A stretch of DNA of 64,000 nt, taken from assembly GCA_965115825.1 (NCBI GenBank), contig OZ220464.1:705530-769529 (forward strand), written 5' to 3'. The notes beneath the pieces are model-generated. The model was not told where the DNA came from. It saw only the letters and a list, made by a program, of their open reading frames with translations, and searched no databases. This document shows, piece after piece, positions 1-64,000 of this stretch. This stretch comes from Dehalococcoidia bacterium (GTDB lineage: Bacteria; Chloroflexota; Dehalococcoidia; Lucifugimonadales; UBA3495). The translations under genes were made by a program, and so were the position numbers. Each line of letters opens with the position of its first letter. Within the stretch, counting starts at the first letter, position 1.

Positions 1-131
1 TTGGGGTTGCCGGGGAAGGAGGGCAATCGCTGGGGGGCAACTTGACACGCTTTGCAAACCCGCATATCTTTGGGCCTCAAGGTTATTTGATTTTGCCGCG
101 CTCCGGGGCCGCAGTTCGGCAAGCGTCGGCG

Positions 132-563
132 ATGGACAGATGGAGGAGAAGCATCGTGAAGCAGGGTGTAATCCCCGATGATTTGAGCAGGCCGTTCTGG
201 GAGGCGGCCAACGAGGAGCGTCTGGTGGTGCAGAGTTGCGCCGACTGCGTCCGGCTACACTTCCCGCCGAGAGCGGCCTGCGACCGGTGCGGTTCCGGCG
301 ACAGTATGGGATGGAAAGAGGTCAGCGGACGCGGCAAGATTTACAATTACGGCGTGGTGTACGACTGCCCGGTGTCTGCGCTGAAAGAAGACCTGCCTTT
401 CAACCTGGCGGTAATCATGCTGGATGAAGACCCCGGCGTCTTGATGTACTCCCACTTGCCGGGAACTCCGGCCGATGAGGTTCCGGTGGGCGCTGCCGTC
501 CGGGTTATATTTGAGGCTACGGCCAACGGCCAGAAGGTTCCGGAGTGGCAGGTGGTTGGATAG
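132..563 (+). CDS. DUF35-family OB-fold / zinc-ribbon protein (thiolase partner)
   Basis: Taken from ORF 42..563. It has a CxxC..CxxC ribbon (CADCVRLHFPPRAACDRCGS) followed by an OB-like GKIYNYGVVY segment. It lies directly upstream of a thiolase-like gene, which is typical for this family. The start is uncertain: TTG at 42 or ATG at 132. Confidence 0.7.
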   Translation: MDRWRRSIVKQGVIPDDLSRPFWEAANEERLVVQSCADCVRLHFPPRAACDRCGSGDSMGWKEVSGRGKIYNYGVVYDCPVSALKEDLPFNLAVIMLDEDPGVLMYSHLPGTPADEVPVGAAVRVIFEATANGQKVPEWQVVG

Positions 564-654
564 GCCCGGCCGCAGCGGTCGCCTCGCTGCCGTCATTGCT
601 GGGCGGGCGGGCAATTTACGATTGAGAGCGCTTGAGAATCAAGAGGAGTAAGAG

Positions 655-1986
655 ATGACCACGCAGATGGCTCCGGAATCAATGTACCGCTCTACGGAGG
701 GCTTGGGGGTATGGGAGCATCGGGGCAAGGTGGCCGCCGTTGGAATTGGCCACTCGCCTACCGCCCGGCGCTGGGACCGTCGGCCCGAAACATCCGTTGG
801 AGCTCAGAGTATTCTGGCGTGCCGGAAGGCTATTGAGGACGCTGGCGTCGGTCCTGACCAGGTTGACGGGATTGTTGTGGTTCCGGTCACAACCACCGGC
901 GCCCATTGGGATGCGAATACGCCGGTTCCTATGGACGTGGTTAACGCATTCAATCCTACGGATGACCCGCTAGACGGGATTGGGCAGCTGAGCGCGGAGT
1001 GGCTGCTGAAGAATATGCCGGAGCTGACCAACGTGAAGTTCACGATGTATGCGCCGGGCTGTATGTCCGCCGCCATCACCGTGGCAGCGCAAGCCGTTGG
1101 CGACGGTCTGGCCAGCACGTGCCTGGTTCTGAAAGGCTGGCACAATCTGGAGGGGCGGTATAATCACGGCGGCATCAGCGCGGCCGCGGAGGTTCCGGGC
1201 GGCTTTGCCTTGAGCCCGGGTCGCACCTTGTGGGGCGCGCCGGGATGCTACGGGACGGCGTTGCAGTTCGCGCAGTACTGCACCAAGTACGGCAAGAACC
1301 ACGATATGATGGCGCCCTTTATGGAGAACTCGCGGCGCAACGGGCTGCTGTTCCCGGAAGGGTATTGGGCGCAGCACAGGCCGGAGCAGCTACCCCCGGA
1401 GGACTATCTCAACTCGCGCTGGATTGCCAAGCCGGCGAATCTGTTTGACAACGACATTCCCATTATGGCGTCGGCGGCTTATCTGTTCACTACGGCTGAG
1501 AAAGCGCGGGATGTGGCGCAGAAGCCGGTGTACATCCTGGGCCATGCTTCCAGCCGGGGAACGGCTCGCAGCATCGTGTCGACGCTGGAAGAGGTAGAGG
1601 CGGAAACGGCTGCTACGGGACGCAAGATTTATGAAGCCGCGGGCATCACCGCCAAAGATCTGTCCTTTGAGAATATGTACGATGGGTTTGCCCAGTTCCA
1701 CCAGTTCCACATTGAGGGGCTGCGCTACCGGGGGATGCAACCCGGCGACGCGCTGGACTTTTACCAGACGGACATCAGCATTGAGGGGCCGAATCCGATT
1801 CTGCCGAGCGGGGGGAACATAGGCAGCGGGCGCAGCCGGTTTTGGATGCACACCGACTGCATCCAGCAAATTCAGGGGCGGGCCGGAGCGCGGGCGGTTA
1901 CAGGGGTCAAGCCGGAGGTTGCGGTATCGGGCGGGCCGATGCCAATGGGGGGGAACTTTACGGTGTGGAGCGCTACCCCCAATTAG
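655..1986 (+). CDS. Thiolase-like protein (SCP-x / lipid-transfer type, DUF35-associated)
   Basis: 443-aa ORF with GAGGAG upstream of the ATG. It shows thiolase-fold-like blocks (AVGIGHS, GCMSAA, a C-terminal GGNIGSG). It is paired with the DUF35 gene. Confidence 0.7.
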   Translation: MTTQMAPESMYRSTEGLGVWEHRGKVAAVGIGHSPTARRWDRRPETSVGAQSILACRKAIEDAGVGPDQVDGIVVVPVTTTGAHWDANTPVPMDVVNAFNPTDDPLDGIGQLSAEWLLKNMPELTNVKFTMYAPGCMSAAITVAAQAVGDGLASTCLVLKGWHNLEGRYNHGGISAAAEVPGGFALSPGRTLWGAPGCYGTALQFAQYCTKYGKNHDMMAPFMENSRRNGLLFPEGYWAQHRPEQLPPEDYLNSRWIAKPANLFDNDIPIMASAAYLFTTAEKARDVAQKPVYILGHASSRGTARSIVSTLEEVEAETAATGRKIYEAAGITAKDLSFENMYDGFAQFHQFHIEGLRYRGMQPGDALDFYQTDISIEGPNPILPSGGNIGSGRSRFWMHTDCIQQIQGRAGARAVTGVKPEVAVSGGPMPMGGNFTVWSATPN

Positions 1987-2022
1987 AGCGTCTCCGGAGC
2001 AACCGCAAACCGAGGAAAGGAT

Positions 2023-2385
2023 ATGGCAATTTTAATCAGCTTCGACATTGACGGCACGCTGGAGGTGGGCGACCCGCCCGGCCCGCTGACGATGGAGATG
2101 GTTCGCATCGTTAAGGACAAGGGGTTTCTCATCGGGAGTTGCTCCGACCGGCCGCCCAGCAGCCAGCGTTCTCTGTGGGAAGAGCACGGCATCAGCGTGG
2201 ACTTCGTGGTTGCCAAGCATCTGCTGTCGGATGTCAAGGCGGGATTTGAGGCCGACGCTTACTACCATATAGGCGACCGGGAGGATCTGGATCGTCAGAA
2301 TGCGCTGCGGAACGGATTTGATTTTCTCTGGCCGGACGAAGCTGCGGCCAAGCCCTGGTTCAGCGCCAACGGTTCAGCATCCTGA
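2023..2385 (+). CDS. Small HAD-superfamily hydrolase
   Basis: The N-terminal FDIDGTL is HAD motif I. GDREDLD near the C-terminus is motif IV-like. An AGGAAAGG RBS precedes the start. Confidence 0.6.
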   Translation: MAILISFDIDGTLEVGDPPGPLTMEMVRIVKDKGFLIGSCSDRPPSSQRSLWEEHGISVDFVVAKHLLSDVKAGFEADAYYHIGDREDLDRQNALRNGFDFLWPDEAAAKPWFSANGSAS

Positions 2386-2407
2386 GCGATGTTCCCGGTC
2401 AAGGGTA

Positions 2408-3760
2408 TTATTCAGCCGCCAGCGAACCCATAGGGTCCCAGGGAGGCAGGATGATGGGTTCCTGGTCCAGGGCCGGCTGCAAATCCAACGGGAGGTAGCT
2501 GCGAGGGGCGGCGATTTCAAACATATACTCGGCGAACCAGGAATCGTTCATTAGAAAGAAGCCTTTGTCGCCTACCTTGTCGTCCCAGCTGTTTTCCACG
2601 CGCCAGCGGCGGGGCTTGCCGTCCACCACGTCCACGCCGGTGAAGAGCATGGCGTGGGTCATAGCGGTCTGGTGGTATTCGAGCCGTTCCGCCTTGTTCA
2701 TTGTGAAGTCGGCGTTATAGACGCCGGGGTAGTCGAAGAGGTCGGCGTCCCACAGGCCTTTGTCGCGGTGCATCTGCTTGCCGGTGTCGCAGCCCATCCA
2801 GACGGGCTGGCCGTCTTGCAGCATACGCATGGCGATGTCTTTCATCAGGGGGATGTCCACGTTGAGGTAGGTGATGCGGGCGCCGTCCACCACGTTGCCG
2901 AGGTACTGGACGGTGTAGGCGCGGCCCGGGGGGTTGGATGGACGGGGGTCGTGAACGAGGCAGACGTAGTCGTCCATGGGGGTGGCGATGTATTTTTCGG
3001 CGAACTGCAAGGGGGTCATTGAGCCGTCGCGGTGAAAGTCGCCGTCCTTGTCTTTCCACTGCCAGTCGAATTGGGAGGGCGGACTGCCCAGGTGGATGGA
3101 GAGGATTTGGTAGATGGCTTGAAGAGTTTGCTGCTTGGCGGCGCGCAATGCATCCAGGCCGGCTTCGGCGGCATAGAGGCGGCGGATGTCGCGGGCGCCC
3201 TGGCGCACCTGGTAGTTGAGTCCGGCGTTCATGCGCATTGAGTTGCCGGAGCTTTCGGTTTCGGGCATAACGGATTTGGGGACGACGCCGTGCTTGCGCA
3301 CCAGGCTGACGAACATATCCCACTGTCCGCCGTCGCCGAGGGGTTGGTGGAGCAGCCAGGCTACAACCCGGTCGTCGGAGGGGCAGTCGGCGGTGGCGAT
3401 GACGGCTTCGAGGATGTAGTTGGCGCGTTCCATTTTGTCCCAGAACATGAGGTAGCTCTGGCTGAATTCGAACTCTTTGAGGTTCAGCAGGTTGCGGGTT
3501 TGGGCGCGGAACAGGTTGAGGCCGGCGAACATCCAGCAGCGTCCGGAGCGGGCCTGATTGGTAACGCTCCAGTCGTCCAGGACAGTGGAGAAGGAGTTGG
3601 CGGCCTGGGCGACGATGTTGCGGTTCAGGGCGACGTCGTTCACGTCGTGCTGGGTGACGACGTTCTGCATCAGCTGATGGTTGGGCTGTGCGTCAAAGGC
3701 GCGCTGAAATTCAGCCAGAGCGGCGGAGTCGAGGGCGCCGGGTTGGGTTTGCGTGGTCAT
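2408..3760 (-). CDS. pepC: Aminopeptidase C / bleomycin hydrolase (C1B cysteine peptidase)
   Basis: The catalytic block QARSGRCWMFAGLN and the C-terminal ENSWDDKVGDKGFFLMNDSWFAEYMFE are hallmark PepC motifs. The length is 450 aa. Confidence 0.9.
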   Translation of the reverse strand: MTTQTQPGALDSAALAEFQRAFDAQPNHQLMQNVVTQHDVNDVALNRNIVAQAANSFSTVLDDWSVTNQARSGRCWMFAGLNLFRAQTRNLLNLKEFEFSQSYLMFWDKMERANYILEAVIATADCPSDDRVVAWLLHQPLGDGGQWDMFVSLVRKHGVVPKSVMPETESSGNSMRMNAGLNYQVRQGARDIRRLYAAEAGLDALRAAKQQTLQAIYQILSIHLGSPPSQFDWQWKDKDGDFHRDGSMTPLQFAEKYIATPMDDYVCLVHDPRPSNPPGRAYTVQYLGNVVDGARITYLNVDIPLMKDIAMRMLQDGQPVWMGCDTGKQMHRDKGLWDADLFDYPGVYNADFTMNKAERLEYHQTAMTHAMLFTGVDVVDGKPRRWRVENSWDDKVGDKGFFLMNDSWFAEYMFEIAAPRSYLPLDLQPALDQEPIILPPWDPMGSLAAE

Positions 3761-3869
3761 GAGGTTGCTCCGTTATGGGTGGGTGTCCGATGTTGACATC
3801 GGCGCATTATAGACTATGGGCGCGCGGGTTTCACCCGTTGGGGGTTATTCCGGCGTTGGCTTACGTATT

Positions 3870-4730
3870 TCAGTCGCTGCGGCGGCGGTCGTCGTCGCTG
3901 TGGGCGTCGTCGGATTGCAGGCGTTCTTCCAGCCGTTGCAGGGTTTCGCGGGCGGCGCGGAGTTCTTGCAGCAGCTGTTCGCGGGACACCGGAGGTTGGG
4001 GTTTGACGGCGGGGGCGACATCGCGCCGGCGCTCCTGCTTGGCTTCGTCCAAGCTGTTGATGATGATGGCGATGAAGAGGTTGATGGCTACGAAGGTGCT
4101 TATCACGACGTAGCTGACGAAGTAGAGCCAGGCGAATGGGTAGTGGGCCATGGCGGTGTCCATGATGTCGGTCCAGCCGTCCAGGGTGATGATGTTGAAG
4201 AGGGTGAGCAAAGAGGTGGGCAGGCTGCCCCAATGCTCGGGGTCGTGCCGATGGAAGAGGTGGTAGCCCATGATGGCGTAGATGTACACTATGATGCTCA
4301 TGAGCATGATGACGTGGCCTACGCTGGGGATGGAGCGGACGAGGGCGGCCACGATGAGTCGCAAGTCCTGGATGGCGGATATGAGGCGAACTACCCGCAG
4401 GAGACGGGCCAGCCGGGCAATCATGGCAAACTGCCCGGTGGCGGGGATCAGGGCGAACACGATTACCAGAAAGTCGAAGACGTTCCAGCCGTCGCGGAAG
4501 TAGCGGGGGAAGCGCGGCCAGAGGGCCAGCATTTTCAGGGCGGCTTCGGTGATAAAGACGGCGAGGGCGACCTGGTTGCCCAGCTGCAACCAGTTTCCGT
4601 AAGCGTGGCTGACGGAGGCGAAGGTTTCGAGGCCGAGGAGGATGCCGTTGACGGTGATGACGGCGATTATGAAGTACTCGAACCGGGCGGAGTTGACCAG
4701 TCGAGACGCGAGACTTGCCAGGCGGTTCAT
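3870..4730 (-). CDS. Voltage-gated cation channel, single-domain BacNaV/NaChBac type
   Basis: Six TM segments. The S4 segment has Arg every third residue (RLARLLRVVRLISAIQDLR). The pore is LLTLFNIITLDGWTDIM. A C-terminal coiled coil is present (QLLQELRAARETLQRLEERL). Confidence 0.8.
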   Translation of the reverse strand: MNRLASLASRLVNSARFEYFIIAVITVNGILLGLETFASVSHAYGNWLQLGNQVALAVFITEAALKMLALWPRFPRYFRDGWNVFDFLVIVFALIPATGQFAMIARLARLLRVVRLISAIQDLRLIVAALVRSIPSVGHVIMLMSIIVYIYAIMGYHLFHRHDPEHWGSLPTSLLTLFNIITLDGWTDIMDTAMAHYPFAWLYFVSYVVISTFVAINLFIAIIINSLDEAKQERRRDVAPAVKPQPPVSREQLLQELRAARETLQRLEERLQSDDAHSDDDRRRSD

Positions 4731-4839
4731 GGGCGGTTCGTGGCCGGGTTGCTTGACGGGATGGTAGGATATGGGGCGTTTGGTTCGGGCTTTGAGCCGG
4801 GGACGGACACGGCAGCATTTACTGAGACGGAGGAGAATT

Positions 4840-5397
4840 ATGGCAAGACTGCCCGTAGTAACGCGAGAGATGGTTCCGGAGGAGTTCCGGGGGGCTTTTG
4901 ACGAATTGACCGCAGAGACCGGGGGAACGATTACCGGGGGGCCTTACTCGGTAGCCATCAACAGCCCGGAGATGGCGCGCCGGCGCAGTCATCTGACTGC
5001 ATACCTGCGCTTTGAGAGCACTTTCGCCAAGCGGATTCAGGAGTTGGCGATTCTGACGACTGCCCGGTTTTTTGACTGTCCGTACATTTGGAACGCCCAC
5101 GCTCCGACGGCTCGGCGTGAGGGGGTGTCTGACGCGCTGGTGGACGCTTTGCGCGACCGGCGGCAGCTGCCGGCGATGGCGGATGATGAGCGGGCAATCA
5201 TCAACTACTGCAACGAGTTTTACGAGCATCACCGGGTTTCGGCGTCAACGTTTCAGATTGCGCTGGAGCAGTTTGGGGCGCAGCATCTGGTGGAATTGAC
5301 GGCGCTGATGGGGAGCTACGCGCAGACGGCGTTTTTCCTGAACGCTTTTGAGGTGGAGCTGCCGGCGGAGCGGACTGAGCCGGTTCTGCCGGTTTAG
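4840..5397 (+). CDS. Carboxymuconolactone decarboxylase (AhpD-like) family protein
   Basis: The ORF runs 4771..5397. ATG 4840 is preceded by GGAGGAG. The protein is all-helical and resembles this family (WNAHAP, LTALMGSYA). Confidence 0.55.
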   Translation: MARLPVVTREMVPEEFRGAFDELTAETGGTITGGPYSVAINSPEMARRRSHLTAYLRFESTFAKRIQELAILTTARFFDCPYIWNAHAPTARREGVSDALVDALRDRRQLPAMADDERAIINYCNEFYEHHRVSASTFQIALEQFGAQHLVELTALMGSYAQTAFFLNAFEVELPAERTEPVLPV

Positions 5398-5449
5398 CGG
5401 GTTCTACGACGGGCTCGGGCGGCAAGATTGCGATGAAAGAGGGGTACGG

Positions 5450-6514
5450 CTACCAGGATTTGAGGACGGGGAGGACTTCTTTGGCGAAGAGGTTGAGGCT
5501 GCGCTCGGCGACGTGGAGGGGGGTTCCGCCGAAGCGGAAAGAGACGTTCAACTCGAAGTCGCCGAGCAGGGAGCGGCGTTTTTCCAGGCCGCGGAGGATT
5601 TTGTCGGGGGCGCCCCAGCTGGCGGCCTTCATGAAGCCGGCGACGGCGCCGTCGAGTCCTGCGGAACGGGCGATTTCGGCTTTCTGCTGGTAGGCGTCGT
5701 AGCCTTTGACGGAGCCGAAGTGGTCGCCGAGGAACTCGTAGTGGTGGAAGTTGCTTTCGACGAATTTACCCTGGTATTGGCGGGCCTCTTCTTCGCACTG
5801 TTGCGGGTCGGTTCCGCAGACTACGAATTCGGTAAGCATGAGGGGTGGAGGTTCGGAGCCGTGGAATTCGCGGTGGAGGGCGCGGCCGCGTTCGATGCCG
5901 GGCATGCGCATATCCCAAGGGCGGTCGGCGAACATGATGATGTGGGCGCCGATTTTGGCGGCGGAGAGGACGGAGTCGTCGCTGGCGGCGACGGCGTAGA
6001 TGCGACCGTCAAAGGAATGCTGGGGACGGGGGCGGATTTCGGTGCGTGGCTGAGGGTAGTAGGTTCCGCTGCCTTCGATGAAGCCGGTATTGAGGGCATT
6101 TACAATCATGGGGGCGGCTTCGTCGAAGCGTTGGCGGGATTCGTCCATGCTGATGCCGAAGGCGTCGAATTCACGCCTGGCGAGGCCGCGTCCGAAGCCG
6201 AGTCGGAGCCGGCCGTTGCTTAGCAGGTCGAGGACGGCGGCGTTTTCGGCGACGCGCAAGGGGTTGTGCCAGGGGAGGATGACGGCGGCGGTTCCGACAT
6301 CTATGTGAGGATGGCGGGCGGCCAGGTGGGTCATGAGCTGGAGGTTGTCGGGGACGAAGGAATAATCGTTGAAGTGGTGCTCGGCGGACCAGAGGCAGTT
6401 GAAGCCGGAGTCGGCGGCGATGTCGGCGAGGCGGAGTTCTTCCTCCCACATTTGTCCATCCGAGCCGTTTTCCCAGCCGTAGCCGGAGAAAATCATCATC
6501 ATTCCGACGTCCAT
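5450..6514 (-). CDS. LLM-class flavin/F420-dependent oxidoreductase (luciferase-like)
   Basis: The N-terminus (ADSGFNCLWSAEHHFNDYSFVPD) and the LRLGFGRG block are typical of luciferase-like monooxygenases. An AGGAGG RBS precedes the start. Confidence 0.8.
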   Translation of the reverse strand: MDVGMMMIFSGYGWENGSDGQMWEEELRLADIAADSGFNCLWSAEHHFNDYSFVPDNLQLMTHLAARHPHIDVGTAAVILPWHNPLRVAENAAVLDLLSNGRLRLGFGRGLARREFDAFGISMDESRQRFDEAAPMIVNALNTGFIEGSGTYYPQPRTEIRPRPQHSFDGRIYAVAASDDSVLSAAKIGAHIIMFADRPWDMRMPGIERGRALHREFHGSEPPPLMLTEFVVCGTDPQQCEEEARQYQGKFVESNFHHYEFLGDHFGSVKGYDAYQQKAEIARSAGLDGAVAGFMKAASWGAPDKILRGLEKRRSLLGDFELNVSFRFGGTPLHVAERSLNLFAKEVLPVLKSW

Positions 6515-6551
6515 GGGTATGCTCCTCCTGGGAGTTGGGCCTGAAAGCAGG

Positions 6552-7394
6552 CTAGAAGCTGGGCTTGCTGGCGTAGGGGGTGAGTTGGAGTTCGTGGGTC
6601 CAGCAGGATTTGTCTTGAGTGTGGAGGTAGTAGAAGGCTTCGGCGATGCTGACGGGGTTAATGAGGAGTTCGGGGTGCTGCTGGCCGCGGGGCATGGCTC
6701 GGGTGCCGGGGGAGTCGATGGTGCCGTCGATTACGATGTTGGCGACGTGGACGCCGTGCTCGGAGTATTCTTCGGTGAGGGCCTGGGCGAGGGTTCGCAT
6801 CATGACGCGGGGGTAGTAGAGGGACTGGCCGGTGTAGCGCTTGCGGCCGCGGAGACCGGCGGCGTTGTTGGAGAAGAGGATGCTGCCGGAGCCACGCCGT
6901 CGCATGGCGGGGAGGATTTCTTTGGCGACGAGGAAGGGGCCGCTGCTGGAGATGTGATGGGCGGTTTCGAACATTGAGTAGGGCATATGCTCCAGGAGTT
7001 CCATTTCGGGCGGGAGGTCGCGGCCTTCGAGGTAGCCGGCGTTATAGACGAGAACGTGAGGGTCGCCGGCCTGCTGTCGGATGTGGGCGAATGCGTTGGC
7101 GATTGAGTCGGGGGAGGAGAGGTCGAGTTCTACGATTATGCTATCGCCGCCCTGTTCGCGGATGGCGGCGCGCAGGGGTTCGGCGTTGGCGGCGGTGCGG
7201 GTGGTGAGAACGGTAAGAAAGCCTTCCTGGGCGAATTTCTGGGAGATAGCGCCGCCAACACCCCAGCGGACGCCGATGGGCAGGTTGGAGTCGTCGATGT
7301 TGCCGCCGTGGATGAGGTGGGTGTTGCGTCCGTCGGCCTGCCATTTGGAGGTGGCGCCGATGATGACGGCGACGGGTTTTCGGGATGAGGTCAT
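6552..7394 (-). CDS. SDR-family oxidoreductase
   Basis: Rossmann N-terminus VAVIIGATSKW, plus NAG and a YxxxK-like region. The start is set at ATG 7394 because the longer ORF (to 7496) would overlap the 3' end of the tmRNA. Confidence 0.7.
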   Translation of the reverse strand: MTSSRKPVAVIIGATSKWQADGRNTHLIHGGNIDDSNLPIGVRWGVGGAISQKFAQEGFLTVLTTRTAANAEPLRAAIREQGGDSIIVELDLSSPDSIANAFAHIRQQAGDPHVLVYNAGYLEGRDLPPEMELLEHMPYSMFETAHHISSSGPFLVAKEILPAMRRRGSGSILFSNNAAGLRGRKRYTGQSLYYPRVMMRTLAQALTEEYSEHGVHVANIVIDGTIDSPGTRAMPRGQQHPELLINPVSIAEAFYYLHTQDKSCWTHELQLTPYASKPSF

Positions 7395-7471
7395 GGTGAT
7401 ACGCCTATTGCATGGGTTGCCGCCGGGGCGGGATGAAGGGTTGGGGTGGGGAGAGATGGCACAAGAGGGGA

Positions 7472-7828
7472 TGGTGGAGACGGGGGAGAGTCGCACTCCC
7501 CGTCCAGAAACTCCCCTGAGCGGATATGCTACAAGCTTGTTCGGCGCTTTGGTCTTGCTACTAGGGACTCCCGCCGACGGGATTCGTAAGCAGCCAGCCG
7601 ATAAAAGTCTGTGGCCTCGGTCATCGGCGTCGCCGAGGTAGCATCCCGGAATAATTGGACGTCCGCTTCCCGGCTTCCGGGCCTACCGGTGGCAGACGTA
7701 GCCGCGGTTAAGCGGCTAGAGCGAATTCACGTTCGCCAGTTAATTGTTCGCCACCGTTTTAGCGAGGGCAGCGGCAGCCTCGGCTTGCAATCCGTCAGAA
7801 AACGCTCCTGTCGAACCTACGCGTCCCC
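7472..7828 (-). ncRNA. ssrA: tmRNA (SsrA), one-piece, 357 nt
   Basis: On the minus strand the 5' end reads GGGGACGCGTAGGTTCGACAGGAGC and the 3' end reads GGGGAGTGCGACTCTCCCCCGTCTCCACCA. The acceptor stem GGGGACG/CGTCTCC contains the G3:U pair used by AlaRS. An internal tag frame, GGC GAA CGT GAA TTC GCT CTA GCC GCT TAA (GEREFALAA-stop), lies at 7708..7737. Confidence 0.9.
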
Positions 7829-7866
7829 AACAGAGGGCGTGACCAGCGTTGGCCGGCTACGCCAAG

Positions 7867-8442
7867 TTATATGATACCACCGTCGGGCGGGGATGGCAAA
7901 GGCAAGAATCGAGGTCGTTCCGGTGCCTTTTGGTGGTGGAGGATGGCGCCGGGGGGAGGGGCGCGGGTGGTGGGGTTGGCGGTGTTGTTCATGGTAGTTG
8001 TTTCTCTCCTTTTGGTCGGTCGGTGGATTCTGGGTTGGGTTCCTGGGGGTTCAGGATGTCGGCGCTACGGCCCGAGAGCGTGGCTTGCTATTTACGTCCT
8101 AGTCTTGCGCGTGCTGACGGCTGCTTGCGCAGTACTTCGTCTGCGATGTCGGGCGGTGTCCTGGCCGGTGCACCGGACTGGGACGGATATCCGACGGTTC
8201 GCGCGGGGCCGTTGGAGGAGCCTGACGGGGATATTGCAGCACGGTGGTACGGTTTTGCAAACGGTATTTTGTCAGAATCAGGATTTACCGGATTTTGGGA
8301 TTTTCAGGATTGGGTGGGCGGGTGCGTTGCGGAGCGTGGGTTGAGGTGTTGGAGTGGAGGATGGAGGTTGGGTTGGCGGGTTTGGCGGTGGGGGATTGGT
8401 TTGTCAGAATCAGGATTTACTGGATTTTGGGATTTTCAGGAT
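7867..8442 (+). repeat. Composite ~0.6 kb intergenic repeat, copy A (inverted partner at 57952..58660)
   Basis: Long blocks are near-identical to the reverse complement of 58033..58630, for example CATGGTAGTTGTTTCTCTCCTTTTGGTCGGTCGGTGGATTCTGGGTTGGGTTCCTGGGGGTTCAGGATGTCGGCGCTACGGCC. It ends with two 40-nt core repeats at 8271..8310 and 8403..8442. Confidence 0.85.
7871..7899 (-). promoter_or_regulatory. Candidate sigma70-type promoter of ssrA
   Basis: On the minus strand: TTGCCA (7894-7899), a 17-nt spacer, then TGgTATCAT (-10 at 7871-7876). This sits about 40 nt upstream of the mature tmRNA 5' end. Confidence 0.5.
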
Positions 8443-8568
8443 GGGGGTTGCGGCTTTCGCCGGAGTGGCGGTGGGAGGAGGATGGCGGCGGGGTTGCTTT
8501 GGCGGTTTCGGGCTGCCGCGCTATCCGTTATACTCTGTCCCCCCTGATAGGCGGGGCGGGAGTACATT

Positions 8569-9573
8569 ATGGCTGTTCGCATTTTGATTACCGATTTTGT
8601 TTGGCCTTCTACTGCGCCGGAGAGGGAGGTTCTGGCTGCCGGGCTGGGGGATGACGTGGAGGTGGTGGAGGCGCCGGACGGTTCGGAGGCGACGCTGTCC
8701 AGGCTGGCGGCTGACTGTGACGGGATTATGACCTGCTTTGCGCAGGTTACGCCGGCGGTGGCGCGGGCGGCGGAACGCTGTAGGGTTATCAGCCGCTATG
8801 GGGTGGGAGTGGACAACATCGCGGTGGATGTGGCTACGGAGCTGGGGATTCCGGTTACCTATGTGCCGGACTATTGCGTTCAGGAGGTTAGCGACCATGT
8901 GATGGCGCTGCTGCTGGCCTGGAATCGGCAGCTGGGGTTTTATGACCGGGCGGCGAAAGCGGGTCGTTGGGAGGGGACGCCTTCGCCGCATCCGCTGACC
9001 CGGCTGCGAGGGCAGACTGTCGGTATTGTAGGGTTCGGGCGCATCGGGCGGGCCGTGGCGGACAAGGCGCGGGCTTTTGGGTTATCGGTACTGGCTTTTG
9101 ACCCCTACCTGGCGGCGGGCGCGGAACTGCCGGACGGCGTAAAGAAGGCAAGGCTGTCCGACCTGCTGACGGCCGCGGATTACGTTACGGTGCACACGCC
9201 ATTGAATGAGGAAACGCGCGGGCTGATTGGAGCGCGGGAGTTGGGGCTTATGAAACCGTCGGCATACCTGATTAACTGCGCGCGGGGGCCCATCGTGGAC
9301 GAGCCGGCGCTGCTGGATGCGCTGCGGACGGGCAGCATCGCGGGGGCCGGACTGGACGTGATGGAGGCGTCAGCGCCGCCGGCGGACCATCCGATGTTTG
9401 GGCTGGATAACGTAATCATCACGCCGCACGTTGCCTTTCTGTCGCAGGAGTCGGTGCTGGAGCTGGAAGCGCGGACGGCGCAGGCCACAGTGGATGCGCT
9501 GCGGGGGAAGATGCCGGAGTTTCTGGTGAATCCGGCGGTGTTGGCGCATTCGCGGGTTCATTTACAGGGATGA
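8569..9573 (+). CDS. D-isomer-specific 2-hydroxyacid dehydrogenase (PGDH/CtBP-like)
   Basis: NAD-binding motif GIVGFGRIGRAVADKA. Catalytic region NCARGPIVDE...TPHVAF. Confidence 0.85.
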   Translation: MAVRILITDFVWPSTAPEREVLAAGLGDDVEVVEAPDGSEATLSRLAADCDGIMTCFAQVTPAVARAAERCRVISRYGVGVDNIAVDVATELGIPVTYVPDYCVQEVSDHVMALLLAWNRQLGFYDRAAKAGRWEGTPSPHPLTRLRGQTVGIVGFGRIGRAVADKARAFGLSVLAFDPYLAAGAELPDGVKKARLSDLLTAADYVTVHTPLNEETRGLIGARELGLMKPSAYLINCARGPIVDEPALLDALRTGSIAGAGLDVMEASAPPADHPMFGLDNVIITPHVAFLSQESVLELEARTAQATVDALRGKMPEFLVNPAVLAHSRVHLQG

Positions 9574-9623
9574 CAGGGTTCCCGCTTACGCGGGAATGAA
9601 GAGTAAAGGCTAGAGAGGATAGA

Positions 9624-10442
9624 TTGGGTACGGCAGGATTTACGGTTAGTTATCTGGGAACGGGGGCCGGGGGCTGCGTGATGCGGAATCATACGGCGAT
9701 AGTGGTGGAGTGTCCTTCGGGGGAGCGGATATTGCTGGATGCGGCATCGGGGAACACGGTGCCGCGCCACGCGGAGCGGCTGGGAATGTCGCTTACGGAG
9801 TTTGACCACTGCCTGCTGAGCCACAGCCATCCGGATCATTGCGAGGGCTTGCCGCATATTGAGATGCAGCGCAGCCGGCGGAACCCGGCGGAGCAGCCGA
9901 TGCGGCTGTACGGCTCGGGCGAGGCGTTGGCGGATGTGGGGACGCTGCTGGCTTATCGGCGGCGGGGGTTGACGGTTGAGGGGGACGGAGCGCGGCGCAG
10001 GGACGGGCGTCGGGTGTTTGACTTTCGTCCGGTGGAGCCGGGGGAGTGGGTGGAACTGACGCCCAACGCGCGAGCGAGGTGCGCGCCGGTTGACCACATT
10101 GGCGGCGCAGTGGCGTGGCGGGTGGAATCGTGCGGGCAGTCGGTGGTGTTCTCGGGGGATACGCGCTGGTGTCCGTCGCTGGCGGAGTTGGCAGAAGGGG
10201 CGACGCTGCTGATTCATGAGGCCATCTGCACGGAGGACGACCGGAGGCGGGCGGACGATGCAGCGCATGCTACGGCAGCGGAAGCGGCGCGCATTGCGCA
10301 GCTGGCCGGAGTGGGGTCGCTGACGCTGACGCACATTGACAACGCTTTTCACCTGGACGGGGAACGGCTGGCAGTGGAGGCGCGGTCGGTGTATGACGGG
10401 CCGGTAGCGGTGGCGGCGGATTGCTGGCAGGAGATGGTTTGA
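9624..10442 (+). CDS. MBL-fold metallo-hydrolase
   Basis: The HxHxDH motif is present (LSHSHPDHCEG), with a later HEA and a TLTHID block. The start is a TTG in the ORF track and is uncertain. Confidence 0.75.
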   Translation: MGTAGFTVSYLGTGAGGCVMRNHTAIVVECPSGERILLDAASGNTVPRHAERLGMSLTEFDHCLLSHSHPDHCEGLPHIEMQRSRRNPAEQPMRLYGSGEALADVGTLLAYRRRGLTVEGDGARRRDGRRVFDFRPVEPGEWVELTPNARARCAPVDHIGGAVAWRVESCGQSVVFSGDTRWCPSLAELAEGATLLIHEAICTEDDRRRADDAAHATAAEAARIAQLAGVGSLTLTHIDNAFHLDGERLAVEARSVYDGPVAVAADCWQEMV

Positions 10443-10509
10443 GCGGCTTGCGCTGCGTGATAGAATGACCGCCGGCCAGTCGGCGGCAAGCCGACTTTGC
10501 GTATCCATT

Positions 10510-11856
10510 ATGCACGAAACGCACACCAGAAACATCCACCCGGTGGTACGGGCGACGGAGCTGTTGCAGGAGTTTTCGCTGCCGCTGATTGCCGGCGTGG
10601 TGCTTGGGCTGTTGGCGGCGAACGTGAACCATCCCTGGTACGATGGGCTGGTGCATTTTCGCCCCTTTGGAGGTGGGGCTTATGTTTTCGGGCATAAGCT
10701 GGACCTGCACTTCATCATCAACGGGATGTTCATGTGCCTGTTCTTTGGCATTGCGGCCAAGGAGATTAAGGAGTCGACGCTGCCGGGAGGGGTGCTGAAT
10801 CCGCTGCGGCGGGCCATCAATCCGCTGATTGGGACGCTGGGAGGGGTGTTTGGGCCGGCGGGGCTGTACCTGCTGCTGGATTGGATCATTTTTGGAGGCA
10901 CCGTAGATTTCGGGGCCGTAGCCAATGGCTGGGCGATACCGACAGCCACGGACATTGCGCTGGCGTGGCTGGTGGCGCGGGTGGTGTTCGGGCCACTGCA
11001 TCCGGCGGTGAACTTTCTGCTGCTGCTGGCGGTGGTGGACGACGCCATTGGGCTGCTCATCATCGCAGCTTTTTATCCCGATCCGCATCATCCGGTGGAG
11101 CCGTTATGGCTGCTGCTGGTGGTTGGCGGAATGGCGGCGGCGTATGGGCTGCGGCGGCTACGGGTGCGATGGTGGCCGGTGTACATCCTGGTGGGCGGAG
11201 CGCTGTCGTGGAGCGGTATGGCCAAGGCGGGAGTGGAGCCGGCGCTGGCGTTGGCGCCCATCGTGCCGTTCCTGCCACATTCGGCGCCGGGGGATGCGCC
11301 TCATGCCCATTATGACGTAGAGCCCGTTGAACATGGCGGGCACAGCGTGCTGGAGCAGTTTGAGCATCAGCTGAAGCTGTTTGTGGACGTTGGGTTGTTT
11401 TTCTTCGCCTTCGCCAATGCCGGCGTGCCCTTCACCAGCATTGGCTGGGTAACAATAATGATTCTGGCCTCGCTGATAATTGGAAAAGCCGTGGGTGTGA
11501 CGCTGTTCTCGTGGCTGGCGGCCCGGGTTGGATTCCCGCTGCCAACGGGTATGGATGTTCGGCATCTGGTAGTGACGGGAGTGATTGCGGGCCTGGGGTT
11601 GACGGTGGCACTGTTTGTGGCGGGGAAGGCGTTTCCGGGGGATTCGCCTTTCCAAGAACCGGGCAAGATGGGGGCGGTGTTGAGCATCTTCGCTGCGGTG
11701 GTTGCATATATCCTGGGGAAAGCGCTGCGGGTGAAGCAGCAGCCCGGTTTGCGGCAGCGGACGGAGCGGCACGAGGGGATACTGCCGCACGCGCGCCATC
11801 ACAGCGACAGGACAGTGGCAGACCGGCCGAGGGGGGAATCCAGCGCAGACAACTGA
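10510..11856 (+). CDS. nhaA: Na+/H+ antiporter NhaA
   Basis: NhaA-specific blocks WAIPTATDIA, LLLLAVVDDAIGLLIIAAFY and FFFAFANAGV. The protein is polytopic. ATG 10510 was chosen inside ORF 10465..11856. Confidence 0.85.
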   Translation: MHETHTRNIHPVVRATELLQEFSLPLIAGVVLGLLAANVNHPWYDGLVHFRPFGGGAYVFGHKLDLHFIINGMFMCLFFGIAAKEIKESTLPGGVLNPLRRAINPLIGTLGGVFGPAGLYLLLDWIIFGGTVDFGAVANGWAIPTATDIALAWLVARVVFGPLHPAVNFLLLLAVVDDAIGLLIIAAFYPDPHHPVEPLWLLLVVGGMAAAYGLRRLRVRWWPVYILVGGALSWSGMAKAGVEPALALAPIVPFLPHSAPGDAPHAHYDVEPVEHGGHSVLEQFEHQLKLFVDVGLFFFAFANAGVPFTSIGWVTIMILASLIIGKAVGVTLFSWLAARVGFPLPTGMDVRHLVVTGVIAGLGLTVALFVAGKAFPGDSPFQEPGKMGAVLSIFAAVVAYILGKALRVKQQPGLRQRTERHEGILPHARHHSDRTVADRPRGESSADN

Positions 11857-11996
11857 ATCGCGCTGCCCGGTTATGGAGTAGGTTCCCGCCGGCGGGGGAA
11901 TGACGCACGGCTCATTGCCAAGTAGGACAGGGTACTAGTGGATTCCCGGGTGTGCGGGAATGACAGCGTTGAAAATTGAAAAGGAGAGGGAACGGA

Positions 11997-12290
11997 ATGG
12001 CGTTGATTGGAGTACTGACTCATCATTGGGCGAAAGAGGAGAGGGTGGATGAGGCGAAAGCGCTGCTGGAGGGCAACGGAGCGGCGCAGAGCCGGGCACC
12101 CGGGTTCGGCGCGCGGCAGACGTTTATATCGCTGTCGGATCCGACGAAAATCTCGACGCTGGTGACCTGGGAGAGCAACGAGATTTACGATGCGTGGCGG
12201 GCGAGTCCGGAACGTGCGGCGGCGATGGCGGGCGCGGAGGATCTGTGGTCGCGTCCGCCGGAATCGGAGCGGTTTGAGATGCAGGAGTGA
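11997..12290 (+). CDS. Antibiotic-biosynthesis-monooxygenase (ABM) domain protein
   Basis: About 97 aa with the ferredoxin-like ABM pattern (ALIGVLTHHWAKEE...ISTLVTWESNEIYDAW). An AAGGAGAGGG RBS lies upstream. Confidence 0.6.
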   Translation: MALIGVLTHHWAKEERVDEAKALLEGNGAAQSRAPGFGARQTFISLSDPTKISTLVTWESNEIYDAWRASPERAAAMAGAEDLWSRPPESERFEMQE

Positions 12291-12300
12291 CGGCTGAGTG

Positions 12301-13695
12301 TTACCGGCGGCGCGGCGTCAAGTCCAGCGGCGGCGAACTGCCGGGTAGGGATGCGGCTGGCGCCGCGGCGTCAGGCTGTTCAGGGAGTCCGTTAAGCAAT
12401 CTGCGAACAACCAGGATGAACAGGCCGGTCAGGGCGAGATTGAGGGCCAGGGACAGCATTGCGACGGTGACGATAGGGCCGCCGATGCCATAGCTGAGAC
12501 TGAGCACGAGGACTCCGGCGCCGACTTCGCCCCGGGGCCACATGCCGATGGCCAAAGCGAGCCGTTCCCGCCAGTGGGCTTCTCGGCGATAGCAAAAGGC
12601 GGGGAACATTTTGCCCAAGTTGCTCAAGACGGTCAATGCCAGCACGTGCCCTATCAACTCGAGCCAGCCGATGCTGGGTTGGCGGGCGGTTACGGAGTCG
12701 GTGTACCGGCCCTCGATCTTGCCGCCGTGCACGGCGGGGTCGTCCACAACACCGGCGGGGGCGGAGGAGTGAAGGGATTCCGGCGAGTGCGCAGGGTGCT
12801 GCGCATCCGGGCCGCCGAAAATCAGAGGCATACTCAGGCCTACGAGCACCATGAAAGTGGCGGAAACAACGGTTGCGGCGCGGCGTTCGCCGGGACGCTC
12901 CAGAACTTCGTGCAACGCCTTATCGGGTTCCGGAGCGGAATGGGGGTCGGTTGATGAGGAGGCGGGCCGGGGTCGGGCCAGACAGCCTACGACAAAGGCT
13001 GGCAGGAGGATTTCTATGTGGATTGGAACTGAGGGGTCGATTATATTGCCCCAGGCGTAGAGCAGCTCGCTGGCGCCGACAATCAAGGCGGCGTAGAGTA
13101 TGACATAAGGCCAGGTGACGGGCATCGGGATACGGTGCATCCACACGTAGGCGATGACCAGCAGGATGACCATCAGCACGACGGTGATGCCCAGCTGCCA
13201 GGCCAGTCCTACCATGAGCATCTTGAGGGGTATCATCAAGAGGACGGTATCCAGGTCGTCGAATATGGCCAGGATACGGGCTTTGCGGAACAGCCAGGTG
13301 GCGCCGAGGCCAGCGGCCGCAAGCATACTGAACAACACGCCGGCGGAAGTAGGCGCGGCGAATCGTCCGGCGAGGAGAGTTTCTTTCCACGCTTCGAGGT
13401 CGCCCCAGAAATCGGGCGGGAGCATCACAAACAGGAAATAGCCGGTGACGAACACCCAAGGGAACGATGCGGCGGTAAATGCGACCAGGTAGTCCCAACC
13501 GTACTGTTTCTTGTTGGACTTGTCGATGTTGAACTCGAAGCCGACGTGGATCATGATGAAAGCCAAGCCGGTCAACGTCAGCATACGGACGGCGTTGGCG
13601 ATGGCATCGGGGTAGTTGCCCAGGGTCATGGGCAGGGCTTGCGAAAGGCCGAGGCCTATGAACAGGAGGACGGAGTAGGTTATAACTTTGCGCAT
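12301..13695 (-). CDS. Cation:proton antiporter (CPA/Kef-type sodium-hydrogen exchanger family)
   Basis: 464 aa with about 12 TM segments. The overall pattern matches the Na_H_exchanger family (ILAIFDDLDTVLLMIPL), with a soluble insert in the middle. Confidence 0.7.
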   Translation of the reverse strand: MRKVITYSVLLFIGLGLSQALPMTLGNYPDAIANAVRMLTLTGLAFIMIHVGFEFNIDKSNKKQYGWDYLVAFTAASFPWVFVTGYFLFVMLPPDFWGDLEAWKETLLAGRFAAPTSAGVLFSMLAAAGLGATWLFRKARILAIFDDLDTVLLMIPLKMLMVGLAWQLGITVVLMVILLVIAYVWMHRIPMPVTWPYVILYAALIVGASELLYAWGNIIDPSVPIHIEILLPAFVVGCLARPRPASSSTDPHSAPEPDKALHEVLERPGERRAATVVSATFMVLVGLSMPLIFGGPDAQHPAHSPESLHSSAPAGVVDDPAVHGGKIEGRYTDSVTARQPSIGWLELIGHVLALTVLSNLGKMFPAFCYRREAHWRERLALAIGMWPRGEVGAGVLVLSLSYGIGGPIVTVAMLSLALNLALTGLFILVVRRLLNGLPEQPDAAAPAASLPGSSPPLDLTPRRR

Positions 13696-13927
13696 CGGTT
13701 ATCCCAAGGTGAAAGGGTGGAATTGCCAGGCTAACGCTCTGCTGTTAATTATACAGCATGGATACCGGGCTGCTAGCGCGGCGCGGGCGGCGATGAGCCG
13801 GGGCGCTTGGGATACCGGGGCCGAACTCGGCTCGTCGCTGCGCCGGCGCGGGGGGCCGTCGGCCCGGAGGAAATCGGGTACAGAGCCGAGGGTGTTGACG
13901 TGGGGGCGGCGGAGAGAATTGGCGGCT

Positions 13928-14908
13928 TTAATAGAGCAGCGGGGATATGTCGATTCTCTCGGCCAGCAGGTCGGCCATGCGCTCGGCTTTGTGGTCGTGG
14001 TGGGGGACTGCGGCGTCCAGCAGGTTGCCGATGGCATCGGCGGCGGCGACGGTTCCGGCGTCAACGAGGAGGACGGGGATGTTGCGTTTGGCGGCCTCTA
14101 CGCGGATGTACTCGGTGGGGCGCGCGCCGCCGGTTAGCACCAGGCAGAGAGTGTTCGGAACGAGGCTGGCCATCTGGATGTCGGGGCGCTCGGCGCGAGT
14201 GATGACGGCCTGGCGGGGGTAACGCCCGAAGTAGCCGGCGCCGGAGTCCATGATGTTGCCGCCGATGAGGAAGCGGTCGACCCAGGCTTCGGCATCGGAG
14301 GGTTCCAGTTCCCAGCGTCCGCCCAGAGAGTTGGCCAGTTGGGTCATGGTGAGGGAAAGCATGGGACGGTCTTCGGACAGCGCGCCGAGGGCGGGGACGC
14401 CGGCGGCGGCGATTTCGGCAAGTATTGAGGCGGCTTTGGCGACGCGGTAGCGCGGGGTCTGGTTGATGATGACGCCGGCCAGTCTGTCGCCCAAGTCGGA
14501 GACGGCGGCGGAGATAGTTGCGGCAGACAGCTCGGCGTCGTGGGCGAAAAGGGCGATGACACGGGCGGAGAGGCGTTCAGAGAGGCCGGTGGTCAATGGC
14601 GACGATATTCCGGAGCCGCTGACCGGATTGGCGACTTCCAAGAGGGTGTGCTCGTTGGCGTCGGAGAGGGCGCTGACGGCGTTGGCGGCGGCGTCCAGAG
14701 CGGCAGCGTCGCCAACGCCGGACACTGGAATATCGCTGTGAAAGCGGGAGGAGTAGAAGGCGGCGTCGGGGTCTGCGTCGCCAGCCGGGGAGAGAGGCTT
14801 GCAGAGGGATACGGAGGAGTGGCGGCGGGCGATGAGTTTCGCCAAGCCGGCGGCGACGGCAGTCTTGCCGGCGCCGGGGGTATGGGATGCGATGAGGAGA
14901 GTGGCCAT
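13928..14908 (-). CDS. P-loop (BioD/CobQ/Pta-N-terminal-like) + DRTGG domain protein
   Basis: N-terminal P-loop HTPGAGKTAVAAGLA. The C-terminal CLVLTGGARPTEYIRVEAAKRNIPVLLVD resembles a DRTGG domain. Confidence 0.6.
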   Translation of the reverse strand: MATLLIASHTPGAGKTAVAAGLAKLIARRHSSVSLCKPLSPAGDADPDAAFYSSRFHSDIPVSGVGDAAALDAAANAVSALSDANEHTLLEVANPVSGSGISSPLTTGLSERLSARVIALFAHDAELSAATISAAVSDLGDRLAGVIINQTPRYRVAKAASILAEIAAAGVPALGALSEDRPMLSLTMTQLANSLGGRWELEPSDAEAWVDRFLIGGNIMDSGAGYFGRYPRQAVITRAERPDIQMASLVPNTLCLVLTGGARPTEYIRVEAAKRNIPVLLVDAGTVAAADAIGNLLDAAVPHHDHKAERMADLLAERIDISPLLY

Positions 14909-14938
14909 AGAGTATTGGGGGATGGCGCGAGCGTTCGG

Positions 14939-15349
14939 TTATTCGGGGTTCACGGGGATGCGGAAAATAGGCTGCCCATCGGCGTTGTGGCTGTGGTTCA
15001 CCAGGGCGAGCAGGAGCTGCTGGTTGCCGCGGCGCATTTCTTCGAGGAGTTCGCTGCGTTGGTTCTGTATGGCTTCGAGGAGTTCGCTGCGTTGGTTCTG
15101 TATGGCTTCGAGGAGTTCGCTGCGCTGGTTCTGCAAGGCCTCGAGGAGTTCGCTGCGTATTTCGCGCATTTCTTTGCGCAGGTCTTCGGCTACGTCGTCA
15201 ATCTTTGCGTCCAGTTGGTCAACCTTTTTTTCGAGGTTGCCGACCCGGTTGCTCAGCTTGCCGAGCCAGAAGAACCCGCCGCCGATGAGCGCAAGCAGGG
15301 TGACGAAGCTGATTATTACCGTGAGAATGTCGGGGCTGATGGTGATCAT
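14939..15349 (-). CDS. Small membrane-anchored coiled-coil protein with 11-aa tandem repeats
   Basis: One N-terminal TM segment (ILTVIISFVTLLALIGGGFFWL), then a coiled coil containing RSELLEA(I/L)QNQ x3-4. These repeats are encoded by 33-bp DNA repeats at 15051..15170. Confidence 0.6.
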   Translation of the reverse strand: MITISPDILTVIISFVTLLALIGGGFFWLGKLSNRVGNLEKKVDQLDAKIDDVAEDLRKEMREIRSELLEALQNQRSELLEAIQNQRSELLEAIQNQRSELLEEMRRGNQQLLLALVNHSHNADGQPIFRIPVNPE

Positions 15350-15370
15350 GGTAAAAATCGCGGGCAGGGC

Positions 15371-16072
15371 TTAGTAGTCATCAACGCGGTTTTCGATGTA
15401 GGTGGGGTCGAAGCCGGGGGGAAATACGGTGGTGTCGTCCCACTTGCCCATGGTCATGTCACAGCGGTGGAGGCTGGCGCGGTTGAAGGTTGCGCCGCGG
15501 AGGTCGGTCATAATCCACATAGAGTCGCGGATTTTAGCGTTGGTGAAGTCGGCGCCGCGCATTACGGCGCGGCTGACGTCGGCGCCGTTGAGGTTGGCGC
15601 CCTGCCAGTTGGAGTTGGTGAGGTTGGCGGAGCGGAGGTCGACCTCAATAGCGGTGGTCTGGCTGCAATCGGCAGCAGTGAGGTCGGTATTGAGGAAGGT
15701 GGCGCGGTTGAGGCGGGACCATTGGAGGATGGCTTCCTGCATATTGGACTGCTTAAGGTCGGCCCAGAAGAGGTTGGCGTTGCGCAGGATGGCGGCGGAC
15801 ATTTGGGCGGAGGCAAGGGAGGCGCCGTAGAGGTCGGCGCCGGTGAGGTCGGCGGCGCTGAGGTCGGAACGGGAGAGGTTGGCTTTGGTGAGCCGGGCGT
15901 CGGTGAGGACGGCGCCGCGAAGGTCGGAGGCGCGCAAATCGGCGCCGGCAAGGTCAAGACCGGCCAGGTCGGCGGAGCGGAGGTCGAGGGGTTGGCCGGG
16001 GTTATCGGCGCGCCAGGCGGCCAGGGCAGCTTTGCCGGCGCGGATGATCGCCAGGTGTTCGTTGTTTGCCAT
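15371..16072 (-). CDS. Pentapeptide-repeat protein
   Basis: A(D/N)LxG-type pentapeptides run almost end to end (ADLAGLDLAGADLRASDLRGAVLTDARLTKANLSRSDLSAADLTGADL...). Confidence 0.9.
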   Translation of the reverse strand: MANNEHLAIIRAGKAALAAWRADNPGQPLDLRSADLAGLDLAGADLRASDLRGAVLTDARLTKANLSRSDLSAADLTGADLYGASLASAQMSAAILRNANLFWADLKQSNMQEAILQWSRLNRATFLNTDLTAADCSQTTAIEVDLRSANLTNSNWQGANLNGADVSRAVMRGADFTNAKIRDSMWIMTDLRGATFNRASLHRCDMTMGKWDDTTVFPPGFDPTYIENRVDDY

Positions 16073-16139
16073 GATGTTGGGGGTTCTCGCTTCTGCGGGA
16101 ATGACGGTTCTGGATGTGGGATGGAATGATGGTGTGGGG

Positions 16140-16454
16140 TTAGTTGTTGGCGGCCATCATTTCGTCTTCGACGTCGAAGATGCGTTCGGCGATGACCATT
16201 TTGAGTTCGTTGACTTTGCTGTAGCCGGGGTATTCGTCGTTTTCCTCGTCGTAGCGGTCGAAGATCTTGGCGCTGTCGAGGTAGATTTCAAGGCGGCCCT
16301 TGTCGGCAGGGGTGAGTTTGACGGCAATGTCGCCGGCGTTTTGGGAACGCCAGAATTCGGTCGCCAGCCACGTGGCGAGGCCGTGGTAGCCTCAAGGGAC
16401 GCAATAGACGATGTCCACGGTGACTTTGCCGAACTCGGAACGGGTCATAGTCAT
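16140..16454 (-). CDS. SelW/Rdx-family selenoprotein candidate (in-frame TGA = Sec at codon 21)
   Basis: Not in the ORF track. The start is ATG 16454, with AGGAG 8-9 nt upstream. The frame is open to TAA 16140 except for TGA at 16392..16394. Translation gives ...VTVDIVYCVP-U-GYHGLATWLATEF..., which matches the SelW CxxU-GY redox motif. Confidence 0.8.
16363..16390 (-). promoter_or_regulatory. Candidate bacterial SECIS stem-loop for the SelW-like gene
   Basis: On the minus strand: GCUA-CCACG-GCCUCGCCA-CGUGG-(C)-UGGC, starting 4 nt after the UGA. The helix is imperfect with a 9-nt loop. Confidence 0.4.
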
Positions 16455-16590
16455 GCGGGTTGCTCCTGTTATGCGGTTGTTGAGGAGGGGTATGCGGTTT
16501 GGCGGCATATTACGGAATGGCCTGGGCTGGGAGTTGTGGGTTTCACCTTGCGCCGGAATGCCGGTGTTTAGGGGGCGGCGGTTTATGGGG

Positions 16591-17013
16591 TTAGCGGATT
16601 ACGGCGCTGGCCTGGCCGACGGCGGTTTTGTCGCCGTTCTGGTTTTCGCAGTACACGTCAACGGTGACGAGTGTGGAGCCGTCGTCCTGAGGCTGTCGGC
16701 TGTTGACCTGGCCGTGGACGCTGACGGTGTCGCCATGCTTGACGGGGCGGAGGAATTTGAGGTTGACGTTGCCACTGCGGTGGAAGTCGTCGGGGCCGAT
16801 GAACTTGCGCATGGCTTCGGTGCAGAAGGCGATGCTCATGCGTCCGGAGGCGATGGCGTAGTTAGTTCCCAGGCGCTGGGAGGCGAGGTCGGGGTCGTTG
16901 TGGATGTTGGCGCGGTTCAGGATGCCGCAGGCTTCGAATTGATTGATGACGTCCTGGGTGATGTGCTTGGTGATGACGGGGAGGGTTTCGCCGTCTAGCC
17001 TTGTGGATGCCAT
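16591..17013 (-). CDS. MaoC-like (R)-hydratase/dehydratase, hotdog fold
   Basis: 140 aa. The region INQFEACGILNRANIHNDPDLA is a hydratase-2-like motif. The gene overlaps its upstream hotdog partner by 19 nt. Confidence 0.75.
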   Translation of the reverse strand: MASTRLDGETLPVITKHITQDVINQFEACGILNRANIHNDPDLASQRLGTNYAIASGRMSIAFCTEAMRKFIGPDDFHRSGNVNLKFLRPVKHGDTVSVHGQVNSRQPQDDGSTLVTVDVYCENQNGDKTAVGQASAVIR

Positions 17014-17420
17014 TTTTTGCCCAACTCCTCGGGTTTTTTAATCTGATAGGTGCGCATTTTTTCGATGAGGCGGCCGTCTTCGTCGGTGGCGGTGGCCTCG
17101 ATGACGAGGTAGGGTTTTTCGCGGCGGACGTATTTGTCGTGGATGCGTCCGGTGACGCGGATTTTCCTGCCGGGAAGGGGAGGGTTGTGGAGTTCGATTT
17201 CGTTGCCGGCGTTGATGCTGCCGGTCTGGTCGTCGTAGGCCAGGGCCAGGGAGGTGGCGTCGTGCTTAACGGCGATGGTGGGAAACACGGCATCGGGGTC
17301 GTCCACGGCCCGGCGGTAAAGGTCGACCATCTCCTGGGTCAGGAGGTATTCGTAGGAACCGAGTTCTTCGCCGATGGCGACTTCGTCGTAGAGGAACAGG
17401 GGGAGGTTTGGTTCGTCCAT
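16995..17420 (-). CDS. MaoC-N-terminal-type hotdog protein (partner subunit)
   Basis: Reads MDEPNLPLFLYDEVAIGEELGSYEYLLTQEMVDLYRRAV. It forms a HadAB-like pair with 16591..17013. ATG 17420 was chosen inside the longer ORF. Confidence 0.65.
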   Translation of the reverse strand: MDEPNLPLFLYDEVAIGEELGSYEYLLTQEMVDLYRRAVDDPDAVFPTIAVKHDATSLALAYDDQTGSINAGNEIELHNPPLPGRKIRVTGRIHDKYVRREKPYLVIEATATDEDGRLIEKMRTYQIKKPEELGKKWHPQG

Positions 17421-17506
17421 GGGGCACACTCGCTGGGGATTAGGGTAGGCGGGATTTACCATACCGCAGGCGGGGCCGGCAGTCAATGAATAGGGAAAGG
17501 GCTGCT

Positions 17507-18000
17507 TTGTCAGAATCAGGATTTACGGGATTTTGGGATTTACAGGATTGGGGTTGCGCTGTGGGGAGATTGCGGCTGCGTATCAGGTAGTAGGGCGGCG
17601 TTTCTTGTGGTGGGGTATTTGGGAGGGTGTGGTGTTTGTCAGAATCTGGATTTACGGGATTTTGGGATTTACAGGATAGGGGGTTGCGCTGTGGGGAGAT
17701 TGCAGCTGCGTATCAGGTAGGGGGTGGCGTTCTTTTGTGGGGGTATTGGGGAGGGTGTGGTGTTTGTCAGAATCCGGATTTACGGGATTTTGGGATTTAC
17801 AGGATGGGGGGTTGCGCTGTGGGGAGATTGCGGCTGCGTATCAGGTGGTAGGGTGGCGTTCTTTTGTGGGGGTATTGGGGAGGTTGTGGTGTTTGTCAGA
17901 ATCCGGATTTACGGGATTTTGGGATTTACAGGATAGGGGGTTGCGCTGTGGGGAGATTGCAGTCCTGTATCAGGTAGGGGGTGGCGTTTCTTGTAGCGGG
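17507..18000 (+). repeat. Tandem array, 4 x ~128 bp, each unit = 40-nt core + G-run-rich ~88 nt
   Basis: The TTTGTCAGAATC unit starts fall at 17507, 17635, 17763 and 17892 (periods 128, 128, 129). The cores lie at 17509..17548, 17638..17677, 17766..17805 and 17895..17934. The inter-core parts are also conserved between units. Confidence 0.95.
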
Positions 18001-18070
18001 ATGACGGTTAAACTCCGCGAAAATTGGGCGGAAGCGGGCGGTGGAGGTGGTACCAGGGTATTGCGAAGTA

Positions 18071-18079
18071 TGATATAAT
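18071..18079 (+). promoter_or_regulatory. Extended -10 promoter candidate (TGATATAAT)
   Basis: A perfect TGnTATAAT sits about 280 nt upstream of the surface-protein ATG. No other gene lies in between. Confidence 0.45.
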
Positions 18080-18084
18080 GAAGA

Positions 18085-18138
18085 CAGACAGCGCGCGCCA
18101 CAGACAGCGCGCGCCACAGACAGCGCGCGCCACAGACA
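18085..18138 (+). repeat. 16-bp tandem repeat CAGACAGCGCGCGCCA x3.4
   Basis: Exact copies at 18085-18100, 18101-18116 and 18117-18132, plus a partial CAGACA. The array begins about 6 nt downstream of the TATAAT. Confidence 0.95.
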
Positions 18139-18359
18139 AGGAAGGAGGCGCGCGTTGAAGCATCTGTCTAACTGACGGAACCCCCCAGCCGGCCGGCTCG
18201 CTTTGAGCCGATGCCGGCTTGTTGCGTTTCCGTCTGGTAAGCCCTCCATCGTTTCGTCCGGACGCCGGCTTTGCTGGCGCGGGAGGGAATGATGTCGGGG
18301 GCAATTCAACTGACAACCCTTGAATGGCAACCTCAATCTCAGTGAGGAGATTCTGTCAA

Positions 18360-21300
18360 ATGAAAGCGAAAGTGAAGAGATTCAAATGGTCGGCGCCGTG
18401 GGCCGTGGCGGCTTTGGCCGTCGTTGGCGCGCTGGCCCTTTTTGGCGTAGCAGATTTGCCCAACGCTAGCGTCGCCGACGCGCAGGCTGACCGATGTGCG
18501 GACGGTGGAGCGGGGTTCATTACTGCTCCGACTACTGCGCCGGCGGCTCCGACGGTGACGGTGCGCAATATGGCGATGGCAGTGGATATTGCCGCTCCGG
18601 CCAGCAACGCCGATGCGACCGTGCTGGGCAGCCCGGAATATACCGGGTTCGAACTTGAATACCGGAAAGGCAGTTCGGGAGCATGGATGGCCTTTACCGG
18701 CACGATTACACTGAACACGCGGGACCTGTCCGGGGCAGCGCTGATTACCGGGTTGGAGAACGGCGCTACGTACAATGTGCGGGTTCGAGTAACCTGCGGC
18801 CCGGGAACAGGGGAGTGGAGCGCGGCTTCGGGCGATGCGACGCCGGCGGCGGCTGTACCCGGTAAAGTGCGGAATTTGAAGGCGGTGCAAACGTTTTACA
18901 CTAAAGCGGGGGACGCCAGGTTCGCTGCTGACCGGTTCGTCATCAGTGTCGTCTGGGATCCGCCTGCGGATGATGGTGGGAGCCCGGTTACCAGCTACAA
19001 GTTTGAGACGTTCACAGGCGGAACGGGAAATAACATCGCAACCAGTCCTACCAAGTACAATGCCCTCTCCTCCAATACATGGAAGAACGCGAGTGCCGCC
19101 GAGAGGGGGGGTGATATCACAGATGCGGGATTTAATGTCTCCGGCGGTGTTTTTGCCACTAATTTGTGGATGAGGTTCAAGGTCGCGGCGAACAATGCCG
19201 TAGGAACCGGCGCCGAGGATATGGTCGACCTCCGGCTCAGCGCCGATTTGGAACAGAAGGTAGAACCCACAACCGAGGAATCCACGAACGCCACGATTGT
19301 GTCGGACAGCACTACGTCAGGGGCAGCACCTAAGCTTACGGTGAAGCTGACTAATATGTATGGTGGCTTGCCGGTGGGGGCCAGCGTGGTGCTGTTTTTG
19401 GAAGACGACTTCCAGGTTCCGGAGTCCATTCCGGCCGGTTCGGTATATTTCGTGGCCAACTCACCCCGCACCACCGACACTGGCAACGGCGCGCCGGTGT
19501 TCGTCACGGAGCCGCCGGAGATTGAGACCGACGACTACTTTGACGACGACAAGGATGACATCAGTATCCGGGTTCGCCTCCCCGATATGTGCACGGGAGA
19601 TTCGGATGCCTGTGAAGGCCCCAATGGTCTCCAGGGTGGGCAACGCCTGACCATGGTTATCCTGAGCAGCTCGGGGATCAGGAACCCGTCCGAAGCGGGG
19701 CAACACACGGTAGCCTACACTTTGCTGGGCTTTAACGATGATGTCCCCGGCACGATAGGGCTGACCGGGGGGCGGATACCGCGGATTAGGGATGCCAATG
19801 GCATGGAACGCAGCGCCGCCAGCATTGCTCCCAAGCTGCCACCCCGGAAAGGCGTGTACCTGGCCACCCTGGCGAAAATCTCGCTGTCGGATGTGGACGG
19901 TGAGCGGGGAGACGAGGTGACGGTGACCGCCAGCGGGTTGAACAACGGCGTCACCGCCAGCGCTTACGTGGGGCAGCGTATGGCGGCCCGCTACGCTGTG
20001 GCCAAATGGTGGGAGACGCTGGACTGCGACAAGATGAAGGCCGCTATGGGGCCGGGAGCTGGCCAGGAGTTCTGCTTCCACTACACGCTGGATACCGCCG
20101 CGATGACCTACACGGTGGCTGCGAAGGACAAGGCGTCCAGCGATAAGGTGTTCACGCGGCATCTGTGCGAAGTTGGCCTCGTGCGCAACGGCACCTACGT
20201 CGGCAGCGCCATTGTGGGCAACGACGACAAGGCAGCGATTACCTTTGAGGTTACAGTACCGACGTTCAAGCCGGGCAGCGACAACCTCATTTGCGTGTCC
20301 GATGGCGAGGGCCGCTCGTCGGGCGGGGACTATGAAGACTTTGAGCTGACGCCGTCCATCAGGGTGTCGCCGGCTGAAGCGCGGGCTGGGAATACGATAA
20401 CTGTCTTTGCCCAGGACTTCCCCACTCAGGGAGCGGGGTTTATGGAGCTGAAGCTGGCCGGCGAGGTGTTCACGGGCGACGTAACCGCCACCAGCATCAG
20501 CCAAGACGGTTCGGCGACGGCGACGTTCGAACTGCCGCCGAGCGTGGATGATGTTGTACTGCGCGGCACGGTGCGGGTGGATGCGAAGTGGGGCAATAAG
20601 TCGGAGGACGCGAAGATTACGATGGTGCCTACGGAGCTGAATGTCAGCCAGCCGCAAGCCAAGCCTAACGAGATGGTTACGATGACCTGCGTGGGCTTCG
20701 GCTCCGGTTCCGGCAACGCCATAATGGCGGAGAACATTACCCTGGACGAAGTGCCATTGAAGGTGCATTCGGACTCGCTGAACAGCGACGGGGAAGTTCC
20801 CGTGTCCAGCGCTGGGCGGTGCGTCTTCGCCGTGGCAATTTGGCCGGAGTCTGACGGCGGCGCCAACCCGGCTTTGACGCCGGGCGCGCATACCATCAAG
20901 GTCGTGGACCAGAACGGCTACACCGGCAGCGTGGTTATTACCATACCGGAGCCGGCCGTGAAGGTTACGCCGGCCGTGGCCGGGCCTCGGGATGTGGTTA
21001 CCATCTCCGGGGAGAACTGGCCCGTGGACAACCCGGACAGCACTCGGCTGGATGCCATTACCATCACCGTCACCGATGGTGAGCGGGAGCGGGAATACAG
21101 CCAGTACGCCGACGGAACCGGACGCTGGTTCGTTGAGCATCAGGTGAGCGGTGCGGTGAGCATTCCCTCCACCAGCCGGATTGAGGCCAAGTACAGCGAT
21201 TTGGTTCGGCTGGGTGAGTACGCCGTGCCGGCATCCATCATCACGATTGAGCCTGAGGAGTGTCAGCCGGGGGACAGCGTGATGCTGACTGCATCCCGGC

Positions 21301-21773
21301 TGCCGGTGCACTCCCGCATCGACCGGGTGGAAATCGGCGGGCGCGATGTGAAGCCCACTGGTGCGCCCAGCACCGACGGCGACGGCGCCGTTACCGTGGC
21401 GGGCGTCGTCTGTCCGGGTCTGGATGAAGGCCGGTACAGCGTGCTGCTGGAAGTTGAAGAGACCGTGGCCATCGGCGAGCTGGAAATCCTGTCTGAGGGC
21501 CCCTTGGGGCAAGAGACGCCGGTAGCCGAGGCATTGGCCCCGCTGGGGGACAGCCTGGCGGCGGTGTTCTACTTTGATGGCATCGGCAAGGAGTGGCTGT
21601 TTTACGACAGCCGTCCGGAGTTCGCCGAGCTGAACACGTTGACGGAGCTGGTGGCGGGTGAACCCTACTGGGTTCTGGTAACCGAGGACGTTGAGGACGT
21701 GGCCCTCGGCGGCAAGAGCCGCAGCCTGACGTGCAGCGCCGGCGGCAACTGCTGGAACCTGATGGTCTGGTAG
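18360..21773 (+). CDS. Large secreted surface protein with Fn3 and IPT/TIG-like Ig-fold repeats
   Basis: A GAGGAG RBS precedes ATG 18360. There is a signal peptide (MKAKVKRFKWSAPWAVAALAVVGALALFGVADLPNASVADA). Fn3 signatures are present (GLENGATYNVRVRV, VVWDPPADDGGSPVTSYKFE), followed by repeated beta-sandwich modules. Confidence 0.75.
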   Translation: MKAKVKRFKWSAPWAVAALAVVGALALFGVADLPNASVADAQADRCADGGAGFITAPTTAPAAPTVTVRNMAMAVDIAAPASNADATVLGSPEYTGFELEYRKGSSGAWMAFTGTITLNTRDLSGAALITGLENGATYNVRVRVTCGPGTGEWSAASGDATPAAAVPGKVRNLKAVQTFYTKAGDARFAADRFVISVVWDPPADDGGSPVTSYKFETFTGGTGNNIATSPTKYNALSSNTWKNASAAERGGDITDAGFNVSGGVFATNLWMRFKVAANNAVGTGAEDMVDLRLSADLEQKVEPTTEESTNATIVSDSTTSGAAPKLTVKLTNMYGGLPVGASVVLFLEDDFQVPESIPAGSVYFVANSPRTTDTGNGAPVFVTEPPEIETDDYFDDDKDDISIRVRLPDMCTGDSDACEGPNGLQGGQRLTMVILSSSGIRNPSEAGQHTVAYTLLGFNDDVPGTIGLTGGRIPRIRDANGMERSAASIAPKLPPRKGVYLATLAKISLSDVDGERGDEVTVTASGLNNGVTASAYVGQRMAARYAVAKWWETLDCDKMKAAMGPGAGQEFCFHYTLDTAAMTYTVAAKDKASSDKVFTRHLCEVGLVRNGTYVGSAIVGNDDKAAITFEVTVPTFKPGSDNLICVSDGEGRSSGGDYEDFELTPSIRVSPAEARAGNTITVFAQDFPTQGAGFMELKLAGEVFTGDVTATSISQDGSATATFELPPSVDDVVLRGTVRVDAKWGNKSEDAKITMVPTELNVSQPQAKPNEMVTMTCVGFGSGSGNAIMAENITLDEVPLKVHSDSLNSDGEVPVSSAGRCVFAVAIWPESDGGANPALTPGAHTIKVVDQNGYTGSVVITIPEPAVKVTPAVAGPRDVVTISGENWPVDNPDSTRLDAITITVTDGEREREYSQYADGTGRWFVEHQVSGAVSIPSTSRIEAKYSDLVRLGEYAVPASIITIEPEECQPGDSVMLTASRLPVHSRIDRVEIGGRDVKPTGAPSTDGDGAVTVAGVVCPGLDEGRYSVLLEVEETVAIGELEILSEGPLGQETPVAEALAPLGDSLAAVFYFDGIGKEWLFYDSRPEFAELNTLTELVAGEPYWVLVTEDVEDVALGGKSRSLTCSAGGNCWNLMVW

Positions 21774-21822
21774 AGGCCGGCGGCAAACCGCTGCGCTTAC
21801 CCGATGGTTGGGAAAGCGGCGA

Positions 21823-21862
21823 CGGCAGGGGCGGGTCTGCGGGCCTGCCCCTGCCGCTTTTA
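21823..21862 (+). terminator. Candidate intrinsic terminator after the surface-protein gene
   Basis: Stem CGGCAGGGGC / GCCCCTGCCG (21823-21832 / 21847-21856), followed by CTTTTA. Confidence 0.5.
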
Positions 21863-22201
21863 CGGTACAAGGACGCCGCCTCTCCCGGTTATGCTTCTAT
21901 ATCGGAATGGTAAGCACGGAAGCCCCGAGGCGCTTGCAAAACGCTCTTTTCCGCCGCTTGCATCTCAACGGTACACGACGTCCGATGCTCTGCTGTGCAG
22001 CAATCATCGGCTTGACCCGTCTTGCCCGATGATTGCCACGCCGTTTTGCAAGCGCCTCTCATTGTAGGATCGTGCAAAAATAAGCAACGCCCAAGGCGGG
22101 CAGCAATCAGGAGACGAATTCCGCCGCCTATGGTTGCGCCACGTAAATCGTGTAGACTGTCGCCAAAGAACAGCTTTCAATCGAAACCAAAAGGAGAAAC
22201 C

Positions 22202-22816
22202 ATGGGCAAAAAGTCACGGCGCCCCGGACGCCGCAACCGTGACACCAAAGGCGGAGCATTCGGCAGCAATGCGAATATCAGCAGACGCAGGGAATGCCAG
22301 CATCCTGAATACTTCGGCAATCCGGAACGCTGTTGCATTTGCGGCGGAGTAGTAGCCACTTGCGCCTGCGACTACCAGAAGGCAATGGCACATCTGGAAA
22401 CCTGCCACTCTGGTATCCCAATACCAGCGGTATCTGAAGCCGCATCAGTTCGTCAAACCGCAACCGGAGAGCCGTGCCCAAACGGGCACCCGGAGCAGGC
22501 GCAAGCGTGGATGCTCCACAGAACACCGCCGACGCGATGTGAAAGATGCGGCGAAACACCTACGTTCGGAGGGTACGCAATGAGCGCCAGCTTCGCTCCG
22601 GAAGCCAACTACGGACTACCGGAACACGCGACCAGGCAGTGGGTTGAGGAACATTCCGAACCTGACGAATTTGGCGCCGTGCCGATACCGGCCAGCTACG
22701 GGGACGGCCTATTTACCCATGCCACCTACGAGCCGGATTGCGACCACTTCAGGGAAGACTGTAATTGCGCAACAGACGTCTCCGTAATGTGGACGCTGGC
22801 AGAGTACAGCGGATAG
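22202..22816 (+). CDS. Cys-rich hypothetical protein (orphan)
   Basis: AAAGGAGAAACC precedes ATG 22202. The protein is 204 aa with a basic N-terminus and about 14 Cys in CxxC / CxC-like clusters (CCICGGVVATCAC, CERCGE, CDHFREDCNC). It lies in an AT-richer islet. Confidence 0.5.
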   Translation: MGKKSRRPGRRNRDTKGGAFGSNANISRRRECQHPEYFGNPERCCICGGVVATCACDYQKAMAHLETCHSGIPIPAVSEAASVRQTATGEPCPNGHPEQAQAWMLHRTPPTRCERCGETPTFGGYAMSASFAPEANYGLPEHATRQWVEEHSEPDEFGAVPIPASYGDGLFTHATYEPDCDHFREDCNCATDVSVMWTLAEYSG

Positions 22817-22828
22817 GCACAAAGCCGA

Positions 22829-23806
22829 CTACGCTACCCGCAGCATCCCGTTTAGAGCAGCCTTCGGTCCACGCCGTGTCATCCGCGCCAGCGCCATGGC
22901 GACGAACATAACCACCGCCAACAGGAAATGAAGGCTTACCCTTGCCTCGCCCCGGCAGGTGTGGTTCTCAACCCACCCGCTTTCAAACCACCAACTGAAG
23001 AACCGCTCTACTGCCCAGCGCTTCGGATAAATACGATTCCAGTCTGGCGATGCACGGCTGATGCGCCCGCCCAAAGTGTAGGGATCATCGTCAAAGGACT
23101 CCCATACCTCATCGTCACAAACCGAGTACCCTTTGAACGGCTCCCGCCGGCGATGGCAGCCGCCTGCGAGGCAACGGAACCCGTGTAACCCAGCCGACAA
23201 ATCGGTGCCTATGAACTTCATTGCTTTTCCGCCCAGGCAAACCGGCTCGCCATTCAGAGTATGGATGTTTGACTTGGAACGATTGCGCCGGGCGATGCGT
23301 GGTATGACTGGCGCCGCGCCCAAATCGTGGATTGCCTTAACGTTCTCCCGACCTTCTTAGCCGATAAAGGCTACGACGGTCGCAGGTTCAAACCAATCGT
23401 AGTTCTCCTTGCACCATGAAAGCAGCTTACGGAGAAAAGGCGAGTCGTTCTCGTTTGCTGGCGAAACATCGCAGGCTATCGGCAACCCAGTGTGAGCATC
23501 CACTACGGCATGGACCTTCCAGCCATAGATCCAGACCGTCCCGTCGGGTTCCTTGGAACGCGGGTCGTGAACCTTGCCCCAGGCAGCTCCCTGGTCCCGC
23601 GTCTTATCGTTATGCGGTGTGCGCAGCGCTCGGGTAGGTATCCGTAAATCTTGAAGTGCGCCGTAATGTGATGTTTCCGGCGAAGTGTTCGCCTTTGTGG
23701 CACCCTGCGGTGAAGCATGGGCCGAAGAGCTTACAACCTGTAAGCCGTTTTGGCCTCTGATGCCGGCCTGCTGGCCCGCCGAGGCATGATCAGCGAGATG
23801 GCCATC
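22829..23806 (-). pseudogene. Decayed DDE transposase (IS4/IS5-like, DDE_Tnp_1 type)
   Basis: A single minus-strand frame reads ...DGTVWIYGWKVHAVVDAHTGLPIACDVSPANENDSPFLRKLL...FEPATVVAFIG-stop-EGRENVKAIHDLGAAPVIP...YPKRWAVERFF.... There is no start codon. A TAA stop at 23357..23359 sits where the ADxGYD motif should be. Confidence 0.75.
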
Positions 23807-23991
23807 TCACTGAATAGCGCGACGATATTGGCGCAGGTTGTGTAGTATAGACTACCTACGCCAAAAAGAATAAGGTGCGATTACGTAATTCGTCACGTAG
23901 CTGGAGCTTTTCTGCAATCGGCTGATGGAATCGCGAGTAGCGAAATCGCCTCGGCTACTAGCGCCAATCGTATCAAACGCACACGGATGAT

Positions 23992-24573
23992 ATGATGACA
24001 ACCGTTGTCCCCCTCCGCAAAAACCGGCCCTGGCTGTGGATAGCCGGCATCGTAGCGGCGTTGGCCGTCCTGGCGGTAGCGTTCTACATACTCACAACCC
24101 CCGACACGCCCAGCCAGGCAGGAGAACGGTACATTGAAGACCACTACGACGCGCTGGCCGAAGCCGCTGTCAAGGCTGCCCTCCTCGACATCCCAATCAT
24201 GGCCGAGATTCTCGCCGAAGTTGTCGAGTCCGCCGCAGAGCGTATCGTTCCGTACACTTGCCGCGCCCCGGAAGCCGGCGATCTGACCGAAATTGACGTG
24301 CGCTGCACCTTGTTGTTCGGCGCTGACGCGCCGCTCAACCTCAAGATTATCGCCCCATTCACGCTCACTATCGACCTGACCGGCAGCGATATGTTCGGCA
24401 GAACCGTGCCGGACGTAACCGGCGCCGATCTAATTAAGTCTGAGGTAGAAGTAAGCGGCCTGAACCTGGAACATCTGCGTCAGGTGAGAGACGCGCTCGT
24501 TGACCAAGCCGGAGACGCCTTGGACCAGATCCAGCAAACCGGCGACGGCATCAAAAACCTCCTCGACCGCTGA
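23992..24573 (+). CDS. Hypothetical membrane-anchored protein
   Basis: 193 aa. It has one N-terminal TM segment (WLWIAGIVAALAVLAVAFYIL) and an acidic soluble domain. I recognise no family. Confidence 0.45.
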   Translation: MMTTVVPLRKNRPWLWIAGIVAALAVLAVAFYILTTPDTPSQAGERYIEDHYDALAEAAVKAALLDIPIMAEILAEVVESAAERIVPYTCRAPEAGDLTEIDVRCTLLFGADAPLNLKIIAPFTLTIDLTGSDMFGRTVPDVTGADLIKSEVEVSGLNLEHLRQVRDALVDQAGDALDQIQQTGDGIKNLLDR

Positions 24574-24595
24574 GGGCGCTGCCACGGAGAAAAAC

Positions 24596-25510
24596 TTGAC
24601 GACGGTAACAGTACTCGCCCCCGCCACCACCGCTAACCTCGGCCCCGGCTACGACTGCCTAGGCATGGCGCTGGACTTGTGGAATCGCCTTACCGTAACC
24701 ACCGAGCCGGACGGCGGGATCCCCTCAGTTCAGGTCGCCGGCGAGGGTAGGGGTGAACTCTCCGCCGACACCGAGAACCTCACTTACCGGGCCATGGCGT
24801 TCCTCTACGCTGAGGCCGACGCTGCAATGCCGCCGCTGGGATTGCAGTGCCACAACGTCATCCCGCTGAGCCGAGGCTTGGGCAGCAGCGCCGCCGCCAT
24901 CTCCGCCGGATTGGTCGCCGCCAACGCCTTGCTGGACAACCCCTTTACCGTTAACGACCTGCTGGAAATGGCGGCAACCATTGAGGGACACCCTGACAAC
25001 GTAGCCGCGGCGGTACACGGCGGTCTCCGCTTGGTGGTAATGGACGACGACCAACTCTATACTGCGCCCATCGCCGTGCCAGATGACTTGCAGGCCGTGC
25101 TGTTCATACCGGAACTCCGCATTACTACCGCGGACGCCCGCCGGGTTCTGCCCCCTGCGGTTTCCGTCGCCGATGCGGTGTACAATATGAGCCGCGCCGC
25201 CCTGCTGGTAGCCGGTATGCAGTCCAACCGCCCGGAGTATTTCGGCATCGCCACGCAGGACAAACTGCACCAACCCTATCGACAAACTATATTCCCGCCT
25301 ATGAAAGTCATTTTCGCCGCCGCCCGCGCCGCCGGCTCTCTGGGCGTGTTCCTCTCCGGCAGCGGCAGCACAATTTTGGCGCTGACCCAAGAGCGAGCCA
25401 TGACCGTCGCCTACGAAATGTTCGACGCCGCCCGGCTGGCCGGCGTGGAGGGCCGCGTCGAAATCACTAGACCCGCCTCCCTCGGCGCCCACGTCATAAC
25501 CGCTGCCTGA
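24596..25510 (+). CDS. thrB: Homoserine kinase
   Basis: GHMP kinase motifs ATTANLGPGYDCLG and IPLSRGLGSSAAA. The start is probably TTG 24596 (after GGAGA), not 24500, which would overlap the preceding gene. Confidence 0.85.
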   Translation: MTTVTVLAPATTANLGPGYDCLGMALDLWNRLTVTTEPDGGIPSVQVAGEGRGELSADTENLTYRAMAFLYAEADAAMPPLGLQCHNVIPLSRGLGSSAAAISAGLVAANALLDNPFTVNDLLEMAATIEGHPDNVAAAVHGGLRLVVMDDDQLYTAPIAVPDDLQAVLFIPELRITTADARRVLPPAVSVADAVYNMSRAALLVAGMQSNRPEYFGIATQDKLHQPYRQTIFPPMKVIFAAARAAGSLGVFLSGSGSTILALTQERAMTVAYEMFDAARLAGVEGRVEITRPASLGAHVITAA

Positions 25511-25554
25511 ACCCGTCATCGTCGCCCCGCGCCGGCGGAAACCTCACTTCCAAA

Positions 25555-26799
25555 ATGGCCCTTTACGTCCACAAATACGGCGGCAGCTCGGTCGCCGACG
25601 CCGATAAAATCGTCAACGTCGCCCGCCGCATCGCCGGCGTGTACGACGCCGGCAACCAGGTCATAACCGTCGTTTCCGCCATGGGCGACACCACCGACCG
25701 GCTCATCGACTTGGCCCGCACCGTGTCCGGCGAACCCGACCCCAGAGAGCTTGACCTCCTGCTTTCCACCGGAGAGCTGGTATCCATTACCCTGCTGTCC
25801 ATGGCCCTACGCAATCTCGGCTACGACGCCATCAGCCTGAGTGGGCCGCAGGCCGGCATCCGCACCGACAACGCCTATGGCCGGGCCCGCATCAGCCAGG
25901 TCGACCCGACCCGCCTCCGCCAGGAACTCGCCAACGGCCGCCTGGTCATCGTCGCCGGTTTCCAGGGCCTGACGCCCGACGCCGACATCACTACCCTAGG
26001 ACGCGGCGGCTCCGACACCACCGCCGTCGCCCTCGCCGCTGCCCTCAACGCCGACCGCTGCGACATCTATACCGACGTGGAGGGCATCTATACCGCCGAT
26101 CCCCGAGTCGTTCCCACAGCCGCCAAGCTGCCCCGGGTCGGCTACGACGAAATGCTCGAGCTGGCAGCCGCCGGCGCCAAGATGCACCCGCGTTCCATCG
26201 AGCTCGGCGCAGTTTATAATGTCCCTATCTACGTAGCCTCCAGCTTTGCCGACGCCGACGGCACCCTGATCCACGCGCCACCATGCAACACGCAATCGGA
26301 CGATAACCAAATGGAAGACCGCATCAAAGTTACCGGCATCGCTTACCAGGCCAACGTCGCCAAAGTAACCGTCTGCGGCGTTGCCGACCGGCCCGGCGTT
26401 GCTGCCGCCCTGTTCGAGCCGTTGGCTTCCGCCGGCGTCAGCGTGGACACCATCGTGCAGAACACCGGCGCCGACCGCACCACCACCGACATCAGCTTTA
26501 CGGTTGCTTCCGCCGACCTGCCCCGGGCCCTCCGCGAAATGGCCGGTTTGCAGGATGTCCTGGGCGCTCAGCAGGTAATCAACGATCCGACCCTCGCCTC
26601 AGTGAGCATCGTCGGCTCCGGTATGCAGAACACGCCGGGCTACGCCTCCCGGATGTTTCGCATCCTCGCCGACGGCGGCATCAACATTGACATGATAACC
26701 ACCTCGGAAATCCGCATCTCCTGCATCATCAGCCAGGCCCACGCCCACGATGCCGTCCGTCTGCTCCACCGGGGCTTTGCGCTGGACGACGACGGTTAG
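25555..26799 (+). CDS. lysC: Aspartate kinase with C-terminal ACT domains
   Basis: Motifs LYVHKYGGSSV, TLGRGGSDTTA and DIYTDVEGIYTADPR. The C-terminus has tandem ACT-like regions. Confidence 0.9.
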   Translation: MALYVHKYGGSSVADADKIVNVARRIAGVYDAGNQVITVVSAMGDTTDRLIDLARTVSGEPDPRELDLLLSTGELVSITLLSMALRNLGYDAISLSGPQAGIRTDNAYGRARISQVDPTRLRQELANGRLVIVAGFQGLTPDADITTLGRGGSDTTAVALAAALNADRCDIYTDVEGIYTADPRVVPTAAKLPRVGYDEMLELAAAGAKMHPRSIELGAVYNVPIYVASSFADADGTLIHAPPCNTQSDDNQMEDRIKVTGIAYQANVAKVTVCGVADRPGVAAALFEPLASAGVSVDTIVQNTGADRTTTDISFTVASADLPRALREMAGLQDVLGAQQVINDPTLASVSIVGSGMQNTPGYASRMFRILADGGINIDMITTSEIRISCIISQAHAHDAVRLLHRGFALDDDG

Positions 26800-26816
26800 G
26801 TTCTCCCGGCAGGGCC

Positions 26817-27539
26817 ATGACATCCTGCTACCTCTCCGTCGTTATCCCGGCTTACAACGAGGAAAGACGGCTGCCTGAAACTCTGGCCGCCGTCAACGAT
26901 TACCTCAGCCGGTTCCCCTATGCTTGGGAAATCGTCGTTGCCGACGACGGCAGCGAAGACGCTACCGGCGCCGTAGTCCGCTCAATCGCTCAGGGCAATG
27001 CCCGCCTGCGCCTGCTCACTCTACCCCACCGAGGCAAGGGCTCGGCGGTGAAACACGGGATGCTGGCCGCCGCCGGCGAATATCGCTTTCTGTGCGATGC
27101 CGACTTGTCAATGCCCATAGCATTCCTCGATAGATTGCTCCCTCCCGCTGCCCCTGATGCTGACATCGTCATCGGCTCCCGGGAAGCCCCGGGCGCGCGG
27201 CGCATCGGCGAACCCCGTCGCCGCTGGCTGATGGGCCGGGTGTTCAATGGTATGACCCGGCTCCTGGCCGTCCGTGGCGTCGCCGACACCCAATGCGGAT
27301 TCAAGGTTTTCAGCGCCGCCGCCGCCGAGCGGCTCTTTTCACAGCAAACCCTCGACGGTTTCGCCTTTGACGCCGAAATCCTGTTCTTGGCCCGCCGGCG
27401 CGGCTTCACCGTCGCCGAAACGGCCATAGATTGGCATTATCGGGAAGAGAGCAAAGTCCGCCCCTTCCGCGACGGCTGGCGCACCCTCCGCGACCTGCTT
27501 ATCATCCGCTGGCGCTGGCTGACCCGTAACGCTGACTGA
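26817..27539 (+). CDS. Family-2 glycosyltransferase (polyprenyl-phosphate sugar transferase-like)
   Basis: Motifs LSVVIPAYNEE, VADDGSED and a DAD motif (LCDADL). Confidence 0.8.
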   Translation: MTSCYLSVVIPAYNEERRLPETLAAVNDYLSRFPYAWEIVVADDGSEDATGAVVRSIAQGNARLRLLTLPHRGKGSAVKHGMLAAAGEYRFLCDADLSMPIAFLDRLLPPAAPDADIVIGSREAPGARRIGEPRRRWLMGRVFNGMTRLLAVRGVADTQCGFKVFSAAAAERLFSQQTLDGFAFDAEILFLARRRGFTVAETAIDWHYREESKVRPFRDGWRTLRDLLIIRWRWLTRNAD

Positions 27540-27669
27540 CCCGCATTTTTAAGTAATTCCCAATAATTCGCTTGCGTTTTCCGTTGACTGGCTGCGCCGT
27601 TTCGGTGTAATTCTACACCACAACATTACGCGGCCTGATACCCACCATTGCAGTTTGCGATTAGCAGAA

Positions 27670-28617
27670 ATGGCGCAAGGAACGTCAAGCATGACTCAGC
27701 ACACTCCTACGCGGCCCGCAGCCGCCACCGACAGCGCAATGACCCCAAATCGGTTCCGAATCAACTTGGGCAAGGAAGCCGTCAGGCTGGCCCTGGCCGG
27801 AAATTGGAGCCGAGCCGCCCAAATCAACCGGGCTATCCTGGAACTGCATCCCGACGACTGCGAGGCTGCCAACCGCCTCGCCAAAGCCCTCATAGAACTT
27901 TCCGACTATGCCGGCGCTCGCGCCGTGCTCGATGACCTGTGCCGTCGTTCTCCGAACAACAGCATCGCCCGCAAGAACCTCTCCCGCTTGGAAAAGCTGG
28001 AATCCGCCGGAACCGTCCGCCTCTCCGCTCCTGTTGCCCCCGCCGGTCTGTCGCCACTCTTCATCGAAGACGGCGGCAAATCCTGCACTGCCACCTTGCG
28101 GCAGGTCGCTAACGATTCCGTTCTGGCCACTCTCAGCGCCGGAGACCCGGTAGCCTTGGTTCAAGTGGACGACGCTGTAATCGTAGCAACCAACGACGAC
28201 AAGCGGCTGGGCATCGTCGAGCCGCGCCTGAGCCGGCGGCTCCGAAAACTGATTGCCGGCGGCAACCGCTACACGGCAGCGGTGGTCGCCGTCAGCGGCG
28301 GCGATGTATCGGTAATCATCAGGGAATCCCACCAACATCCGTCCCTGCGCAACGTCATATCGTTCCCGTCCGGCTCCTGCCCTCCCGCGCCAGCCGACGA
28401 GATGGAAAGCAACGCCCCGGCCTACGAAGAGCCTGACCCGTTGGACGTCCTGAACGAACCCGATACGGAAGATGCAATATCCGTCCTGATGACCGACGAA
28501 GTTGAGGATGACCCCTCCGGCGACGCCGACGACACCGTGCCCGTGCTGGACACCGACGACGTGGCGGACGCCCCGCTCCCAGTATTCGTTCCTCAGGAAG
28601 CCGAGGAGTGGGAGTAG
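27670..28617 (+). CDS. TPR-containing protein with acidic C-terminal tail
   Basis: N-terminal TPR-like helices (AGNWSRAAQINRAILELHPDDCEAANRLAKALIELSDYAGA). A central beta-rich module follows. The C-terminus is very acidic (DEVEDDPSGDADDTVPVLDTDDVADA). The start is uncertain (27655 or 27670). Confidence 0.5.
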   Translation: MAQGTSSMTQHTPTRPAAATDSAMTPNRFRINLGKEAVRLALAGNWSRAAQINRAILELHPDDCEAANRLAKALIELSDYAGARAVLDDLCRRSPNNSIARKNLSRLEKLESAGTVRLSAPVAPAGLSPLFIEDGGKSCTATLRQVANDSVLATLSAGDPVALVQVDDAVIVATNDDKRLGIVEPRLSRRLRKLIAGGNRYTAAVVAVSGGDVSVIIRESHQHPSLRNVISFPSGSCPPAPADEMESNAPAYEEPDPLDVLNEPDTEDAISVLMTDEVEDDPSGDADDTVPVLDTDDVADAPLPVFVPQEAEEWE

Positions 28618-28619
28618 AT

Positions 28620-30263
28620 TTACCCCTCCTGGCCGGCCCCGCGCGCCCTCGCGTCCAGGCTCACGGCGATTCGCGAGCGGAAAGGACGCACCCTGTTATT
28701 GGCGTGGGGAACGCCCATCGGCGCCACAAACACGGCTTCCTGCCCCGCGGCGTGAGGCGCAAAGAACTCTGCTACGCTGTCGTCGAAGAACGTCAGCCCG
28801 GTTGCTCCCAGGCCCAGCGCGTGCATCCCCAGGTACAGCCGTCCTCCAATGATGCCGGCCAGCGTTTGCGCCACACGGTAGCCGCGCGCCCCAAAGTCCC
28901 GGTTCACCAACTCCAGGTCGGCGGTGATGAAGGCGACTGCGGCCGCGTCAGCCGGCAGTGCCTGCTCGTAGCCCAGGTGGCCGGCCACTTCTCGAAAGTC
29001 CCCCGATTTGAGCAGCCGCAGCCCGTTGTAAAAGCGGTTGTAGTAATACGCGCCGGGTTCCAGCCCGGCAACGGCGTTGACAATGAAGTACAGGCTGAGA
29101 TACCGGCTGAACCCGTCCGTGCCATGCGGCGTGCCGATGCCTTGGCCCGCGGCGTCAACCACGCTGCGGAAGGCTTCCCACGCCATCGGTTCCGTAGCGA
29201 ACCGCCGGGTTGAGCCTCGCGAGCGGATGCAGTCGCCCAACGCCGCCGACGTACCTGCCCGCACGTCCAGGTCTGTTTGAAATGCCCTATCCGGCCCGGA
29301 GCGCAGCGACCTGAAGTCATCGCCGGTTCCATCCAGCTCATCGCGGCCATACTCGGCGCTCTTGTTGACGACATCGTTCCAGTCCGACACGTCTTCACGG
29401 GTGCGGAGCAGAGACGCCAGGTGAAGCTGCCGGCTGAGGGGATAGTCAATCGCGCCGTCGGTAAGGCCGTTGCTTTGCTGTGGCAGCATACCGGGCACAT
29501 CGCCGGGGCCCTCCGGCAGCATACCGTCAGGCGCGCCCACGGTGGCAACCAGCGACGGCGCCTCATCATACCCGTCAACTCCCAGAAAACCGCTGACCAG
29601 CCGATCCACAAAGCCGAATTTCAAGCCAACTGGCAGCCCCTCAGCCTTGCCCGTAGCCAACAGATTGGCCGCCATCGTTCCCAAGTCCCAGTAGCAGTAG
29701 CGGTAGCCGCGCTCCCGGTATTTCCACGCGCTGCGCCAGAAAACCGTGGTGAACACCAGCGTGGCGGGATATGTGGCATGGTCGCCAACGGCGCCGGCGA
29801 TCCAGCGGCGCAAGTCGCCGTTGCGCAGCCGAGCCAGTGTGCATGTGAGCGGATTAAAGTGATAGACGCCGGCCCGCAGTCCGTCCAGGTCGCCGCACGC
29901 CACATAAATCTCGGTAGGATACAGCGCGCCGGCGGACGCTGCCGCCCGGTAATGCACCTCCCCGTCCCGCAACCGGCGCCGCCGTATCACCGTCGCCGAG
30001 TGGTACAGCAGCGAGGTCAGCTTTTCCAGCGTCAGCGGATGCGCCGACCCGGCGTCCATCATTCCGCCAAGAACCGCGTCCCCGCGTATCGCGTCCAATG
30101 CCATCATCGCCGGGCCCGGTTGCGCCGCAACGTCCGGCAGGGAGATGTCGCGCAGCCCGGGGTAAGTCTTATAAAGGGGCGGCTTGTTGGCCAGGTTGAT
30201 ATATTGCAGCTTGGTGGCATCGTTGAAGCGCCGCGCGATGTCCCCATTGTCCGCCGTTCTCAT
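28620..30263 (-). CDS. Two-domain SagB/ThcOx-type nitroreductase-family dehydrogenase
   Basis: About 547 aa made of two nitroreductase-like halves (STRRF, YYYNRF, GLGATGLTFFDD). ATG 30263 is preceded by GGGAG and lies 6 nt after the folB stop. Confidence 0.65.
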   Translation of the reverse strand: MRTADNGDIARRFNDATKLQYINLANKPPLYKTYPGLRDISLPDVAAQPGPAMMALDAIRGDAVLGGMMDAGSAHPLTLEKLTSLLYHSATVIRRRRLRDGEVHYRAAASAGALYPTEIYVACGDLDGLRAGVYHFNPLTCTLARLRNGDLRRWIAGAVGDHATYPATLVFTTVFWRSAWKYRERGYRYCYWDLGTMAANLLATGKAEGLPVGLKFGFVDRLVSGFLGVDGYDEAPSLVATVGAPDGMLPEGPGDVPGMLPQQSNGLTDGAIDYPLSRQLHLASLLRTREDVSDWNDVVNKSAEYGRDELDGTGDDFRSLRSGPDRAFQTDLDVRAGTSAALGDCIRSRGSTRRFATEPMAWEAFRSVVDAAGQGIGTPHGTDGFSRYLSLYFIVNAVAGLEPGAYYYNRFYNGLRLLKSGDFREVAGHLGYEQALPADAAAVAFITADLELVNRDFGARGYRVAQTLAGIIGGRLYLGMHALGLGATGLTFFDDSVAEFFAPHAAGQEAVFVAPMGVPHANNRVRPFRSRIAVSLDARARGAGQEG

Positions 30264-30268
30264 AGCAG

Positions 30269-30664
30269 TCAACTCCCTTGACGTTTCCGGTATAACTCCA
30301 CTGCTGCCGCGCCAATCACGGAACCCCTGATTGGCGGCCGGGGTTTGCTGACCCGCACCCGCACGGCGGACACCATAGCCTGCCGGCAAAGCACAACGTC
30401 CGCGATGTTCCTCGCCGCCGCCTCCAGCAGATTGTACGGTTCCCCTTCCATCACATCCCGCGCTGCCCGGTACAGGTCAGTGTAACTCACGGTATCCGTC
30501 AGGTTGTCCGACGCCCCAGCCTGCCCCAAGTCCAACTCCGCTGTCAGGTCAACTATAAAAGGCTGACCCAAACGCCGCTCCTCAGGATTCACGCCGTGGA
30601 AGCCATAGAACTGCATCCCGGTGAGGATGATGCGGTCAACAGTCGTTTCGCCGTCCCTATCCAT
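30269..30664 (-). CDS. folB: Dihydroneopterin aldolase
   Basis: The sequence RIILTGMQFYGFHGVNPEERRLGQPFIVDL is the FolB signature region. The length is 131 aa. Confidence 0.85.
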   Translation of the reverse strand: MDRDGETTVDRIILTGMQFYGFHGVNPEERRLGQPFIVDLTAELDLGQAGASDNLTDTVSYTDLYRAARDVMEGEPYNLLEAAARNIADVVLCRQAMVSAVRVRVSKPRPPIRGSVIGAAAVELYRKRQGS

Positions 30665-30784
30665 TGCTACCTGCTATCTTCCCCCCAATCCCGCAACGCC
30701 GGTCATGCCCGCCAACCCCGTCACTCCGGCAATTCGTGCCATTACCGCCCCTCGTATCGTAATTTCCAGGAAAGCGGGAATCCG

Positions 30785-31666
30785 TTACCCGCCCGTCTGC
30801 CGCTCAATCTCCGCCACCAGCGCCAGCAGATTCTGCGCCCGCTTCACTACCGGAACGTCCACCATCCGACCGTCTATGGAGAGAGAACCCCGGCCGGCTG
30901 CTTCCGCCTCATCCCAAGCCGCCATGACCCGCCGGGCATAGGCTACGTCATCGGGATGAGGCGAGAAAGTCTCGTTGATAACGTCAATTTGCGCCGGGTG
31001 GATGGCAAACTTCCCCGTGTAGCCCATCTGCCGTGCATTGCCCGCGTCGACGCGCAGGCTGTCCGGGTCGCGGAACCCCACAAACGGGCCATCCAGCGCA
31101 GCGACGCCGGCCGCTTTGGCCGCTACCGCCACTGCTGACCGGGCATAGTAGCATTCCTCGCCAAAATCGCTGCGTATTACGCCCATATCGTTGGTGTAAT
31201 CCTCCCCGCCGAAAGCGATGCCGGCAATGCGTCGGGAAGCGCGCGCCATCTCATATACATGAACGATGGCCATGGCCGTCTCAATCCACGGAATCACCCG
31301 CAGCCGGCCGGGTTCAATGCCGGCCCCCGCTTCCAACGGAGCCAGCAGCCGGTCAACCTGCTCCAAGTCCCACCGGGTCTCCCCCTTGCCGATGCTGATG
31401 CCCGCCAAGTCCGGCGACGCCACCGCTGTCAGCTCGTCCGCTGTCAGCCCGGTGTCCAGCGAGTTCACCCTTACCATCACCCGCCGGCCCGCTGCCCGCA
31501 GCTTGGGTATCCACGCCACCGCCAGCTCACGCGCCGCCGCTTTCTCACCCGGCGGCACCGAGTCTTCCAAGTCAACCATCACTACGTCGGCCCCGAACCC
31601 CAGTGCCCGCCCCAGCATATTGACGCGATTCCCCGGCACGAATACCAGGCTGCGCAGTAATTCCAT
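30785..31666 (-). CDS. HpcH/HpaI aldolase / citrate-lyase beta (CitE)-like lyase
   Basis: Reads LRSLVFVPGNRVNMLGRALGFGADVVMVDLEDSV, with a later IHPAQI. ATG 31666 lies just after the polA stop. Confidence 0.8.
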   Translation of the reverse strand: MELLRSLVFVPGNRVNMLGRALGFGADVVMVDLEDSVPPGEKAAARELAVAWIPKLRAAGRRVMVRVNSLDTGLTADELTAVASPDLAGISIGKGETRWDLEQVDRLLAPLEAGAGIEPGRLRVIPWIETAMAIVHVYEMARASRRIAGIAFGGEDYTNDMGVIRSDFGEECYYARSAVAVAAKAAGVAALDGPFVGFRDPDSLRVDAGNARQMGYTGKFAIHPAQIDVINETFSPHPDDVAYARRVMAAWDEAEAAGRGSLSIDGRMVDVPVVKRAQNLLALVAEIERQTGG

Positions 31667-31668
31667 CG

Positions 31669-34482
31669 TCAGAAATCCCCCCACGAATACCCGGACTTCA
31701 CGTCCACTTTCAGCGTAACGTCCAGCTCCAGAGCGGCCGGCATTTCATCCAGCGCCAGCGCCGTTATCGCTTCCACCTCGGCCTCAGGCGCTTCAAAAAC
31801 CAGCTCATCGTGTACTTGCAGAATCATGCGAGAACGCATCCCCTCCCGCGCCATCCGCGCGCGCACGTTAACCATCGCCTTCTTTATAATGTCGGCGGCG
31901 GTTCCCTGAATCGGCATATTGATGGCCATTCGCTCGGCGGCGGCCCTGGTGTTGTGATTGGTGGACTGTATGTCCGGGAAATAACGCCGCCTTCCCAGCA
32001 ACGTTTCAGCGTACATCACCGCCCGCGTCCGCTCTTTCACCGTTTCCAGGTAGCCGCTGATGCCGGGATATTGAGACAGGTAAGTATCTATGAAGTTGCG
32101 TCCCTCTTCCCGGCTGAACCCGGTCTGCTGCGATATGCCGTAGGGCCCCAGCCCGTAGATGACCCCGAAGTTGAGCACCTTGGCAATGCGCCGCTGTTCA
32201 TCATCCACTTCGTTAATAGGCACGCTGAACATCTGGCTGGCCGTGGCCGCGTGAATGTCATCGCCCCGCCTGAAGGCTTCCAGCAGCGACGGGTCCTGCG
32301 ACAAATGCGCCAGTACCCGTAGCTCAATCTGCGAGTAGTCCGCCGAAATCAGCCGGCAGCCCACATCGGCCACGAAAGCCCGGCGCACTTGCCGGCCCAG
32401 CTCGGTGCGGATGGGTATGTTTTGCAGGTTCGGGTCGCTGCTGCTCAGCCGACCCGTATCGGAGCCGGTCTGATGGTAGGATGTGTGGATGCGCCCGGTG
32501 CCCCCATTCACCATTTCGGGCAGCGCGTCGACGTAAGTCGACTTCAGCTTGGACACCTGGCGGTAATCCAGTATGCCGTCCACTACCGGGTGCATGCCTT
32601 TCAGCGATTCCAGCGCGTTGGCGTCCGTAGAGTAACCCGACTTGGTGCGCCGGGTTTTGGGCAGGCCCAGCTCCCCGAACAACAAATCGCTCAACTGTTT
32701 CGGTGAATTGATGTTCACCTGGTGCCCGATGGCGGCGTACAAGCCAGTTTCTATCTGCTCCAACTGCTCCTTAAGGTCGCGCGACATTTCGTGCAGAATG
32801 CCAGCGTCCAGCTTTACCCCGTGCTGCTGCATCTCCACCAGCACCGGAACCAGCGGCAGCTCAACATCCGTCAGCAGCCCCGTCAGGTTCCTCTCCGCCA
32901 GCGGCAGCTCAAATTTGCGTCGCAGCTGCAATGTGCAGTCGGCGTCAGCAGCCGCATAGGGTGTAGCGTCGCCGATTCCCACCGCGTTAAAGGTCTTCTG
33001 GTTCCGCCCCCTGCCAATGAGTTCCGTGATGTCGGTCATCTCCCTGCCCAGAAACTCCAGAGCCAGCGGCTTCAGGCCAAGTTGGGTTCTGCCTTTGCCC
33101 AGCAGATGCGCCGCTATAATTGTGTCGCAGTCAATAGCTCCGTAAGGGTCAATGCCGTAATTGCTCAGCAGGGTCAGGTCGTAGTTCGCGTTATGAGCGC
33201 ACCTGCTGATGCCGTCGTCGGTGAACAAAGGGCGCACCGCGGCCATCACCTGCTCCAAAGGCAGCTGTTCCCCGTCGGTATGTCCCACCGGCACATACCA
33301 GGCCACTCCGCCGTCAACGGCAAAACTCAGCCCGGCCAGCTCCGCCGCCATCGGGTTGGTGTTGCTGGATTCGGTGTCGAAAGCGAAGTCGCCCGCCTCC
33401 CGCAGCTTGGCAATCATGTCGTCCAGCTGCTCAACCGTAACCACCGTATGGTAGTCGAATTCCGACGGTTGCGCCGGCCTGCCCGTTGCCGGACCTTGCG
33501 CCCTGATGTCGCCGTCGCCCAAAGCAACGGCGGCCGTCGCCCACGGCGCATCCGGCGCTGGCACCCGTCCCACCACGCTGTGAAACTCCAGCTCCGTCAT
33601 CAGCGCTACTACGTCGCCCCTCTGGTAATTCCCGAAACGGCAGGCTTCCAGGTCCAGCTCCACCGGCGCCTCGCGGTCAATGGTCGTCAGGAACCGACAC
33701 TCATAGGCCAGCCTTTCGTTCTCCGATAGAGTGTTTTGCACCCGCTTCTGCGTAATTTCGCCCAGCCGCTCATAGATGCCTTCCAGCGTCCCATAACTGT
33801 CCAGCAGGGTAATGGCCGTCTTGTCTCCCACGCCGGGCACGCCGGGGATGTTGTCCGATTTGTCCCCCACCAGCGCTTTATAGTCAGGCTGTTGCGCCGC
33901 TGTCAGCCCTCCGTAGCGTTCCGCCAATTCCGCCTCTCCGACAATCCGGCGGTCCCGCTCGCTGCTGGCCAGATCAACCCGCACCATGGGGCTGATAAGC
34001 TGGAACGTGTCTCTATCTCCCGTGAGTATCACCGTTTCTACCCCGGCCTCTTCGGCCTGGCGGGATAGCGTCCCGATGATGTCGTCCGCCTCAAAGCCCG
34101 GCAGTTCGTACACCGGAACCGCAAAAACTCTCATCAGCTCCTTCACCCGGTCAAACTGCCCCCGCAGTTCGGGCGGACTCGGTGGCCGCTGAGCTTTATA
34201 CTCCGGAAACCGTTCGTGCCGAAACGTGGGCATCGGCGTGTCAAAGGCCACCGCCACGTGGGTCGGCTGCCATTCGTTCACCGCTCGGATAAACACGCTG
34301 GCGAACCCGTACACTCCGGTAACGTCCTCCCCCGTGCTGGACACGGTGAGGTTGCGGTTCATGCTGATAGCCCGGAAAGAGCGATGCACCATAGCGTGCC
34401 CGTCAATCAGCAGCAGCAGCGGAGATTCCCGCCCGACTGACATCGCAGACATCGGCAATGACATTTGGCCGCTGCTCACCAT
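31669..34482 (-). CDS. polA: DNA polymerase I (5'-3' exo, 3'-5' exo and polymerase domains)
   Basis: Motifs LLLIDGHAMVHR, ISADYSQIELRVLAH, RRIAKVLNFGVIYG and QVHDELVFE. A GGAGGT RBS precedes ATG 34482. Confidence 0.95.
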   Translation of the reverse strand: MVSSGQMSLPMSAMSVGRESPLLLLIDGHAMVHRSFRAISMNRNLTVSSTGEDVTGVYGFASVFIRAVNEWQPTHVAVAFDTPMPTFRHERFPEYKAQRPPSPPELRGQFDRVKELMRVFAVPVYELPGFEADDIIGTLSRQAEEAGVETVILTGDRDTFQLISPMVRVDLASSERDRRIVGEAELAERYGGLTAAQQPDYKALVGDKSDNIPGVPGVGDKTAITLLDSYGTLEGIYERLGEITQKRVQNTLSENERLAYECRFLTTIDREAPVELDLEACRFGNYQRGDVVALMTELEFHSVVGRVPAPDAPWATAAVALGDGDIRAQGPATGRPAQPSEFDYHTVVTVEQLDDMIAKLREAGDFAFDTESSNTNPMAAELAGLSFAVDGGVAWYVPVGHTDGEQLPLEQVMAAVRPLFTDDGISRCAHNANYDLTLLSNYGIDPYGAIDCDTIIAAHLLGKGRTQLGLKPLALEFLGREMTDITELIGRGRNQKTFNAVGIGDATPYAAADADCTLQLRRKFELPLAERNLTGLLTDVELPLVPVLVEMQQHGVKLDAGILHEMSRDLKEQLEQIETGLYAAIGHQVNINSPKQLSDLLFGELGLPKTRRTKSGYSTDANALESLKGMHPVVDGILDYRQVSKLKSTYVDALPEMVNGGTGRIHTSYHQTGSDTGRLSSSDPNLQNIPIRTELGRQVRRAFVADVGCRLISADYSQIELRVLAHLSQDPSLLEAFRRGDDIHAATASQMFSVPINEVDDEQRRIAKVLNFGVIYGLGPYGISQQTGFSREEGRNFIDTYLSQYPGISGYLETVKERTRAVMYAETLLGRRRYFPDIQSTNHNTRAAAERMAINMPIQGTAADIIKKAMVNVRARMAREGMRSRMILQVHDELVFEAPEAEVEAITALALDEMPAALELDVTLKVDVKSGYSWGDF

Positions 34483-34571
34483 AAGGGATTACCTCCGTCC
34501 GCGCGCCCGGCACTTCAGTATGCCGGCGGTCTTCGCGCCGCATTATACATCACGCTCGCCCAGCGTAATTA

Positions 34572-34580
34572 TGCTAAAAT
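34572..34580 (+). promoter_or_regulatory. Extended -10 promoter candidate (TGCTAAAAT) giving a leaderless mRNA
   Basis: The -10 hexamer ends 9 nt before ATG 34590. No purine-rich SD lies in between. Confidence 0.4.
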
Positions 34581-34589
34581 CGCCCTACT

Positions 34590-34907
34590 ATGCCCCTGTA
34601 CGAATATCAATGCAACCAATGCGGCCAGCGCCAATCCCGACTGGTGTACAGCTGGACGTCCGCCGATGGCTTGCTCTGTAAAGCCTGCGCCGGCAGCGAC
34701 CTCTCCAGGCTGGTGTCCGGCTTCTCCTTCCATCGCTCTTGGGGTGAAAGCCTCAACTGGATGCCCGACAACGCTGCCGCCGACCTGGACAACGCCCACG
34801 TCGGCAGCATCGACGCCCACATGGCCCGCATGGACGACGCTATGGGCGGTCTCGTAACCCCCGACTTCCACGAACACCGACACGAAATCAACTATCCCGG
34901 CGGGTAA
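34590..34907 (+). CDS. FmdB-family zinc-ribbon putative regulatory protein
   Basis: The N-terminus is MPLYEYQCNQCG...CKACAG, the characteristic FmdB CxxC..CxxC start. Confidence 0.75.
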   Translation: MPLYEYQCNQCGQRQSRLVYSWTSADGLLCKACAGSDLSRLVSGFSFHRSWGESLNWMPDNAAADLDNAHVGSIDAHMARMDDAMGGLVTPDFHEHRHEINYPGG

Positions 34908-35024
34908 CCGCCATATGCCAGCTCCGGGAATCATATCCTTGCCACTTCTCTGCGACCCGGCGCCAACCTCACCACACCGTAGCTCCGCCAAAAGCCCGAA
35001 CCCAAGCCCCGCAACGGCCCCCAA

Positions 35025-35047
35025 ATCCTGAAAATCCTGCTTCTGAC
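35025..35047 (-). repeat. Short copy of the core repeat (reverse orientation)
   Basis: ATCCTGAAAATCCTGCTTCTGAC, followed by C-rich sequence related to the G-rich arm of the arrays. It lies between the two fmdB-like genes. Confidence 0.7.
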
Positions 35048-35169
35048 AACCCAACCCAAAGAACTCCACTGCCCAACCCATCCCTAGGAACCTACCTCCC
35101 CACTGCCGCAGCGCAGCGGAAAGCTCCAACTTTTCCTGAAACTGTCCCATAGAGGAGAGTACAACCCGT

Positions 35170-35505
35170 ATGCCAATCTACGAATACCGCTGCCGGCAAT
35201 GCCGGGCTGTAGCCTCGGTTTTCGTGCGTTCCGTCAGCAGCCACGCTCCGCCCGCTTGCGCCGACTGCAACAGTGGCGTTATGGAGCGGCGAATGTCAAC
35301 TTTTACCACGGGCAAAACGACCGCCAGCGTCCACGAATCCAACCCGGTCGGCCTGCCCTCCCAGGACTACTACCGCGACCCGCGCAACATTGGCCGCCAC
35401 GTTGAAGAGTCGTTCACTCGGCACGGCGTCGCTATGCCCGACTCCGTGCGCCGGTCAATTGATGCCGCCCGCAGCGGCGAGGATCCCAAAGGACTTGATC
35501 TGTGA
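35170..35505 (+). CDS. FmdB-family zinc-ribbon putative regulatory protein (second copy)
   Basis: Reads MPIYEYRCRQC...CADCNS. A GAGGAGAG RBS lies upstream. Confidence 0.75.
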   Translation: MPIYEYRCRQCRAVASVFVRSVSSHAPPACADCNSGVMERRMSTFTTGKTTASVHESNPVGLPSQDYYRDPRNIGRHVEESFTRHGVAMPDSVRRSIDAARSGEDPKGLDL

Positions 35506-36479
35506 TTACCCCCCGCAACGCTGCCCCGTCCACATTGCTGGCCGCGCTTACCGACTGCGTCGCAGGACTCCTCGAATCCGATGACCTGCCCGAAGGACTA
35601 AGCGCCGGCGAACTGGGTTGGCTCGACAGCAAGTTGAGCGTGCCGGAGCGCGAACCCTCCCCGGCCGCGCCGCCGCACAGCCGCGCCGCCGCCCTCACCC
35701 TCGCCAAGGCCGCCGGCGACCTGCTCTGCGTGCTTGAAGCCGCCGGCGCACTCCCCGCCGACTCCGCCCTGCAGCTGCGCCGCGCTCTGGACGACGCCGT
35801 TCTCCGCATCGGCGCCGCCTTGCGTCAAGCCCAAGCCGGCCGCATCCACGGCCTGTACGTCATCATAGACCCGGAAGTTACCGGCGGACGCCCTCCCCTG
35901 GACATCGCCCGCGCCGCTATCAACGGCGGCGCGCGAATGCTCCAGCTCCGTGACAAACTGCGCGACAAAGGCCAGCAGCTCCCCTTAGCCCTGGCCCTGC
36001 GCGACCTTTGCGCCGCCAACGACGCCCTGCTAATCATTAACGACCACGCCGACTTGGCCGCCGCCCTCGGGCCGGACCACGTTGGCTTGCATGTTGGTCA
36101 AACCGACTTGCCTGTGTCGGAAGCCCGCAAACTTCTGGCCCCGGAGCAGGTTCTCGGTCGCTCCAACCGTGAAATCGGACTGATTACGGAATCGCAGCGG
36201 ATGGGCGCCGACCACGTGGCCTTTGGCCCAATGTATGCTACCGCTACCAAGCAGGTCACCCGCGCTCCACAAGGGCCGGAACGGTTGCGGCAGGCCCGCG
36301 CCGCCGCTCATGTCCCCCTCGTTGCCATCGGCGGTATCACGGCGGAAAACGTGGCGTCCGTAGTGGAAGCCGGCGCCGATGCTGTCTGCGTAACCGCTGC
36401 CGTAGGCGCTGCGCCCAACCCTGAGGCCGCCGCCCGGGAACTCACCGCAGCCATCCAATCCGCCGGCGGGCGTGTCTGA
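35502..36479 (+). CDS. thiE: Thiamine-phosphate synthase with ~110-aa N-terminal extension
   Basis: The C-terminal ~210 aa read LYVIIDPEV...GARMLQLRDK...HVGQTDL...AIGGI, which is ThiE. The GTG start overlaps the fmdB-2 stop (GTGA). Confidence 0.8.
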   Translation: MITPRNAAPSTLLAALTDCVAGLLESDDLPEGLSAGELGWLDSKLSVPEREPSPAAPPHSRAAALTLAKAAGDLLCVLEAAGALPADSALQLRRALDDAVLRIGAALRQAQAGRIHGLYVIIDPEVTGGRPPLDIARAAINGGARMLQLRDKLRDKGQQLPLALALRDLCAANDALLIINDHADLAAALGPDHVGLHVGQTDLPVSEARKLLAPEQVLGRSNREIGLITESQRMGADHVAFGPMYATATKQVTRAPQGPERLRQARAAAHVPLVAIGGITAENVASVVEAGADAVCVTAAVGAAPNPEAAARELTAAIQSAGGRV

Positions 36480-37122
36480 TATGCCCACCCGATACCATTC
36501 CCATTTGTCGGCAATGTCCGCCCAGGCCATTGCCGAGTTATCCGCCCGGCACCAGGCCCGCGAGCGCGCCCTCGCTATCTCCCGCCAGGTCATCCGCAAT
36601 TCCGCCAACGCCATCCGCGCCGTGCACCGCAACGACTTTGATCAGGCCCGCCGTCTCATTGCCGAAGCCTCCGCCGGTCTGTCCGAAACCCTCAGCATCC
36701 GCACGGATAACCCGGAAATCTACTACGCCGGCTTTCTCTCCGACGCCCGCAAGGAGTTCACCGAAGCCAACATAACCCTGGCCGTCATCTCCGGCGCCGA
36801 CATCCCCAACGCCGAAATCCTCGGCATCGACCCTCCCGCCTACCTCAACGGCATGGCCGAGGTAATCGGCGAACTCCGCCGCTATATCCTCGACGCTCTC
36901 CGCCGCGATGACACCGCTCGCTGCGAAGAACTAATGGAGCTGATGGACGAAATTTACGGCATCCTCATTACCGTCGATTTCCCCGAAGCCGTAACCGGCG
37001 GCCTCCGCCACAGCGCCGACGCAATGCGCGGCGTACTCGAACGCACCCGTGGCGACCTCACCATCTCCTTACAGCAGCGCCGCCTCGAGCAGCGCCTCGC
37101 CAAAATGGCCGAACCTGAATAG
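36472..37122 (+). CDS. Translin-family-like helical protein
   Basis: The protein is all-helical. The patterns RERALAISRQVIRNSANAIRAVHRNDFDQA, YLNGMAEVIGELRRYILDAL and LRHSADAMRGVLERTRGDL recall translin blocks. The start is GTG 36472 or ATG 36481. Confidence 0.45.
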   Translation: MSDMPTRYHSHLSAMSAQAIAELSARHQARERALAISRQVIRNSANAIRAVHRNDFDQARRLIAEASAGLSETLSIRTDNPEIYYAGFLSDARKEFTEANITLAVISGADIPNAEILGIDPPAYLNGMAEVIGELRRYILDALRRDDTARCEELMELMDEIYGILITVDFPEAVTGGLRHSADAMRGVLERTRGDLTISLQQRRLEQRLAKMAEPE

Positions 37123-37136
37123 GAGGTGACTTAACA

Positions 37137-38060
37137 ATGGAATCGCCCCGCACACACACCGTCACCGGAGCAACTGGCTACACCGGACGTTACATAACCG
37201 ACCTTCTGCTCCGGCAGGGTTATCGCGTACAGTCCATCACCGGGCATCCCGAACGCTCTAATCCCTTCGCCGACCGTGTTCCTCTGCATCCTTTCAATTT
37301 CGACCGCCCCGACCTGCTGGAAGAGACCCTCGCCGGCACCGATACCCTGTTCAACACTTACTGGATCCGCGTCAACTATCGAGGTCGCACCCACCAGCAG
37401 TGCGTTGAGCAAACCCGGGTGATGTTTCAGGCCGCCCGGGCGGCCGGCGTCCGTCGCATCGTGCACATCAGCATCACCAACCCAGACCCTCAATCCCCCT
37501 TGCCGTATTTCCGAGGCAAAGGCCAATTGGAAGACTCCTTACGCGATTTGGGCGTCTCCTACGCCATCCTGCGCCCTACTGTTCTGTACAGCTCCGAGGA
37601 CATCCTGCTCAATAACATCGCATGGACGCTGCGCCGGTTCCCCTTGACGCTCCTGCCCGGCAAAGGCGATTACCCCATTCAGCCCATCTTCGTCGCAGAC
37701 CTGGCCCAGCTGGCCGTAGCCGCCGCTGAAGACGACCGGAACACCGAAATCGACGCTGTCGGCCCCGAGGTTTTCACCTACGCCGAGATGGTCAAGACCG
37801 TGCGAGACAAGATAGGCGCCAATTGTCTGGTGCTCCCCTCGCCCAAGCCCCTGACCTACCTGGCCGGCCGCCTCTTGGGCCTCTTTGTCAACGACATAGT
37901 GCTCACCAACGACGAGATAAAGGGCCTTTCTGCCGGACTGCTGGTGTCCCGCTCCGGCGCCGAGCCGCCCGGCAAAACCAGGTTGACCGAGTGGCTGGAC
38001 CAGCACGGCGCGGCGCTCGGCCGCCGCTATGCCTCCGAAATACGGAGACATTACCAGTAG
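37137..38060 (+). CDS. NAD(P)-binding NmrA/atypical-SDR-like protein
   Basis: Rossmann motif VTGATGYTGRYI. An AGGAGGTG RBS lies upstream. Confidence 0.7.
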   Translation: MESPRTHTVTGATGYTGRYITDLLLRQGYRVQSITGHPERSNPFADRVPLHPFNFDRPDLLEETLAGTDTLFNTYWIRVNYRGRTHQQCVEQTRVMFQAARAAGVRRIVHISITNPDPQSPLPYFRGKGQLEDSLRDLGVSYAILRPTVLYSSEDILLNNIAWTLRRFPLTLLPGKGDYPIQPIFVADLAQLAVAAAEDDRNTEIDAVGPEVFTYAEMVKTVRDKIGANCLVLPSPKPLTYLAGRLLGLFVNDIVLTNDEIKGLSAGLLVSRSGAEPPGKTRLTEWLDQHGAALGRRYASEIRRHYQ

Positions 38061-38129
38061 GGAGTGTTGAGATTGATGGCCGCCCGTTGGTAGAATAGCA
38101 TCCTTGCAGCTGCCATCAGGAGCCATTAA

Positions 38130-39185
38130 GTGACGAGCCATTCAGCGGTTGACCAAACCCTGCGCGCCGCGGTGCATCCCTACCCAGATACGCTCGACGC
38201 CATCGAGGAGTGCTACCGCCGCGGCTGGACCGACGGTCTCCCCGTCGTACCGCCCACCGCCGATCGGGTGCAGACCATGCTGGACGCCGTCGGCCTGGCC
38301 CCCGATGCCCTCCTCGGCGAAGTTCCGGTGCGACGACGCGCCCTCACTGCCGAGCAAGCCGCCGCCAACACCGTCATGGCCGGCTGTCTCCCCGCCTACT
38401 TCCCCATTGTCCTCGCCATCCTCCGGATACTCTTTGAACACGACCCCAACTGCATCCATGAAGTCTCCGCCGTCACCAACTCCACCGGCCTCCTCACCAT
38501 CGTCAACGGCCCGATACGACGTGAAATTGAACTCAACTGCGCCGACAACCTGTTCAGCCCCGGCCATCGCGCCAACTCTACCATTGGCCGGGCTCTGCGC
38601 CTCATCTTCATCAACGTTTTTGAACAGCGGCCCGGCGTCCTCGACCGGGGTTGCATGGGCAGCCTCACTAAGTTCGGCGTCGTCATTGGCGAGGACGAGG
38701 AAAACAGCCCCTGGGAACCTTTCCACGTCAGCGCCGGCTTCCCCCCGGAGCAATCCACCGTTACCGTCGCCACCATCCAGGACCCCTCAATGCACGGCAA
38801 CCGTTACGGCGCCACGGCGGAAAGCCTCCTGGACTCCATCGCCGACGGCATGGCTTCCCACGGCCTGGGCATCTACTTCGGACGCGGCATAAAATGGGTC
38901 TGGATCGTCGGACACTGGCATTCCGAGCTGCTCGGCCGTCTGGGCTGGACTCGGCGCGATATGCAGGAATACCTCCACGAGCGAGCCTGGCGCTCCACCG
39001 GCCAGCTCAAACGCCTCGGTATGCTGAACGGTTCCGTTCAGCCCGGCGACGATGAGGAAAAACGTATGACCGTAGACAGCCCGGACGACATCCTCATCAT
39101 CAAAGCCGGCGGCGACAGCGGCATTTACAGCGAACTTATTATGAACTACTACGGCGTCCCTGCCGTTACTGCCGCAATCACGTAA
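38130..39185 (+). CDS. Conserved hypothetical protein (upstream neighbour of the UxxC selenoprotein candidate)
   Basis: 351 aa. A GTG start follows AGGAG. I recognise no family. Notable blocks are WTDGLPVVPPT and HRANSTIGRALRL. Confidence 0.5.
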   Translation: MTSHSAVDQTLRAAVHPYPDTLDAIEECYRRGWTDGLPVVPPTADRVQTMLDAVGLAPDALLGEVPVRRRALTAEQAAANTVMAGCLPAYFPIVLAILRILFEHDPNCIHEVSAVTNSTGLLTIVNGPIRREIELNCADNLFSPGHRANSTIGRALRLIFINVFEQRPGVLDRGCMGSLTKFGVVIGEDEENSPWEPFHVSAGFPPEQSTVTVATIQDPSMHGNRYGATAESLLDSIADGMASHGLGIYFGRGIKWVWIVGHWHSELLGRLGWTRRDMQEYLHERAWRSTGQLKRLGMLNGSVQPGDDEEKRMTVDSPDDILIIKAGGDSGIYSELIMNYYGVPAVTAAIT

Positions 39186-39215
39186 CACCGTTAGACCCAG
39201 CGTAAGGAGATCGTT

Positions 39216-39779
39216 ATGCCCGCCGCCAGCGCCCCTGTCGTCCAGCTCATCGACCCCACCGGCTTTGACCCCGGCGCGACTCCTCTCATTATGGCCCCCC
39301 GGCCCGTTGACCTTCGCGGCGGGCGGCTCGGCCTGCTGGACAACTCCAAGGCCAATTCCGATGCCATCCTGTGGGCCATCGCCCACGCCCTCGACGAAGA
39401 GTTTGAGTTTGCGGACATCTTTTATGTCCGCAAGCACAACGCCTCTTTGCCGCCTCATCCCCAAGTCTTGGCCGACCTGCATCGCAACGCAGACTTCGTA
39501 ATCGCCGGCGTGGGTGATTGAGGCGGTTGTTCGTCGGGCAGTTTGCACGACGGAATTACCTTGGAGCGGCAGGGGATCCCGGCGGCCGCCATTATTACCA
39601 ACGTGTTCGCCAACACCGCCCGCGCCTACACCAGACTGATGGGCGTCCCCGATTTCCCCTACCTGATGTGTCCGCACCCCATTACCAACGTCGCCGCCGA
39701 GGGCCTGCAAGACCGGGCCCAACTGCTCGCTCCTGACGTCCGCCGTCTGCTCATCAACGGCGCTCTGACCAATAGTTAG
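39216..39779 (+). CDS. UxxC (UGSC-like) selenoprotein candidate, in-frame TGA = Sec at codon 102
   Basis: ORFs 39216..39521 and 39543..39779 are in the same frame and are separated only by TGA 39519..39521. Read through, the sequence is ...FVIAGVGD-U-GGCSSGSLHDGITLERQGIPAAAIITNVF.... A TAAGGAG RBS precedes the start. Confidence 0.7.
39530..39554 (+). promoter_or_regulatory. Candidate bacterial SECIS stem-loop for the UxxC gene
   Basis: UUCGUCG / CGACGGA stem (7 bp including one G-U pair). It is extended by GCA/UGC around an apical GUU loop. It starts 9 nt after the UGA. Confidence 0.45.
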
Positions 39780-39792
39780 CCCCGACGTCTCC

Positions 39793-41985
39793 ATGCCAGG
39801 CTTGGGCGACATATTCCGACGCATTACCCGCCGCTCCCGCCGGGAGCAAGAGCCGGACAGCGCCCCCGATTCAACAGAACTCCCAACCGACGAAGCTCCT
39901 GACGCCGAACCCGACCAACCCTTGCCTGCCTCGTCAGCCGCCGCCGAACCCCCACTGTCAGCCGCTGCCGAACCCCCACCGTCAGCCGCTGCCGAGCCCC
40001 CACTGTCAACCGCCGCCGAACCCACACTGTCAGCTGCCGCCGAACTCACACTGTCAACCGCCGCCGAACCCCCACTGTCAGCCGCTGCCGAGCCCCCACT
40101 GTCAACCGCCGCCGAACCCCCACTGTCAACCGCTGCCGAACCCCCACTGTCAGCCGCTGCCGAACCCCCACTGTCAGCCGCTGCCGAACCCCCACCGTCA
40201 GCCGCTGCCGAACCCCCACCGTCAGCCGCTGCCGAACCCCCACTGTCAACCGCTGCCGAACCCCCACTGTCAGCTGCTACTGACCCCCTACCGCCAATCA
40301 CTACTGACCCCCCGCCTTCAGCCGCTGCCGAATCCGCGCCACCAATCGCTCGCGAACTTCCGCTGTCGGAGGCCGCCGCCGTACCCCAACCGTCTCCGCC
40401 CGTCCCCGAGTACACTCCACTCCGCGAGCCTGCCGGCGTCTTTGCTTCGGAGCCGGCCGGCCCAGTTATTGCGGAACCATCGCCGCCGCTGCCACCCTCT
40501 CCCGTCTCTGCTCCGTCCTCCTCTCCTAACGATGAGTTGCGCGAAGACCACCTGTTGCTGGACTGCCCCTATTGCGGCCTGACCGAACAGCGCATGGGAG
40601 CCCGATGTGATAATTGCGGTCAGGTGGTGGTGCGTCTCCCCTCCTGGGCCCAACATCGCCGTCGCAATTGGCTCCTGGAGCGATTGGCTTGGCGTCGTAT
40701 CATCGCGGCCTGCGCCATCGTTCTGTTCGTTCTGTTCGTGGTCTGGATTAACTATCCTTTCGTGCCCAATCCGGTGATTTTCTTCAAAAATGTCCAGACC
40801 AATACGACCGCCGATGACGGCCCCGGCGTCTGGTCAATCAGTGGCCGCGACCTGCGCAACACGCGGTTCGTTTCCGTAGGCTATCCCCCCCCGGTGGGCA
40901 CTATTGTCTGGAATACCAACATCCCTGAGCCCCTCAAATCCGAGCCGGTATCTCAGGATTCCAATATCTACCTCGGCTCCGCCAACGGTATCTTTCTTAT
41001 TGGGGTCAATAACCCCAATCCGGAAGAAGACGGTAAAATCCGCGCCGGCTGGGAAGGAGAAACCCCCGGACGAATCACCGCCGCCGCTGCCGTGGTCGAT
41101 TCCCACCTCTTCTTCGGCAGTACCGACAAAACCGTCAACGCCTGGAACGCCCGCACTGGAAACCCCGAATGGACATTTCCCGCCGAAGATACCGTCGAAG
41201 TTCCCCCCGTCATCGTCAACGGTATGGTCTATATCGCCTCTGGCCTGGGTTGGCTCTACGCCCTTGACGCCCAAAGTGGCTCCCTCATTTGGAAAGTTCA
41301 GCTGAATAGCAACGCCAGCGGAGCGGTCGCCGTGTACGAAGGAAGATTGATGGTTGGCGACCAGGATGGCGTTTTCCACGTACTGTCCACCCGCACTGGC
41401 CAGGAGCGGTTCCGCTTCCGCACTCCCCGAGCTATCCAGGGATCCCCCGTAATCTCCGAAGATGGCCAGCGCGCTTTCTTCGCTTCCTCGGGCCAGCTTT
41501 ATTCGGTACGCGCAGACCGTAGGGAATTCCCCGGCCTCTACCAGTTCAAGCAGGTTTGGGCCCAACTCTGGCTCTGGCAAGTCCCCGGCGTCCCACGCCC
41601 GCAGGGGCAGCAGGGCGGGCTGTGGCGATTCAGCCCCAATAACCCCTTGCGCGGCATTCATAGCGCTCCCGCCCTCGCCAACGACCTCGGTCAGGAATCC
41701 CTCTACGTCGGCGGCCACGACCGCATGATGTACTCCCTGAACGCCGCCGACGGTTCTGTACTTTGGGCTTTCCAAGCGGAAAACGCCATTCTCGCTTCCC
41801 CTCTGATAGTAAAAGACCGTCTCATCTTCGGGGATGCCAGCGGCTACCTTTATTCCCTCCACCGCGAAGACGGCTCCGTTGACTGGAAGATCTTCATGGG
41901 ATCCAGCATCGCCATTCCGCCCATTCTCAGCAATGACCTGCTCATAGTCCGCACTGTATCCGGGGATATTTTCGGCATCAAATAA
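39793..41985 (+). CDS. Membrane protein: Pro/Ala repeat region, zinc ribbon, TM segment, PQQ-like beta-propeller
   Basis: The N-terminus carries (AAEPP[LP]S[AT])n repeats. The zinc ribbon is CPYCGL...CDNCGQ. The TM segment is IIAACAIVLFVLFVVWI. The C-terminal ~430 aa have repeated propeller blades (DGSVLWAF, SGSLIWKV, DGSVDWKI). Confidence 0.7.
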   Translation: MPGLGDIFRRITRRSRREQEPDSAPDSTELPTDEAPDAEPDQPLPASSAAAEPPLSAAAEPPPSAAAEPPLSTAAEPTLSAAAELTLSTAAEPPLSAAAEPPLSTAAEPPLSTAAEPPLSAAAEPPLSAAAEPPPSAAAEPPPSAAAEPPLSTAAEPPLSAATDPLPPITTDPPPSAAAESAPPIARELPLSEAAAVPQPSPPVPEYTPLREPAGVFASEPAGPVIAEPSPPLPPSPVSAPSSSPNDELREDHLLLDCPYCGLTEQRMGARCDNCGQVVVRLPSWAQHRRRNWLLERLAWRRIIAACAIVLFVLFVVWINYPFVPNPVIFFKNVQTNTTADDGPGVWSISGRDLRNTRFVSVGYPPPVGTIVWNTNIPEPLKSEPVSQDSNIYLGSANGIFLIGVNNPNPEEDGKIRAGWEGETPGRITAAAAVVDSHLFFGSTDKTVNAWNARTGNPEWTFPAEDTVEVPPVIVNGMVYIASGLGWLYALDAQSGSLIWKVQLNSNASGAVAVYEGRLMVGDQDGVFHVLSTRTGQERFRFRTPRAIQGSPVISEDGQRAFFASSGQLYSVRADRREFPGLYQFKQVWAQLWLWQVPGVPRPQGQQGGLWRFSPNNPLRGIHSAPALANDLGQESLYVGGHDRMMYSLNAADGSVLWAFQAENAILASPLIVKDRLIFGDASGYLYSLHREDGSVDWKIFMGSSIAIPPILSNDLLIVRTVSGDIFGIK
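39937..40272 (+). repeat. 24-bp tandem repeat x14 inside the CDS
   Basis: GCCGCYGCCGAACCCCCACYGTCA units run head to tail. Degenerate copies flank them out to about 40345. Confidence 0.9.
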
Positions 41986-41997
41986 CCCGCCGGCGCG

Positions 41998-42978
41998 TCA
42001 GTACAGATGGCAGGATACCCGGTGTCCCGGAGCAACTTCCTTCTCCACCGGCGCCTCCTCCGAACACTGCGGCATCGCAAAAGGACAGCGTGGGTGGAAC
42101 CGGCACCCGCTGGGCGGATTAATCGGCGAGGGCACTTCCCCTTGCAGCACTATGTCCTCCCGTATCAAGTCCGGATGCGAGGGCAGCGCCGCCGAGAACA
42201 ACGCCTTCGTGTACGGATGCAGCGCGTTGCTGTACAGCTCCTCCGTCTCCGCATACTCCACAATTTGACCCAGGTACATCACCGCGGTCTCGTGCGCCAT
42301 GTACCGAACCGTCGCCAGGTTGTGGGCAATCAGCAGATAACTCACATTGTACTGCTCTTGCAGGTCTTTCAGCAGGTTCATTACCTGCGCGCGAATGGAC
42401 ACGTCCAGCGCCGAAACCGGCTCATCCAGTACAATCAGCTTGGGGTAGGACACCAGCGCCGAAGCCACCGCTATCCGCTGCCTCTGCCCGCCGCTGAACT
42501 CATGCGGGTAGTTGGCCGCCTGCTGCGAGTGCAGCCCAACCTGCTGCAGCACCTCCGCTACCCGCTCGTTCTTCTCCTGAGTCGTAACGTTCCGGTTCAC
42601 CACCAGCGGCTCCGACACAATGTCCCGCACCCGCATCCGCGGACTCAGCGATGACCATGGATCCTGGAAAACTGCCTGCACCGTCGTTCGATACTCTTGC
42701 AGCTCCGAACCCCGGAAGGTGTTGATGTCCTTCCCTTCCAGCAGAATATCGCCCTCGGTCGGCCGCTCCAAACGGAGCAGCAGCTTGCTCGTGGTCGTCT
42801 TCCCGCAACCCGATTCACCCACCAGGCCCACCGTTTCGCCCTGCTTGATTGAGAACGAAATCCCGTCCACCGCTTGCACGTGCCCGATGGTCTTCATCAT
42901 TATCAGGCCCTTGGTGACCGGAAAGTACTTTTTCAGCCCGCGAACTTCCAGCAACGTGTTGTTGGTATCAACTGCCAT
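41998..42978 (-). CDS. Oligopeptide/dipeptide ABC transporter ATP-binding protein (OppF/DppF type)
   Basis: Walker [10 protein letters not shown], signature FSGGQRQR, Walker B LIVLDEP. The C-terminal oligopeptide-type extension contains CRFHPRCP. Confidence 0.9.
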   Translation of the reverse strand: MAVDTNNTLLEVRGLKKYFPVTKGLIMMKTIGHVQAVDGISFSIKQGETVGLVGESGCGKTTTSKLLLRLERPTEGDILLEGKDINTFRGSELQEYRTTVQAVFQDPWSSLSPRMRVRDIVSEPLVVNRNVTTQEKNERVAEVLQQVGLHSQQAANYPHEFSGGQRQRIAVASALVSYPKLIVLDEPVSALDVSIRAQVMNLLKDLQEQYNVSYLLIAHNLATVRYMAHETAVMYLGQIVEYAETEELYSNALHPYTKALFSAALPSHPDLIREDIVLQGEVPSPINPPSGCRFHPRCPFAMPQCSEEAPVEKEVAPGHRVSCHLY

Positions 42979-43029
42979 GGGGACAGTTCCTCCTCAGCGT
43001 TAGTAAAAATCAATTGCTTCCGCCGGCCT

Positions 43030-44073
43030 TTATCCGGCCGTCCCGGTAGGCGGGACGAATTCCTCAATCGGCGTGCCTTCCCAATCCGGCTCCAATGCCC
43101 AGCAGTCCGCATGATGACCCTCAGCCAAGTTGGTAGTGGTGGGATACGCCTCGTAGCACTTATCCCCAGCATAGGGGCAACGCGGCGCAAAGCGGCACCC
43201 CTCCGGCAGGTTCGACAGCAACGGCGGCTGTCCATCAATGGAATACAGCCGATCCACCCGCTCCTCCAGCTTGGGCACCGAATTAATCAGCGCCTGCGTG
43301 TACGGATGCGCCGGACGGCTGAATATGTCCCTCACGTCGCCCTGTTCAATAATCCTGCCGGCGTACATCACCGCCACCCGGTCGCACATCCGCGCCACCA
43401 CGCCGAAGTCGTGCGTAATGAATATGATGGCCAACCCGGTTTCCGCCTGAATCTCCTTCAGCAGCCGCAAGTATTGCAGCTGGATGGTTACATCCAGCGC
43501 CGTCGTCGGCTCGTCCGCAATGATTACCCCCGGCTCGCACGACATCGCAATCGCGCCCACTACCCGCTGCTTCATCCCCCCCGACATTTGGTGCGGGTAG
43601 TCGTCCAAACGACGCTCCGGCGCCGCTACATTCACCTTCCGCAGCGCATCCACCGCCCGCGATAACATCGAGCTCTTGTTTTCCTTGTGCGCGATGCCCA
43701 ACGCTTCCCGCAGTTGGTTCCCAATAGTGAAAACCGGATTCAGCGACGTTTGCGGGTCTTGCAGAATCATCGAAATCTGCCGCCCCCGCACGTCCCGCAT
43801 TTCCTCTTCGCTCTTTTGCAGAATATCGTCGCCATTGAGGACAATCTCACCCTCAACAATACGCCCCGCCGGCTTCGGAACCAGCCTCAGCAGCGACAGC
43901 GCCGTCATCGTCTTGCCGCATCCCGACTCCCCCACGATCCCCAGCGTTTCCCCCTTGCGCAGGTTAAACGAGATCCCGTCCACCGCTTTCACGGTAGCCG
44001 CCCTGGTGAAAATATACGTTTTGAGGTCATTCACCTCTAGGATGGTGTCGGTCGCAGTCTGTACAGCTGTCAT
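43030..44073 (-). CDS. Oligopeptide/dipeptide ABC transporter ATP-binding protein (OppD/DppD type)
   Basis: Motifs [16 protein letters not shown] and [11 protein letters not shown], plus the C-terminal CRFAPRCP. Confidence 0.9.
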
Positions 44074-44221
44074 GGGTCACTTCCCCTCAATTTTGGGCCC
44101 GGTTCAATCAGTAGGCATTCACCCGATCGATTGCCGAAAGCGTGGTAATTATAGCGCGTCCGTCTCCGGCGCCGCTATACTACCATTGTATTGGCTGGAT
44201 TGGGCAATATCCGGCCCGCCA

Positions 44222-44259
44222 TTATGACGCGGCCTCGGATACCCGAGGCCGCGTCATAA
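44222..44259 (-). promoter_or_regulatory. Perfect 17-bp hairpin inside the ABC operon (between permease and ATPase genes)
   Basis: TTATGACGCGGCCTCGG-ATAC-CCGAGGCCGCGTCATAA. It sits in a 216-bp intercistronic gap. Confidence 0.8.
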
Positions 44260-44289
44260 ACGCCTGCTTTCCGGTTTTCACCCGCGGCG

Positions 44290-45378
44290 TCACACATTCC
44301 GCAGCTTCGGGTCAAGCCGGTCCCGCAGCCAGTCGCCCAGCAGGTTCATAGACAACACCGTCAGCACGATGGCCAGGCACGGGAACAGGAATATCCACCA
44401 CGAACTCGTGATTACTTCCCGCCCATCGGCAGCCATCAGCCCCCAGGCCGGTTGCGGTCTGGGGATGCCTGCCCCCAGGAAACTCAGCGTCGCCTCCAGT
44501 ATGATGACGTGGCCCACTTCCAGCGTCGCCAGCACGATGACCGTGTTGAACACGTTGGGGAATATATGCCGCGCCATAATGCGCAAATTCGACGCCCCGG
44601 CTACCCGCGCCCGGTCGATGAAATCCCGTTCTTTGATGGTCAGCGCCTCTCCCCGTACTACCCTGGCGTAGCGCGCCCACAGCAGCAGCGCAATCACGAT
44701 AACCACCGTGCTGAACCCGGAGCCGATAGCCACCACCAGCGTCAACGCCAGCAGAATCGACGGGAAAGCCAGCTTGATGTCCACGATCCTCATCAGTATG
44801 GCATCGGCCAATCCCCCTCGGAACGCCGCCACCATCCCCAGCGTAGTCCCCAGGAAGCCGCCCAGCATAATAGCCAGGCACGATACCGCCAGCGATATTC
44901 GTGCGCCATGCATCAACCGGCTCAGCAGGTCTCTCCCCTGCTTGTCTGTCCCGAAGGGATACTCCCAGCTGCCGCCGGATTCCATGCGTACCATAGTCTC
45001 CCCGATGTCCGGCTGCCCGTTGCCGTTGGCGTCTATCAGCCTGGCCGCCCCGGAGTCCATGTTCCTCCGCGCATTGTTAAGGCTCACCTCGGCATCCTTG
45101 TCCCTGGCCCGTTGGACTATCACCTGCTCCTTTTCCCGGTCCGGAACCCACGCCGGCGGCTCCAATTCCCGCTCCAGGTCTCCCAGCAAATGGTCATGCG
45201 GAGACAGTACGTCGGCGAAGATGGCCGGTACGACCAGCAGCGCCACCAGCACGAACAGCGGTATTACCGGAAAGCGGCGCGTTGCCCGCCAGGCCTTGCC
45301 TACCGAAAGTCCTCCCCTTGCCGGCGCGGCGACCGTTTCGCCAACCGGGCCTCCGGGAGCGGTTGTTTGCACAGCCAT
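44290..45378 (-). CDS. ABC transporter permease (OppC/DppC type)
   Basis: Polytopic protein with a BPD-transport EAA-like region (ARVAGASNLRIMARHIFPN). ATG 45378 is preceded by GGAGG. Confidence 0.85.
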   Translation of the reverse strand: MAVQTTAPGGPVGETVAAPARGGLSVGKAWRATRRFPVIPLFVLVALLVVPAIFADVLSPHDHLLGDLERELEPPAWVPDREKEQVIVQRARDKDAEVSLNNARRNMDSGAARLIDANGNGQPDIGETMVRMESGGSWEYPFGTDKQGRDLLSRLMHGARISLAVSCLAIMLGGFLGTTLGMVAAFRGGLADAILMRIVDIKLAFPSILLALTLVVAIGSGFSTVVIVIALLLWARYARVVRGEALTIKERDFIDRARVAGASNLRIMARHIFPNVFNTVIVLATLEVGHVIILEATLSFLGAGIPRPQPAWGLMAADGREVITSSWWIFLFPCLAIVLTVLSMNLLGDWLRDRLDPKLRNV

Positions 45379-45403
45379 TGCTAAATACCTCCGATAGCCG
45401 CCG

Positions 45404-46321
45404 CTATCCGTAGCGGATGCGCGGGTCAACGTATGCGTAGGTGATGTCGGTCAGGATGTTGATAGCCACGTACAGCAGCGCAAACAACATCACCACCGCC
45501 TGCACCGTGATGTGGTCTTTGGAATTGATGGCCTCAATCACCATCAGCCCCAGCCCCGGCCATGCGAACACCGTTTCAATCACCACCGAGCCGGTAATCA
45601 ATATGGCGAAAATCAGGCTGAAGTAGGTCAGCGGCCCAATCAGCGCGTTGCGGAAACAGTGCTTCCAAACGATTTTCCACTCCGGTATCCCCTTGATCCG
45701 CGCCAGCTTCACGTACTCCGTATCCAGCACATCCAGCATGGACGAGCGAGTCAGGCGCATAATCGCCGCCACGTTGTAATACCCCAACGCGAAGCCCGGC
45801 ATCACCATGTGCTTGATGCCACCCTTGCCCGACGTAGGCAGCCAACCCAGCTGCACCGCAAAAATCCACATCAGAATCAACCCTACCGCGAACGTCGGCG
45901 CCGATTGTCCCAATATGGCGAACATCTTCCCGCCGGTATCAAACCACGAGTCCTTCTTCACCGCCGACATCACACCCACTGGGAAAGCGATAATCCCTGT
46001 GATAATCAAAGCGAACGCCGATAGTTGCAGCGTGGCCGGCAGCCGCTCGGCAATCAGCTCCGCCACCGGTCGGTCCCACTTGAACGACGTCCCCAAGTCC
46101 CCGGTCAGCAACCGCCTCATGTAAGTGAAGTACTGCACGTGCAGCGGCTCGTCCAGACCCCACTGCGCGCGCAGCAGCTCAATCTGCTCCTTCCCCGATT
46201 CGTCGTCCAGGATGGCCGCCAACGGATCCCCTGCCACCCGCGACAACGAAAACACGATGAGGCTAATCGCGAAAACGGCCAGCAACCCTTGTAGTAACCG
46301 CAGTATGATGAAACGCTGCAT
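45404..46321 (-). CDS. ABC transporter permease (OppB/DppB type)
   Basis: The N-terminus MQRFIILRLLQGLLAV is typical of OppB/DppB. It contains YVKLARIKGIPEWKIVWKHCFRNA. Confidence 0.85.
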   Translation of the reverse strand: MQRFIILRLLQGLLAVFAISLIVFSLSRVAGDPLAAILDDESGKEQIELLRAQWGLDEPLHVQYFTYMRRLLTGDLGTSFKWDRPVAELIAERLPATLQLSAFALIITGIIAFPVGVMSAVKKDSWFDTGGKMFAILGQSAPTFAVGLILMWIFAVQLGWLPTSGKGGIKHMVMPGFALGYYNVAAIMRLTRSSMLDVLDTEYVKLARIKGIPEWKIVWKHCFRNALIGPLTYFSLIFAILITGSVVIETVFAWPGLGLMVIEAINSKDHITVQAVVMLFALLYVAINILTDITYAYVDPRIRYG

Positions 46322-46404
46322 GATGTCCGTTCCTACCGTGCTTGTGACCACTCACCGTGTAACCAATCACCGCTCATTGTGCGACCGGTTACGTTATCGT
46401 CGCC

Positions 46405-46436
46405 CCGGCGCGCCATCAAAGCGGGCGGCGCGCCGG
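46405..46436 (-). promoter_or_regulatory. GC-rich 10-bp hairpin between SBP and first permease gene
   Basis: CCGGCGCGCC-12 nt-GGCGCGCCGG. This is the classic position for an mRNA-stabilising or attenuating hairpin after an SBP gene. Confidence 0.6.
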
Positions 46437-46469
46437 AGTCATTCGCGTTGCAGACCCTCTCCCTCTTCT

Positions 46470-48434
46470 CTATTCCCGCACGCCTTTCACGTGTTCGAGA
46501 TACACGTAGTTGCCGTTGTTGGGGCCGAGGAAGATGTACTCCGCCACCACGTCCGGGTCCACCACCGCGCTCACCGGCAGCGTCCAGCCGGGAATCGTGC
46601 CCACCTCATAGAAGATCTCATCAGACACATTCTGCCAGTCGGCGGTAGCGTCGGCTTCGTTCAACGCCCGCAGCGCCCGGTTCTTGTTCTCCTGGATGTC
46701 GTCGCTGGTGTAGGCCCGGAAGAACCGCTCGGCGCTGAAGTAGAAGTGCACCCGCGTGTCAATCGGCGCCGCCGGCCCGCGGAACGGATACACGCAGCAG
46801 TCCGTATTCAGGCCCCGGTACTCGTTCCGCCAGTTGGAAAACTCAATCGGGTCCAGCGACGGGTCAAGCCCAATCTCGGTCCAGAACTTGGCCATCGCTT
46901 CCATCATATCCGGCTGCTCCGGCACCCCGCTCAATGGGAACACCGGAATTCGGAAGGAGAATCCGTTAGGATAACCGGCCTCCGCCAGCAATTCCCTCGC
47001 CTTGTCCGGGTCGTATCCGTACAGCTCTTCCCAGCTCTCTTCCCACGCCGGGTTGAAGCCGCCGGGGAAGTCCGGCACCAGCGTCGCCACCCACTGCCGT
47101 CCGCCCGCTCCCTTGAAGATAGCGTCGTTAATCTGATCCCGGTCCAAAGCCTTGTTCATCGCCATCCGAACCAGTTTCCCGCTTTCGCCGGGGTCGTTCC
47201 ACGGCATCATCTCATCCCGGGCCGCCGCGATGTTATAGGCTTCCCTGTCTGCCGCCTGCGCTTCCGCCGATGCCTCCGGGTCAACCCCCTTCTCGCCCGT
47301 CGCAAAGTACATCCCGCCGAAAATGGCGAAAGTCGTCTGCGCCGTAACCGAGCTGTCAAACACCTCCAGCCCGTCGTCAATCGCATCCTGCAACAGCGCC
47401 CGGTTAATGGCGGCGATGTGCCCCTCCCGAGCTTGCATGATGGCCAACCGCGTAGCCGGTTCCCGCACGTCCTTGATTTCAATTTCCTCAAAGTCCGGGT
47501 TCACCCGCCAGTGGTCATAATCCACCCGCGACCATTCCCACCCCACGCCTTCCTCAAAGCTCACGTATTCGTATGGCCCGGTGCGCGCCGACTTGGCGTA
47601 CACCTGGTCCCGACTCGTCTTGCAGTAGCCCAGAGCATCGCCCGCCTCATTGGCCGGGTAATCGGCTTCCCCGTTGGGACAAGCCTGGTCCCACTGCGCC
47701 TTGCTGCTGATGGGAACCCCCCGGTAGCCGGAGAACCAGTACAGGAAGTCCACTGCCGGCCGCTTCTGCATATGAATGTTCACTTCGTAGTCGTTGACGA
47801 TTTCAACCTCGCTGCCCGGGTCGCTGCGGAAGTAGTCCGAGTACGAAGCGCGACATTCCGGATTCGTGTAGTAAGCCAGCGAGTGTTTCACATCCTGCGC
47901 CGTGAACTCGCCCCAGTCGTCGTGCCAGCGCACCCCCTGCCGCAGCTTGAAGTTCCACGTCCTCCCGTCCGGCGTGATGCTCCACTCCGTCGCCAGCATC
48001 GGGTCATATGAGCCGTCAAACCGGCTGGCGTCCACCATGAACTCGGCCGACATTCGATAATTCACTACGCCGGCGCCGGTAACTTCGCAGTCCAGCATCG
48101 ACTCCAGCGACGGAGGGTCCAGTACTGCAATCAGCCGATTGGTAACCAGTTCGCCCTCTGTATGCGGAGCCAGCGTCGGCCTGGGGGTTGCCTTCAGCAC
48201 GGAGCGGCGCTGCGTGGGCGTCGGCGCCACCGTCCCATCCTGCGGAACCGGCGTGTCCGTAGCCTTGGCCGGCGCCGGCGTATCCGTTGCAGCCGCAACC
48301 TGCTCCGGCTGTCCTTGCTGCCCTTCCGGCGGCGTGGGTTCATCCGCACCGCCGCAGCCGATAATCAGCCCTGTCGTGGCCAGCGCAGCGAACAGCGCCG
48401 CCATCGGAATTCGCAAAAACCGTCTATACGCCAT
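46470..48434 (-). CDS. ABC transporter substrate-binding lipoprotein (family 5, peptide/nickel type)
   Basis: AGGAGG precedes ATG 48434. The lipoprotein signal is MAYRRFLRIPMAALFAALATTGLIIGCGG. It is large (~654 aa) and is the first gene of the operon. Confidence 0.8.
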   Translation of the reverse strand: MAYRRFLRIPMAALFAALATTGLIIGCGGADEPTPPEGQQGQPEQVAAATDTPAPAKATDTPVPQDGTVAPTPTQRRSVLKATPRPTLAPHTEGELVTNRLIAVLDPPSLESMLDCEVTGAGVVNYRMSAEFMVDASRFDGSYDPMLATEWSITPDGRTWNFKLRQGVRWHDDWGEFTAQDVKHSLAYYTNPECRASYSDYFRSDPGSEVEIVNDYEVNIHMQKRPAVDFLYWFSGYRGVPISSKAQWDQACPNGEADYPANEAGDALGYCKTSRDQVYAKSARTGPYEYVSFEEGVGWEWSRVDYDHWRVNPDFEEIEIKDVREPATRLAIMQAREGHIAAINRALLQDAIDDGLEVFDSSVTAQTTFAIFGGMYFATGEKGVDPEASAEAQAADREAYNIAAARDEMMPWNDPGESGKLVRMAMNKALDRDQINDAIFKGAGGRQWVATLVPDFPGGFNPAWEESWEELYGYDPDKARELLAEAGYPNGFSFRIPVFPLSGVPEQPDMMEAMAKFWTEIGLDPSLDPIEFSNWRNEYRGLNTDCCVYPFRGPAAPIDTRVHFYFSAERFFRAYTSDDIQENKNRALRALNEADATADWQNVSDEIFYEVGTIPGWTLPVSAVVDPDVVAEYIFLGPNNGNYVYLEHVKGVRE

Positions 48435-48522
48435 AGGGCCCTCCTGTCTGGTTATACAGTGGATTTCCCGCCCGAATTCCTCGGCTCGGCATTCCCCGAG
48501 CCGACAGATTCCGGTTCCCGGC

Positions 48523-48551
48523 AATATATGCAATGCAGAAAGTACAGTCAA
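48523..48551 (-). promoter_or_regulatory. Near-consensus sigma70 promoter of the ABC operon
   Basis: On the minus strand: TTGACT (48546-48551), a 17-nt spacer, then TATATT (48523-48528). It lies in the only strongly AT-rich stretch of this region, about 90 nt upstream of ATG 48434. Confidence 0.55.
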
Positions 48552-48760
48552 ACCCTATCGCAAGTTCGGCAATAACCTGAAAACGTATCAATATGCCTTA
48601 GTATGAATGTAATCCGTAATATACTCACGAATTCACCCTATTCAACGGGAATTCTGCGTCGGATTAGCCGAAATCCAACATCGCGCTTTCAAATATACAA
48701 TATGCCATATAGCAATATATCACGATTCGCAATAACTGCCGAGTCCCATAACGACGGCAA

Positions 48761-48787
48761 TAAAAAAGGCGACGTGGAAACGTCGCC
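48761..48787 (-). terminator. Intrinsic terminator downstream of the LLM gene
   Basis: On the minus strand: GGCGACG-UUUCCA-CGUCGCC followed by UUUUUUA. Confidence 0.75.
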
Positions 48788-48814
48788 CCGCCAATTCCGG
48801 CTTGACCCTCAATA

Positions 48815-49657
48815 CTACAGCGTCGCCTCCGCAATCCGCTCCAGCTCCCTCAGCGCGCCGGCATTGGTGGTGTCTCCGAGCCGCACGATAACCCGGTTCG
48901 CTCCGGCCCGTTCAAACTGCCTGATAAGCTCCCGGTCAGCCGGCTGGCCGAATACGGTAATGCCGATGCTCGACGGCTCCCGCCCGGACGCCTCCGCCAG
49001 CTCATCTATCGCCGCCCGGCCCGCCGCAATTTGCTCCGGACTCGCCGCCGTGGGCATCCAGCCATCGCCCCATCGCGCCACCCGACGGAACACATTCCGC
49101 GCATTGCCGCCCAGAATCACCGGCGGCCCGCCTTCCTGAACGGGCTTGGGATTGCACTGCACCGGCGGAAAGTCATAATAACGCCCGTGATACTCGGCAG
49201 CTTCCTGCGTCCAGAGTGCCCGCATCGCCTCAATGGACTCCCGCGCCTGCGTCCATCGATGGTCAAAGTCGCCCCCCATTATTTCCGTCTCTTCCCTCAG
49301 CCAGCCCGTGCCGATGCCCAGCAAAAAGCGTCCCCCCGAAAAGCGGTCCAGCGATGCAATGGCGCCGGCCAGTACCAGCGGGTTGCGCTCCGGAATCAGC
49401 GTTATCCCCGTGCCCAACTTGATTGTGCTGGTAACCGCCGAAGCCCGCGCCAATCCTATGTACGGGTCCGCCATATCGCTCATATAACTCGGTATCGAGC
49501 CGTCAGCCGAGCCGGGATACTTCGCCCCGGTATTCACCGGCATCACCGGATGCTCCGGCAGCCAGATGGACTCAAAGCCCAGCGCCTCTGCTTTCGCCGC
49601 TATCTCCCCAACATCAATCGAGTCGGTCGAGATCGACATATTCAAGCCAATATCCAT
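48815..49657 (-). CDS. LLM-class F420-dependent oxidoreductase
   Basis: Reads MDIGLNMSISTDSIDVGEIAAKAEALGFESIWLPEHPVMP. An AAGGAGG RBS precedes the start. About 280 aa. Confidence 0.8.
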   Translation of the reverse strand: MDIGLNMSISTDSIDVGEIAAKAEALGFESIWLPEHPVMPVNTGAKYPGSADGSIPSYMSDMADPYIGLARASAVTSTIKLGTGITLIPERNPLVLAGAIASLDRFSGGRFLLGIGTGWLREETEIMGGDFDHRWTQARESIEAMRALWTQEAAEYHGRYYDFPPVQCNPKPVQEGGPPVILGGNARNVFRRVARWGDGWMPTAASPEQIAAGRAAIDELAEASGREPSSIGITVFGQPADRELIRQFERAGANRVIVRLGDTTNAGALRELERIAEATL

Positions 49658-49905
49658 TGTGAGCCTCCTTTTACCTGCTCTTGCGTCATCCCTGCGCCGA
49701 AACGTCACCCTGTACTTGATGCGGACCTAAAATCCGGCACAACCCCATTGCGCAGGTTATCGCTCCCCACGCCAGCAAACCGCCCGGAAACCGCATGTGT
49801 CCGCAATAATAGCACGCTGCCCATACTCGTCATACCCGCCCCTGCCCATACCCTATTTATTAGACAGAAGACGTGAACCCGGATAACCCCGGTCTGTCTC
49901 CACAG

Positions 49906-49914
49906 TGCTATACT
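49906..49914 (+). promoter_or_regulatory. Extended -10 promoter candidate (TGCTATACT)
   Basis: It lies about 75 nt upstream of the GYD gene and is preceded by an AGACAGA...TCTGTCT inverted repeat. Confidence 0.35.
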
Positions 49915-49989
49915 ACTTCCGACGCGCTTCCAGAACTCTCCGGCGTCACCCTCAAACCGTAGCGACCGCCCCCCTCCGCAGGTGCCTCT

Positions 49990-50373
49990 ATGCCACTCTA
50001 CGTAATGCTCGCTAACCTTACCGGACGCGGCCGACGCATGGGACACGACAACCCCAATCTCCTCAGCGATGTCGCCTCCTCCGTTGAGACCACCTCCGGC
50101 CGAGTCCTCACCCAATATGCCGTCCTCGGACGCTACGACTTTGTCATCATCACCGAAGCCTCCGACAACCAGTCCGCCGTCCGCCTTTCGCTAGAACTCG
50201 GCCTGGCCGCCGGCCTTAACATTGAAACCCTCCCTGCCCTCCACATCGGCGTCCTCTCCGACGAAGAGCATATCAGCGTCCTGCGCGACGCCGGCGTCGC
50301 CATGAGCCTGCCCGCGGGCCCCGACGAAACCGAGGTCAGCGACGCTTGGCGCATCCCCAATGGGCCCGACTGA
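49990..50373 (+). CDS. GYD-domain protein
   Basis: Reads MPLYVMLANLTGRG...QYAVLGRYDFVIITEASDNQSA, which is the GYD family pattern. It has an extra C-terminal tail. Confidence 0.7.
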   Translation: MPLYVMLANLTGRGRRMGHDNPNLLSDVASSVETTSGRVLTQYAVLGRYDFVIITEASDNQSAVRLSLELGLAAGLNIETLPALHIGVLSDEEHISVLRDAGVAMSLPAGPDETEVSDAWRIPNGPD

Positions 50374-50396
50374 CCCTTTCGCGGCGCCAAACTCTC

Positions 50397-51227
50397 ATGC
50401 CTGTTCACCATCCACCGGCCCTCTCCGCCGTCCGCCCCCCCGTCGTAATGACCATCGCCGGCTCCGATTCCGGCGGTGGCGCCGGCATCCAGGCCGACCT
50501 CAAAACCCTCTCCGCTCTCGGTGTCTATGGCGCTTCAGCTCTAACCGCCATTACCGCCCAGAATACCCTCGGCGTCGCCGCTGTCCACGAAATCCCCACC
50601 GACATCATCACCGCGCAGATTGACGCTGTGATTACCGACATCGGCGCCGATGCCGTCAAAACCGGAATGTTATCCTCCCCTCAAATCGTCGCCGCCGTCG
50701 CCGCTGCCGTCCGTCGCCACCGCGTCGCCAACCTCGTAGTTGACCCGGTCATGGTTGCCAAAAGCGGCGACCGCCTGCTCCGACAGGAAGCTGTCGCCAC
50801 CATTCGCAACGACCTCATACCCCTCGCCGCCGTCGTCACGCCCAACATCCCGGAAGCCCAAGACCTGACCGGCCTGTCCATCTCCACTGACGATGACGCC
50901 CGACGCGCTGCCCTGGCCATCGTCTCCATGGGCGCCCAATCCGTCGTCATCAAGGGCGGCCACCGCGACGGCCCGCCCACCGACATCCTCTACGATGGCA
51001 GTCAATTCCTGGAGTTCACTGCCCAGCGCATCCCCTCTACCAACACCCACGGCACCGGCTGCACCTTCGCATCCGCCGTTGCCGCCGGACTCGCCCACGG
51101 CCTGACAACTCCGGCCGCCGTCCAGCAGGCCAAAGACTACGTAACCGCCGCCATCCGCAGCGCTTTCCCCATCGGGCGCGGACACGGCCCCCTGCACCAC
51201 TTTCACGCCTTTTGGCCTGCGCTATAA
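50397..51227 (+). CDS. thiD: Hydroxymethylpyrimidine/phosphomethylpyrimidine kinase
   Basis: Motifs [31 protein letters not shown] and [11 protein letters not shown]. Confidence 0.9.
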
Positions 51228-51266
51228 TCAACCCCCAATCTCTCCCGATTTTGAGGTATCCCCACT

Positions 51267-54200
51267 ATGTTTGACGTGGTTTCCAGCCGGGTCAACTTCC
51301 CGGAGCTGGACGCTGAAATCCTGCAATACTGGAAAGAGCGCGACGTTTTCCGCCGTTCCTATGACGAAAGGCCCGACGCTCCCCTCTTCATGATGTACGA
51401 GGGCCCTCCCACCGCCAACGGCAGCCCCGGCATCCACCACGTCCTCGCCCGCGTCTTCAAAGACGTCATTTCCCGCTACCGCACCATGAAGGGTTGCCGC
51501 GTCATCCGCAAAGGCGGCTGGGATACCCACGGCCTCCCCGTCGAGCTCCAAATCGAGCAGGAGCTTGGCATATCCTCCAAGCGCGAAATCGAAGAACTCG
51601 GCATCGCCGAATTCAACCGCCGCTGCCGCAATAGCGTCTTCCGTTACGTCAAAGAATGGGAGCTGATGACCGACCGGATCGGCTACTGGGTCGATATGGA
51701 CAACCCCTACGTCACCCTGGATAACGATTACATCGAAACCGGCTGGTGGATCCTCAAAACCCTTTGGCAGCGCGGCCTCCTCTACCAGGATCGACGCGGC
51801 GCTCCCCATTGCCCGCGCTGCGTCTCCAGCCTCTCCTCCCACGAAGTCGCCCTCGGCTACCGCGAAAACACTCCCGACCCCAGCGTATTCGTCAAATTCC
51901 AGGCCACCGACTGGCCCGACCCGACGCCCACTTTCTTCCTCGCCTGGACCACCACGCCCTGGACGCTCCCCGGCAACACCGCCCTGGCCGTCGACCCCGC
52001 CGCCGACTATTCCATCGTAGCCCTTGCCGACTGCCAGCTCATACTTGCCACTGCCCTGCTCAACGTCCTGCAAGATGACTATACCGTAGTCAAGACTCTG
52101 CCCGGCCGCGATTTGGTAGGCTCCCCCTACCGCCCCCTCTACGACGCCACACAGTACGGCTCCCCCATCCGCCGCTTCGTCAGGAACGGCGATGGCCAAA
52201 CCACGCTGCAAGACGTCCGCGAGTACTCCACCCGCGTCGTCGCCGCCGATTTCGTCAGCATGGACGACGGCAGCGGCATCGTCCACATCGCCCCCGCCTT
52301 CGGCGACGAAGACCTCACCCTCGGCCGCGAGCACGAACTCCCCTTCATCCAGCCCGTTGACTTGCAGGGCCTCATCACCGGCAGCTACCCCTTCGCCGGC
52401 AAGTTCGTCAAAGACGCCGACCCCGAAATCGCCGACGATCTGGCAGCCCGCGGCCTCCTCTACCACCATGCCGTCTATCGCCACACCTACCCCTTCTGCT
52501 GGCGCTGCGACACCCCCCTCCTCTACTATGCCAAAACCTCCTGGTACATCCGCACCACCGCCGTCAAAGACCGCCTCGTCGCCAACAATTCCCGCATCAA
52601 CTGGTATCCCGAACACATCCGGGACGGCCGCTTCGGCGAATGGCTGCGCAACAACGTCGACTGGGCCATCTCTCGCGAGCGCTATTGGGGAACTCCCATC
52701 CCCATCTGGCAATGCGCCGCCTGTGGCCAAATGGACTGCGTGGGCAGCATCTCCGAACTCTCCGAACTCTCCGGCCAGAACCTTGGCAACCTCGACCTCC
52801 ATCGCCCCTACGTGGACGACATAACCTGGCCCTGCCCTGCCGACCACTGCAACGGCGTCATGCAGCGTATCCCCGAAGTCATGGACTGCTGGTTCGACTC
52901 CGGCATGATGCCCCTCGCCCAATGGCATTATCCTTTCGAGAACCGTTCAATCCAAACCGACGGCCGCCTCCCCGCCGATTACATCTGCGAAGCCGTCGAC
53001 CAGACCCGTGGCTGGTTCTACAGCTTGCACGCCCTCTCCACTCTCATGCAGGACGACATCGCCTACCGTAACGTCATCTGTCTCGGCCTCATCCTCGACG
53101 GCCGCGGCCGCAAAATGAGCAAACGCCTCGGCAACATCGTCGAACCCGACGCCATCCTGGATGCCCACGGCGCCGACGCCCTTCGCTGGTATCTCTTCAC
53201 CGCTTCCCACCCCGGCGACACCCGCCGCTTCTCCGACCGTTTGGTCCAGCAAACCCTCCGTCAAGTCCTCCTCACCCTCTGGAACGTCTATTCCTTCTTC
53301 ACCAACTACGCCAACATCGACCAATTCCATCCCTCCCATATCCCCGCCAGCTGGCAGCCTGAAGCCGAACTCGACCGCTGGATACTCTCCGAACTCCAGC
53401 AGCTCATCCAAGCCGTCGACGACCACCTCGATAACTACAACCCCACCGACGCCGGCCGCCGCATCGCCGACTTCATCGACGTCCTCTCCAACTGGTACGT
53501 CCGTCGTTCCCGCCGCCGTTTCTGGAAGTCCGACTCCGACGCCGACAAACTCGGCGCCTACGCAACCCTCTACCGCTGCCTCACCACTCTGGCCCGGCTC
53601 ATGGCCCCCCTTGCTCCCTTCGTCTCTGAGCAGATGTACCGCAACCTGGAACTCCCCTATCGCTCCGACGCGCCCGACAGCGTACACCTCTCTGACTTCC
53701 CCGCCGCCGATCCCTCGCTCATCAACCCGCCCATCATAGACGCCACCCGCTTGGCCATCCGCGTGTCCAGCATGGGCCGCGCCGCCCGCAGCAAAGCCGG
53801 CCTCAAAGTCCGCCAGCCCCTGGCCTCCGTAGTTGTCAAGACCCGAAACCCACAGGAAGCCGCCTACCTGGACTTGGTTCGTCCCCAGATTCTCGAAGAG
53901 CTTAACATCAAAGAACTGCATCCCGCAGCCCCCGACAGCCCTCTCTACGCCCACGCGCAAGCCGCCGCCAGCCCCGACTCAAACTCCAACAACGCCGACG
54001 CCGTCGTATCCGTCGCCGGCTATTCCGCCGCTCTCGATGCCGGCTACATGGTCGCCGTAGATGCCAACATCACCCCCGAACTGGCCGACGAGGGCCTGGC
54101 CCGCGAACTCTCCCATCGTATCCAGAACCTCCGCAAGTCCGCCCGCTTTGCAATCACCGACCGCATCCTGACCTACTACCAGGGCCCCGACGACATCGCC

Positions 54201-54347
54201 CGCGTCATGGTCACCCATGGCGACTACATCAAGCAGGAAACCCTCAGCGACCATCTCCTCGACCGCCCCCCCGCCCAGGACGCCACATCCGAAACCGCCA
54301 ACGTGGACGGTATGGCGGTTACCCTCGCCGTTTCCCGCGTCACATAA
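51267..54347 (+). CDS. ileS: Isoleucine--tRNA ligase
   Basis: HIGH-type motif PGIHHV and KMSKRLGN. It has a CP1 editing insertion and is 1026 aa. A TATAAT at 51223-51228 overlaps the thiD stop. Confidence 0.95.
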   Translation: MFDVVSSRVNFPELDAEILQYWKERDVFRRSYDERPDAPLFMMYEGPPTANGSPGIHHVLARVFKDVISRYRTMKGCRVIRKGGWDTHGLPVELQIEQELGISSKREIEELGIAEFNRRCRNSVFRYVKEWELMTDRIGYWVDMDNPYVTLDNDYIETGWWILKTLWQRGLLYQDRRGAPHCPRCVSSLSSHEVALGYRENTPDPSVFVKFQATDWPDPTPTFFLAWTTTPWTLPGNTALAVDPAADYSIVALADCQLILATALLNVLQDDYTVVKTLPGRDLVGSPYRPLYDATQYGSPIRRFVRNGDGQTTLQDVREYSTRVVAADFVSMDDGSGIVHIAPAFGDEDLTLGREHELPFIQPVDLQGLITGSYPFAGKFVKDADPEIADDLAARGLLYHHAVYRHTYPFCWRCDTPLLYYAKTSWYIRTTAVKDRLVANNSRINWYPEHIRDGRFGEWLRNNVDWAISRERYWGTPIPIWQCAACGQMDCVGSISELSELSGQNLGNLDLHRPYVDDITWPCPADHCNGVMQRIPEVMDCWFDSGMMPLAQWHYPFENRSIQTDGRLPADYICEAVDQTRGWFYSLHALSTLMQDDIAYRNVICLGLILDGRGRKMSKRLGNIVEPDAILDAHGADALRWYLFTASHPGDTRRFSDRLVQQTLRQVLLTLWNVYSFFTNYANIDQFHPSHIPASWQPEAELDRWILSELQQLIQAVDDHLDNYNPTDAGRRIADFIDVLSNWYVRRSRRRFWKSDSDADKLGAYATLYRCLTTLARLMAPLAPFVSEQMYRNLELPYRSDAPDSVHLSDFPAADPSLINPPIIDATRLAIRVSSMGRAARSKAGLKVRQPLASVVVKTRNPQEAAYLDLVRPQILEELNIKELHPAAPDSPLYAHAQAAASPDSNSNNADAVVSVAGYSAALDAGYMVAVDANITPELADEGLARELSHRIQNLRKSARFAITDRILTYYQGPDDIARVMVTHGDYIKQETLSDHLLDRPPAQDATSETANVDGMAVTLAVSRVT

Positions 54348-54469
54348 CCCCGGCTATTCCTGACCTGCAACCTCACCCCGTAACCGTCAAACCGCGACCC
54401 CGGCCACTGTACCCGTGAAACCCGCGCCCCGTACCCGATTCGGGGCGACAATCCACCTCTAATCCCAAT

Positions 54470-55282
54470 ATGCCCGAACTCCCCGAAGTCGAAAACACCC
54501 GTCAGTACCTGCTCCGTTCCGGCCTGACCGGGCGGCGCCTCGGCCCGCCCCAAATTACCTGGCCTAACGCCATCCGCCAGCCTTCTCCGGCCGAGTTCGT
54601 CGCTGGCGTCGCCGGCCGTCGCGTAACCGATGTACTCCGCCGCGGCAAATACCTCATCGCCCCACTGGATGACGGCCAGCGCTTGATCCTCCATCTCGGC
54701 ATGACCGGCAGCCTCCGCATCCACCGCGCCGACGCTGAACCTCCCCCGATGCTTCGGCACGCTTTCCCCCTGGACGACGCCCGCGAAATGCGCTTCATCG
54801 ACCCCCGCAAGTTCGGCCACCTCTGGCTCCTCGCGAACCCCACTGACGCCATGCCCCAAATGGGCCCGGAACCCCTGGAACCCTCCTTCAACGTCCCCGC
54901 TCTTGCCTCTGCCCTGTCTAACCGCAAAGCTCCTCTCAAAGCCTTGCTCTTGGAGCAGTCCGTCATCGCCGGCCTCGGCAACCTCTACGCCGACGAAGCC
55001 CTCTTCCTCTCACAACTGCACCCCGAGCGCCCGGCCAACACCCTCTCCCGCGAAGAGCTGACCCGTCTCCATCGCGCCATAATAACCACCCTCACCCGTT
55101 CCACCGACGCCTACGCCGCCGCCCGCGATGCCCACTGGCCCGACCCGCCTGTCGCACTGTCTCCCTGGACAATACCCCGACACAAAGACGCCGTCTGTCC
55201 CAACTGCAAAACCGGAATGCAGCTCCTCCGCGTCCGCAGCCGCAGTACTTGGTACTGTCCCAACTGCCAGCCTCTTTATTGA
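54470..55282 (+). CDS. mutM: Formamidopyrimidine-DNA glycosylase
   Basis: N-terminal MPELPEVE, then an H2TH region. The C-terminal zinc finger is CPNC...YCPNCQ. Confidence 0.9.
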   Translation: MPELPEVENTRQYLLRSGLTGRRLGPPQITWPNAIRQPSPAEFVAGVAGRRVTDVLRRGKYLIAPLDDGQRLILHLGMTGSLRIHRADAEPPPMLRHAFPLDDAREMRFIDPRKFGHLWLLANPTDAMPQMGPEPLEPSFNVPALASALSNRKAPLKALLLEQSVIAGLGNLYADEALFLSQLHPERPANTLSREELTRLHRAIITTLTRSTDAYAAARDAHWPDPPVALSPWTIPRHKDAVCPNCKTGMQLLRVRSRSTWYCPNCQPLY

Positions 55283-55383
55283 CGCCGGCCCTTGCCCCGC
55301 ATAAACTATCTCTAAGCCGGGGCATTCTTGCCCTTGCCCGCTTTTGGCGTACCTATGACACCCGCTGTTGGAGGCTGACTAAA

Positions 55384-57489
55384 ATGGCCGGTTACCGCAA
55401 GCACGAGGCGCAGGATTGGGCCTGGCACAACCTCAAAGGCCAATGGACCACCCTCGTAACGCCTTTCACACCCGATAATCGCGTGGACACCGACGGTCTC
55501 CGCCACAACATCCGACACGTGCAGAGCCTGGGCGTCCGTGGCGGCGGTTGCACCTGGAATATGGGCGAGTTCTGGAGCCTTACCGAATCCGAGCGCCGCC
55601 TGGTCATGGACACCGTCGCCGACGAAGCCGCCGGCCGCTGGTTCATCGGCGCCCACGTCACCGACACCTCCCTCCAGGAGAGCGTCTCCCTCGCCCGCCA
55701 CGCCCAGCAGCAGGGCTTCGACCTCCTTATCATTGCCCCCTCCTACATGGTCACCAAAACCGAAGACCAGGTAGTCGAATTCGTCCGCCAGGTTGCCGAA
55801 ACCACCGACCTCGCCATAATGTTCTACAACTCCCCCCAATTTGGCATCACCATCAGCCCCCACGGACTCAAACGCCTCTGCGCCATCCCCAACGTCGTCG
55901 GCGTCAAAGAAGCCAGCTTCAACCAGCAGATTTCCATCGAAACCCACCTCCTCGTCGGACGCGACGCCATCATCAGCACCCCCGACGAGTGGATCTTCCA
56001 CAAGGCCAAACAGCTCGGATTCCACCAGCAGGTGATGTTCGCCAACACCTCCGACTGGCGCTTTGACACCCCCTCCCACAACTACTACGTCCGCTTCATC
56101 GACAAAGCCACCTCCGGCGACTTGGACACCGAGTTCTACGACCGCCACCTCAAAGACATCAAAGCTCTCTCCGACAAGTGGTGGGGCGGCACGATGAAGA
56201 AAACCGGCGGCGCCCTCCCCGTGTCTATGTGCAAGGCTTGGGGCGAAATGATGGGCATGGTCGGCGGCAGCGTCCGCGCCCCCCTCAGCGACCTTACTCC
56301 CGAAGCCAAAAGCGCCCTCTGGAGCGAACTGGAGCCTCTGCTCCCTCGTCCCGCCGCCATTTCCGCCGCAAGCTCCCGCGAGGTCATCCACGGCCGCCCC
56401 CACGCCCCCTGGCTCAACGGCTCCCCGGCTGCCCATCCCGGCCCCGGCCGCCATCACGACATCGAAGGCTCCGGCATGATGCTGCTCGTCAGCGCCCAGA
56501 ACAAAGCCGAGGCTATGGAAGCCGACCGCGGCGGCGCGGACATCATCGACTTGAAAAACCTCCAGGAAGCCCTGGTCGGTTCAGCCCATCCCAACTTGGT
56601 CAAGGAAGTGCGCGAGCTGATACCCGCCCACAAGCACGTCAGCGTCACCCTCGGCGTCGTCCCTAACCAGCCCGGCACCGTCGCTATGGCCGTCCACGCC
56701 GCCACCATGATGGACGCCACCTCCGTCAAGGTAGGCTTCCAGGTTGCCGACTACGACACCGCCGTTGAGGTGTTAAGAGAATCCCGCGCCGCCATTGGCA
56801 GCTCTCCAACCAAGCTCATCGGCTCCCTCTTCGCCGACAACCTCCTCTTCAACGGCGGCCTCGACCCTCACCTCATGGTCCGCCTCGCCAAAGACGGCCA
56901 GTGCGACGGCTTCCTCATCGACACCCTCACCAAAGATGGCCGCAACCTCTTCGACTTTATGCCCGAGCCCGTCCTCCGCGACATGGTCATGGAAGCCAAA
57001 GCCGCCGGCCTCAGCACCGCCCTCAGCGGACACCTCAAACTGGACAACCTCGACGAACTTGCCCGTATCAACCCCGACATCGTCGGCGTCCGCGGCGCCG
57101 TCTGTTCCAGCGGCGAGCGCGACCGCGCCGTTGCCTGGGAAGCCGTCGCCTATTTCAAAGAACAACTCGACCTCCGCAAAAGCGGTCAAATCGACGTCCG
57201 CGCCCCCGTCTCCGTCCCCACCGGCGACAACGGCAACGGCCACCAAAATGGCAGCGGCTGGACCGTCATCGACGGCCGCGGCAAAAACTGCGCCGGCGTC
57301 ATCGCCGCCCTCAGCCGTCAGATGGAATACGACCGCGCCTCCTTCATCGAAGCCATCCTCCACGACGCCCTCAACATCTACGATGTCATCTACTGGACGG
57401 AACAGGCCGGGCACAAACTTCTCACCCAGCGCAAAGAAAGCGACGGCACCCTCCGCGTCCTGATCCAACCCTACGCCAACCCACGCTAA
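55384..57489 (+). CDS. Tri-domain fusion: DapA/DHDPS-family aldolase + MfnB(DUF556)-like 4-HFC-P synthase + TusA-like domain
   Basis: GGAGG precedes ATG 55384. Residues 1-~300 are DHDPS-like (LVTPFTPDNRVDTDGL, VGVKEAS). Residues ~365-600 read MMLLVSAQNKAEAMEADRGGADIIDLKN...DIVGVRGAVCSSGERD and are MfnB-like. The last ~80 aa read VIDGRGKNCAGVIAAL...LRVLIQP and are TusA-like. It is one uninterrupted frame. Confidence 0.65.
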   Translation: MAGYRKHEAQDWAWHNLKGQWTTLVTPFTPDNRVDTDGLRHNIRHVQSLGVRGGGCTWNMGEFWSLTESERRLVMDTVADEAAGRWFIGAHVTDTSLQESVSLARHAQQQGFDLLIIAPSYMVTKTEDQVVEFVRQVAETTDLAIMFYNSPQFGITISPHGLKRLCAIPNVVGVKEASFNQQISIETHLLVGRDAIISTPDEWIFHKAKQLGFHQQVMFANTSDWRFDTPSHNYYVRFIDKATSGDLDTEFYDRHLKDIKALSDKWWGGTMKKTGGALPVSMCKAWGEMMGMVGGSVRAPLSDLTPEAKSALWSELEPLLPRPAAISAASSREVIHGRPHAPWLNGSPAAHPGPGRHHDIEGSGMMLLVSAQNKAEAMEADRGGADIIDLKNLQEALVGSAHPNLVKEVRELIPAHKHVSVTLGVVPNQPGTVAMAVHAATMMDATSVKVGFQVADYDTAVEVLRESRAAIGSSPTKLIGSLFADNLLFNGGLDPHLMVRLAKDGQCDGFLIDTLTKDGRNLFDFMPEPVLRDMVMEAKAAGLSTALSGHLKLDNLDELARINPDIVGVRGAVCSSGERDRAVAWEAVAYFKEQLDLRKSGQIDVRAPVSVPTGDNGNGHQNGSGWTVIDGRGKNCAGVIAALSRQMEYDRASFIEAILHDALNIYDVIYWTEQAGHKLLTQRKESDGTLRVLIQPYANPR

Positions 57490-57701
57490 CCCGCCTGACC
57501 CACAAATCCCGTACCCTGCAAACCAACCCTACGCTAACGGACTCTCGACATACTCCTCGCTTCCCAATCGCAAGGGTGGGGCTACTCAGTCCCGCCCTTG
57601 CGATTTATATGCCCGCCCTACACCTGACGATGCCCGGTCATACCCACACCTAACGCCGCCACTCCCACGCCCATCATTCCGGCGAAAGCCGGAACCTGGC
57701 G

Positions 57702-57990
57702 CCCCATACACGCCCCGGGCCCGCAACCTACATCCCCAATGCGAACCCCCCAATCCTGCCCATCCTAAAATCCCGTAAATCCTGATTCTGACAACAACCC
57801 CATACACGCCCCGGGCCCGCAACCACACCCCCATAGCGAACCCCCCAATCCTGCCCATCCTAAAATCCCATAAATCCTGATTCTGACAACAACCCCATAC
57901 ACGCCCCGGGCCCGCAACCACACCCCCATAGCGAACCCCCCAATCCTGCCCATCCTAAAATCCTGTAAATCCCAATTCAGACCATCCTCA
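57702..57990 (-). repeat. Tandem array, 3 x ~95 bp, core repeat in reverse orientation
   Basis: Units start at 57702, 57798 and 57893. Cores (ATCCTAAAATCCCGTAAATCCTGATTCTGAC) lie at 57762..57793, 57857..57887 and 57952..57982, the last one degenerate. Confidence 0.9.
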
Positions 57991-58660
57991 CCGCCAACCC
58001 CCATCCACCACTCCAACGCCCCAACCTACCCAATCCTGAAAATCCCAAAATCCCGTAAATCCTGATTCTGACAAATTGATGACATCCAACGCTTGCGAAG
58101 CCGTACGCCAGTACTTTACCCTATCCACGTCAGGCTCATCCGCCGGCCCCGCGCGAACCGTCGGATACCCGTCCCTGGCCAGGACAACTGCCCGACACCA
58201 CAACTGAATAGGAGTCTCACGGGGTTCAGGACATCACGGTCTAATCCGCCGCATCCGTACTGTGCGGCATGTCGGATCCATTGCACCACTGTGGTGCGCC
58301 GGAGGTCGGTCACATTACCCGGCTGGCGCACCCAGCACGGCGGGCGTCACCACCGCTGCGCGAGGACGGGCACTGCGCAAGCAGCCGTTAGCACGCGCAA
58401 GACTAGGACGTAAATAGCAAGCACGCTCTCAGGCCGTAGCGCCGACATCCTGAACCCCCAGGAACCCAACCAGAATCCACCGACCGACCAAAAGGAGAGA
58501 AACAACCAACATGAACACCGTCAACCCCAACTCCACTACCCGCGCCCCTCCCCACCGGCCGCCCCCAAAGGGGTGGCCATCGGTAGGTTGGCCACCACCA
58601 AAGCCCCCGGAACCGGGTTCCCATTCTCACCGTAGTAGCGGATTAGCAACTGCGAGGTGA
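57952..58660 (-). repeat. Composite intergenic repeat, copy B (inverted partner of 7867..8442)
   Basis: The full 40-nt core lies at 58033..58073. Positions 58380..58630 are near-identical to the reverse complement of 7900..8130. Copy B carries ~165 extra nt (about 58210..58375) relative to copy A. Confidence 0.85.
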
Positions 58661-58666
58661 TACAAT
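58658..58666 (+). promoter_or_regulatory. Extended -10 promoter candidate (TGATACAAT), near-leaderless sbcC-like mRNA
   Basis: The -10 hexamer ends 10 nt before ATG 58677. No SD lies in between. Confidence 0.35.
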
Positions 58667-58676
58667 CGGCGGCGAC

Positions 58677-61244
58677 ATGATCCCGCTGAAACTGTCTCTC
58701 CGCAACTTCCTCTGCTACCGGGATGACGTGCCGCCGCTGGACTTGCGCGGCGTCCACGTCGTCTGCCTCTGCGGAGCCAACGGCCACGGCAAATCCGCCC
58801 TGCTGGACGCCATGACCTGGTGCCTCTGGGGGCAAGCCCGCACTGGCAACCGCAACCACGACAGCCTGATTTCCCACGGTGAAACCGAGTGCCGGGTCCA
58901 GCTTGACTTTCTGGCCCAAGGCCAAACCTACCGCGCTGTTCGCCGCCGCCGTAGCGCTGGACGCGGCCGTTCCGAGCTCGACCTCTTCGTATTGGACGAC
59001 GTCGAGCATCCGCGCCCCATCACCGGCAACTCCCTCAACGAAACCAACGCCCACATCCGCCGTTTGGTCGGCATGGACTACGATACCTTCGTCAACTCCT
59101 CCTTCCTCCTGCAAGGCCGCTCCGACGAATTCACCCGCAAATCTCCCTCCGACCGCAAGGAAGTCCTTTCGTCCATCCTCGGATTGGGCCTCTACGAAAT
59201 TCTCCAGGCCGCCGCCCGCAGCCGCCGGGCAGAATGGCAGGACGCCGTCGCCCGCTCCGAGGGCGCCTTGGCGCAAACTAAATCCGCCCTGGACGCAGTT
59301 CCCGACCCAGCTCCCGAACTGGCCGCGCTCACCAATCGCCTGCACGAACTGGACGCTGAAATCACGTCAGCCTCAGCCGACGCGGCGGAGCGGCGAGCCG
59401 CTGTAACCGAACTCCGCCGTCAGGAGACCGAGCTGGCCGCATTGGAACGCCACGTCGCAGCCCTCACCAACGACATCGCTCGGGCTGCCGACTCCATCGC
59501 ACTCGCGCGACGCCGCATTAACCACTCTCAAACCCTGGCCCAAAGAGCCGATGAAATCGACAACGGCGTCGCCCGTCTCACCGCCGCCCGCAGTGAACTG
59601 GAACGCCTGGAAGCCACCCGCCGCGAGTACGACGATTTGCACGACCGCCGCAACAAGTTGCAAGTCGCAATCGGCCGGGAACAGGCTACCTTGTCCGCCC
59701 AGGCTGCCGAACTGCAACGCCGCATCCGCGACGAATTGGAACCCCTGACCCTGCAGCGCGACGGGATTGCCCGGCTGCTGGCAGACCTGCGCGACGCCGA
59801 GCAAAGGCTCATCGCGGAGCAGGAACGTATCGACGCCTGCCACGCCGCAGCCGCCGATTTGCAAACCCACATCGCGGTCAAGCAGGCTGCACTGGAGCAA
59901 TGCCTCGCCGAGGGTAAAGAACTCCGCGCCCGCCAGCAGGACATCGCCTCCGCCGGCGCATTGTGTCCCCTGTGCCGTACTCCCCTCACCGAAGACGCTT
60001 GCGGCGATATAGCCGAATGGTACGAAAATCAAATCACTGCCAAGCTGACGCTGCACCGCGAAATCCAGAAGACCCTCGGCGAACTGACCCGGCGGCAAAC
60101 GCAGCTGGCCGCCGACGCGGACCAGCGGCGCAACGCCCTCGCCCGCCAGCAGCGGCAGGCCCAACAGGAACGGGGACGCCTGGAACAGCAGCAGCGCCAA
60201 AGCGACGCCGCCCAGTCCCAGCTGCAAGAATCCCAGCCCCGATTGTCTCGGCTGCAAGACTTGCTGGCTCTCGGCGATTTCGCCCCCGCTGAGCGCGCCG
60301 CCATCGCCAAAATCGACGAGGCCGTCATCGCCCTGGCCTACGATGACGTCAGCCGCGAGGAGGCCTACCGTCTAACGCAATCCCTGCTGCATTGGGACAC
60401 CGAACGCCGGGATCGGGATACGGCATTGGCCCGCCTGCCCGACGACGAAGCGGAACTGCGCCAGGATGAAGCGCAGGCTGCGCGGTGGCGCTCCGAACTG
60501 GCCGACGCCCAGGCCGGCTTGTCCGCGGCTCGGGCCGCAGTGGCGGAACTGCCCGAGCGCGAAATCGCAGCTCAGTCCGCCGAAGCCGTCGTTGCCGCTC
60601 TGTCCTCCGAGCGGGATGAACTGCTCGCCCGGCGCGGACGCTTGCAGGGCGACGCAGAACGACGGCGCGCTTACTCCGCGGAAATCGCCAAACTGGAACA
60701 AACCCATGCCCAAGCGCAAGCCGAGCAGATCATCTACCAGGAACTGTACGTCGCCTTTGGCCGCAGCGGCGTGCCTGCCATGCTGATTGACGCCGCCGTG
60801 CCCCACATCGAAACCGAAGCCAACCACCTGCTGGGCCGGATGACCGACAACCGCCTGGCCCTCAAGCTGGAAACCCAGCGCCTGACTCAGGGCGGCAACG
60901 TATCCGAAACGCTGGACATTATAGTGAGCGACGAGCTTGGCCCGCGCAGCTACGACCTGTTCAGCGGCGGCGAAGCTTTCCGCATCAATCTGGCCCTGCG
61001 CATCGCACTGTCCCGGGTGCTTTCGCAGCGGTTGGGCGCGCCGTTGCCCACGCTCTTCATTGACGAGGGATTTGGCACCCAGGACACCGCCGGACGGGAG
61101 CGCATCGTTGACGCTATCGCCTCCATCCAAAACGAGTTCGAGAAAATCATCGTGATAACCCACCTGGACGAGTTGAAAGACTTGTTCCCCGTGCGCATTG
61201 AAGTGCTGAAGACCGAGTCAGGTTCGCAATTCTGGCTGAGCTAG
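58677..61244 (+). CDS. SbcC/Rad50-family ATPase
   Basis: Walker A GANGHGKSALLDA. A long coiled coil carries a CxxC zinc hook (CPLCRTPL). The signature is FSGGEAFR and Walker B is LFIDEGFG. No SbcD/Mre11 gene lies adjacent. Confidence 0.8.
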   Translation: MIPLKLSLRNFLCYRDDVPPLDLRGVHVVCLCGANGHGKSALLDAMTWCLWGQARTGNRNHDSLISHGETECRVQLDFLAQGQTYRAVRRRRSAGRGRSELDLFVLDDVEHPRPITGNSLNETNAHIRRLVGMDYDTFVNSSFLLQGRSDEFTRKSPSDRKEVLSSILGLGLYEILQAAARSRRAEWQDAVARSEGALAQTKSALDAVPDPAPELAALTNRLHELDAEITSASADAAERRAAVTELRRQETELAALERHVAALTNDIARAADSIALARRRINHSQTLAQRADEIDNGVARLTAARSELERLEATRREYDDLHDRRNKLQVAIGREQATLSAQAAELQRRIRDELEPLTLQRDGIARLLADLRDAEQRLIAEQERIDACHAAAADLQTHIAVKQAALEQCLAEGKELRARQQDIASAGALCPLCRTPLTEDACGDIAEWYENQITAKLTLHREIQKTLGELTRRQTQLAADADQRRNALARQQRQAQQERGRLEQQQRQSDAAQSQLQESQPRLSRLQDLLALGDFAPAERAAIAKIDEAVIALAYDDVSREEAYRLTQSLLHWDTERRDRDTALARLPDDEAELRQDEAQAARWRSELADAQAGLSAARAAVAELPEREIAAQSAEAVVAALSSERDELLARRGRLQGDAERRRAYSAEIAKLEQTHAQAQAEQIIYQELYVAFGRSGVPAMLIDAAVPHIETEANHLLGRMTDNRLALKLETQRLTQGGNVSETLDIIVSDELGPRSYDLFSGGEAFRINLALRIALSRVLSQRLGAPLPTLFIDEGFGTQDTAGRERIVDAIASIQNEFEKIIVITHLDELKDLFPVRIEVLKTESGSQFWLS

Positions 61245-61249
61245 GAGCG

Positions 61250-61395
61250 CCTCCCCCAGCGCGGGAGCGGGTACAAGAGAATTCCATCGCCGCACCTCAC
61301 CTGACCCGCGCTGCCCCAGCGCGGAATCGAGGTACTCCCTCCGGCTGACAGAGCCGGGCTAGACGGGCCCTCACCCCCGCGGAAACAGGGTACAG
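61250..61395 (+). repeat. Three ~24-nt direct repeats at ~59-60 bp spacing
   Basis: CCCCCAGCGCGGGAGCGGGTAC (from 61253), CCCCAGCGCGGAATCGAGGTAC (from 61314) and CCCCCGCGGAAACAGGGTAC (from 61374). Confidence 0.6.
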
Positions 61396-61527
61396 CAGGC
61401 GGGAAAAGCAGTTTCACGGCTTTTCGCCAGCGCATTGCGTTGACAGGTTGATAGCGTAGAGATAGACTTATCCTGGAAGTACACCAATACTGAATCCACG
61501 CGCCAGTCTGCGCGATTCTGGCGCTTT

Positions 61528-62634
61528 ATGCCTTCTAACAGCAAAATGCAACCGACAGTCAGTGAACCCGTTCTCAGGCCCCATGCGCTGCAATTGTCCG
61601 GGCTGTGCAAAGCGTTTCATGAAGTCAAAGCGGTCGTTGACGCGGACGTGGACTTGAAACGCGGCGAGATTCTCTGCCTGTTGGGCCCCAGCGGGTGCGG
61701 CAAGACCACCATGCTGCGCCTGATTGCCGGATTTGACGCGCCCGACGCCGGAACCGTTCACATTGACGGCAGGCTGGTAAGCGGCCTGGGCGTGAACGAA
61801 ACCCCGGAAAAGCGACGGGTAGGCATGGTGTTCCAAGACGGCGCTCTGTTCCCGCACCTCACGGTGGCCCAGAACATTGCTTTCGGCCTGAGCAAAAGCC
61901 TACGCCGCCAGGTGCGGGTAGCCGAGGCGTTGGAGTTGGTAGACTTGGCCGGGTATGACAAGCGCTACCCCCATCAGCTTTCCGGAGGGCAGCAGCAGCG
62001 GGTAGCGTTGGCCCGAGCCCTGGCGCCAGCGCCCGATTTAATACTGATGGACGAGCCCTTTTCCAGCCTTGACGCCGGCCTGCGTGGGCAGCTGCGCGCT
62101 GAGGTGCGGGCGATTTTGAAGCAGCGGGGCGCCAGCGTAGTCTGCGTAACCCACGACCAGGAAGAAGCAATGCAGCTGGCCGACCGAGTAGCGGTCATGA
62201 ACCAGGGCAGGATTGAGCAACTGGGGACTCCCGAAGCAGTGTTCAATTACCCTGACAACAGGTTCACCGCCGAGTTCTTCGGCATAGCCGACTTTATGCC
62301 GGCATGGCGGGATGGCAAACGTCTAGCCTGTGAGGTGGGGTCGATACCCTGGCGCGCTGGCGACCACCCTGACGGCGAGTTGCAGATTGTAGTCCGTCCT
62401 GACTGCTTGGATATGGACATCAGCGAAGAGGGCAATGGCGTAGTGGTGCAGAAGGAGTTTCTGGGAGGCTTCAATCTCTATCGTGTGGAGCTGGCCTCCG
62501 GCCAAAAGGTGCAGGTGATGCAGTCGCACATCATGCAGTACCAGCCCGGAACGAAGGTCAGTGTTTTCCTGCGCGCGGGACACCGTCCGCAGTTTTTCGT
62601 CAACGGCCGAGCCACCAACGCCGCGCCGCATTAG
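61528..62634 (+). CDS. ABC transporter ATP-binding protein (Fe3+/polyamine FbpC/PotA type)
   Basis: Walker A GPSGCGKTT, signature LSGGQQQR, Walker B LILMDEPFSSLD. It has a C-terminal TOBE-like domain. Confidence 0.85.
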   Translation: MPSNSKMQPTVSEPVLRPHALQLSGLCKAFHEVKAVVDADVDLKRGEILCLLGPSGCGKTTMLRLIAGFDAPDAGTVHIDGRLVSGLGVNETPEKRRVGMVFQDGALFPHLTVAQNIAFGLSKSLRRQVRVAEALELVDLAGYDKRYPHQLSGGQQQRVALARALAPAPDLILMDEPFSSLDAGLRGQLRAEVRAILKQRGASVVCVTHDQEEAMQLADRVAVMNQGRIEQLGTPEAVFNYPDNRFTAEFFGIADFMPAWRDGKRLACEVGSIPWRAGDHPDGELQIVVRPDCLDMDISEEGNGVVVQKEFLGGFNLYRVELASGQKVQVMQSHIMQYQPGTKVSVFLRAGHRPQFFVNGRATNAAPH

Positions 62635-63006
62635 GAACGCAAGCGGCAAATCCCGACTGCGGAGCGAGCCGATGAACCCGGTAACCTGACACGGCATCGC
62701 ACTAATAAAAACAGCTATGCCTAGGGCATTTCTTATAGAGCAAGCATGCCTGATTTACTGCGCTCATCTGCGTCACAGAAATGCACTCTGTTTCCTGTGA
62801 TGCCGGCGCACACCGGTCATATGCGGGGAAGTACTATTTCAGCGCGCCATGACTGTCGGTATGGCGCCTGCTGCTGGCTGAGAGGTCGTTTCCACAGCGC
62901 CATTGGGGTACGGAAATCGGTTGAACCGCTGTCGTGTATGGTAAGGTCGACGTTATCCAACGGGCTCGGAGCAAGCGAACAACACCGTGGTACAGGAGGC
63001 TGCGCG

Positions 63007-63426
63007 ATGCTGACGGACGGACAACGGGAGTTTCTGAATAACAATCACAACGGCGCGCTGACAACATTCCGGCGGAACGGGGCGGCGCAAATGAGCATCG
63101 TTACCTGTGGGCGGTATGACGACGGCGTGGCTTTCACCACTACCGCCGGCCGTTCCAAGCTGCGCAACCTGCGCCGGGAGCCACGTTGCACTATCCTGGT
63201 AGGCGCCGACGACTGGCGCAACTTCGTTGTGCTGGAAGGCGAGGCCCGCCTGGTCGGCGTTGATACCGTCAGCGCGGACGAATACCGTGAGACCCTGCGC
63301 AAGGTGTACCGCACCGCCGCCGGTCGGGAACATCCTAACTGGGACGAATACGATCAAGCGATGCTGGACGACGGGCGGTATGCCGTAATCGTAACACCGG
63401 CCCATGTCTATGGGAGGACTGATTAG
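63007..63426 (+). CDS. PPOX-class (pyridoxamine 5'-phosphate oxidase-like) F420-dependent protein
   Basis: ACAGGAGG precedes ATG 63007. It reads LNNNHNGALTTFRRNGAAQMSIV...ILVGADDWRNFVVLEGEARL. Confidence 0.65.
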   Translation: MLTDGQREFLNNNHNGALTTFRRNGAAQMSIVTCGRYDDGVAFTTTAGRSKLRNLRREPRCTILVGADDWRNFVVLEGEARLVGVDTVSADEYRETLRKVYRTAAGREHPNWDEYDQAMLDDGRYAVIVTPAHVYGRTD

Positions 63427-63960
63427 GGGGGGACAGCGCTGCGATGGGTTAGGAGTGGGCGGAGTTGTCGCTAGCCAATGCCCTCTGCATGCCGTAGGGA
63501 AGGTACGTCAAGAGGTATGCTGTCATGGTAGTACATACGTTTGACATGGTGGGCTATAAGACCGCGCCGGCTATGGCGTCGGGATTGACCGACCGGATAC
63601 GAGACATCCGCCGGCTAACCGACCTGGTTTTAGAGCATCGGCCCAAACCCGGCAAGGTCAGGTCGTACAAGCTCCGCGCGAAGTCGCCGATTTCAAAGTG
63701 AGACACTACCCGGCCTACGCTTATGGGAGGACGGATTAGGGGGACTGCACTTCGATGGGGTGGGGGTGGGCCGAGTTGTCGATAGCCGATTCTCTCTGCA
63801 TACCGCAGGGGAGATACGTCAGGAGGTATGTTGCCATTGTAACCCCTGCCTATGTTTATGGGAGGATGGCTTCGGGTGGACGGCAATGTGATGGGTTGGG
63901 GGAGGGCGGAGTTGTAGCTAGCCAATGCCCTCTGCATGCCGCAGGGAGGATGCGTCAAAG
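63377..63960 (+). repeat. ~135-bp repeat units that begin inside the 3' end of the PPOX gene
   Basis: The unit GGTATGCCGTAATCGTAACACCGGCCCATGTCTATGGGAGGACTGATTAGGGGG...GCCAATGCCCTCTGCATGCCG recurs at about 63377, 63514 (diverged), 63704 and 63827. The array continues to the window edge. Confidence 0.75.
63546..63701 (+). mobile_element. Possible transposase C-terminal tail remnant
   Basis: A 51-codon frame, MVGYKTAPAMASGLTDRIRDIRRLTDLVLEHRPKPGKVRSYKLRAKSPISK. The PAMA-G-TD...L tail followed by a basic patch resembles C-terminal tails I recall on some DDE transposases. It is embedded in the repeat block. Confidence 0.3.
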
Positions 63961-64000
63961 TGGATGTCGTCGTAGTGGCCGTTGAGGGCTGCCAGCACCC

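Follow-up and report, generated by a model that had tools for sequence, protein, structure and literature searches.

The window analysed here, a 64,000-nt stretch of an uncultured Dehalococcoidia MAG (3.27 Mb, 95.1% complete), contains two inverted homologous stretches, which a repeat search of the window places at about 7953-8480 on the minus strand (copy A) and about 57662-58553 on the plus strand (copy B). The inverted match reported in a preliminary description of this DNA is real and far beyond chance, at 83-98% identity in blocks. Specifically, these are blocks I20 (32 nt, 88%), I6 (63 nt, 87%), I8 (50 nt, 98%), I7 (51 nt, 98%), I1 (71 nt, 83%), I2 (62 nt, 92%), I10 (47 nt, 96%), and the weaker I23 (35 nt, 77%), and blastn aligns A with B at 92.1% across 190 nt. 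Of the ranges first proposed, 7867-8442 and 57952-58660, the inner part is homologous; homology stops at 7953 and 58553, and what lies outside (7867-7952 and 58554-58660) consists of non-homologous tails belonging to two small reading frames (mini-ORFs). About 180 nt of copy B (58193-58371) are missing from copy A.

The genes around the two copies are largely those described earlier. Copy A abuts the promoter of the tmRNA gene ssrA, as indicated by an Rfam match and a promoter-like site (ARAGORN made no call on the same tmRNA), and copy B abuts an sbcC-like gene with AAA_23 and SMC_N domains in the ORF at 58677-61244. Between them lie polA (31672-34482, minus strand) and, where ileS had been named, a class-I aminoacyl-tRNA synthetase gene (51267-54344). 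At the ssrA loci of 29 relatives homology ceases at 7829-7831, and the DNA upstream of ssrA is common to no relative compared, so that no empty site can be defined for copy A. Copy A precedes an RNA gene, where a translational leader makes no sense. The features of the window are as follows.

7472-7828, minus: tmRNA gene (ssrA), downstream of copy A (Rfam, 120.6 bits)
7867-7992, minus: copy A mini-ORF, 41 codons, MNNTANPTTRAPP..., its tail entering the ssrA promoter
7871-7899, minus: ssrA promoter-like site TTGCCA-17-TATCAT with TG (simple promoter scan)
7953-8480, minus: copy A, whole extent homologous to B and the family, with an internal deletion of about 180 nt relative to B
7954-7965, minus: copy A Arg-Ala-Pro-Pro codons CGC GCC CCT CCC
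8004-8009, minus: copy A Shine-Dalgarno sequence GGAGAG, with the ATG 11 nt further on
8010-8229, minus: copy A conserved leader, with near-invariant block ...ACGCTCTC.GGCCGTAGCGCCGACATCCTG...
8233-8261, minus: copy A promoter-like site TTTGCA-17-TGCAAT (the same family position is mostly TTTGCA-17-TACAAT/TATAAT), not called by the simple scan
8271-8310, minus: copy A core repeat 1, 40 nt, GGATTT-periodic, G-rich sense on the plus strand
8403-8442, minus: copy A core repeat 2
17503-18000, minus: stand-alone tandem array of four core-containing units of about 129 nt, polarity as copy A
57662-58553, plus: copy B, a tandem core array and a full-length module (repeat search, blastn)
57714-58088, plus: copy B tandem array of four units of about 95 nt, C-rich sense of the cores on the plus strand (cores at 57753-57792, 57848-57887, and 58033-58072)
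58093-58120, plus: copy B promoter position, degenerate TTGCGA-16-TTTACC, 7/12
58129-58493, plus: copy B conserved leader, running from GTCAGGC up to the A/C-rich linker
58494-58499, plus: copy B Shine-Dalgarno sequence GGAGAG
58511-58660, plus: copy B mini-ORF, 49 codons, MNTVNPNSTTRAPP..., stop codon 16 nt ahead of the sbcC-like ATG
58541-58552, plus: copy B Arg-Ala-Pro-Pro codons
58658-64000, no strand: in-window part of a 9.2-kb inverted segment, whose far end abuts G000:C1:773410-773870 (minus), outside the window
58677-61244, plus: SbcC-like gene following copy B, and the first one within the segment that is inverted compared with five relatives

Copies A and B belong to a family of insertable cassettes that is restricted to the genus. 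The feature had been taken to occur twice, and the genome holds 46 copies of the module: a blastn search of the module against the genome gave 49 loci, comprising 45 long copies, copy A as two HSPs, and three fragments. The 40-nt core, with up to 7 mismatches allowed, occurs 336 times at 142 loci genome-wide. None of these cores comes within 1.5 kb of the sole ORF in the genome with a Cas4 domain (3151694-3152215). Cassettes measure 0.5-0.7 kb and keep one order on the C-rich strand, beginning with a C-rich spacer that bears at least one GGATTT-periodic core and continuing with a promoter-like site of sigma-70 type, a leader, an A/C-rich linker with a Shine-Dalgarno sequence, and the mini-ORF. 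Modules are 82-97% identical along some 400-480 nt, and an alignment of the 46 copies shows at least 90% conservation in most of its columns between the core and a point just beyond the Arg-Ala-Pro-Pro (RAPP) codons. The genes downstream are unrelated to each other. They are co-oriented with the module in 30 of 35 non-ORF-type modules, a modest excess (binomial p of about 0.03 by our own estimate) over the roughly 70% expected because about 70% of genes sit on the C-rich strand.

At one aligned promoter position 35 of 45 modules score at least 9/12, with a perfect TATAAT in many, and relatives carry TTGACA-18-TACACT/TATACT there. A simple promoter scan of three copies (A, B, and a further one, c1817027p) called no module promoter; the ssrA promoter was the sole call in the copy A region, and promoter and terminator scans of copy B and c1817027p called nothing. 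The conserved leader that follows is about 240 nt in A and 380 nt in B and ends in a near-invariant block of about 35 nt.

A common feature of the cassettes is a short reading frame containing an R-x-P-P motif. A Shine-Dalgarno sequence, a start codon, and the motif are present together in 33 of 46 modules, as RAPP in 27 (including A and B), RPPP in four, and RSPP and RDPP in one each. The Shine-Dalgarno sequence is placed 9-11 nt ahead of the start in every mini-ORF, and the conserved part spans 9-18 codons, of which Arg-x-Pro-Pro is the sole invariant piece. The stretch before Arg occurs in seven different lengths (5-14 codons), every one in frame, while the 66 Pro codons show zero changes at positions 1 and 2 and use all four third bases (first Pro: CCC 14, CCT 8, CCA 6, CCG 5; second Pro: CCG 14, CCC 14, CCA 4, CCT 1; Arg: CGC 28, AGG 2, CGA 2, CGG 1). 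Because the length changes are in frame and the variation of the Pro codons is synonymous, these codon patterns show that selection on the peptide keeps R-x-P-P. The residues before Arg are polar and rich in N, T, P, and K, and with a length of 5-14 residues this stretch cannot hold a signal or transmembrane segment. Sequence beyond RAPP is unconserved, with homology ending directly after it (in copy A just past the RAPP codons), and the mini-ORF tails therefore hold no common mRNA switch.

In a crude set of 2,671 ORFs the motif is rarer than expected in the remaining proteome, with RAPP seen 8 times against 25.4 expected, RGPP 0 against 19.2, RSPP 3 against 12.3, and RDPP 1 against 13.2; the control AAPP was seen 48 times against 40.2 expected, and RPPP, the motif in the mini-ORF of relative G012, is not avoided (ratio 0.87). 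A Shine-Dalgarno sequence with neither a start codon nor RxPP occupies the homologous position in the G017 and G001 species and in another Dehalococcoidia MAG. As judged from these alignments, the mini-ORF is not general across species that carry the leader.

Comparison with relatives captures the cassette as an insertion. Copy c1817027p, with RSPP as its mini-ORF motif, is a clean 668-nt insert between a stop codon and a point 26 nt before the next ATG, and the site is empty in three of three relatives (G003, G041, and G018). No target duplication is evident at the one clean junction pair (L097 7636-8303 versus the G003 empty site). The module is also absent from G003 at the X|Y and sbcC-upstream sites. 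The RAPP-type cassette has its core at one end only and lacks terminal inverted repeats, and no Y1_Tnp (PF01797; Y1/RAYT) gene was found in the 95.1%-complete genome.

Strand polarity of the copies is nearly uniform with respect to local base composition. The orientation matches the GC skew of the masked ±6-kb flanks in 44 of 46 modules and at 128 of 142 core loci (6 against, 8 weak), and an HMM of skew state assigns one shared polarity per block to 333 of 336 cores, inverted core pairs being rare in the genome; in other species polarity matches skew in 34 of 36 cases. The genome holds 84 strong GC-skew switches, and those in the window lie at about 21971 and 61471, away from A and B. Copies A and B are inverted because copies follow local strand polarity and the switch at about 21971 falls between them.

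The same promoter and leader also occur in a longer form. In 11 copies they precede a conserved gene of about 232 aa in place of the mini-ORF, forming a 2.3-kb unit with cores on both sides in direct (same) orientation, which is probably the parent form of the cassettes. Identification of the repeat as the end of a known IS or intron family with an ORF elsewhere would have refuted the preliminary description, and half of this holds: the repeat is the 5' portion of the 2.3-kb unit, whose ORF lies elsewhere but is assignable to no known IS or intron family, with no match in Pfam, PHROGs, or NCBIfam and homologues at 45-48% identity in other Chloroflexi MAGs. The AF2 model (pLDDT 69) suggests a HEPN-like fold: the best Foldseek match was the HEPN protein 2hsb, at a TM of 0.82 on the target but an E of 6.7e-3, with nothing in the PDB at E <= 0.001. 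An invariant R46...H50 gives Rx3H spacing, as compared with the canonical HEPN Rx4-6H.

We infer, at a probability of about one half and on the basis of sequence, that the family is a mobile cassette combining a promoter with an arrest-peptide leader. New copies would enter intergenic DNA, always with the same polarity with respect to the strand composition of their surroundings and in most cases ahead of a gene pointing in the same direction, where the cassette may act as a portable promoter and translated leader. Stalling of a ribosome at RAPP, on a leader that is C-rich and G-poor, would then determine how much transcription or translation continues into the downstream gene, most likely by blocking access of Rho or RNase or by gating coupled translation. 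We offer more tentatively, as a possible though doubtful extension, that the cassette has spread its promoter, leader, and putative RAPP stalling mini-gene to about 33 unrelated genes as a single translation-reading regulon, and that its polarity-locked copies drive skew-mosaic rearrangements. The RAPP-type arrest peptides known to date are individual sensors tied to a particular locus; were a stalling mini-gene able to travel on a repeat along with a promoter and leader, many genes could be rewired at once to translation-dependent control, and the cassette would constitute a natural, compact, portable stalling module.

The same observations could be read as selfish DNA, with the repeats being non-autonomous, MITE-like derivatives of the 2.3-kb core-flanked unit that spread strand-specifically (single-strand or replication-fork dependent) and whose promoter and mini-ORF serve the element, for instance by limiting polar damage at insertion sites, instead of host regulation. 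Clean insertion with empty sites in all three relatives, 46 near-identical copies, near-absolute strand polarity, the position of copy A ahead of an RNA gene, and the differing lengths of tandem arrays among public contigs (the copy B array has such variants in contigs of public runs) are all consistent with it. Conversely, the cassette has no terminal inverted repeats and the 2.3-kb unit is bordered by cores in direct orientation, no target duplication is evident at the one clean junction, no Y1 transposase was found in the genome, the 11-copy ORF matches no transposase family, and strong selection at the peptide level on RxPP would be unnecessary for mere mobility. We consider selfish DNA an unlikely full account; if it were correct, the finding would shrink to the description of a new family of repeats from an uncultured lineage, of modest interest. 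Somewhat less likely again is that the conserved part of about 330 nt is itself a structured RNA, either a cis-regulatory leader or sensor or the RNA partner of the HEPN-like protein, so that the repeats form an RNA-gene family. The idea of structure, raised in the preliminary description, draws on the conservation of the region in at least eight species or subfamilies, including the almost invariant block of about 35 nt that is multi-copy nearly exclusively in Dehalococcoidia MAGs, and on a promoter-like site fixed just upstream. Moreover, in all 11 of the distinct variants (z -2.9 to -4.4) hairpin H1 sits at the same place while being built from a completely different stem, and a topology of a long hairpin plus a hairpin is predicted in all subfamilies. 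Other tests did not agree: a scan of the window at Rfam 15 gathering thresholds gave the tmRNA only, copy B, with the cut-off relaxed to E 10, matched only ilvH, at chance level and on the other strand, MFE folding of copy B returned z-scores of -0.09 and +1.07 on its two strands and that of the main domain a z-score of about 0, and RNAalifold on a MAFFT alignment of 26 cross-species sequences found 7 pairs (-6.1 kcal/mol, one pair with a double change) and -2.9 kcal/mol on the 3' block. H1 is, in addition, missing from G012, G041, and three G003 copies, copy A lacks the 180 nt that include the hairpins, and in the G017 short forms the promoter is joined straight to the last ~85 nt.

The preliminary description also proposed that the two copies are substrates for inversion of the segment between them, which fits the family in principle and is not supported for this pair. 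Copies on either side of a polarity switch are necessarily inverted repeats and hence substrates for inversions and other rearrangements. One such case lies in the window: relative to the closest relative, G003, the 9.2 kb at 58658-67843 are inverted, and the G003 arrangement of flanking genes is common to G041, G021, G018, and G002, placing the inversion in none of these five relatives. It is bounded by copy B on one side and by an inverted copy (G000 773410-773870) on the other, the two being about 94% identical, and at their 3' ends these cassettes still carry the Y1 promoter and the 20 nt nearest sbcC. Copy B and the 773-kb copy are in this respect a documented example, shown in part, of a cassette-bounded inversion, resembling inversions mediated by IS elements and repeats in having two inverted copies at its bounds and differing from IS-mediated ones in that these repeats are not IS elements. 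More broadly, six of the eight modules examined (about 110 kb of synteny comparison) sit at the edges of synteny blocks, and the array at 17503-18000 starts 8 nt past a block end (17495).

That the specific role or main consequence of the A-B pair is to flip the 49.5-kb housekeeping segment appears, by comparison, very improbable. Identity of up to 98% in 50-nt blocks, the real inversion bounded by another inverted pair of the family, and the location of both A and B at synteny breaks relative to G003 would suit it. However, the pair is without an inversion of the kind seen at 58658-67843: 24577-57489 is colinear with G003 in plus orientation but 8578-17495 maps 1.5 Mb away in minus orientation, so the stretch between A and B is not a single inverted unit. 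The skew switches at about 21971 and 61471 are likewise not at A or B, and genome-wide switch points are not enriched near elements (8% versus 12.5% random within 1.5 kb). Public short-read contigs (four runs from one study, none of them RNA) that were compared with a 17-kb stretch including B and the 773-kb copy end at the repeats and yield no reliable alternative junction, the one opposite-strand joint (L094 3920/14493, with a 33-nt side, one run) lying inside repeat arrays and being unreliable. With 46 copies in the genome, an inverted pair some 50 kb apart is expected by chance.

The promoter and arrest-peptide cassette has partial counterparts in several known systems. Arrest peptides of the ApdA/ApdP class are built around RAPP (or RGPP/RAGP), and RAPP-type systems include the RAPP/RGPP uORFs of Streptomyces lividans (PMC7897499, PMC10951233, PMC12992588). 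Arrest at RAPP/RGPP is reported to be refractory to EF-P, with RDPP/RSPP partly permissive, and RAPP alone to be insufficient, N-terminal context being needed (PMC12992588). The mini-ORF shares with these peptides a Shine-Dalgarno-led small ORF upstream of another gene and an invariant Arg-Ala-Pro-Pro (arrest being putative here), tolerance of RSPP and RDPP, the variants reported as partly permissive, and avoidance of the motif in the remaining proteome, as reported for bacteria generally. Whereas RAPP arrest peptides are typically secretory or membrane small proteins, the mini-ORF has 5-14 residues before Arg with no signal or membrane segment and a motif that is not near a conserved C-terminus, and in place of a single conserved pair of uORF and gene it sits on a 46-copy insertable repeat ahead of unrelated genes. 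A limited full-text search of literature on dispersed and mobile repeats found no paper mentioning arrest peptides, which is not proof of absence. As in putative mobile promoters (PMC3575422), as well as Correia, ERIC, and REPIN elements, similar non-coding promoter-like sequence stands ahead of non-homologous genes, and, as for the former, it is found within one genome and in related species; the module also reaches the level of identity (80% or more across no fewer than 50 nt ahead of non-homologous genes) by which putative mobile promoters are recognised. Unlike all of these, the cassette is much longer (0.5-0.7 kb), carries a conserved leader and an arrest-motif ORF, lacks terminal inverted repeats, and has strict polarity and a gene-bearing 2.3-kb form.

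The family is, in addition, a clear case of strand-polar repeats coinciding with synteny breaks, and offers a handle on why this genome has so many strong skew switches. Strand polarity is known for IS200/IS605 and REP elements. The cores resemble REP/BIME-REPIN with RAYT and IS200/IS605 in being short intergenic repeats in hundreds of copies, with an orientation tied to strand asymmetry and no target duplication evident at the one clean junction. In contrast to REP hairpins, the core is 40 nt and GGATTT-periodic, and in contrast to REP/BIME-REPIN, where inverted pairs are typical, the cores here form direct tandem arrays and are accompanied by no Y1/RAYT gene. Adjacent inverted core pairs are present at loci L008-L010 of other species.

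The inverted match between copies A and B, two modules of a repeat family, was confirmed by reading through the sequence and with a repeat finder. Positions 7953-8480 (minus strand) and 57662-58553 (plus strand) are reverse complements of each other in a series of blocks (32 nt, 88%; 63 nt, 87%; 50 nt, 98%; 51 nt, 98%; 71 nt, 83%; 62 nt, 92%; 47 nt, 96%; and 35 nt, 77%), and about 180 nt of copy B (58193-58371) are missing from copy A. The neighboring genes named in the preliminary description also stood: a tmRNA, an SbcC-like gene, and, between the two copies, polA and a class-I tRNA synthetase. ARAGORN made no tRNA or tmRNA call anywhere in the 64 kb, and thus missed the tmRNA detected with Rfam. 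The features are as follows:

7472-7828, minus: tmRNA (Rfam, 120.6 bits)
7899-7871: TTGCCA-17-TATCAT site
7992 to 7867: copy A mini-ORF, reading MNNTANPTTRAPP..., with RAPP at 7965-7954
58511-58660: copy B mini-ORF, reading MNTVNPNSTTRAPP..., with RAPP at 58541-58552
58677-61244: SbcC-like ORF with AAA_23 and SMC_N domains

The repeat had been described as present twice, whereas A and B proved to be two members of a 46-copy family in the genome that contains the window (G000), a single contig of 3,265,669 bp and 61.9% GC. A blastn search with the non-core part of copy B returned 49 loci: 45 long copies, three fragments, and copy A, which was split into two HSPs. In a 45-copy MAFFT alignment most columns are at least 90% conserved; conservation extends from one core repeat across about 430 nt and ends, with a collapse of similarity, some 40 nt past an ATG. 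The 40-nt core itself occurs 336 times (up to 7 mismatches) in 142 loci and was found in 140 of 2,241 intergenic regions of a crude gene set. Inside the window, elements occupy three sites: copies A and B and, at 17503-18000, a stand-alone array. The best-supported reading is that the family is an insertable, strand-polar promoter-leader cassette that ends here in a selected RAPP mini-gene, and that its inverted copies act as rearrangement substrates.

In the C-rich sense, a module starts with one or more cores, often in tandem arrays of 95-130-nt units, followed by a promoter-like site at a fixed position immediately upstream of CCCCGTCAGGC. The site scores at least 9/12 against TTGACA/TATAAT in 35 of 45 copies, usually in the form TTTGCA-17-TACAAT, with a perfect TATAAT in many copies; the corresponding position in copy B and four close relatives scores only 7/12, and a simple promoter scan of three copies left the site uncalled. 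Judged from these boxes, the cassette may have promoter activity. A conserved leader follows, and then an A/C-rich linker with AAAGGAG(A/G)G. Modules end either in a mini-ORF or, in 11 copies, in a CA-rich linker, CCAGGAGGC, and an ORF of 274-419 aa. In contigs from public runs, the tandem array of copy B shows length variants (window 57615-58485) with skips of 335, 229, and 227 nt and one back-step of 323 nt. This suggests that the copy number of the array is unstable, though other family copies may contribute to these variants.

A Shine-Dalgarno (SD) sequence, a start codon, and an ORF with R-x-P-P inside 26 codons are found together in 33 of 46 modules (27 RAPP, 4 RPPP, 1 RSPP, and 1 RDPP), the remaining 13 being 11 modules with the long ORF, a truncated one, and one whose ORF is different. 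The first two positions of the 66 Pro codons are invariant while all four bases occur at the third; Arg is encoded by CGC (28), AGG (2), CGA (2), or CGG (1). Arg is preceded by 5 to 14 codons, in seven different lengths that are all in frame, and the tails after Pro-Pro range in length from 0 to over 57 codons and share no similarity. The pattern indicates peptide-level selection on the mini-ORF for Arg-x-Pro-Pro. In a crude set of 2,671 ORFs of the same genome, RAPP (8 observed vs 25.4 expected), RGPP (0 vs 19.2), RSPP (3 vs 12.3), and RDPP (1 vs 13.2) are avoided; RPPP is not (11 vs 12.7), and the AAPP control stands at 48 vs 40.2. This agrees with Fujiwara et al. 2025 (PMC12992588), according to whom RAPP-type motifs are avoided proteome-wide, arrest by RAPP and RGPP is refractory to EF-P, RDPP and RSPP are partly permissive, and the motif by itself is insufficient, N-terminal context being needed. 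By analogy, ribosomes would arrest at the mini-ORF, with an effect on downstream genes. Mobile promoters (PMC3575422) and RAPP arrest peptides are the nearest known concepts, and no publication that connects arrest peptides with dispersed repeats turned up in a limited literature search.

The 11 loci with the long ORF form a 2.3-kb unit that carries additional same-orientation cores downstream of the ORF. The N- and C-terminal parts of the ORF are near-identical between copies, and between them lies a variable 20-aa repeat (..THIDATQANNDGNTRRRQN..), with a different number of units in each copy (e.g. locus L011, 759-1583, minus). Homologs of about 232 aa, at 45-48% identity and without the 20-aa repeat, occur in other Chloroflexi MAGs and are annotated as hypothetical only; the ORF has no match in Pfam, PHROG, or NCBIfam. 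In an AlphaFold model (pLDDT 69) the N-terminal part folds as a four-helix bundle closest to HEPN proteins, though the match is weak (2hsb; TM 0.82 on target; E 6.7e-3). The RAPP cassette probably derives from this unit encoding a protein of predicted HEPN-like fold.

The preliminary description had also raised hairpins and a structured RNA in the non-core part, an idea for which support is weak. The leader has no Rfam match, its MFE z-scores are near 0, and RNAalifold on MAFFT alignments returned almost no conserved pairing. On the other side, in all 11 distinct variants a first hairpin sits at the same position, flanked by ACGGyC and GTCGGA, and its stems are wholly different from variant to variant (z -2.9 to -4.4); a topology of a long hairpin plus a hairpin is predicted for the following ~95 nt in every subfamily. 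The first hairpin is absent from several subfamilies, the whole region is absent from copy A, and short forms exist. A functional fold of the leader is possible but unproven.

Beyond this genome, a 532-nt query matched 19 of 24 same-genus genomes, mostly through the core (91-98% identical) and in six genomes through leader parts too; the order's other families, sampled with 16 genomes, gave no match. An invariant 21-mer was scanned against one-genome-per-species contigs; among the matches listed, nearly all fall in records titled Dehalococcoidia MAGs, many per genome, and a few chance-like singletons in other taxa. Homologs in other genomes retain the promoter box (TTGACA-18-TACACT/TATACT), several leader blocks, and the SD. 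Eight copies in one relative (G012) terminate in M..LPPTARPPP, and the equivalent position in G017, G001, and another species shows an SD but neither start codon nor RxPP, which argues that the RAPP mini-ORF is a lineage-specific elaboration of an older promoter-leader repeat. In other species of the genus (L008, L009, L010) cores occur as adjacent inverted pairs ~22 nt apart, versus direct arrays in G000. Leader copies of G017 (L004, L064, L066, L067) carry inserted hairpin repeats of type GTCATTCCGGCGAAAGCCGGAATCCAGG, which CATTCCGGCGAAAGCCGGAAC, at window 57675-57696 beside B and 8452-8466 beside A, resembles.

Insertion is directly visible at one module (c1817027p), a clean 668-nt insertion. 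In the closest relative (G003), a GS-like gene ends 24 nt before the ATG of the gene after it; the G000 cassette, with C-rich arm, core, promoter, leader, SD, and mini-ORF including its stop, lies between the stop codon of the GS-like gene and the final 26 nt of the spacer. The site is also empty in G041 and G018, and the junctions show neither a target duplication nor a terminal inverted repeat. The cassette would presumably spread by a copying mechanism.

The GC skew of G000 is an unusual mosaic (84 HMM switch points; blocks of ±0.2-0.3), seen at third codon positions and following the block, not the gene strand, with ~70% of genes coded on the C-rich strand. It is stronger than in relatives (mean |skew| 0.162 vs 0.102), and its polarity in homologous segments is not conserved with them (r = 0.16; same sign in 33/59). 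With elements masked and skew taken from ±6-kb flanks, orientation agrees with local skew in 44 of 46 modules and 128 of 142 core loci (6 disagree, 8 weak), and in other species in 34 of 36. The window switches at ~21971 and ~61471, the former placing copy A in a plus-skew block and copy B in a minus-skew block, so that this polarity lock suffices alone to explain their inverted orientation. The next downstream gene is co-oriented in 30 of 35 modules without the long ORF, which, once the polarity rule and the 70% bias of genes are taken into account, is only modestly above expectation.

Comparison with G003 (tmRNA 94% identical, genes about 80%) divides the proposal that inverted copies are inversion substrates: the A-B interval is not a single inverted block, whereas copy B and an inverted module at G000 773410-773870, 94% identical to B, bound an inversion of 58658-67843. 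This inversion is derived in G000, since G003's arrangement of the two flanking genes is common to G041, G021, G018, and G002. At the corresponding junction G003 has an element-free spacer of 62 nt; the Y1 promoter (GTTGACC-17-TATAAT) is retained in G000 immediately 3' of the 773-kb cassette and the sbcC-proximal 20 nt immediately 3' of copy B, as recombination between two inverted cassettes predicts. Synteny breaks again past the 773-kb copy, which implies more than one event there. The segment 24577-57489 is colinear, and the other window breakpoints lie at 7829|8578 (copy A) and 17495|24577 (core array from 17503), so that all four element-bearing intergenic regions in 141-68400 (window numbering), among roughly 55, are synteny breaks. 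Taking every 8th module in genome order gave five more, three at block edges (c1156819m, c2507955p, c2913821p), one the clean insertion described above, and one inside a 9-kb unmatched region. Thus 6 of 8 modules examined lie at breaks, while other breakpoint edges incidentally met have a core within 700 nt at only 2 of 10: elements mark breaks, but most breaks are element-free. Skew switch points are not enriched close to elements. Over 17 kb spanning copy B and the 773-kb copy, contigs from public short-read runs break off within the repeats and give no reliable alternative joint.

Several further stretches of G000 stood out. Positions 61245-63005 and 63426-63921, after the SbcC-like gene, have no counterpart at the orthologous site of G003, which has just 22 nt and 46 nt there; they include an ORF at 61528-62634 and a ~103-nt repeat present three times (63427, 63738, and 63874). 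Elsewhere on the contig, ~1.9 kb (G000:C1:171774-173692) is 93-96% identical to G003, G041, and G018 versus about 78% for ordinary genes, and could represent recent exchange or an rRNA gene; its G003 counterpart lies directly upstream of ssrA. About 25 tandem 24-nt units at 39837-40436 fall inside an ORF (39793-41985) with PQQ/beta-propeller domains beyond the repeat, and five tandem 33-nt units (CTTCGAGGAGTTCGCTGCG...) occupy a coding-looking region at 15007-15191.

Follow-up and report, generated by a model that had tools for sequence, protein, structure and literature searches.

The locus lies on the minus strand of a 64-kb stretch of Dehalococcoidia DNA (64,000 nucleotides, from here on the window). 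It holds a frame of 104 codons, which we read as the gene of a small selenocysteine (Sec)-containing protein of the SelW-like (Rdx) family. The frame starts with an ATG (16454-16452) and ends with a TAA (16142-16140). It contains a single in-frame TGA (16394-16392). This TGA is codon 21 and sits in the motif CVP-U-GY, where U denotes Sec. The gene and the features around it are listed in Table 1.

A preliminary description, made from the letters alone, had proposed this frame with its one TGA and an AGGAG Shine-Dalgarno sequence in front of the ATG. The sequence agrees on these points, with a spacer of 8 nt, and the translation given there is identical to the string we derived again. The product has a mass of about 11.5 kDa, as estimated from its length. 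The frame had also been said to be missing from the list of open reading frames (ORFs). We checked the list and found this to be so: the TGA comes after just 20 codons, and the next ATG, GTG or TTG is not before codon 86. Hence, if the in-frame TGA is a Sec codon, standard gene callers will miss or truncate the gene.

Table 1. Position of the SelW-like gene, its signals, its neighbours and the second TGA-containing gene in the window.
Feature	Position	Strand	Description and basis
SelW-like (Rdx family) coding sequence	16140..16454	-	104 codons plus TAA; CxxU (Cys18, Sec21); Pfam, profile, entropy
Shine-Dalgarno-like AGGAG	16463..16467	-	8 nt 5' of ATG; read from the sequence
TGC codon, Cys18 of CxxU, resolving Cys	16401..16403	-	invariant Cys, 77 distinct sequences
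In-frame TGA, read as Sec codon 21	16392..16394	-	TGA in 82/82 orthologous sequences; TGT (Cys) in P0003
Proximal stem GAGGCU/GGCCUC	16377..16393	-	includes GA of UGA; single-sequence minimum-energy fold; overlaps base of conserved hairpin by 2 nt
Conserved hairpin UCGCCA-CGUGGC-UGGCGA, proposed bSECIS	16361..16378	-	starts 13 nt after UGA; RNAalifold, covariation, frozen sites
Hotdog gene, 163-aa partner of MaoC gene	16995-17486	-	overlaps MaoC gene
MaoC-like dehydratase gene	16591-17013	-	MaoC_dehydratas, E = 1.1e-7
Pentapeptide-repeat gene	15371..16072	-	67 nt 3' of SelW-like gene; Pfam Pentapeptide, E = 8.6e-37
DRTGG/AAA_26 protein gene	13928-14908	-	downstream in SelW-like gene order
UGSC-family selenoprotein gene	39216..39779	+	TGA 39519-39521 in U-G-G-C; NF041046, PF24696

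The genes next to the SelW-like gene are all on the minus strand, in the order hotdog, MaoC dehydratase, SelW-like, pentapeptide-repeat, small ORF and DRTGG/AAA_26. The window as a whole is an ordinary chromosomal region with genes for PolA, IleRS, aspartokinase, Fpg, thiamine biosynthesis and an Opp-type ABC transporter, and with a tmRNA. The tmRNA is full length according to Rfam (RF00023, 120.6 bits; 7472-7828, minus strand); ARAGORN reported neither a tmRNA nor a tRNA in the window. An adh_short ORF (6552-7496) overlaps the tmRNA 3' end by about 25 nt, and its GTG start is therefore probably too far upstream. The stretch 21800-24000, including 22829-23323 (minus strand), is without the usual GC3-rich coding signature and shows a weak DDE transposase fragment (PF01609, E = 3e-5). 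It may be the remnant of an insertion sequence.

Membership of the Rdx family

The preliminary description had assigned the protein to the SelW/Rdx family by its motif, and searches with U replaced by C uphold the assignment. The Pfam model Rdx (PF10262, formerly PF05169) matches residues 12-86 with 44.1 bits (cutoff 22.6; E = 2.5e-11), so that the TGA lies inside the match. With the NCBIfam model TIGR02174 (CXXU_selWTH) the window protein scores 31.2 bits, slightly under the cutoff of 34.2. All 21 clade members tested match this model (best E = 1.1e-13).

A profile of the clade matches all solved structures of the Rdx family in the PDB, the bacterial SelW-related proteins among them. 2p0g (E = 3e-8), 2obk, 2fa8, 3dex, 2oka and 2ojl are all found, with E-values from 3e-8 to 1.6e-4. 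The alignments cover residues 3-72 or more, at an identity of roughly 25-30%. In the redox motif the columns correspond one to one: the CxxC of 2p0g (Vibrio cholerae), 2fa8 (Agrobacterium Atu0228) and 2obk falls onto C18-V-P-U21, with YCVPCGY facing YCRQCNW and YCTQCNW. In contrast to the protein described here, these proteins are CxxC forms and none is a selenoprotein as crystallised.

The mammalian members of the Rdx superfamily carry CxxU (SelW) or CxxC at the equivalent position. The similarity of the clade profile to them is weak, with E = 5e-3 for MIEN1 (C17orf37; 2ljk) and E = 0.14 for mouse SelW (2npb). The comparison that had been drawn between V-x-Y-C-x-x-U-G-Y and the mammalian VVYCGAUGY is apt.

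The Rdx fold is a thioredoxin-like beta-alpha-beta-beta-beta-alpha arrangement. For the Cys-form homolog P0003 an AlphaFold2 model was available, which is of moderate confidence (pLDDT 65.6) and leaves the 19 N-terminal residues (beta1) unmodelled. The predicted elements (H21-33, E43-48, E52-59, E62-71 and H76-100) are compatible with the Rdx fold. A Foldseek search of this model against the PDB returned no match with E < 1e-3.

The SelW-like CxxU proteins of prokaryotes were described in 2005. Among the known selenoprotein families of marine prokaryotes, theirs is the most abundant (PMC1088965, PMC2398784). The protein from the window resembles them in its length of about 100 aa, in its marine origin and in an N-terminal CxxU that follows a hydrophobic beta-strand (VDIVYC-VP-U). 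It differs from them in several respects. The SAR202 clade is fairly divergent, the window protein falls just below the TIGR02174 cutoff, and it has an acidic C-terminal helix (…FDVEDEMMAANN). Furthermore, the SAR202 gene stands in a fixed order with the pentapeptide-repeat gene and the MaoC/hotdog pair.

The TGA codon across relatives

The database search returned 69 homologs, most of which are calls of 57-74 aa that start just past the U column. Among the full-length homologs, three have a 'W' at this column (P0001, P0002 and P0004) and one has a Cys. We fetched 80 genomic loci, all from metagenome-assembled genomes (MAGs) of Dehalococcoidia, SAR202 or Chloroflexota, many of them sponge-derived. 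These Dehalococcoidia/SAR202 loci, the window and the metagenome contig L081, which is about 98% identical to the window locus, make up 82 orthologous sequences.

The column had been singled out as the place to look for Cys or Sec in homologs, and the answer is uniform. TGA is found in 82/82 orthologous sequences, 77 of which are distinct in nucleotides, down to a protein identity of about 60%. The genomic codon of the 'W' homolog P0004 is actually TGA as well. A sense codon occurs in the metagenomic homolog P0003, the sole Cys form available, where the genomic DNA has TGT. Judged by their codons, the TGA orthologs and P0003 are a classic Sec/Cys pair. Sec forms also dominate the known prokaryotic SelW-like CxxU proteins (427 Sec versus 56 Cys in GOS; PMC2398784 Table 2). 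With 82 TGA forms versus one Cys form, the SAR202 clade is strictly Sec-using, which is mildly new.

If the TGA were a sequencing or assembly error, the true codon would be Cys or another sense codon; if the gene were a pseudogene, it would be dead. One base separates TGA from TGC and TGT, and the gene is unannotated in the source assemblies, as either of these explanations would allow. An assembly error had been named from the start as a reason to doubt the Sec codon. It is ruled out by 82 independent assemblies that share the TGA, long-read complete chromosomes among them.

Selection on the frame speaks against a pseudogene. Upstream of the TGA, the entropy over 14 codons is 0.14, 0.01 and 1.04 bits at codon positions 1, 2 and 3. 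Downstream, over 30 codons, the values are 0.32, 0.18 and 0.99 bits. Because the entropy is concentrated at the third position, both flanks evolve as coding sequence. By this measure, both are under strong protein-level purifying selection and belong to one continuous frame. Error and pseudogene together thus retain a negligible probability.

Probable selenocysteine decoding and the hairpin 3' of the UGA

The TGA could also be a sense codon of a reassigned code, meaning Trp (table 4) or Gly (table 25) at position 21. The database entries P0001, P0002 and P0004 do show a W, where pipelines translated the TGA as Trp. The remaining genes of the window tell otherwise. Of the 27 genes with domain support, six have TGA as their stop, and an in-frame TGA is present in two selenoprotein genes and in none of the other 25. 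TGA is an ordinary stop in the window, and a code in which it is always sense is hence excluded. Moreover, the aligned column holds Cys (CxxC) in the sense-codon homolog and in the solved family members, and the in-frame TGAs of the window, two in all, each fall on the catalytic column of a different known selenoprotein family. We give a reassigned code practically no chance.

The second of these genes is the one at 39216, which had been put forward as a sign that the organism decodes Sec. It belongs to the UGSC selenoprotein family; 'UGSC-containing' proteins are another major selenoprotein family. Both curated cutoffs are exceeded, with 127 bits for NF041046 (cutoff 125) and 176 bits for PF24696 (cutoff 25). 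The TGA is the U of UxxC in the motif D-U-G-G-C, and standard ORF finding yields two fragments of the gene, with 101 and 78 aa. A hairpin at 39520-39562 (-15.2 kcal/mol, z = -2.0) ends in an apical GUU loop. With the U of UGA numbered +1, this loop occupies +23 to +25 and its G-U +23/+24.

Directly 3' of the UGSC gene lies a gene for a PQQ/beta-propeller protein (39793-41985). It contains a 24-nt tandem repeat (39933-40332, plus strand; 16.7 copies, 87% identity), which encodes about 16 AAEPPLS(A/T) octapeptides in the N-terminal region of the protein.

Other in-frame TGAs were considered and rejected. A third candidate (30596-31660, plus strand; RHC-U-PG) is an antisense-like translation of a gene on the minus strand that encodes an HpcH/HpaI aldolase (E = 1e-50). 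The remaining candidates overlap domain-supported genes on the opposite strand or are without a coding signature. A CMD/AhpD-like protein (PF02627) is encoded at 4771-5397 on the plus strand, with no in-frame TGA in this copy. The CMD/AhpD-like family includes known CxxU selenoproteins.

Downstream of the UGA in the SelW-like gene lies a hairpin. Given 54 distinct sequences, RNAalifold predicted this one conserved hairpin, unprompted. It has a stem of 6 bp and the loop CGUGGC, and it is found in every TGA form. The distant TGA form L084 retains it exactly (GUCGCCACGUGGCUGGCGAC). In the Cys form P0003 the hairpin is absent (AUGGCCAUGUGGAUGCUGACC).

One pair of the stem, 21-36, covaries. It is CG in 45 sequences, UA in three, AU in two, UG in two and GU in one; in a single sequence it is broken. 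Both sides of this pair are third codon positions. Other third positions do not vary at all, namely those of Ala +6 (GCC), Leu +9 (CUG) and Pro -1 (CCU), whereas other four-fold sites have entropies of 1.4-1.8 bits.

Folded alone, the hairpin has an energy of -8.6 kcal/mol, a stability that does not stand out for a single sequence (z about -1.5). An Rfam scan of the window at gathering thresholds gave the tmRNA as its only hit and nothing at the hairpin. Taken by itself the hairpin is short and of ordinary stability; the comparative data carry the argument. It is kept in the TGA forms, its synonymous sites are frozen, one pair covaries and the Cys form lacks it. For these reasons it is bSECIS-like. 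Part of its conservation reflects constraint on the protein, since the hairpin overlaps conserved codons.

We propose that the hairpin behaves as a bacterial SECIS element (bSECIS) and would be bound by SelB. In the E. coli fdhF bSECIS, G23 and U24 are the contacts of SelB; the loop G-U of our hairpin is at +24/+25. In contrast to the fdhF element, the conserved stem has just 6 bp, and we identified no bulged U. The qualitative criterion in the literature (PMC1088965) asks for a stable stem-loop that follows the UGA at once and bears a G in its small apical loop, and the hairpin has this form. In eukaryotic SelW genes the SECIS element is in the 3' UTR, whereas here the hairpin is within the coding sequence.

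An imperfect stem-loop had been placed at 16363-16390 in the preliminary description. The part of this claim that stands is that a conserved hairpin follows the UGA. The range given spans two elements, and the second, a stem proximal to the UGA, is kept in only part of the clade. Although the single-sequence fold favours the proximal stem, a third of the alignment (15-18 of the 54 sequences) cannot form three of its six pairs. The proximal stem is clade-specific, and as the conserved element we rejected it in favour of the distal hairpin.

The Pro codon immediately before the UGA (16395-16397, minus strand) is CCU, with an invariant third base in the 77 distinct TGA forms. It is CCC in the one Cys form. 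The CCU may be a context requirement for the recoding of the UGA. The frozen CCU-UGA context in the SAR202 clade is mildly new.

As had been stated before, the window contains no Sec machinery: searches for selA, selB, selD and tRNA-Sec all came back empty. None of the four was found in the flanks of L001-L060 either. For tRNA-Sec this absence is expected and uninformative, because these loci are syntenic flanks.

Relatives in which the machinery has been catalogued carry the same TGA gene. Two of the ortholog contigs, L026 and L079, come from the SAR202 bins bin87 (MPNC) and bin22 (MPMM) of Slaby et al. 2017. The COG counts for SelA, SelB and SelD are 3, 1 and 1 in bin87 and 2, 1 and 1 in bin22, and all three proteins are present in 5/5 SAR202 bins of that study (PMC5649159, Table S4). 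Sec use in the phylum Chloroflexota was previously known (PMC1794560). In BSepDB (2026), two Dehalococcoidia MAGs rank among the top ten bacteria by number of selenoprotein genes, with 49 and 46 (PMC13326102).

Alternatively, the UGA could be handled without a Sec pathway. Termination would release a 20-residue peptide and leave the rest untranslated or re-initiated, or a near-cognate tRNA would read through with Cys or Trp, and the hairpin would have some other role. The small size of the hairpin, its one covarying pair and the lack of Sec machinery within the 64-kb window would fit such a scenario. Yet the 83 codons downstream of the UGA are strongly selected in frame with the 20 upstream, and no ATG, GTG or TTG precedes codon 86. 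SelA, SelB and SelD are present in bin87 and bin22. The loop G-U at +24/+25 matches that of the UGSC hairpin (+23/+24) and of fdhF (G23/U24). Finally, the hairpin goes together with the TGA and is missing from the Cys form, which speaks against this scenario and also against an error or a pseudogene. We consider decoding without Sec very improbable, if somewhat less so than the two alternatives above.

In our preferred reading, with a probability of roughly nine in ten, the locus is a SelW-like (Rdx-family) Sec-encoding gene of marine or sponge-associated SAR202/Dehalococcoidia (Chloroflexota). Translation would then proceed as follows. A ribosome would start at the ATG at 16454 and, at codon 21, meet the UGA. 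Instead of terminating, it would receive Sec from SelB-GTP-Sec-tRNA(Sec), with SelB presumably tethered by the hairpin (16378-16361) 13 nt downstream. The protein would have a thioredoxin-like fold, with its redox centre Cys18-x-x-Sec21 where the first helix begins. Most likely it would be a thiol/selenol oxidoreductase that acts through a selenenylsulfide, where family knowledge is the guide to both chemistry and substrate.

Gene neighbourhood, annotation and possible function

The order of genes around the SelW-like gene is conserved. The pentapeptide-repeat gene lies directly 3' on the same strand in 81/81 loci (L001-L081), even at 55-60% identity. The MaoC/hotdog pair is upstream in 71/81 loci and the DRTGG/AAA_26 gene downstream in 68/81. 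In L084 the gene order is the same as in the window. The invariant linkage of the SelW-like and pentapeptide-repeat genes is mildly new.

No terminator-like site was found on the minus strand between the genes of this neighbourhood, including the pentapeptide-repeat gene. Co-transcription of the SelW-like gene with the downstream pentapeptide-repeat gene and the upstream MaoC/hotdog pair is plausible from this arrangement.

The Cys-form homolog (TGT; L082 712-1905 and L083) has other neighbours. It adjoins OsmC and glutaredoxin genes and is without the pentapeptide/MaoC context. Such a neighbourhood would be consistent with a role as a thiol oxidoreductase.

A more specific function can be imagined. 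The SelW-like protein would be the obligate-Sec redox part of a conserved module of four to five genes (hotdog, MaoC, SelW-like, pentapeptide-repeat and DRTGG/AAA_26), and either the pentapeptide-repeat protein or some acyl-thioester intermediate might be its partner or substrate. The CCU-UGA and the 6-bp hairpin might likewise be a lineage-specific minimal bSECIS. This is a speculative proposal, and we think it rather unlikely. If it were true, the module or the minimal bSECIS would offer the first way into the function of bacterial SelW-like proteins.

Public records systematically mis-annotate the SelW-like gene. It appears as N-terminally truncated 'hypothetical proteins' of 57-74 aa, with a spurious Trp, or beneath an ORF on the opposite strand. 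An example of the last is L081, where a 156-aa ORF (2326-2796, about 16100-16570 of the window, plus strand; ENA ERZ24894574:ctg6738l) was called across the locus.

The locus is an unannotated addition to a known selenoprotein family, and it leaves unchanged what is known of Sec decoding and of the family. Because the gene is systematically mis-annotated, proteome and pangenome analyses of SAR202 and of sponge-symbiont Chloroflexota under-count selenoproteins. The unusually fixed neighbourhood of a strictly Sec-dependent clade could help to find out what bacterial SelW-like proteins do.

Follow-up and report, generated by a model that had tools for sequence, protein, structure and literature searches.

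Evidence for a selenocysteine-decoded UGSC-family gene with a SECIS hairpin and a conserved partner gene in a Dehalococcoidia bacterium

Two open reading frames, 39216..39521 and 39543..39779, follow each other on a 64,000-nucleotide stretch of DNA from a Dehalococcoidia bacterium (GCA_965115825.1, OZ220464.1:705530-769529), hereafter referred to as the window. Is the TGA that separates them a stop codon between two small genes, or a selenocysteine codon within a single gene, and what could the product of such a gene do? A first-pass annotation of the window suggested a selenoprotein with a SECIS-like hairpin, and a possible functional partner encoded directly upstream. We find that the locus is best explained overall by a selenocysteine-decoded member of the UGSC family, equipped with a SECIS element and acting as the redox subunit of a two-protein module, and we assign this reading a probability of roughly 0.85. 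The coordinates of all features are listed in Table 1.

Table 1. Features of the window that are discussed in the text, with positions counted from its first nucleotide.
Feature	Position	Strand	Basis or remark
Second recoded gene, Rdx/SelW-like, CxxU	16140-16454	-	Pfam Rdx/SelW-like match
NmrA/epimerase-like NAD(P)-binding protein	37137..38060	+	Pfam NAD_binding_10, Epimerase, NmrA
Partner gene, 351 aa, unnamed family	38130..39185	+	Directly upstream of the UGSC gene
Shine-Dalgarno AAGGAG	39204..39209	+	6 nt before ATG 39216, read from the sequence
UGSC-family selenoprotein gene	39216..39779	+	187 aa with Sec102, stop TAG 39777-39779
UGA as selenocysteine codon (U102)	39519..39521	+	TGA in 152 related loci, TGC/TGT in 17
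Cys105 codon, proposed resolving Cys of U-G-G-C	39528..39530	+	Invariant across family alignments
Bacterial SECIS hairpin	39530..39554	+	Centroid fold; codon constraint in Sec forms

The starts of the two open reading frames are offset by 327 nucleotides (3 x 109), which confirms that they share one frame, and the TGA is the only in-frame interruption between them. The read-through product carries the sequence ...NADFVIAGVGD-U-GGC-SSGSLHDGITLERQGIP..., exactly as first described and at the same coordinates, and its motif region reads GVGD-U-GGC-SSGSLHDG. The protein thus contains the U/C-G-x-C motif after G[VI]GD, and the family alignments show no variation at D101, G103, C105, S106, S107 or G108. 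With U scored as C, the protein matched both curated models of the UGSC family above their cutoffs, namely the NCBIfam equivalog model NF041046 (UGSC_fam; 127 bits versus a cutoff of 125, residues 35-179 aligned to model positions 2-146 of 147) and Pfam PF24696 (176 bits versus a cutoff of 25). The family name "UGSC family (seleno)protein", which the first-pass annotation had proposed, was therefore correct.

The family was described in 2007 as "a selenoprotein of unknown function" (PMC1976440). It ranked among the most abundant selenoprotein families of the Global Ocean Sampling data, with 255 Sec versus 21 Cys forms, and its fold was called "likely" Trx-like (PMC2398784). A review from 2026 still places it among the functionally uncharacterised families (PMC13188914). 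The UGSC family has thus been known since 2007-2008 and has been without an assigned function for nearly 20 years. Compared with the "UGSC-containing protein" of Zhang and Gladyshev, the window protein has the same motif position, length and Sec/Cys alternation; its motif is U-G-G-C rather than U-G-S-C, which is no essential difference. As judged from the sequence comparisons, 39216..39779 is a further member of this family, decoded with selenocysteine by a genuine in-frame TGA, and since the family is already known the novelty of the gene itself is modest. It is named by the NCBI and Pfam models, and is split in two only by gene callers that ignore selenocysteine.

The comparison of homologs at the TGA column provides evidence for recoding. 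Most close UGSC homologs in the protein databases are fragments of 101-132 residues, and 13 of the first 16 database matches end exactly at ...G[VI]GD, which indicates that they have been cut at the TGA by gene callers. A full-length protein among the same 16 matches (P0012) and further homologs from the profile search read GVGD-C-G[AS]C. We inspected the column in 80 fetched genome loci from Dehalococcoidia/SAR202, Binatia and Entotheonella, in one additional locus from ENA and in the window itself, and TGA was present in all 82 sequences. A further 80 diverse metagenome loci, with 37-91% identity to the query homolog P0174, displayed either TGA or TGC/TGT, which gave a total over the fetched related loci of 152 with TGA and 17 with TGC/TGT. 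Thus, the column is occupied by Cys in full-length homologs and by TGA in related loci, as predicted for a selenoprotein.

If the TGA were a true stop, the locus would comprise two small genes of 101 and 78 codons, or a single gene that a nonsense mutation has disabled. This is how gene callers annotate the region and how the many 101-residue fragments entered the databases, and the genes for selenocysteine incorporation were not found within the 64-kb window. However, homologs do not end at this position as two separate genes would require, since the Cys-form homologs are continuous single proteins, and the TGA has been retained in the 152 loci across several phyla. Purifying selection is also alike in the two parts of the frame, with synonymous to non-synonymous codon differences from the window of 2515:1590 upstream of the TGA and 1975:1278 downstream, and these equal ratios imply that the downstream part is translated in the UGSC frame. 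The start codon of the second open reading frame, TTG 39543, has no Shine-Dalgarno sequence and is located inside the hairpin. Finally, as described below, RNA-level constraint on the codons that follow the TGA is confined to the TGA forms. The comparative data therefore effectively refute a true stop, to which we give only a very slight residual chance.

Reading of TGA as Trp or Gly throughout the genome (genetic code 4 or 25) would also restore the frame. One database homolog, P0174, has W at the column, presumably from a gene call made with code 4, but the other homologs have Cys and neither Trp nor Gly. TGA is the ordinary stop codon of 16 of the 45 long open reading frames in the window, so recoding must be site-specific and a genome-wide reassignment is excluded. 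A scan of the window for in-frame TGA codons with coding statistics on both sides gave four hits, and the only two that look real are both located in selenoprotein motifs. The organism groups with Dehalococcoidia/SAR202, a lineage that is not known for TGA reassignment, which also counts against this reading. We consider its probability negligible.

The second of the two convincing hits is TGA 16392-16394 on the minus strand, located in ...VDIVYCVP-U-GYHGLA... of the Rdx/SelW-like gene, presumably the other recoded gene of the first-pass annotation. The tRNA and SelB searches revealed no tRNA of any kind and no SelB-like gene in the 64-kb window, which thus lacks selA, selB, selD and tRNA-Sec. 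The presence of a second selenoprotein gene, together with the conservation of TGA in 82 of 82 sequences, suggests that the source genome encodes the selenocysteine machinery. In Paracoccus, selB adjoins the locus of a Sec-form UGSC gene.

The region downstream of the UGA was further analyzed for a SECIS element. The hairpin had been described as a stem of 7 bp, in which UUCGUCG (39530-39536) pairs with CGACGGA (39548-39554), extended by GCA (39538-39540) and UGC (39544-39546) around a GUU loop, and each of these pairings could be confirmed. A mismatch of G39537 with A39547 separates the lower stem from the GCA/UGC pairs. The stem begins at the ninth nucleotide after the UGA, in agreement with the spacing originally given, and the distance from the UGA to the loop is 19 nt. 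When the region was folded the hairpin appeared as its centroid structure, and folded alone it has an energy of -10.8 kcal/mol. The fold of the single 71-nt sequence was not better than that of shuffled sequences (z = 0.18), and the evidence for the hairpin must therefore come from comparison.

Bacterial SECIS elements are constrained to a loop of 3-9 nt with G in the first two loop positions, a spacing of 16-37 nt and a minimum free energy of -7.5 kcal/mol or lower (PMC13188914). The loop size of the window hairpin, its G-U loop start, its spacing and its energy all agree with these rules. The upper stem, for which the consensus model asks 4 bp, is an uninterrupted helix of 10 bp in most family members; in the window it consists of 3 bp, the G.A mismatch and another 6-7 bp, and it reaches the required length only if the mismatch is allowed. 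Like the bSECISearch consensus and the SECIS of E. coli fdhF, the element is an intragenic hairpin that closely follows the UGA and has a small apical loop starting with G-U. It differs from them in its triloop, in the stem interrupted by G.A and in a core that is unusually invariant across phyla. A search of Rfam with 39450-39650 at E<=10 gave no match to the hairpin.

Evidence for the hairpin was obtained from synonymous codon usage. In 80 distinct related Sec-form genes, the synonymous codon entropy was 0 at codons -1, +4 to +7 and +9 relative to the UGA and did not exceed 0.38 bits at +8, +10 and +11; the remaining conserved four- and sixfold codons averaged 1.41 bits. Codons +4 to +11 differed from those of the window in 15 of 632 comparisons, whereas differences in the remainder of the downstream half amounted to about 0.61 per codon. 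The 80 genome loci come from close relatives (65-86% identity) and do not represent independent observations. The conserved core at 39534-39550, UCGGGCA-GUU-UGCACGA with the apical loop GUU at 39541-39543, was retained as UCGGGCA-GUK-UGCWCGA even in Sec forms from soil that have only 40-50% protein identity. In the 17 Cys-form loci, the same peptide, CSSGS[VL]LDG, is encoded by varied codons (TCG/TCC/TCT/TCA, GGC/GGT/GGA and AGT/AGC/TCG/ACC), and no common hairpin is formed among them. The invariance of the codons in the Sec forms, as opposed to the free choice in the Cys forms, indicates an RNA-level constraint that goes together with the UGA.

Where the Sec forms do vary, the differences fit the structure. 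Changes are located in the lower stem and at the third loop base, which is U, G or C; the G.A mismatch is replaced by a G-U pair, and one G-C pair by G-U. Covariation is almost absent because the core is invariant. The Paracoccus Sec form encodes a different peptide, N-U-GSCTSWSVHDC, and its hairpin keeps the register of the others, with the loop GUG, one compensatory swap from C-G to G-C and a U-A pair in place of the G.A mismatch. Compensatory exchange is known from this one lineage only. The comparative sequence data thus indicate that the hairpin is under RNA-level selection specific to the UGA forms, and we regard it as nearly certain that 39216..39779 is a UGSC gene decoded with selenocysteine by means of a functional SECIS element.

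The contrast in codon usage between Sec and Cys forms provides a clean example of how a bacterial SECIS can be validated without covariation.

Is the gene directly upstream part of the same functional unit? Its 351-residue product had been noted as belonging to no recognised family, and in line with this it has no match in Pfam or NCBIfam. The family is nevertheless large: 5,806 proteins matched at E<=1e-3 among 8,000 candidates examined, and an exhaustive search at the same threshold yielded 5,783 clusters at 50% identity, 1,279 of which were at or below 1e-30. The weak match of the partner to Pfam AllG (PF06545; E 0.15) was discarded as noise, since it recurred in only 2 of 38 members. Cys86, which lies in an AGC motif, is invariant in all 32 diverse members compared, and little or no variation was seen at D35-G36-x-P38, R147-A148-N149, G153-R154, D172, E188, W195 and H264. 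Conservation does not extend to Cys28.

The suggested partnership was borne out by gene order, seen from both sides. When the loci were selected by UGSC, the partner gene was located directly upstream on the same strand in 81 of 81 genome loci, and it was adjacent in every metagenome locus with room for it, except L138. One clade has the reverse order, with UGSC followed by the partner, which is 40% identical there (E 2e-77). For the reverse comparison, the partner protein was searched against plasmids and chromids of cultured organisms, and 13 loci were examined. UGSC was adjacent or fused in 12 of these: Arthrobacter, Roseovarius, two Paracoccus and two Variovorax species, Acidovorax, Embleya, Sporomusa, Vibrio and the haloarchaea Natrinema and Halorientalis. 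The exception was Haladaptatus.

Several proteins combine the two domains in a single chain. Fusions with an intact CGSC motif were found in V. boronicumulans (WP_319362312) and in P0282, and fusions that lack both redox residues in Sporomusa and Vibrio (both with GD-M-GT-S) and in P0295, which implies that the module can function without U/CxxC chemistry. The fused open reading frames P0287 and P0298 start inside the C-terminal half of UGSC and probably represent Sec-containing fusions. The loci L115, L125, L128 and L133 had also appeared as candidate fusions, as their tblastn matches are only 3 nt apart; these were rejected because the genes abut in different frames. The Global Ocean Sampling survey reports that UGSC is sometimes fused to a domain termed "Unknown_1" (PMC2398784, Figure S1, panel A), and in view of the fusions found here this domain is probably the partner family. 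Adjacency and fusion thus tie UGSC to a large family for which there is no model, and, judged by these genomic associations, the 351-residue protein is a near-obligate partner that probably constitutes one functional unit with UGSC. The NAD(P)-binding protein encoded further upstream is an uncertain member of this unit. Proteins of the SDR or NAD(P)-binding type were seen again beside some other loci; in L001, a close relative, different genes occupy this place.

The fold of UGSC was analyzed using an AlphaFold2 model of P0174, a homolog with 60% identity to the window protein. The model (pLDDT 82.7) has five strands that alternate with helices. Strand 3 spans residues 94-100 and is followed by U at position 102 and by helix 3 from residue 103, with Cys105 in the first helical turn, consistent with the earlier suggestion that the U-x-x-C pair is placed at the end of a strand. 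Searches of the PDB with Foldseek matched flavodoxin, azoreductase, lumazine synthase, REC and TIR domains at TM-scores of about 0.4, and no thioredoxin-fold protein was present among the 50 matches listed. The mixed sheet of the thioredoxin fold, arranged beta-alpha-beta-alpha-beta-beta-alpha and carrying CxxC, was not observed in the model. UGSC is thus predicted to be generically flavodoxin-like and not thioredoxin-like, and the model does not support the Trx-like fold guessed in the literature. Thioredoxin-fold selenoproteins (SelW/Rdx-like, Prx-like and Trx-like) likewise have the redox pair at a strand-helix junction and interchange Sec with Cys, but the UGSC model has five parallel strands in a flavodoxin-like sandwich.

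For the partner, an AlphaFold2 model with a mean pLDDT of 84.6 had its best Foldseek match in the alpha subunit of class I fumarate hydratase (7xky_A, E 7e-4, probability 0.92), with TM-scores of 0.30-0.35 and an rmsd of 13.5 A, and this likeness is a weak lead rather than a classification. The class I (Fe-S) enzyme similarly has two subunits and acts on a carboxylate, but the partner has one invariant Cys in place of the three-Cys cluster motif and displays no sequence signal of that family. PDB sequences were also searched with the single UGSC sequence and with profiles of both families; this returned only noise at E>0.1, such as designed TIM barrels, an O-methyltransferase and cyclohexanone monooxygenase.

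The structural and genomic data bear on the possibility that UGSC is a stand-alone, thioredoxin-like thiol or selenol oxidoreductase, which is the view taken in the literature, with the 351-residue neighbour as a bystander or substrate. The UxxC motif at the N-terminus of a helix and the presence of trxB at some loci would be consistent with such a function. However, the model is flavodoxin-like and its 50 listed PDB matches are of the flavodoxin-fold type. In addition, the pairing of the two genes survives an inversion of their order, is found in archaea as well as bacteria and extends to covalent fusions, which would not be expected of a bystander. We consider a stand-alone oxidoreductase improbable.

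Genes for thioredoxin reductase and thioredoxin were found at six loci from four lineages, all with Cys forms of UGSC. The gene order is trxB-trxA-partner-UGSC in Arthrobacter and partner-UGSC-trxB in Roseovarius; trxB lies within the UGSC cluster of Variovorax SRS16, and a TrxB-like gene is located near UGSC in V. boronicumulans and in the soil contigs L129 and L137. The TrxB and SelB searches, which covered all fetched loci and the window, gave no match beside any Sec form. Taken together, the tie to the partner, the UGSC model and the trxB/trxA loci suggest a two-subunit (seleno)enzyme that is recycled by thioredoxin.

Such an enzyme might work as follows. UGA 39519-39521 is almost certainly read as selenocysteine, with the hairpin 39530-39554 serving as SECIS and presumably recruiting SelB with Sec-tRNA(Sec). 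In the predicted flavodoxin-like domain, Sec102 follows strand 3 and precedes the N-terminal end of helix 3. The DN[ST]K loop that comes after strand 1 is invariant and may lie alongside Sec102 and Cys105, a placement taken by analogy from flavodoxin-like folds. UGSC would represent the small redox-active subunit and the 351-residue protein the large subunit of a putative complex. The invariant Arg147 and Arg154 of the partner may bind an anionic substrate, and its Cys86 could act together with Sec102 on a small molecule, perhaps a carboxylate. Resolution of the intermediate by Cys105 would then leave a selenenylsulfide between Sec102 and Cys105, to be reduced again by the thioredoxin/thioredoxin reductase system. 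This thioredoxin-dependent reductase mechanism is a tentative proposal, to which we give somewhat less than an even chance.

A comparable arrangement is known from the glycine and D-proline reductases (GrdA/GrdB, PrdB). These are multi-subunit enzymes that act on small amino-acid substrates and use a Sec next to a Cys (UxxC or CxxU) as the nucleophile, and the same operon encodes the thioredoxin and thioredoxin reductase that regenerate them from the selenenylsulfide. The Arthrobacter locus resembles these operons, but the resemblance is an analogy of mechanism only and does not imply membership. There is no pyruvoyl proprotein subunit here, the partner belongs to an unrelated unnamed family, and the organisms that carry UGSC are mostly aerobes rather than Stickland fermenters. 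Neither protein was assigned to the GRDB family (PF07355): at E<=1 the UGSC protein matched only PF24696 in Pfam, and the partner had no Pfam match.

Alternatively, the module may not be a reductase. UGSC could serve mainly as a domain that provides structure or binds a ligand in a Cys86 enzyme without redox activity, for instance an isomerase, a lyase or a hydratase. It could also carry sulfur, selenium or metal. Sec/Cys would then be a ligand or hold a persulfide or perselenide. The redox-dead fused members retain Cys86 and the DN[ST]K loop and adjoin aconitase X/DUF126 and an enolase, the Paracoccus UGSC locus lies near DsrE, TusA and cysteine desulfurase, and trxB has been found beside Cys forms only. 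On the other hand, U/CxxC is invariant in the large stand-alone branch, and dedicated trxB/trxA genes are present at the six loci mentioned above. Replacement of Cys by Sec is moreover typical of redox catalysis, as PMC1794560 also indicates. We therefore regard a non-redox module as unlikely.

Returning to the thioredoxin-recycled enzyme, a broader version of this proposal would be that UGSC and its partner form the catalytic core of a widespread enzyme, of two subunits or at times one chain, in bacteria and haloarchaea. In its main branch, the invariant Cys of the large subunit and the thioredoxin-recycled U/CxxC pair would reduce a small anionic metabolite. To this version, too, we give somewhat less than an even chance. 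If true, the two-subunit reading would define a new reductase class, analogous but unrelated to the glycine and proline reductases, and would give a function to a selenoprotein family that ranks among the most abundant in aquatic environments. The function of UGSC is now experimentally tractable owing to the tie to the partner, the fold model, the trxB/trxA loci and a cultured Sec form. Cys forms with trxB or trxA clusters are available in cultured Arthrobacter (sp. ERGS1:01), Roseovarius (sp. THAF8) and Variovorax, and a Sec form in cultured Paracoccus (P. ferrooxidans and P. versutus).

The wider gene neighbourhoods are more variable. Clustering of the genes around UGSC revealed no universal third gene. 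Besides those mentioned above, the neighbours comprise transporters for carboxylates or amino acids (TctC, TRAP, ABC and MFS), LysR regulators, CoA-transferases and SDR/NmrA-type proteins. As a separate observation, the redox-dead fusions beside aconitase X show that the scaffold can also carry out non-redox chemistry. A PQQ beta-propeller protein and oligopeptide ABC components are conserved as neighbours in close relatives only, and an alpha/beta hydrolase and a TPR protein recur in a single clade from soil.

The Sec form of the UGSC gene (TGA at the Sec102 column), followed by the gene for the unnamed partner family, is carried on two Paracoccus plasmids, where it is annotated as two small hypothetical proteins divided at the TGA. 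The genes for DsrE, TusA and a cysteine desulfurase are located upstream of the Paracoccus UGSC gene, and selB is found 3 kb downstream. This locus could serve as a candidate experimental system.

The codon preceding the UGA, which encodes Asp (window 39516-39518), is GAT in all 80 of the close Sec-form sequences and GAC in none, and GAC is frequent at this position among more distant soil Sec forms. The preference for GAT may mean that the immediate sequence context influences how the UGA is decoded.

Coordinates of UGSC and partner genes in other genomes and of further elements in the window
Feature	Location	Strand	Organism	Remarks
Sec-form UGSC then partner	L174 4402-6059		Paracoccus ferrooxidans pFER4	cultured organism
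Sec-form UGSC then partner	L181		Paracoccus versutus pTAV4
UGSC-like + partner, single-chain fusion	L171 4362-6086		Sporomusa termitida pSPTER
UGSC-like + partner, single-chain fusion	L173 4323-6008		Vibrio europaeus pVEu
UGSC with A-A-C-x-D-C domain	L169 6000-6815		Arthrobacter	271 aa; extra domain C-terminal to UGSC
Rdx/SelW-like recoded gene	window 16140-16454	-		104 aa; in-frame TGA at 16392-16394
Tandem repeat	window 39933-40332	+		24-nt unit, 16.7 copies, 87% matches
tmRNA gene	window 7472-7828	-		Rfam RF00023, 120.6 bits, full length

In the Sporomusa and Vibrio fusions, both the U/C residue and the resolving Cys are substituted (GD-M-GT-S). Both fusion genes adjoin genes for aconitase X and DUF126, with an enolase homolog as an additional neighbor in Vibrio europaeus. 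The two fusions possibly represent a non-redox branch of the UGSC/partner family. The extra domain that carries the A-A-C-x-D-C motif is roughly 90 aa long and is present in some family members; in protein P0257 it is located N-terminal to the partner. The partner domain is also doubled in tandem in partner-partner fusions, such as P0252 (713 aa), and haloarchaea have two partner paralogs, one on each side of the UGSC gene, as in Halorientalis (L176 3319-5981). These pairs are often accompanied by DUF6282, CoA-transferase and CoA-ester-lyase genes.

The sequence of the Rdx/SelW-like product includes MTMTRSEFGKVTVDIVYCVP-U-GYHGLATWLATEF, with a C-V-P-U motif. A 41-aa fragment spanning this motif scored 23.8 bits against Pfam Rdx (cutoff 22.6), and a GC-rich hairpin is located directly 3' of the UGA.

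The gene just 3' of the UGSC gene encodes a 730-aa PQQ/BamB-like beta-propeller protein, and the tandem repeat lies within its N-terminal coding region, where it is translated as (A-A-E-P-P-L/P-S-A/T)n. The long ORF 38787..40415 on the strand antisense to the repeat is spurious. The tmRNA gene was absent from the ARAGORN output.

Two gene-poor stretches, at approximately 17400-18100 and 57500-58400, have repeated intergenic elements in common. Their translations include SESGFTGFWDLQD in one frame and KSQNPVNPDSDK on the opposite strand, and the elements appear to form a family of short dispersed repeats. In the gene-poor gap 21773-24500, two successive minus-strand ORFs at approximately 22830-23850 contain an RWAVERFFSWW motif, which is typical of IS4/IS5 DDE transposases, and the pair is probably a frameshifted insertion-sequence remnant.
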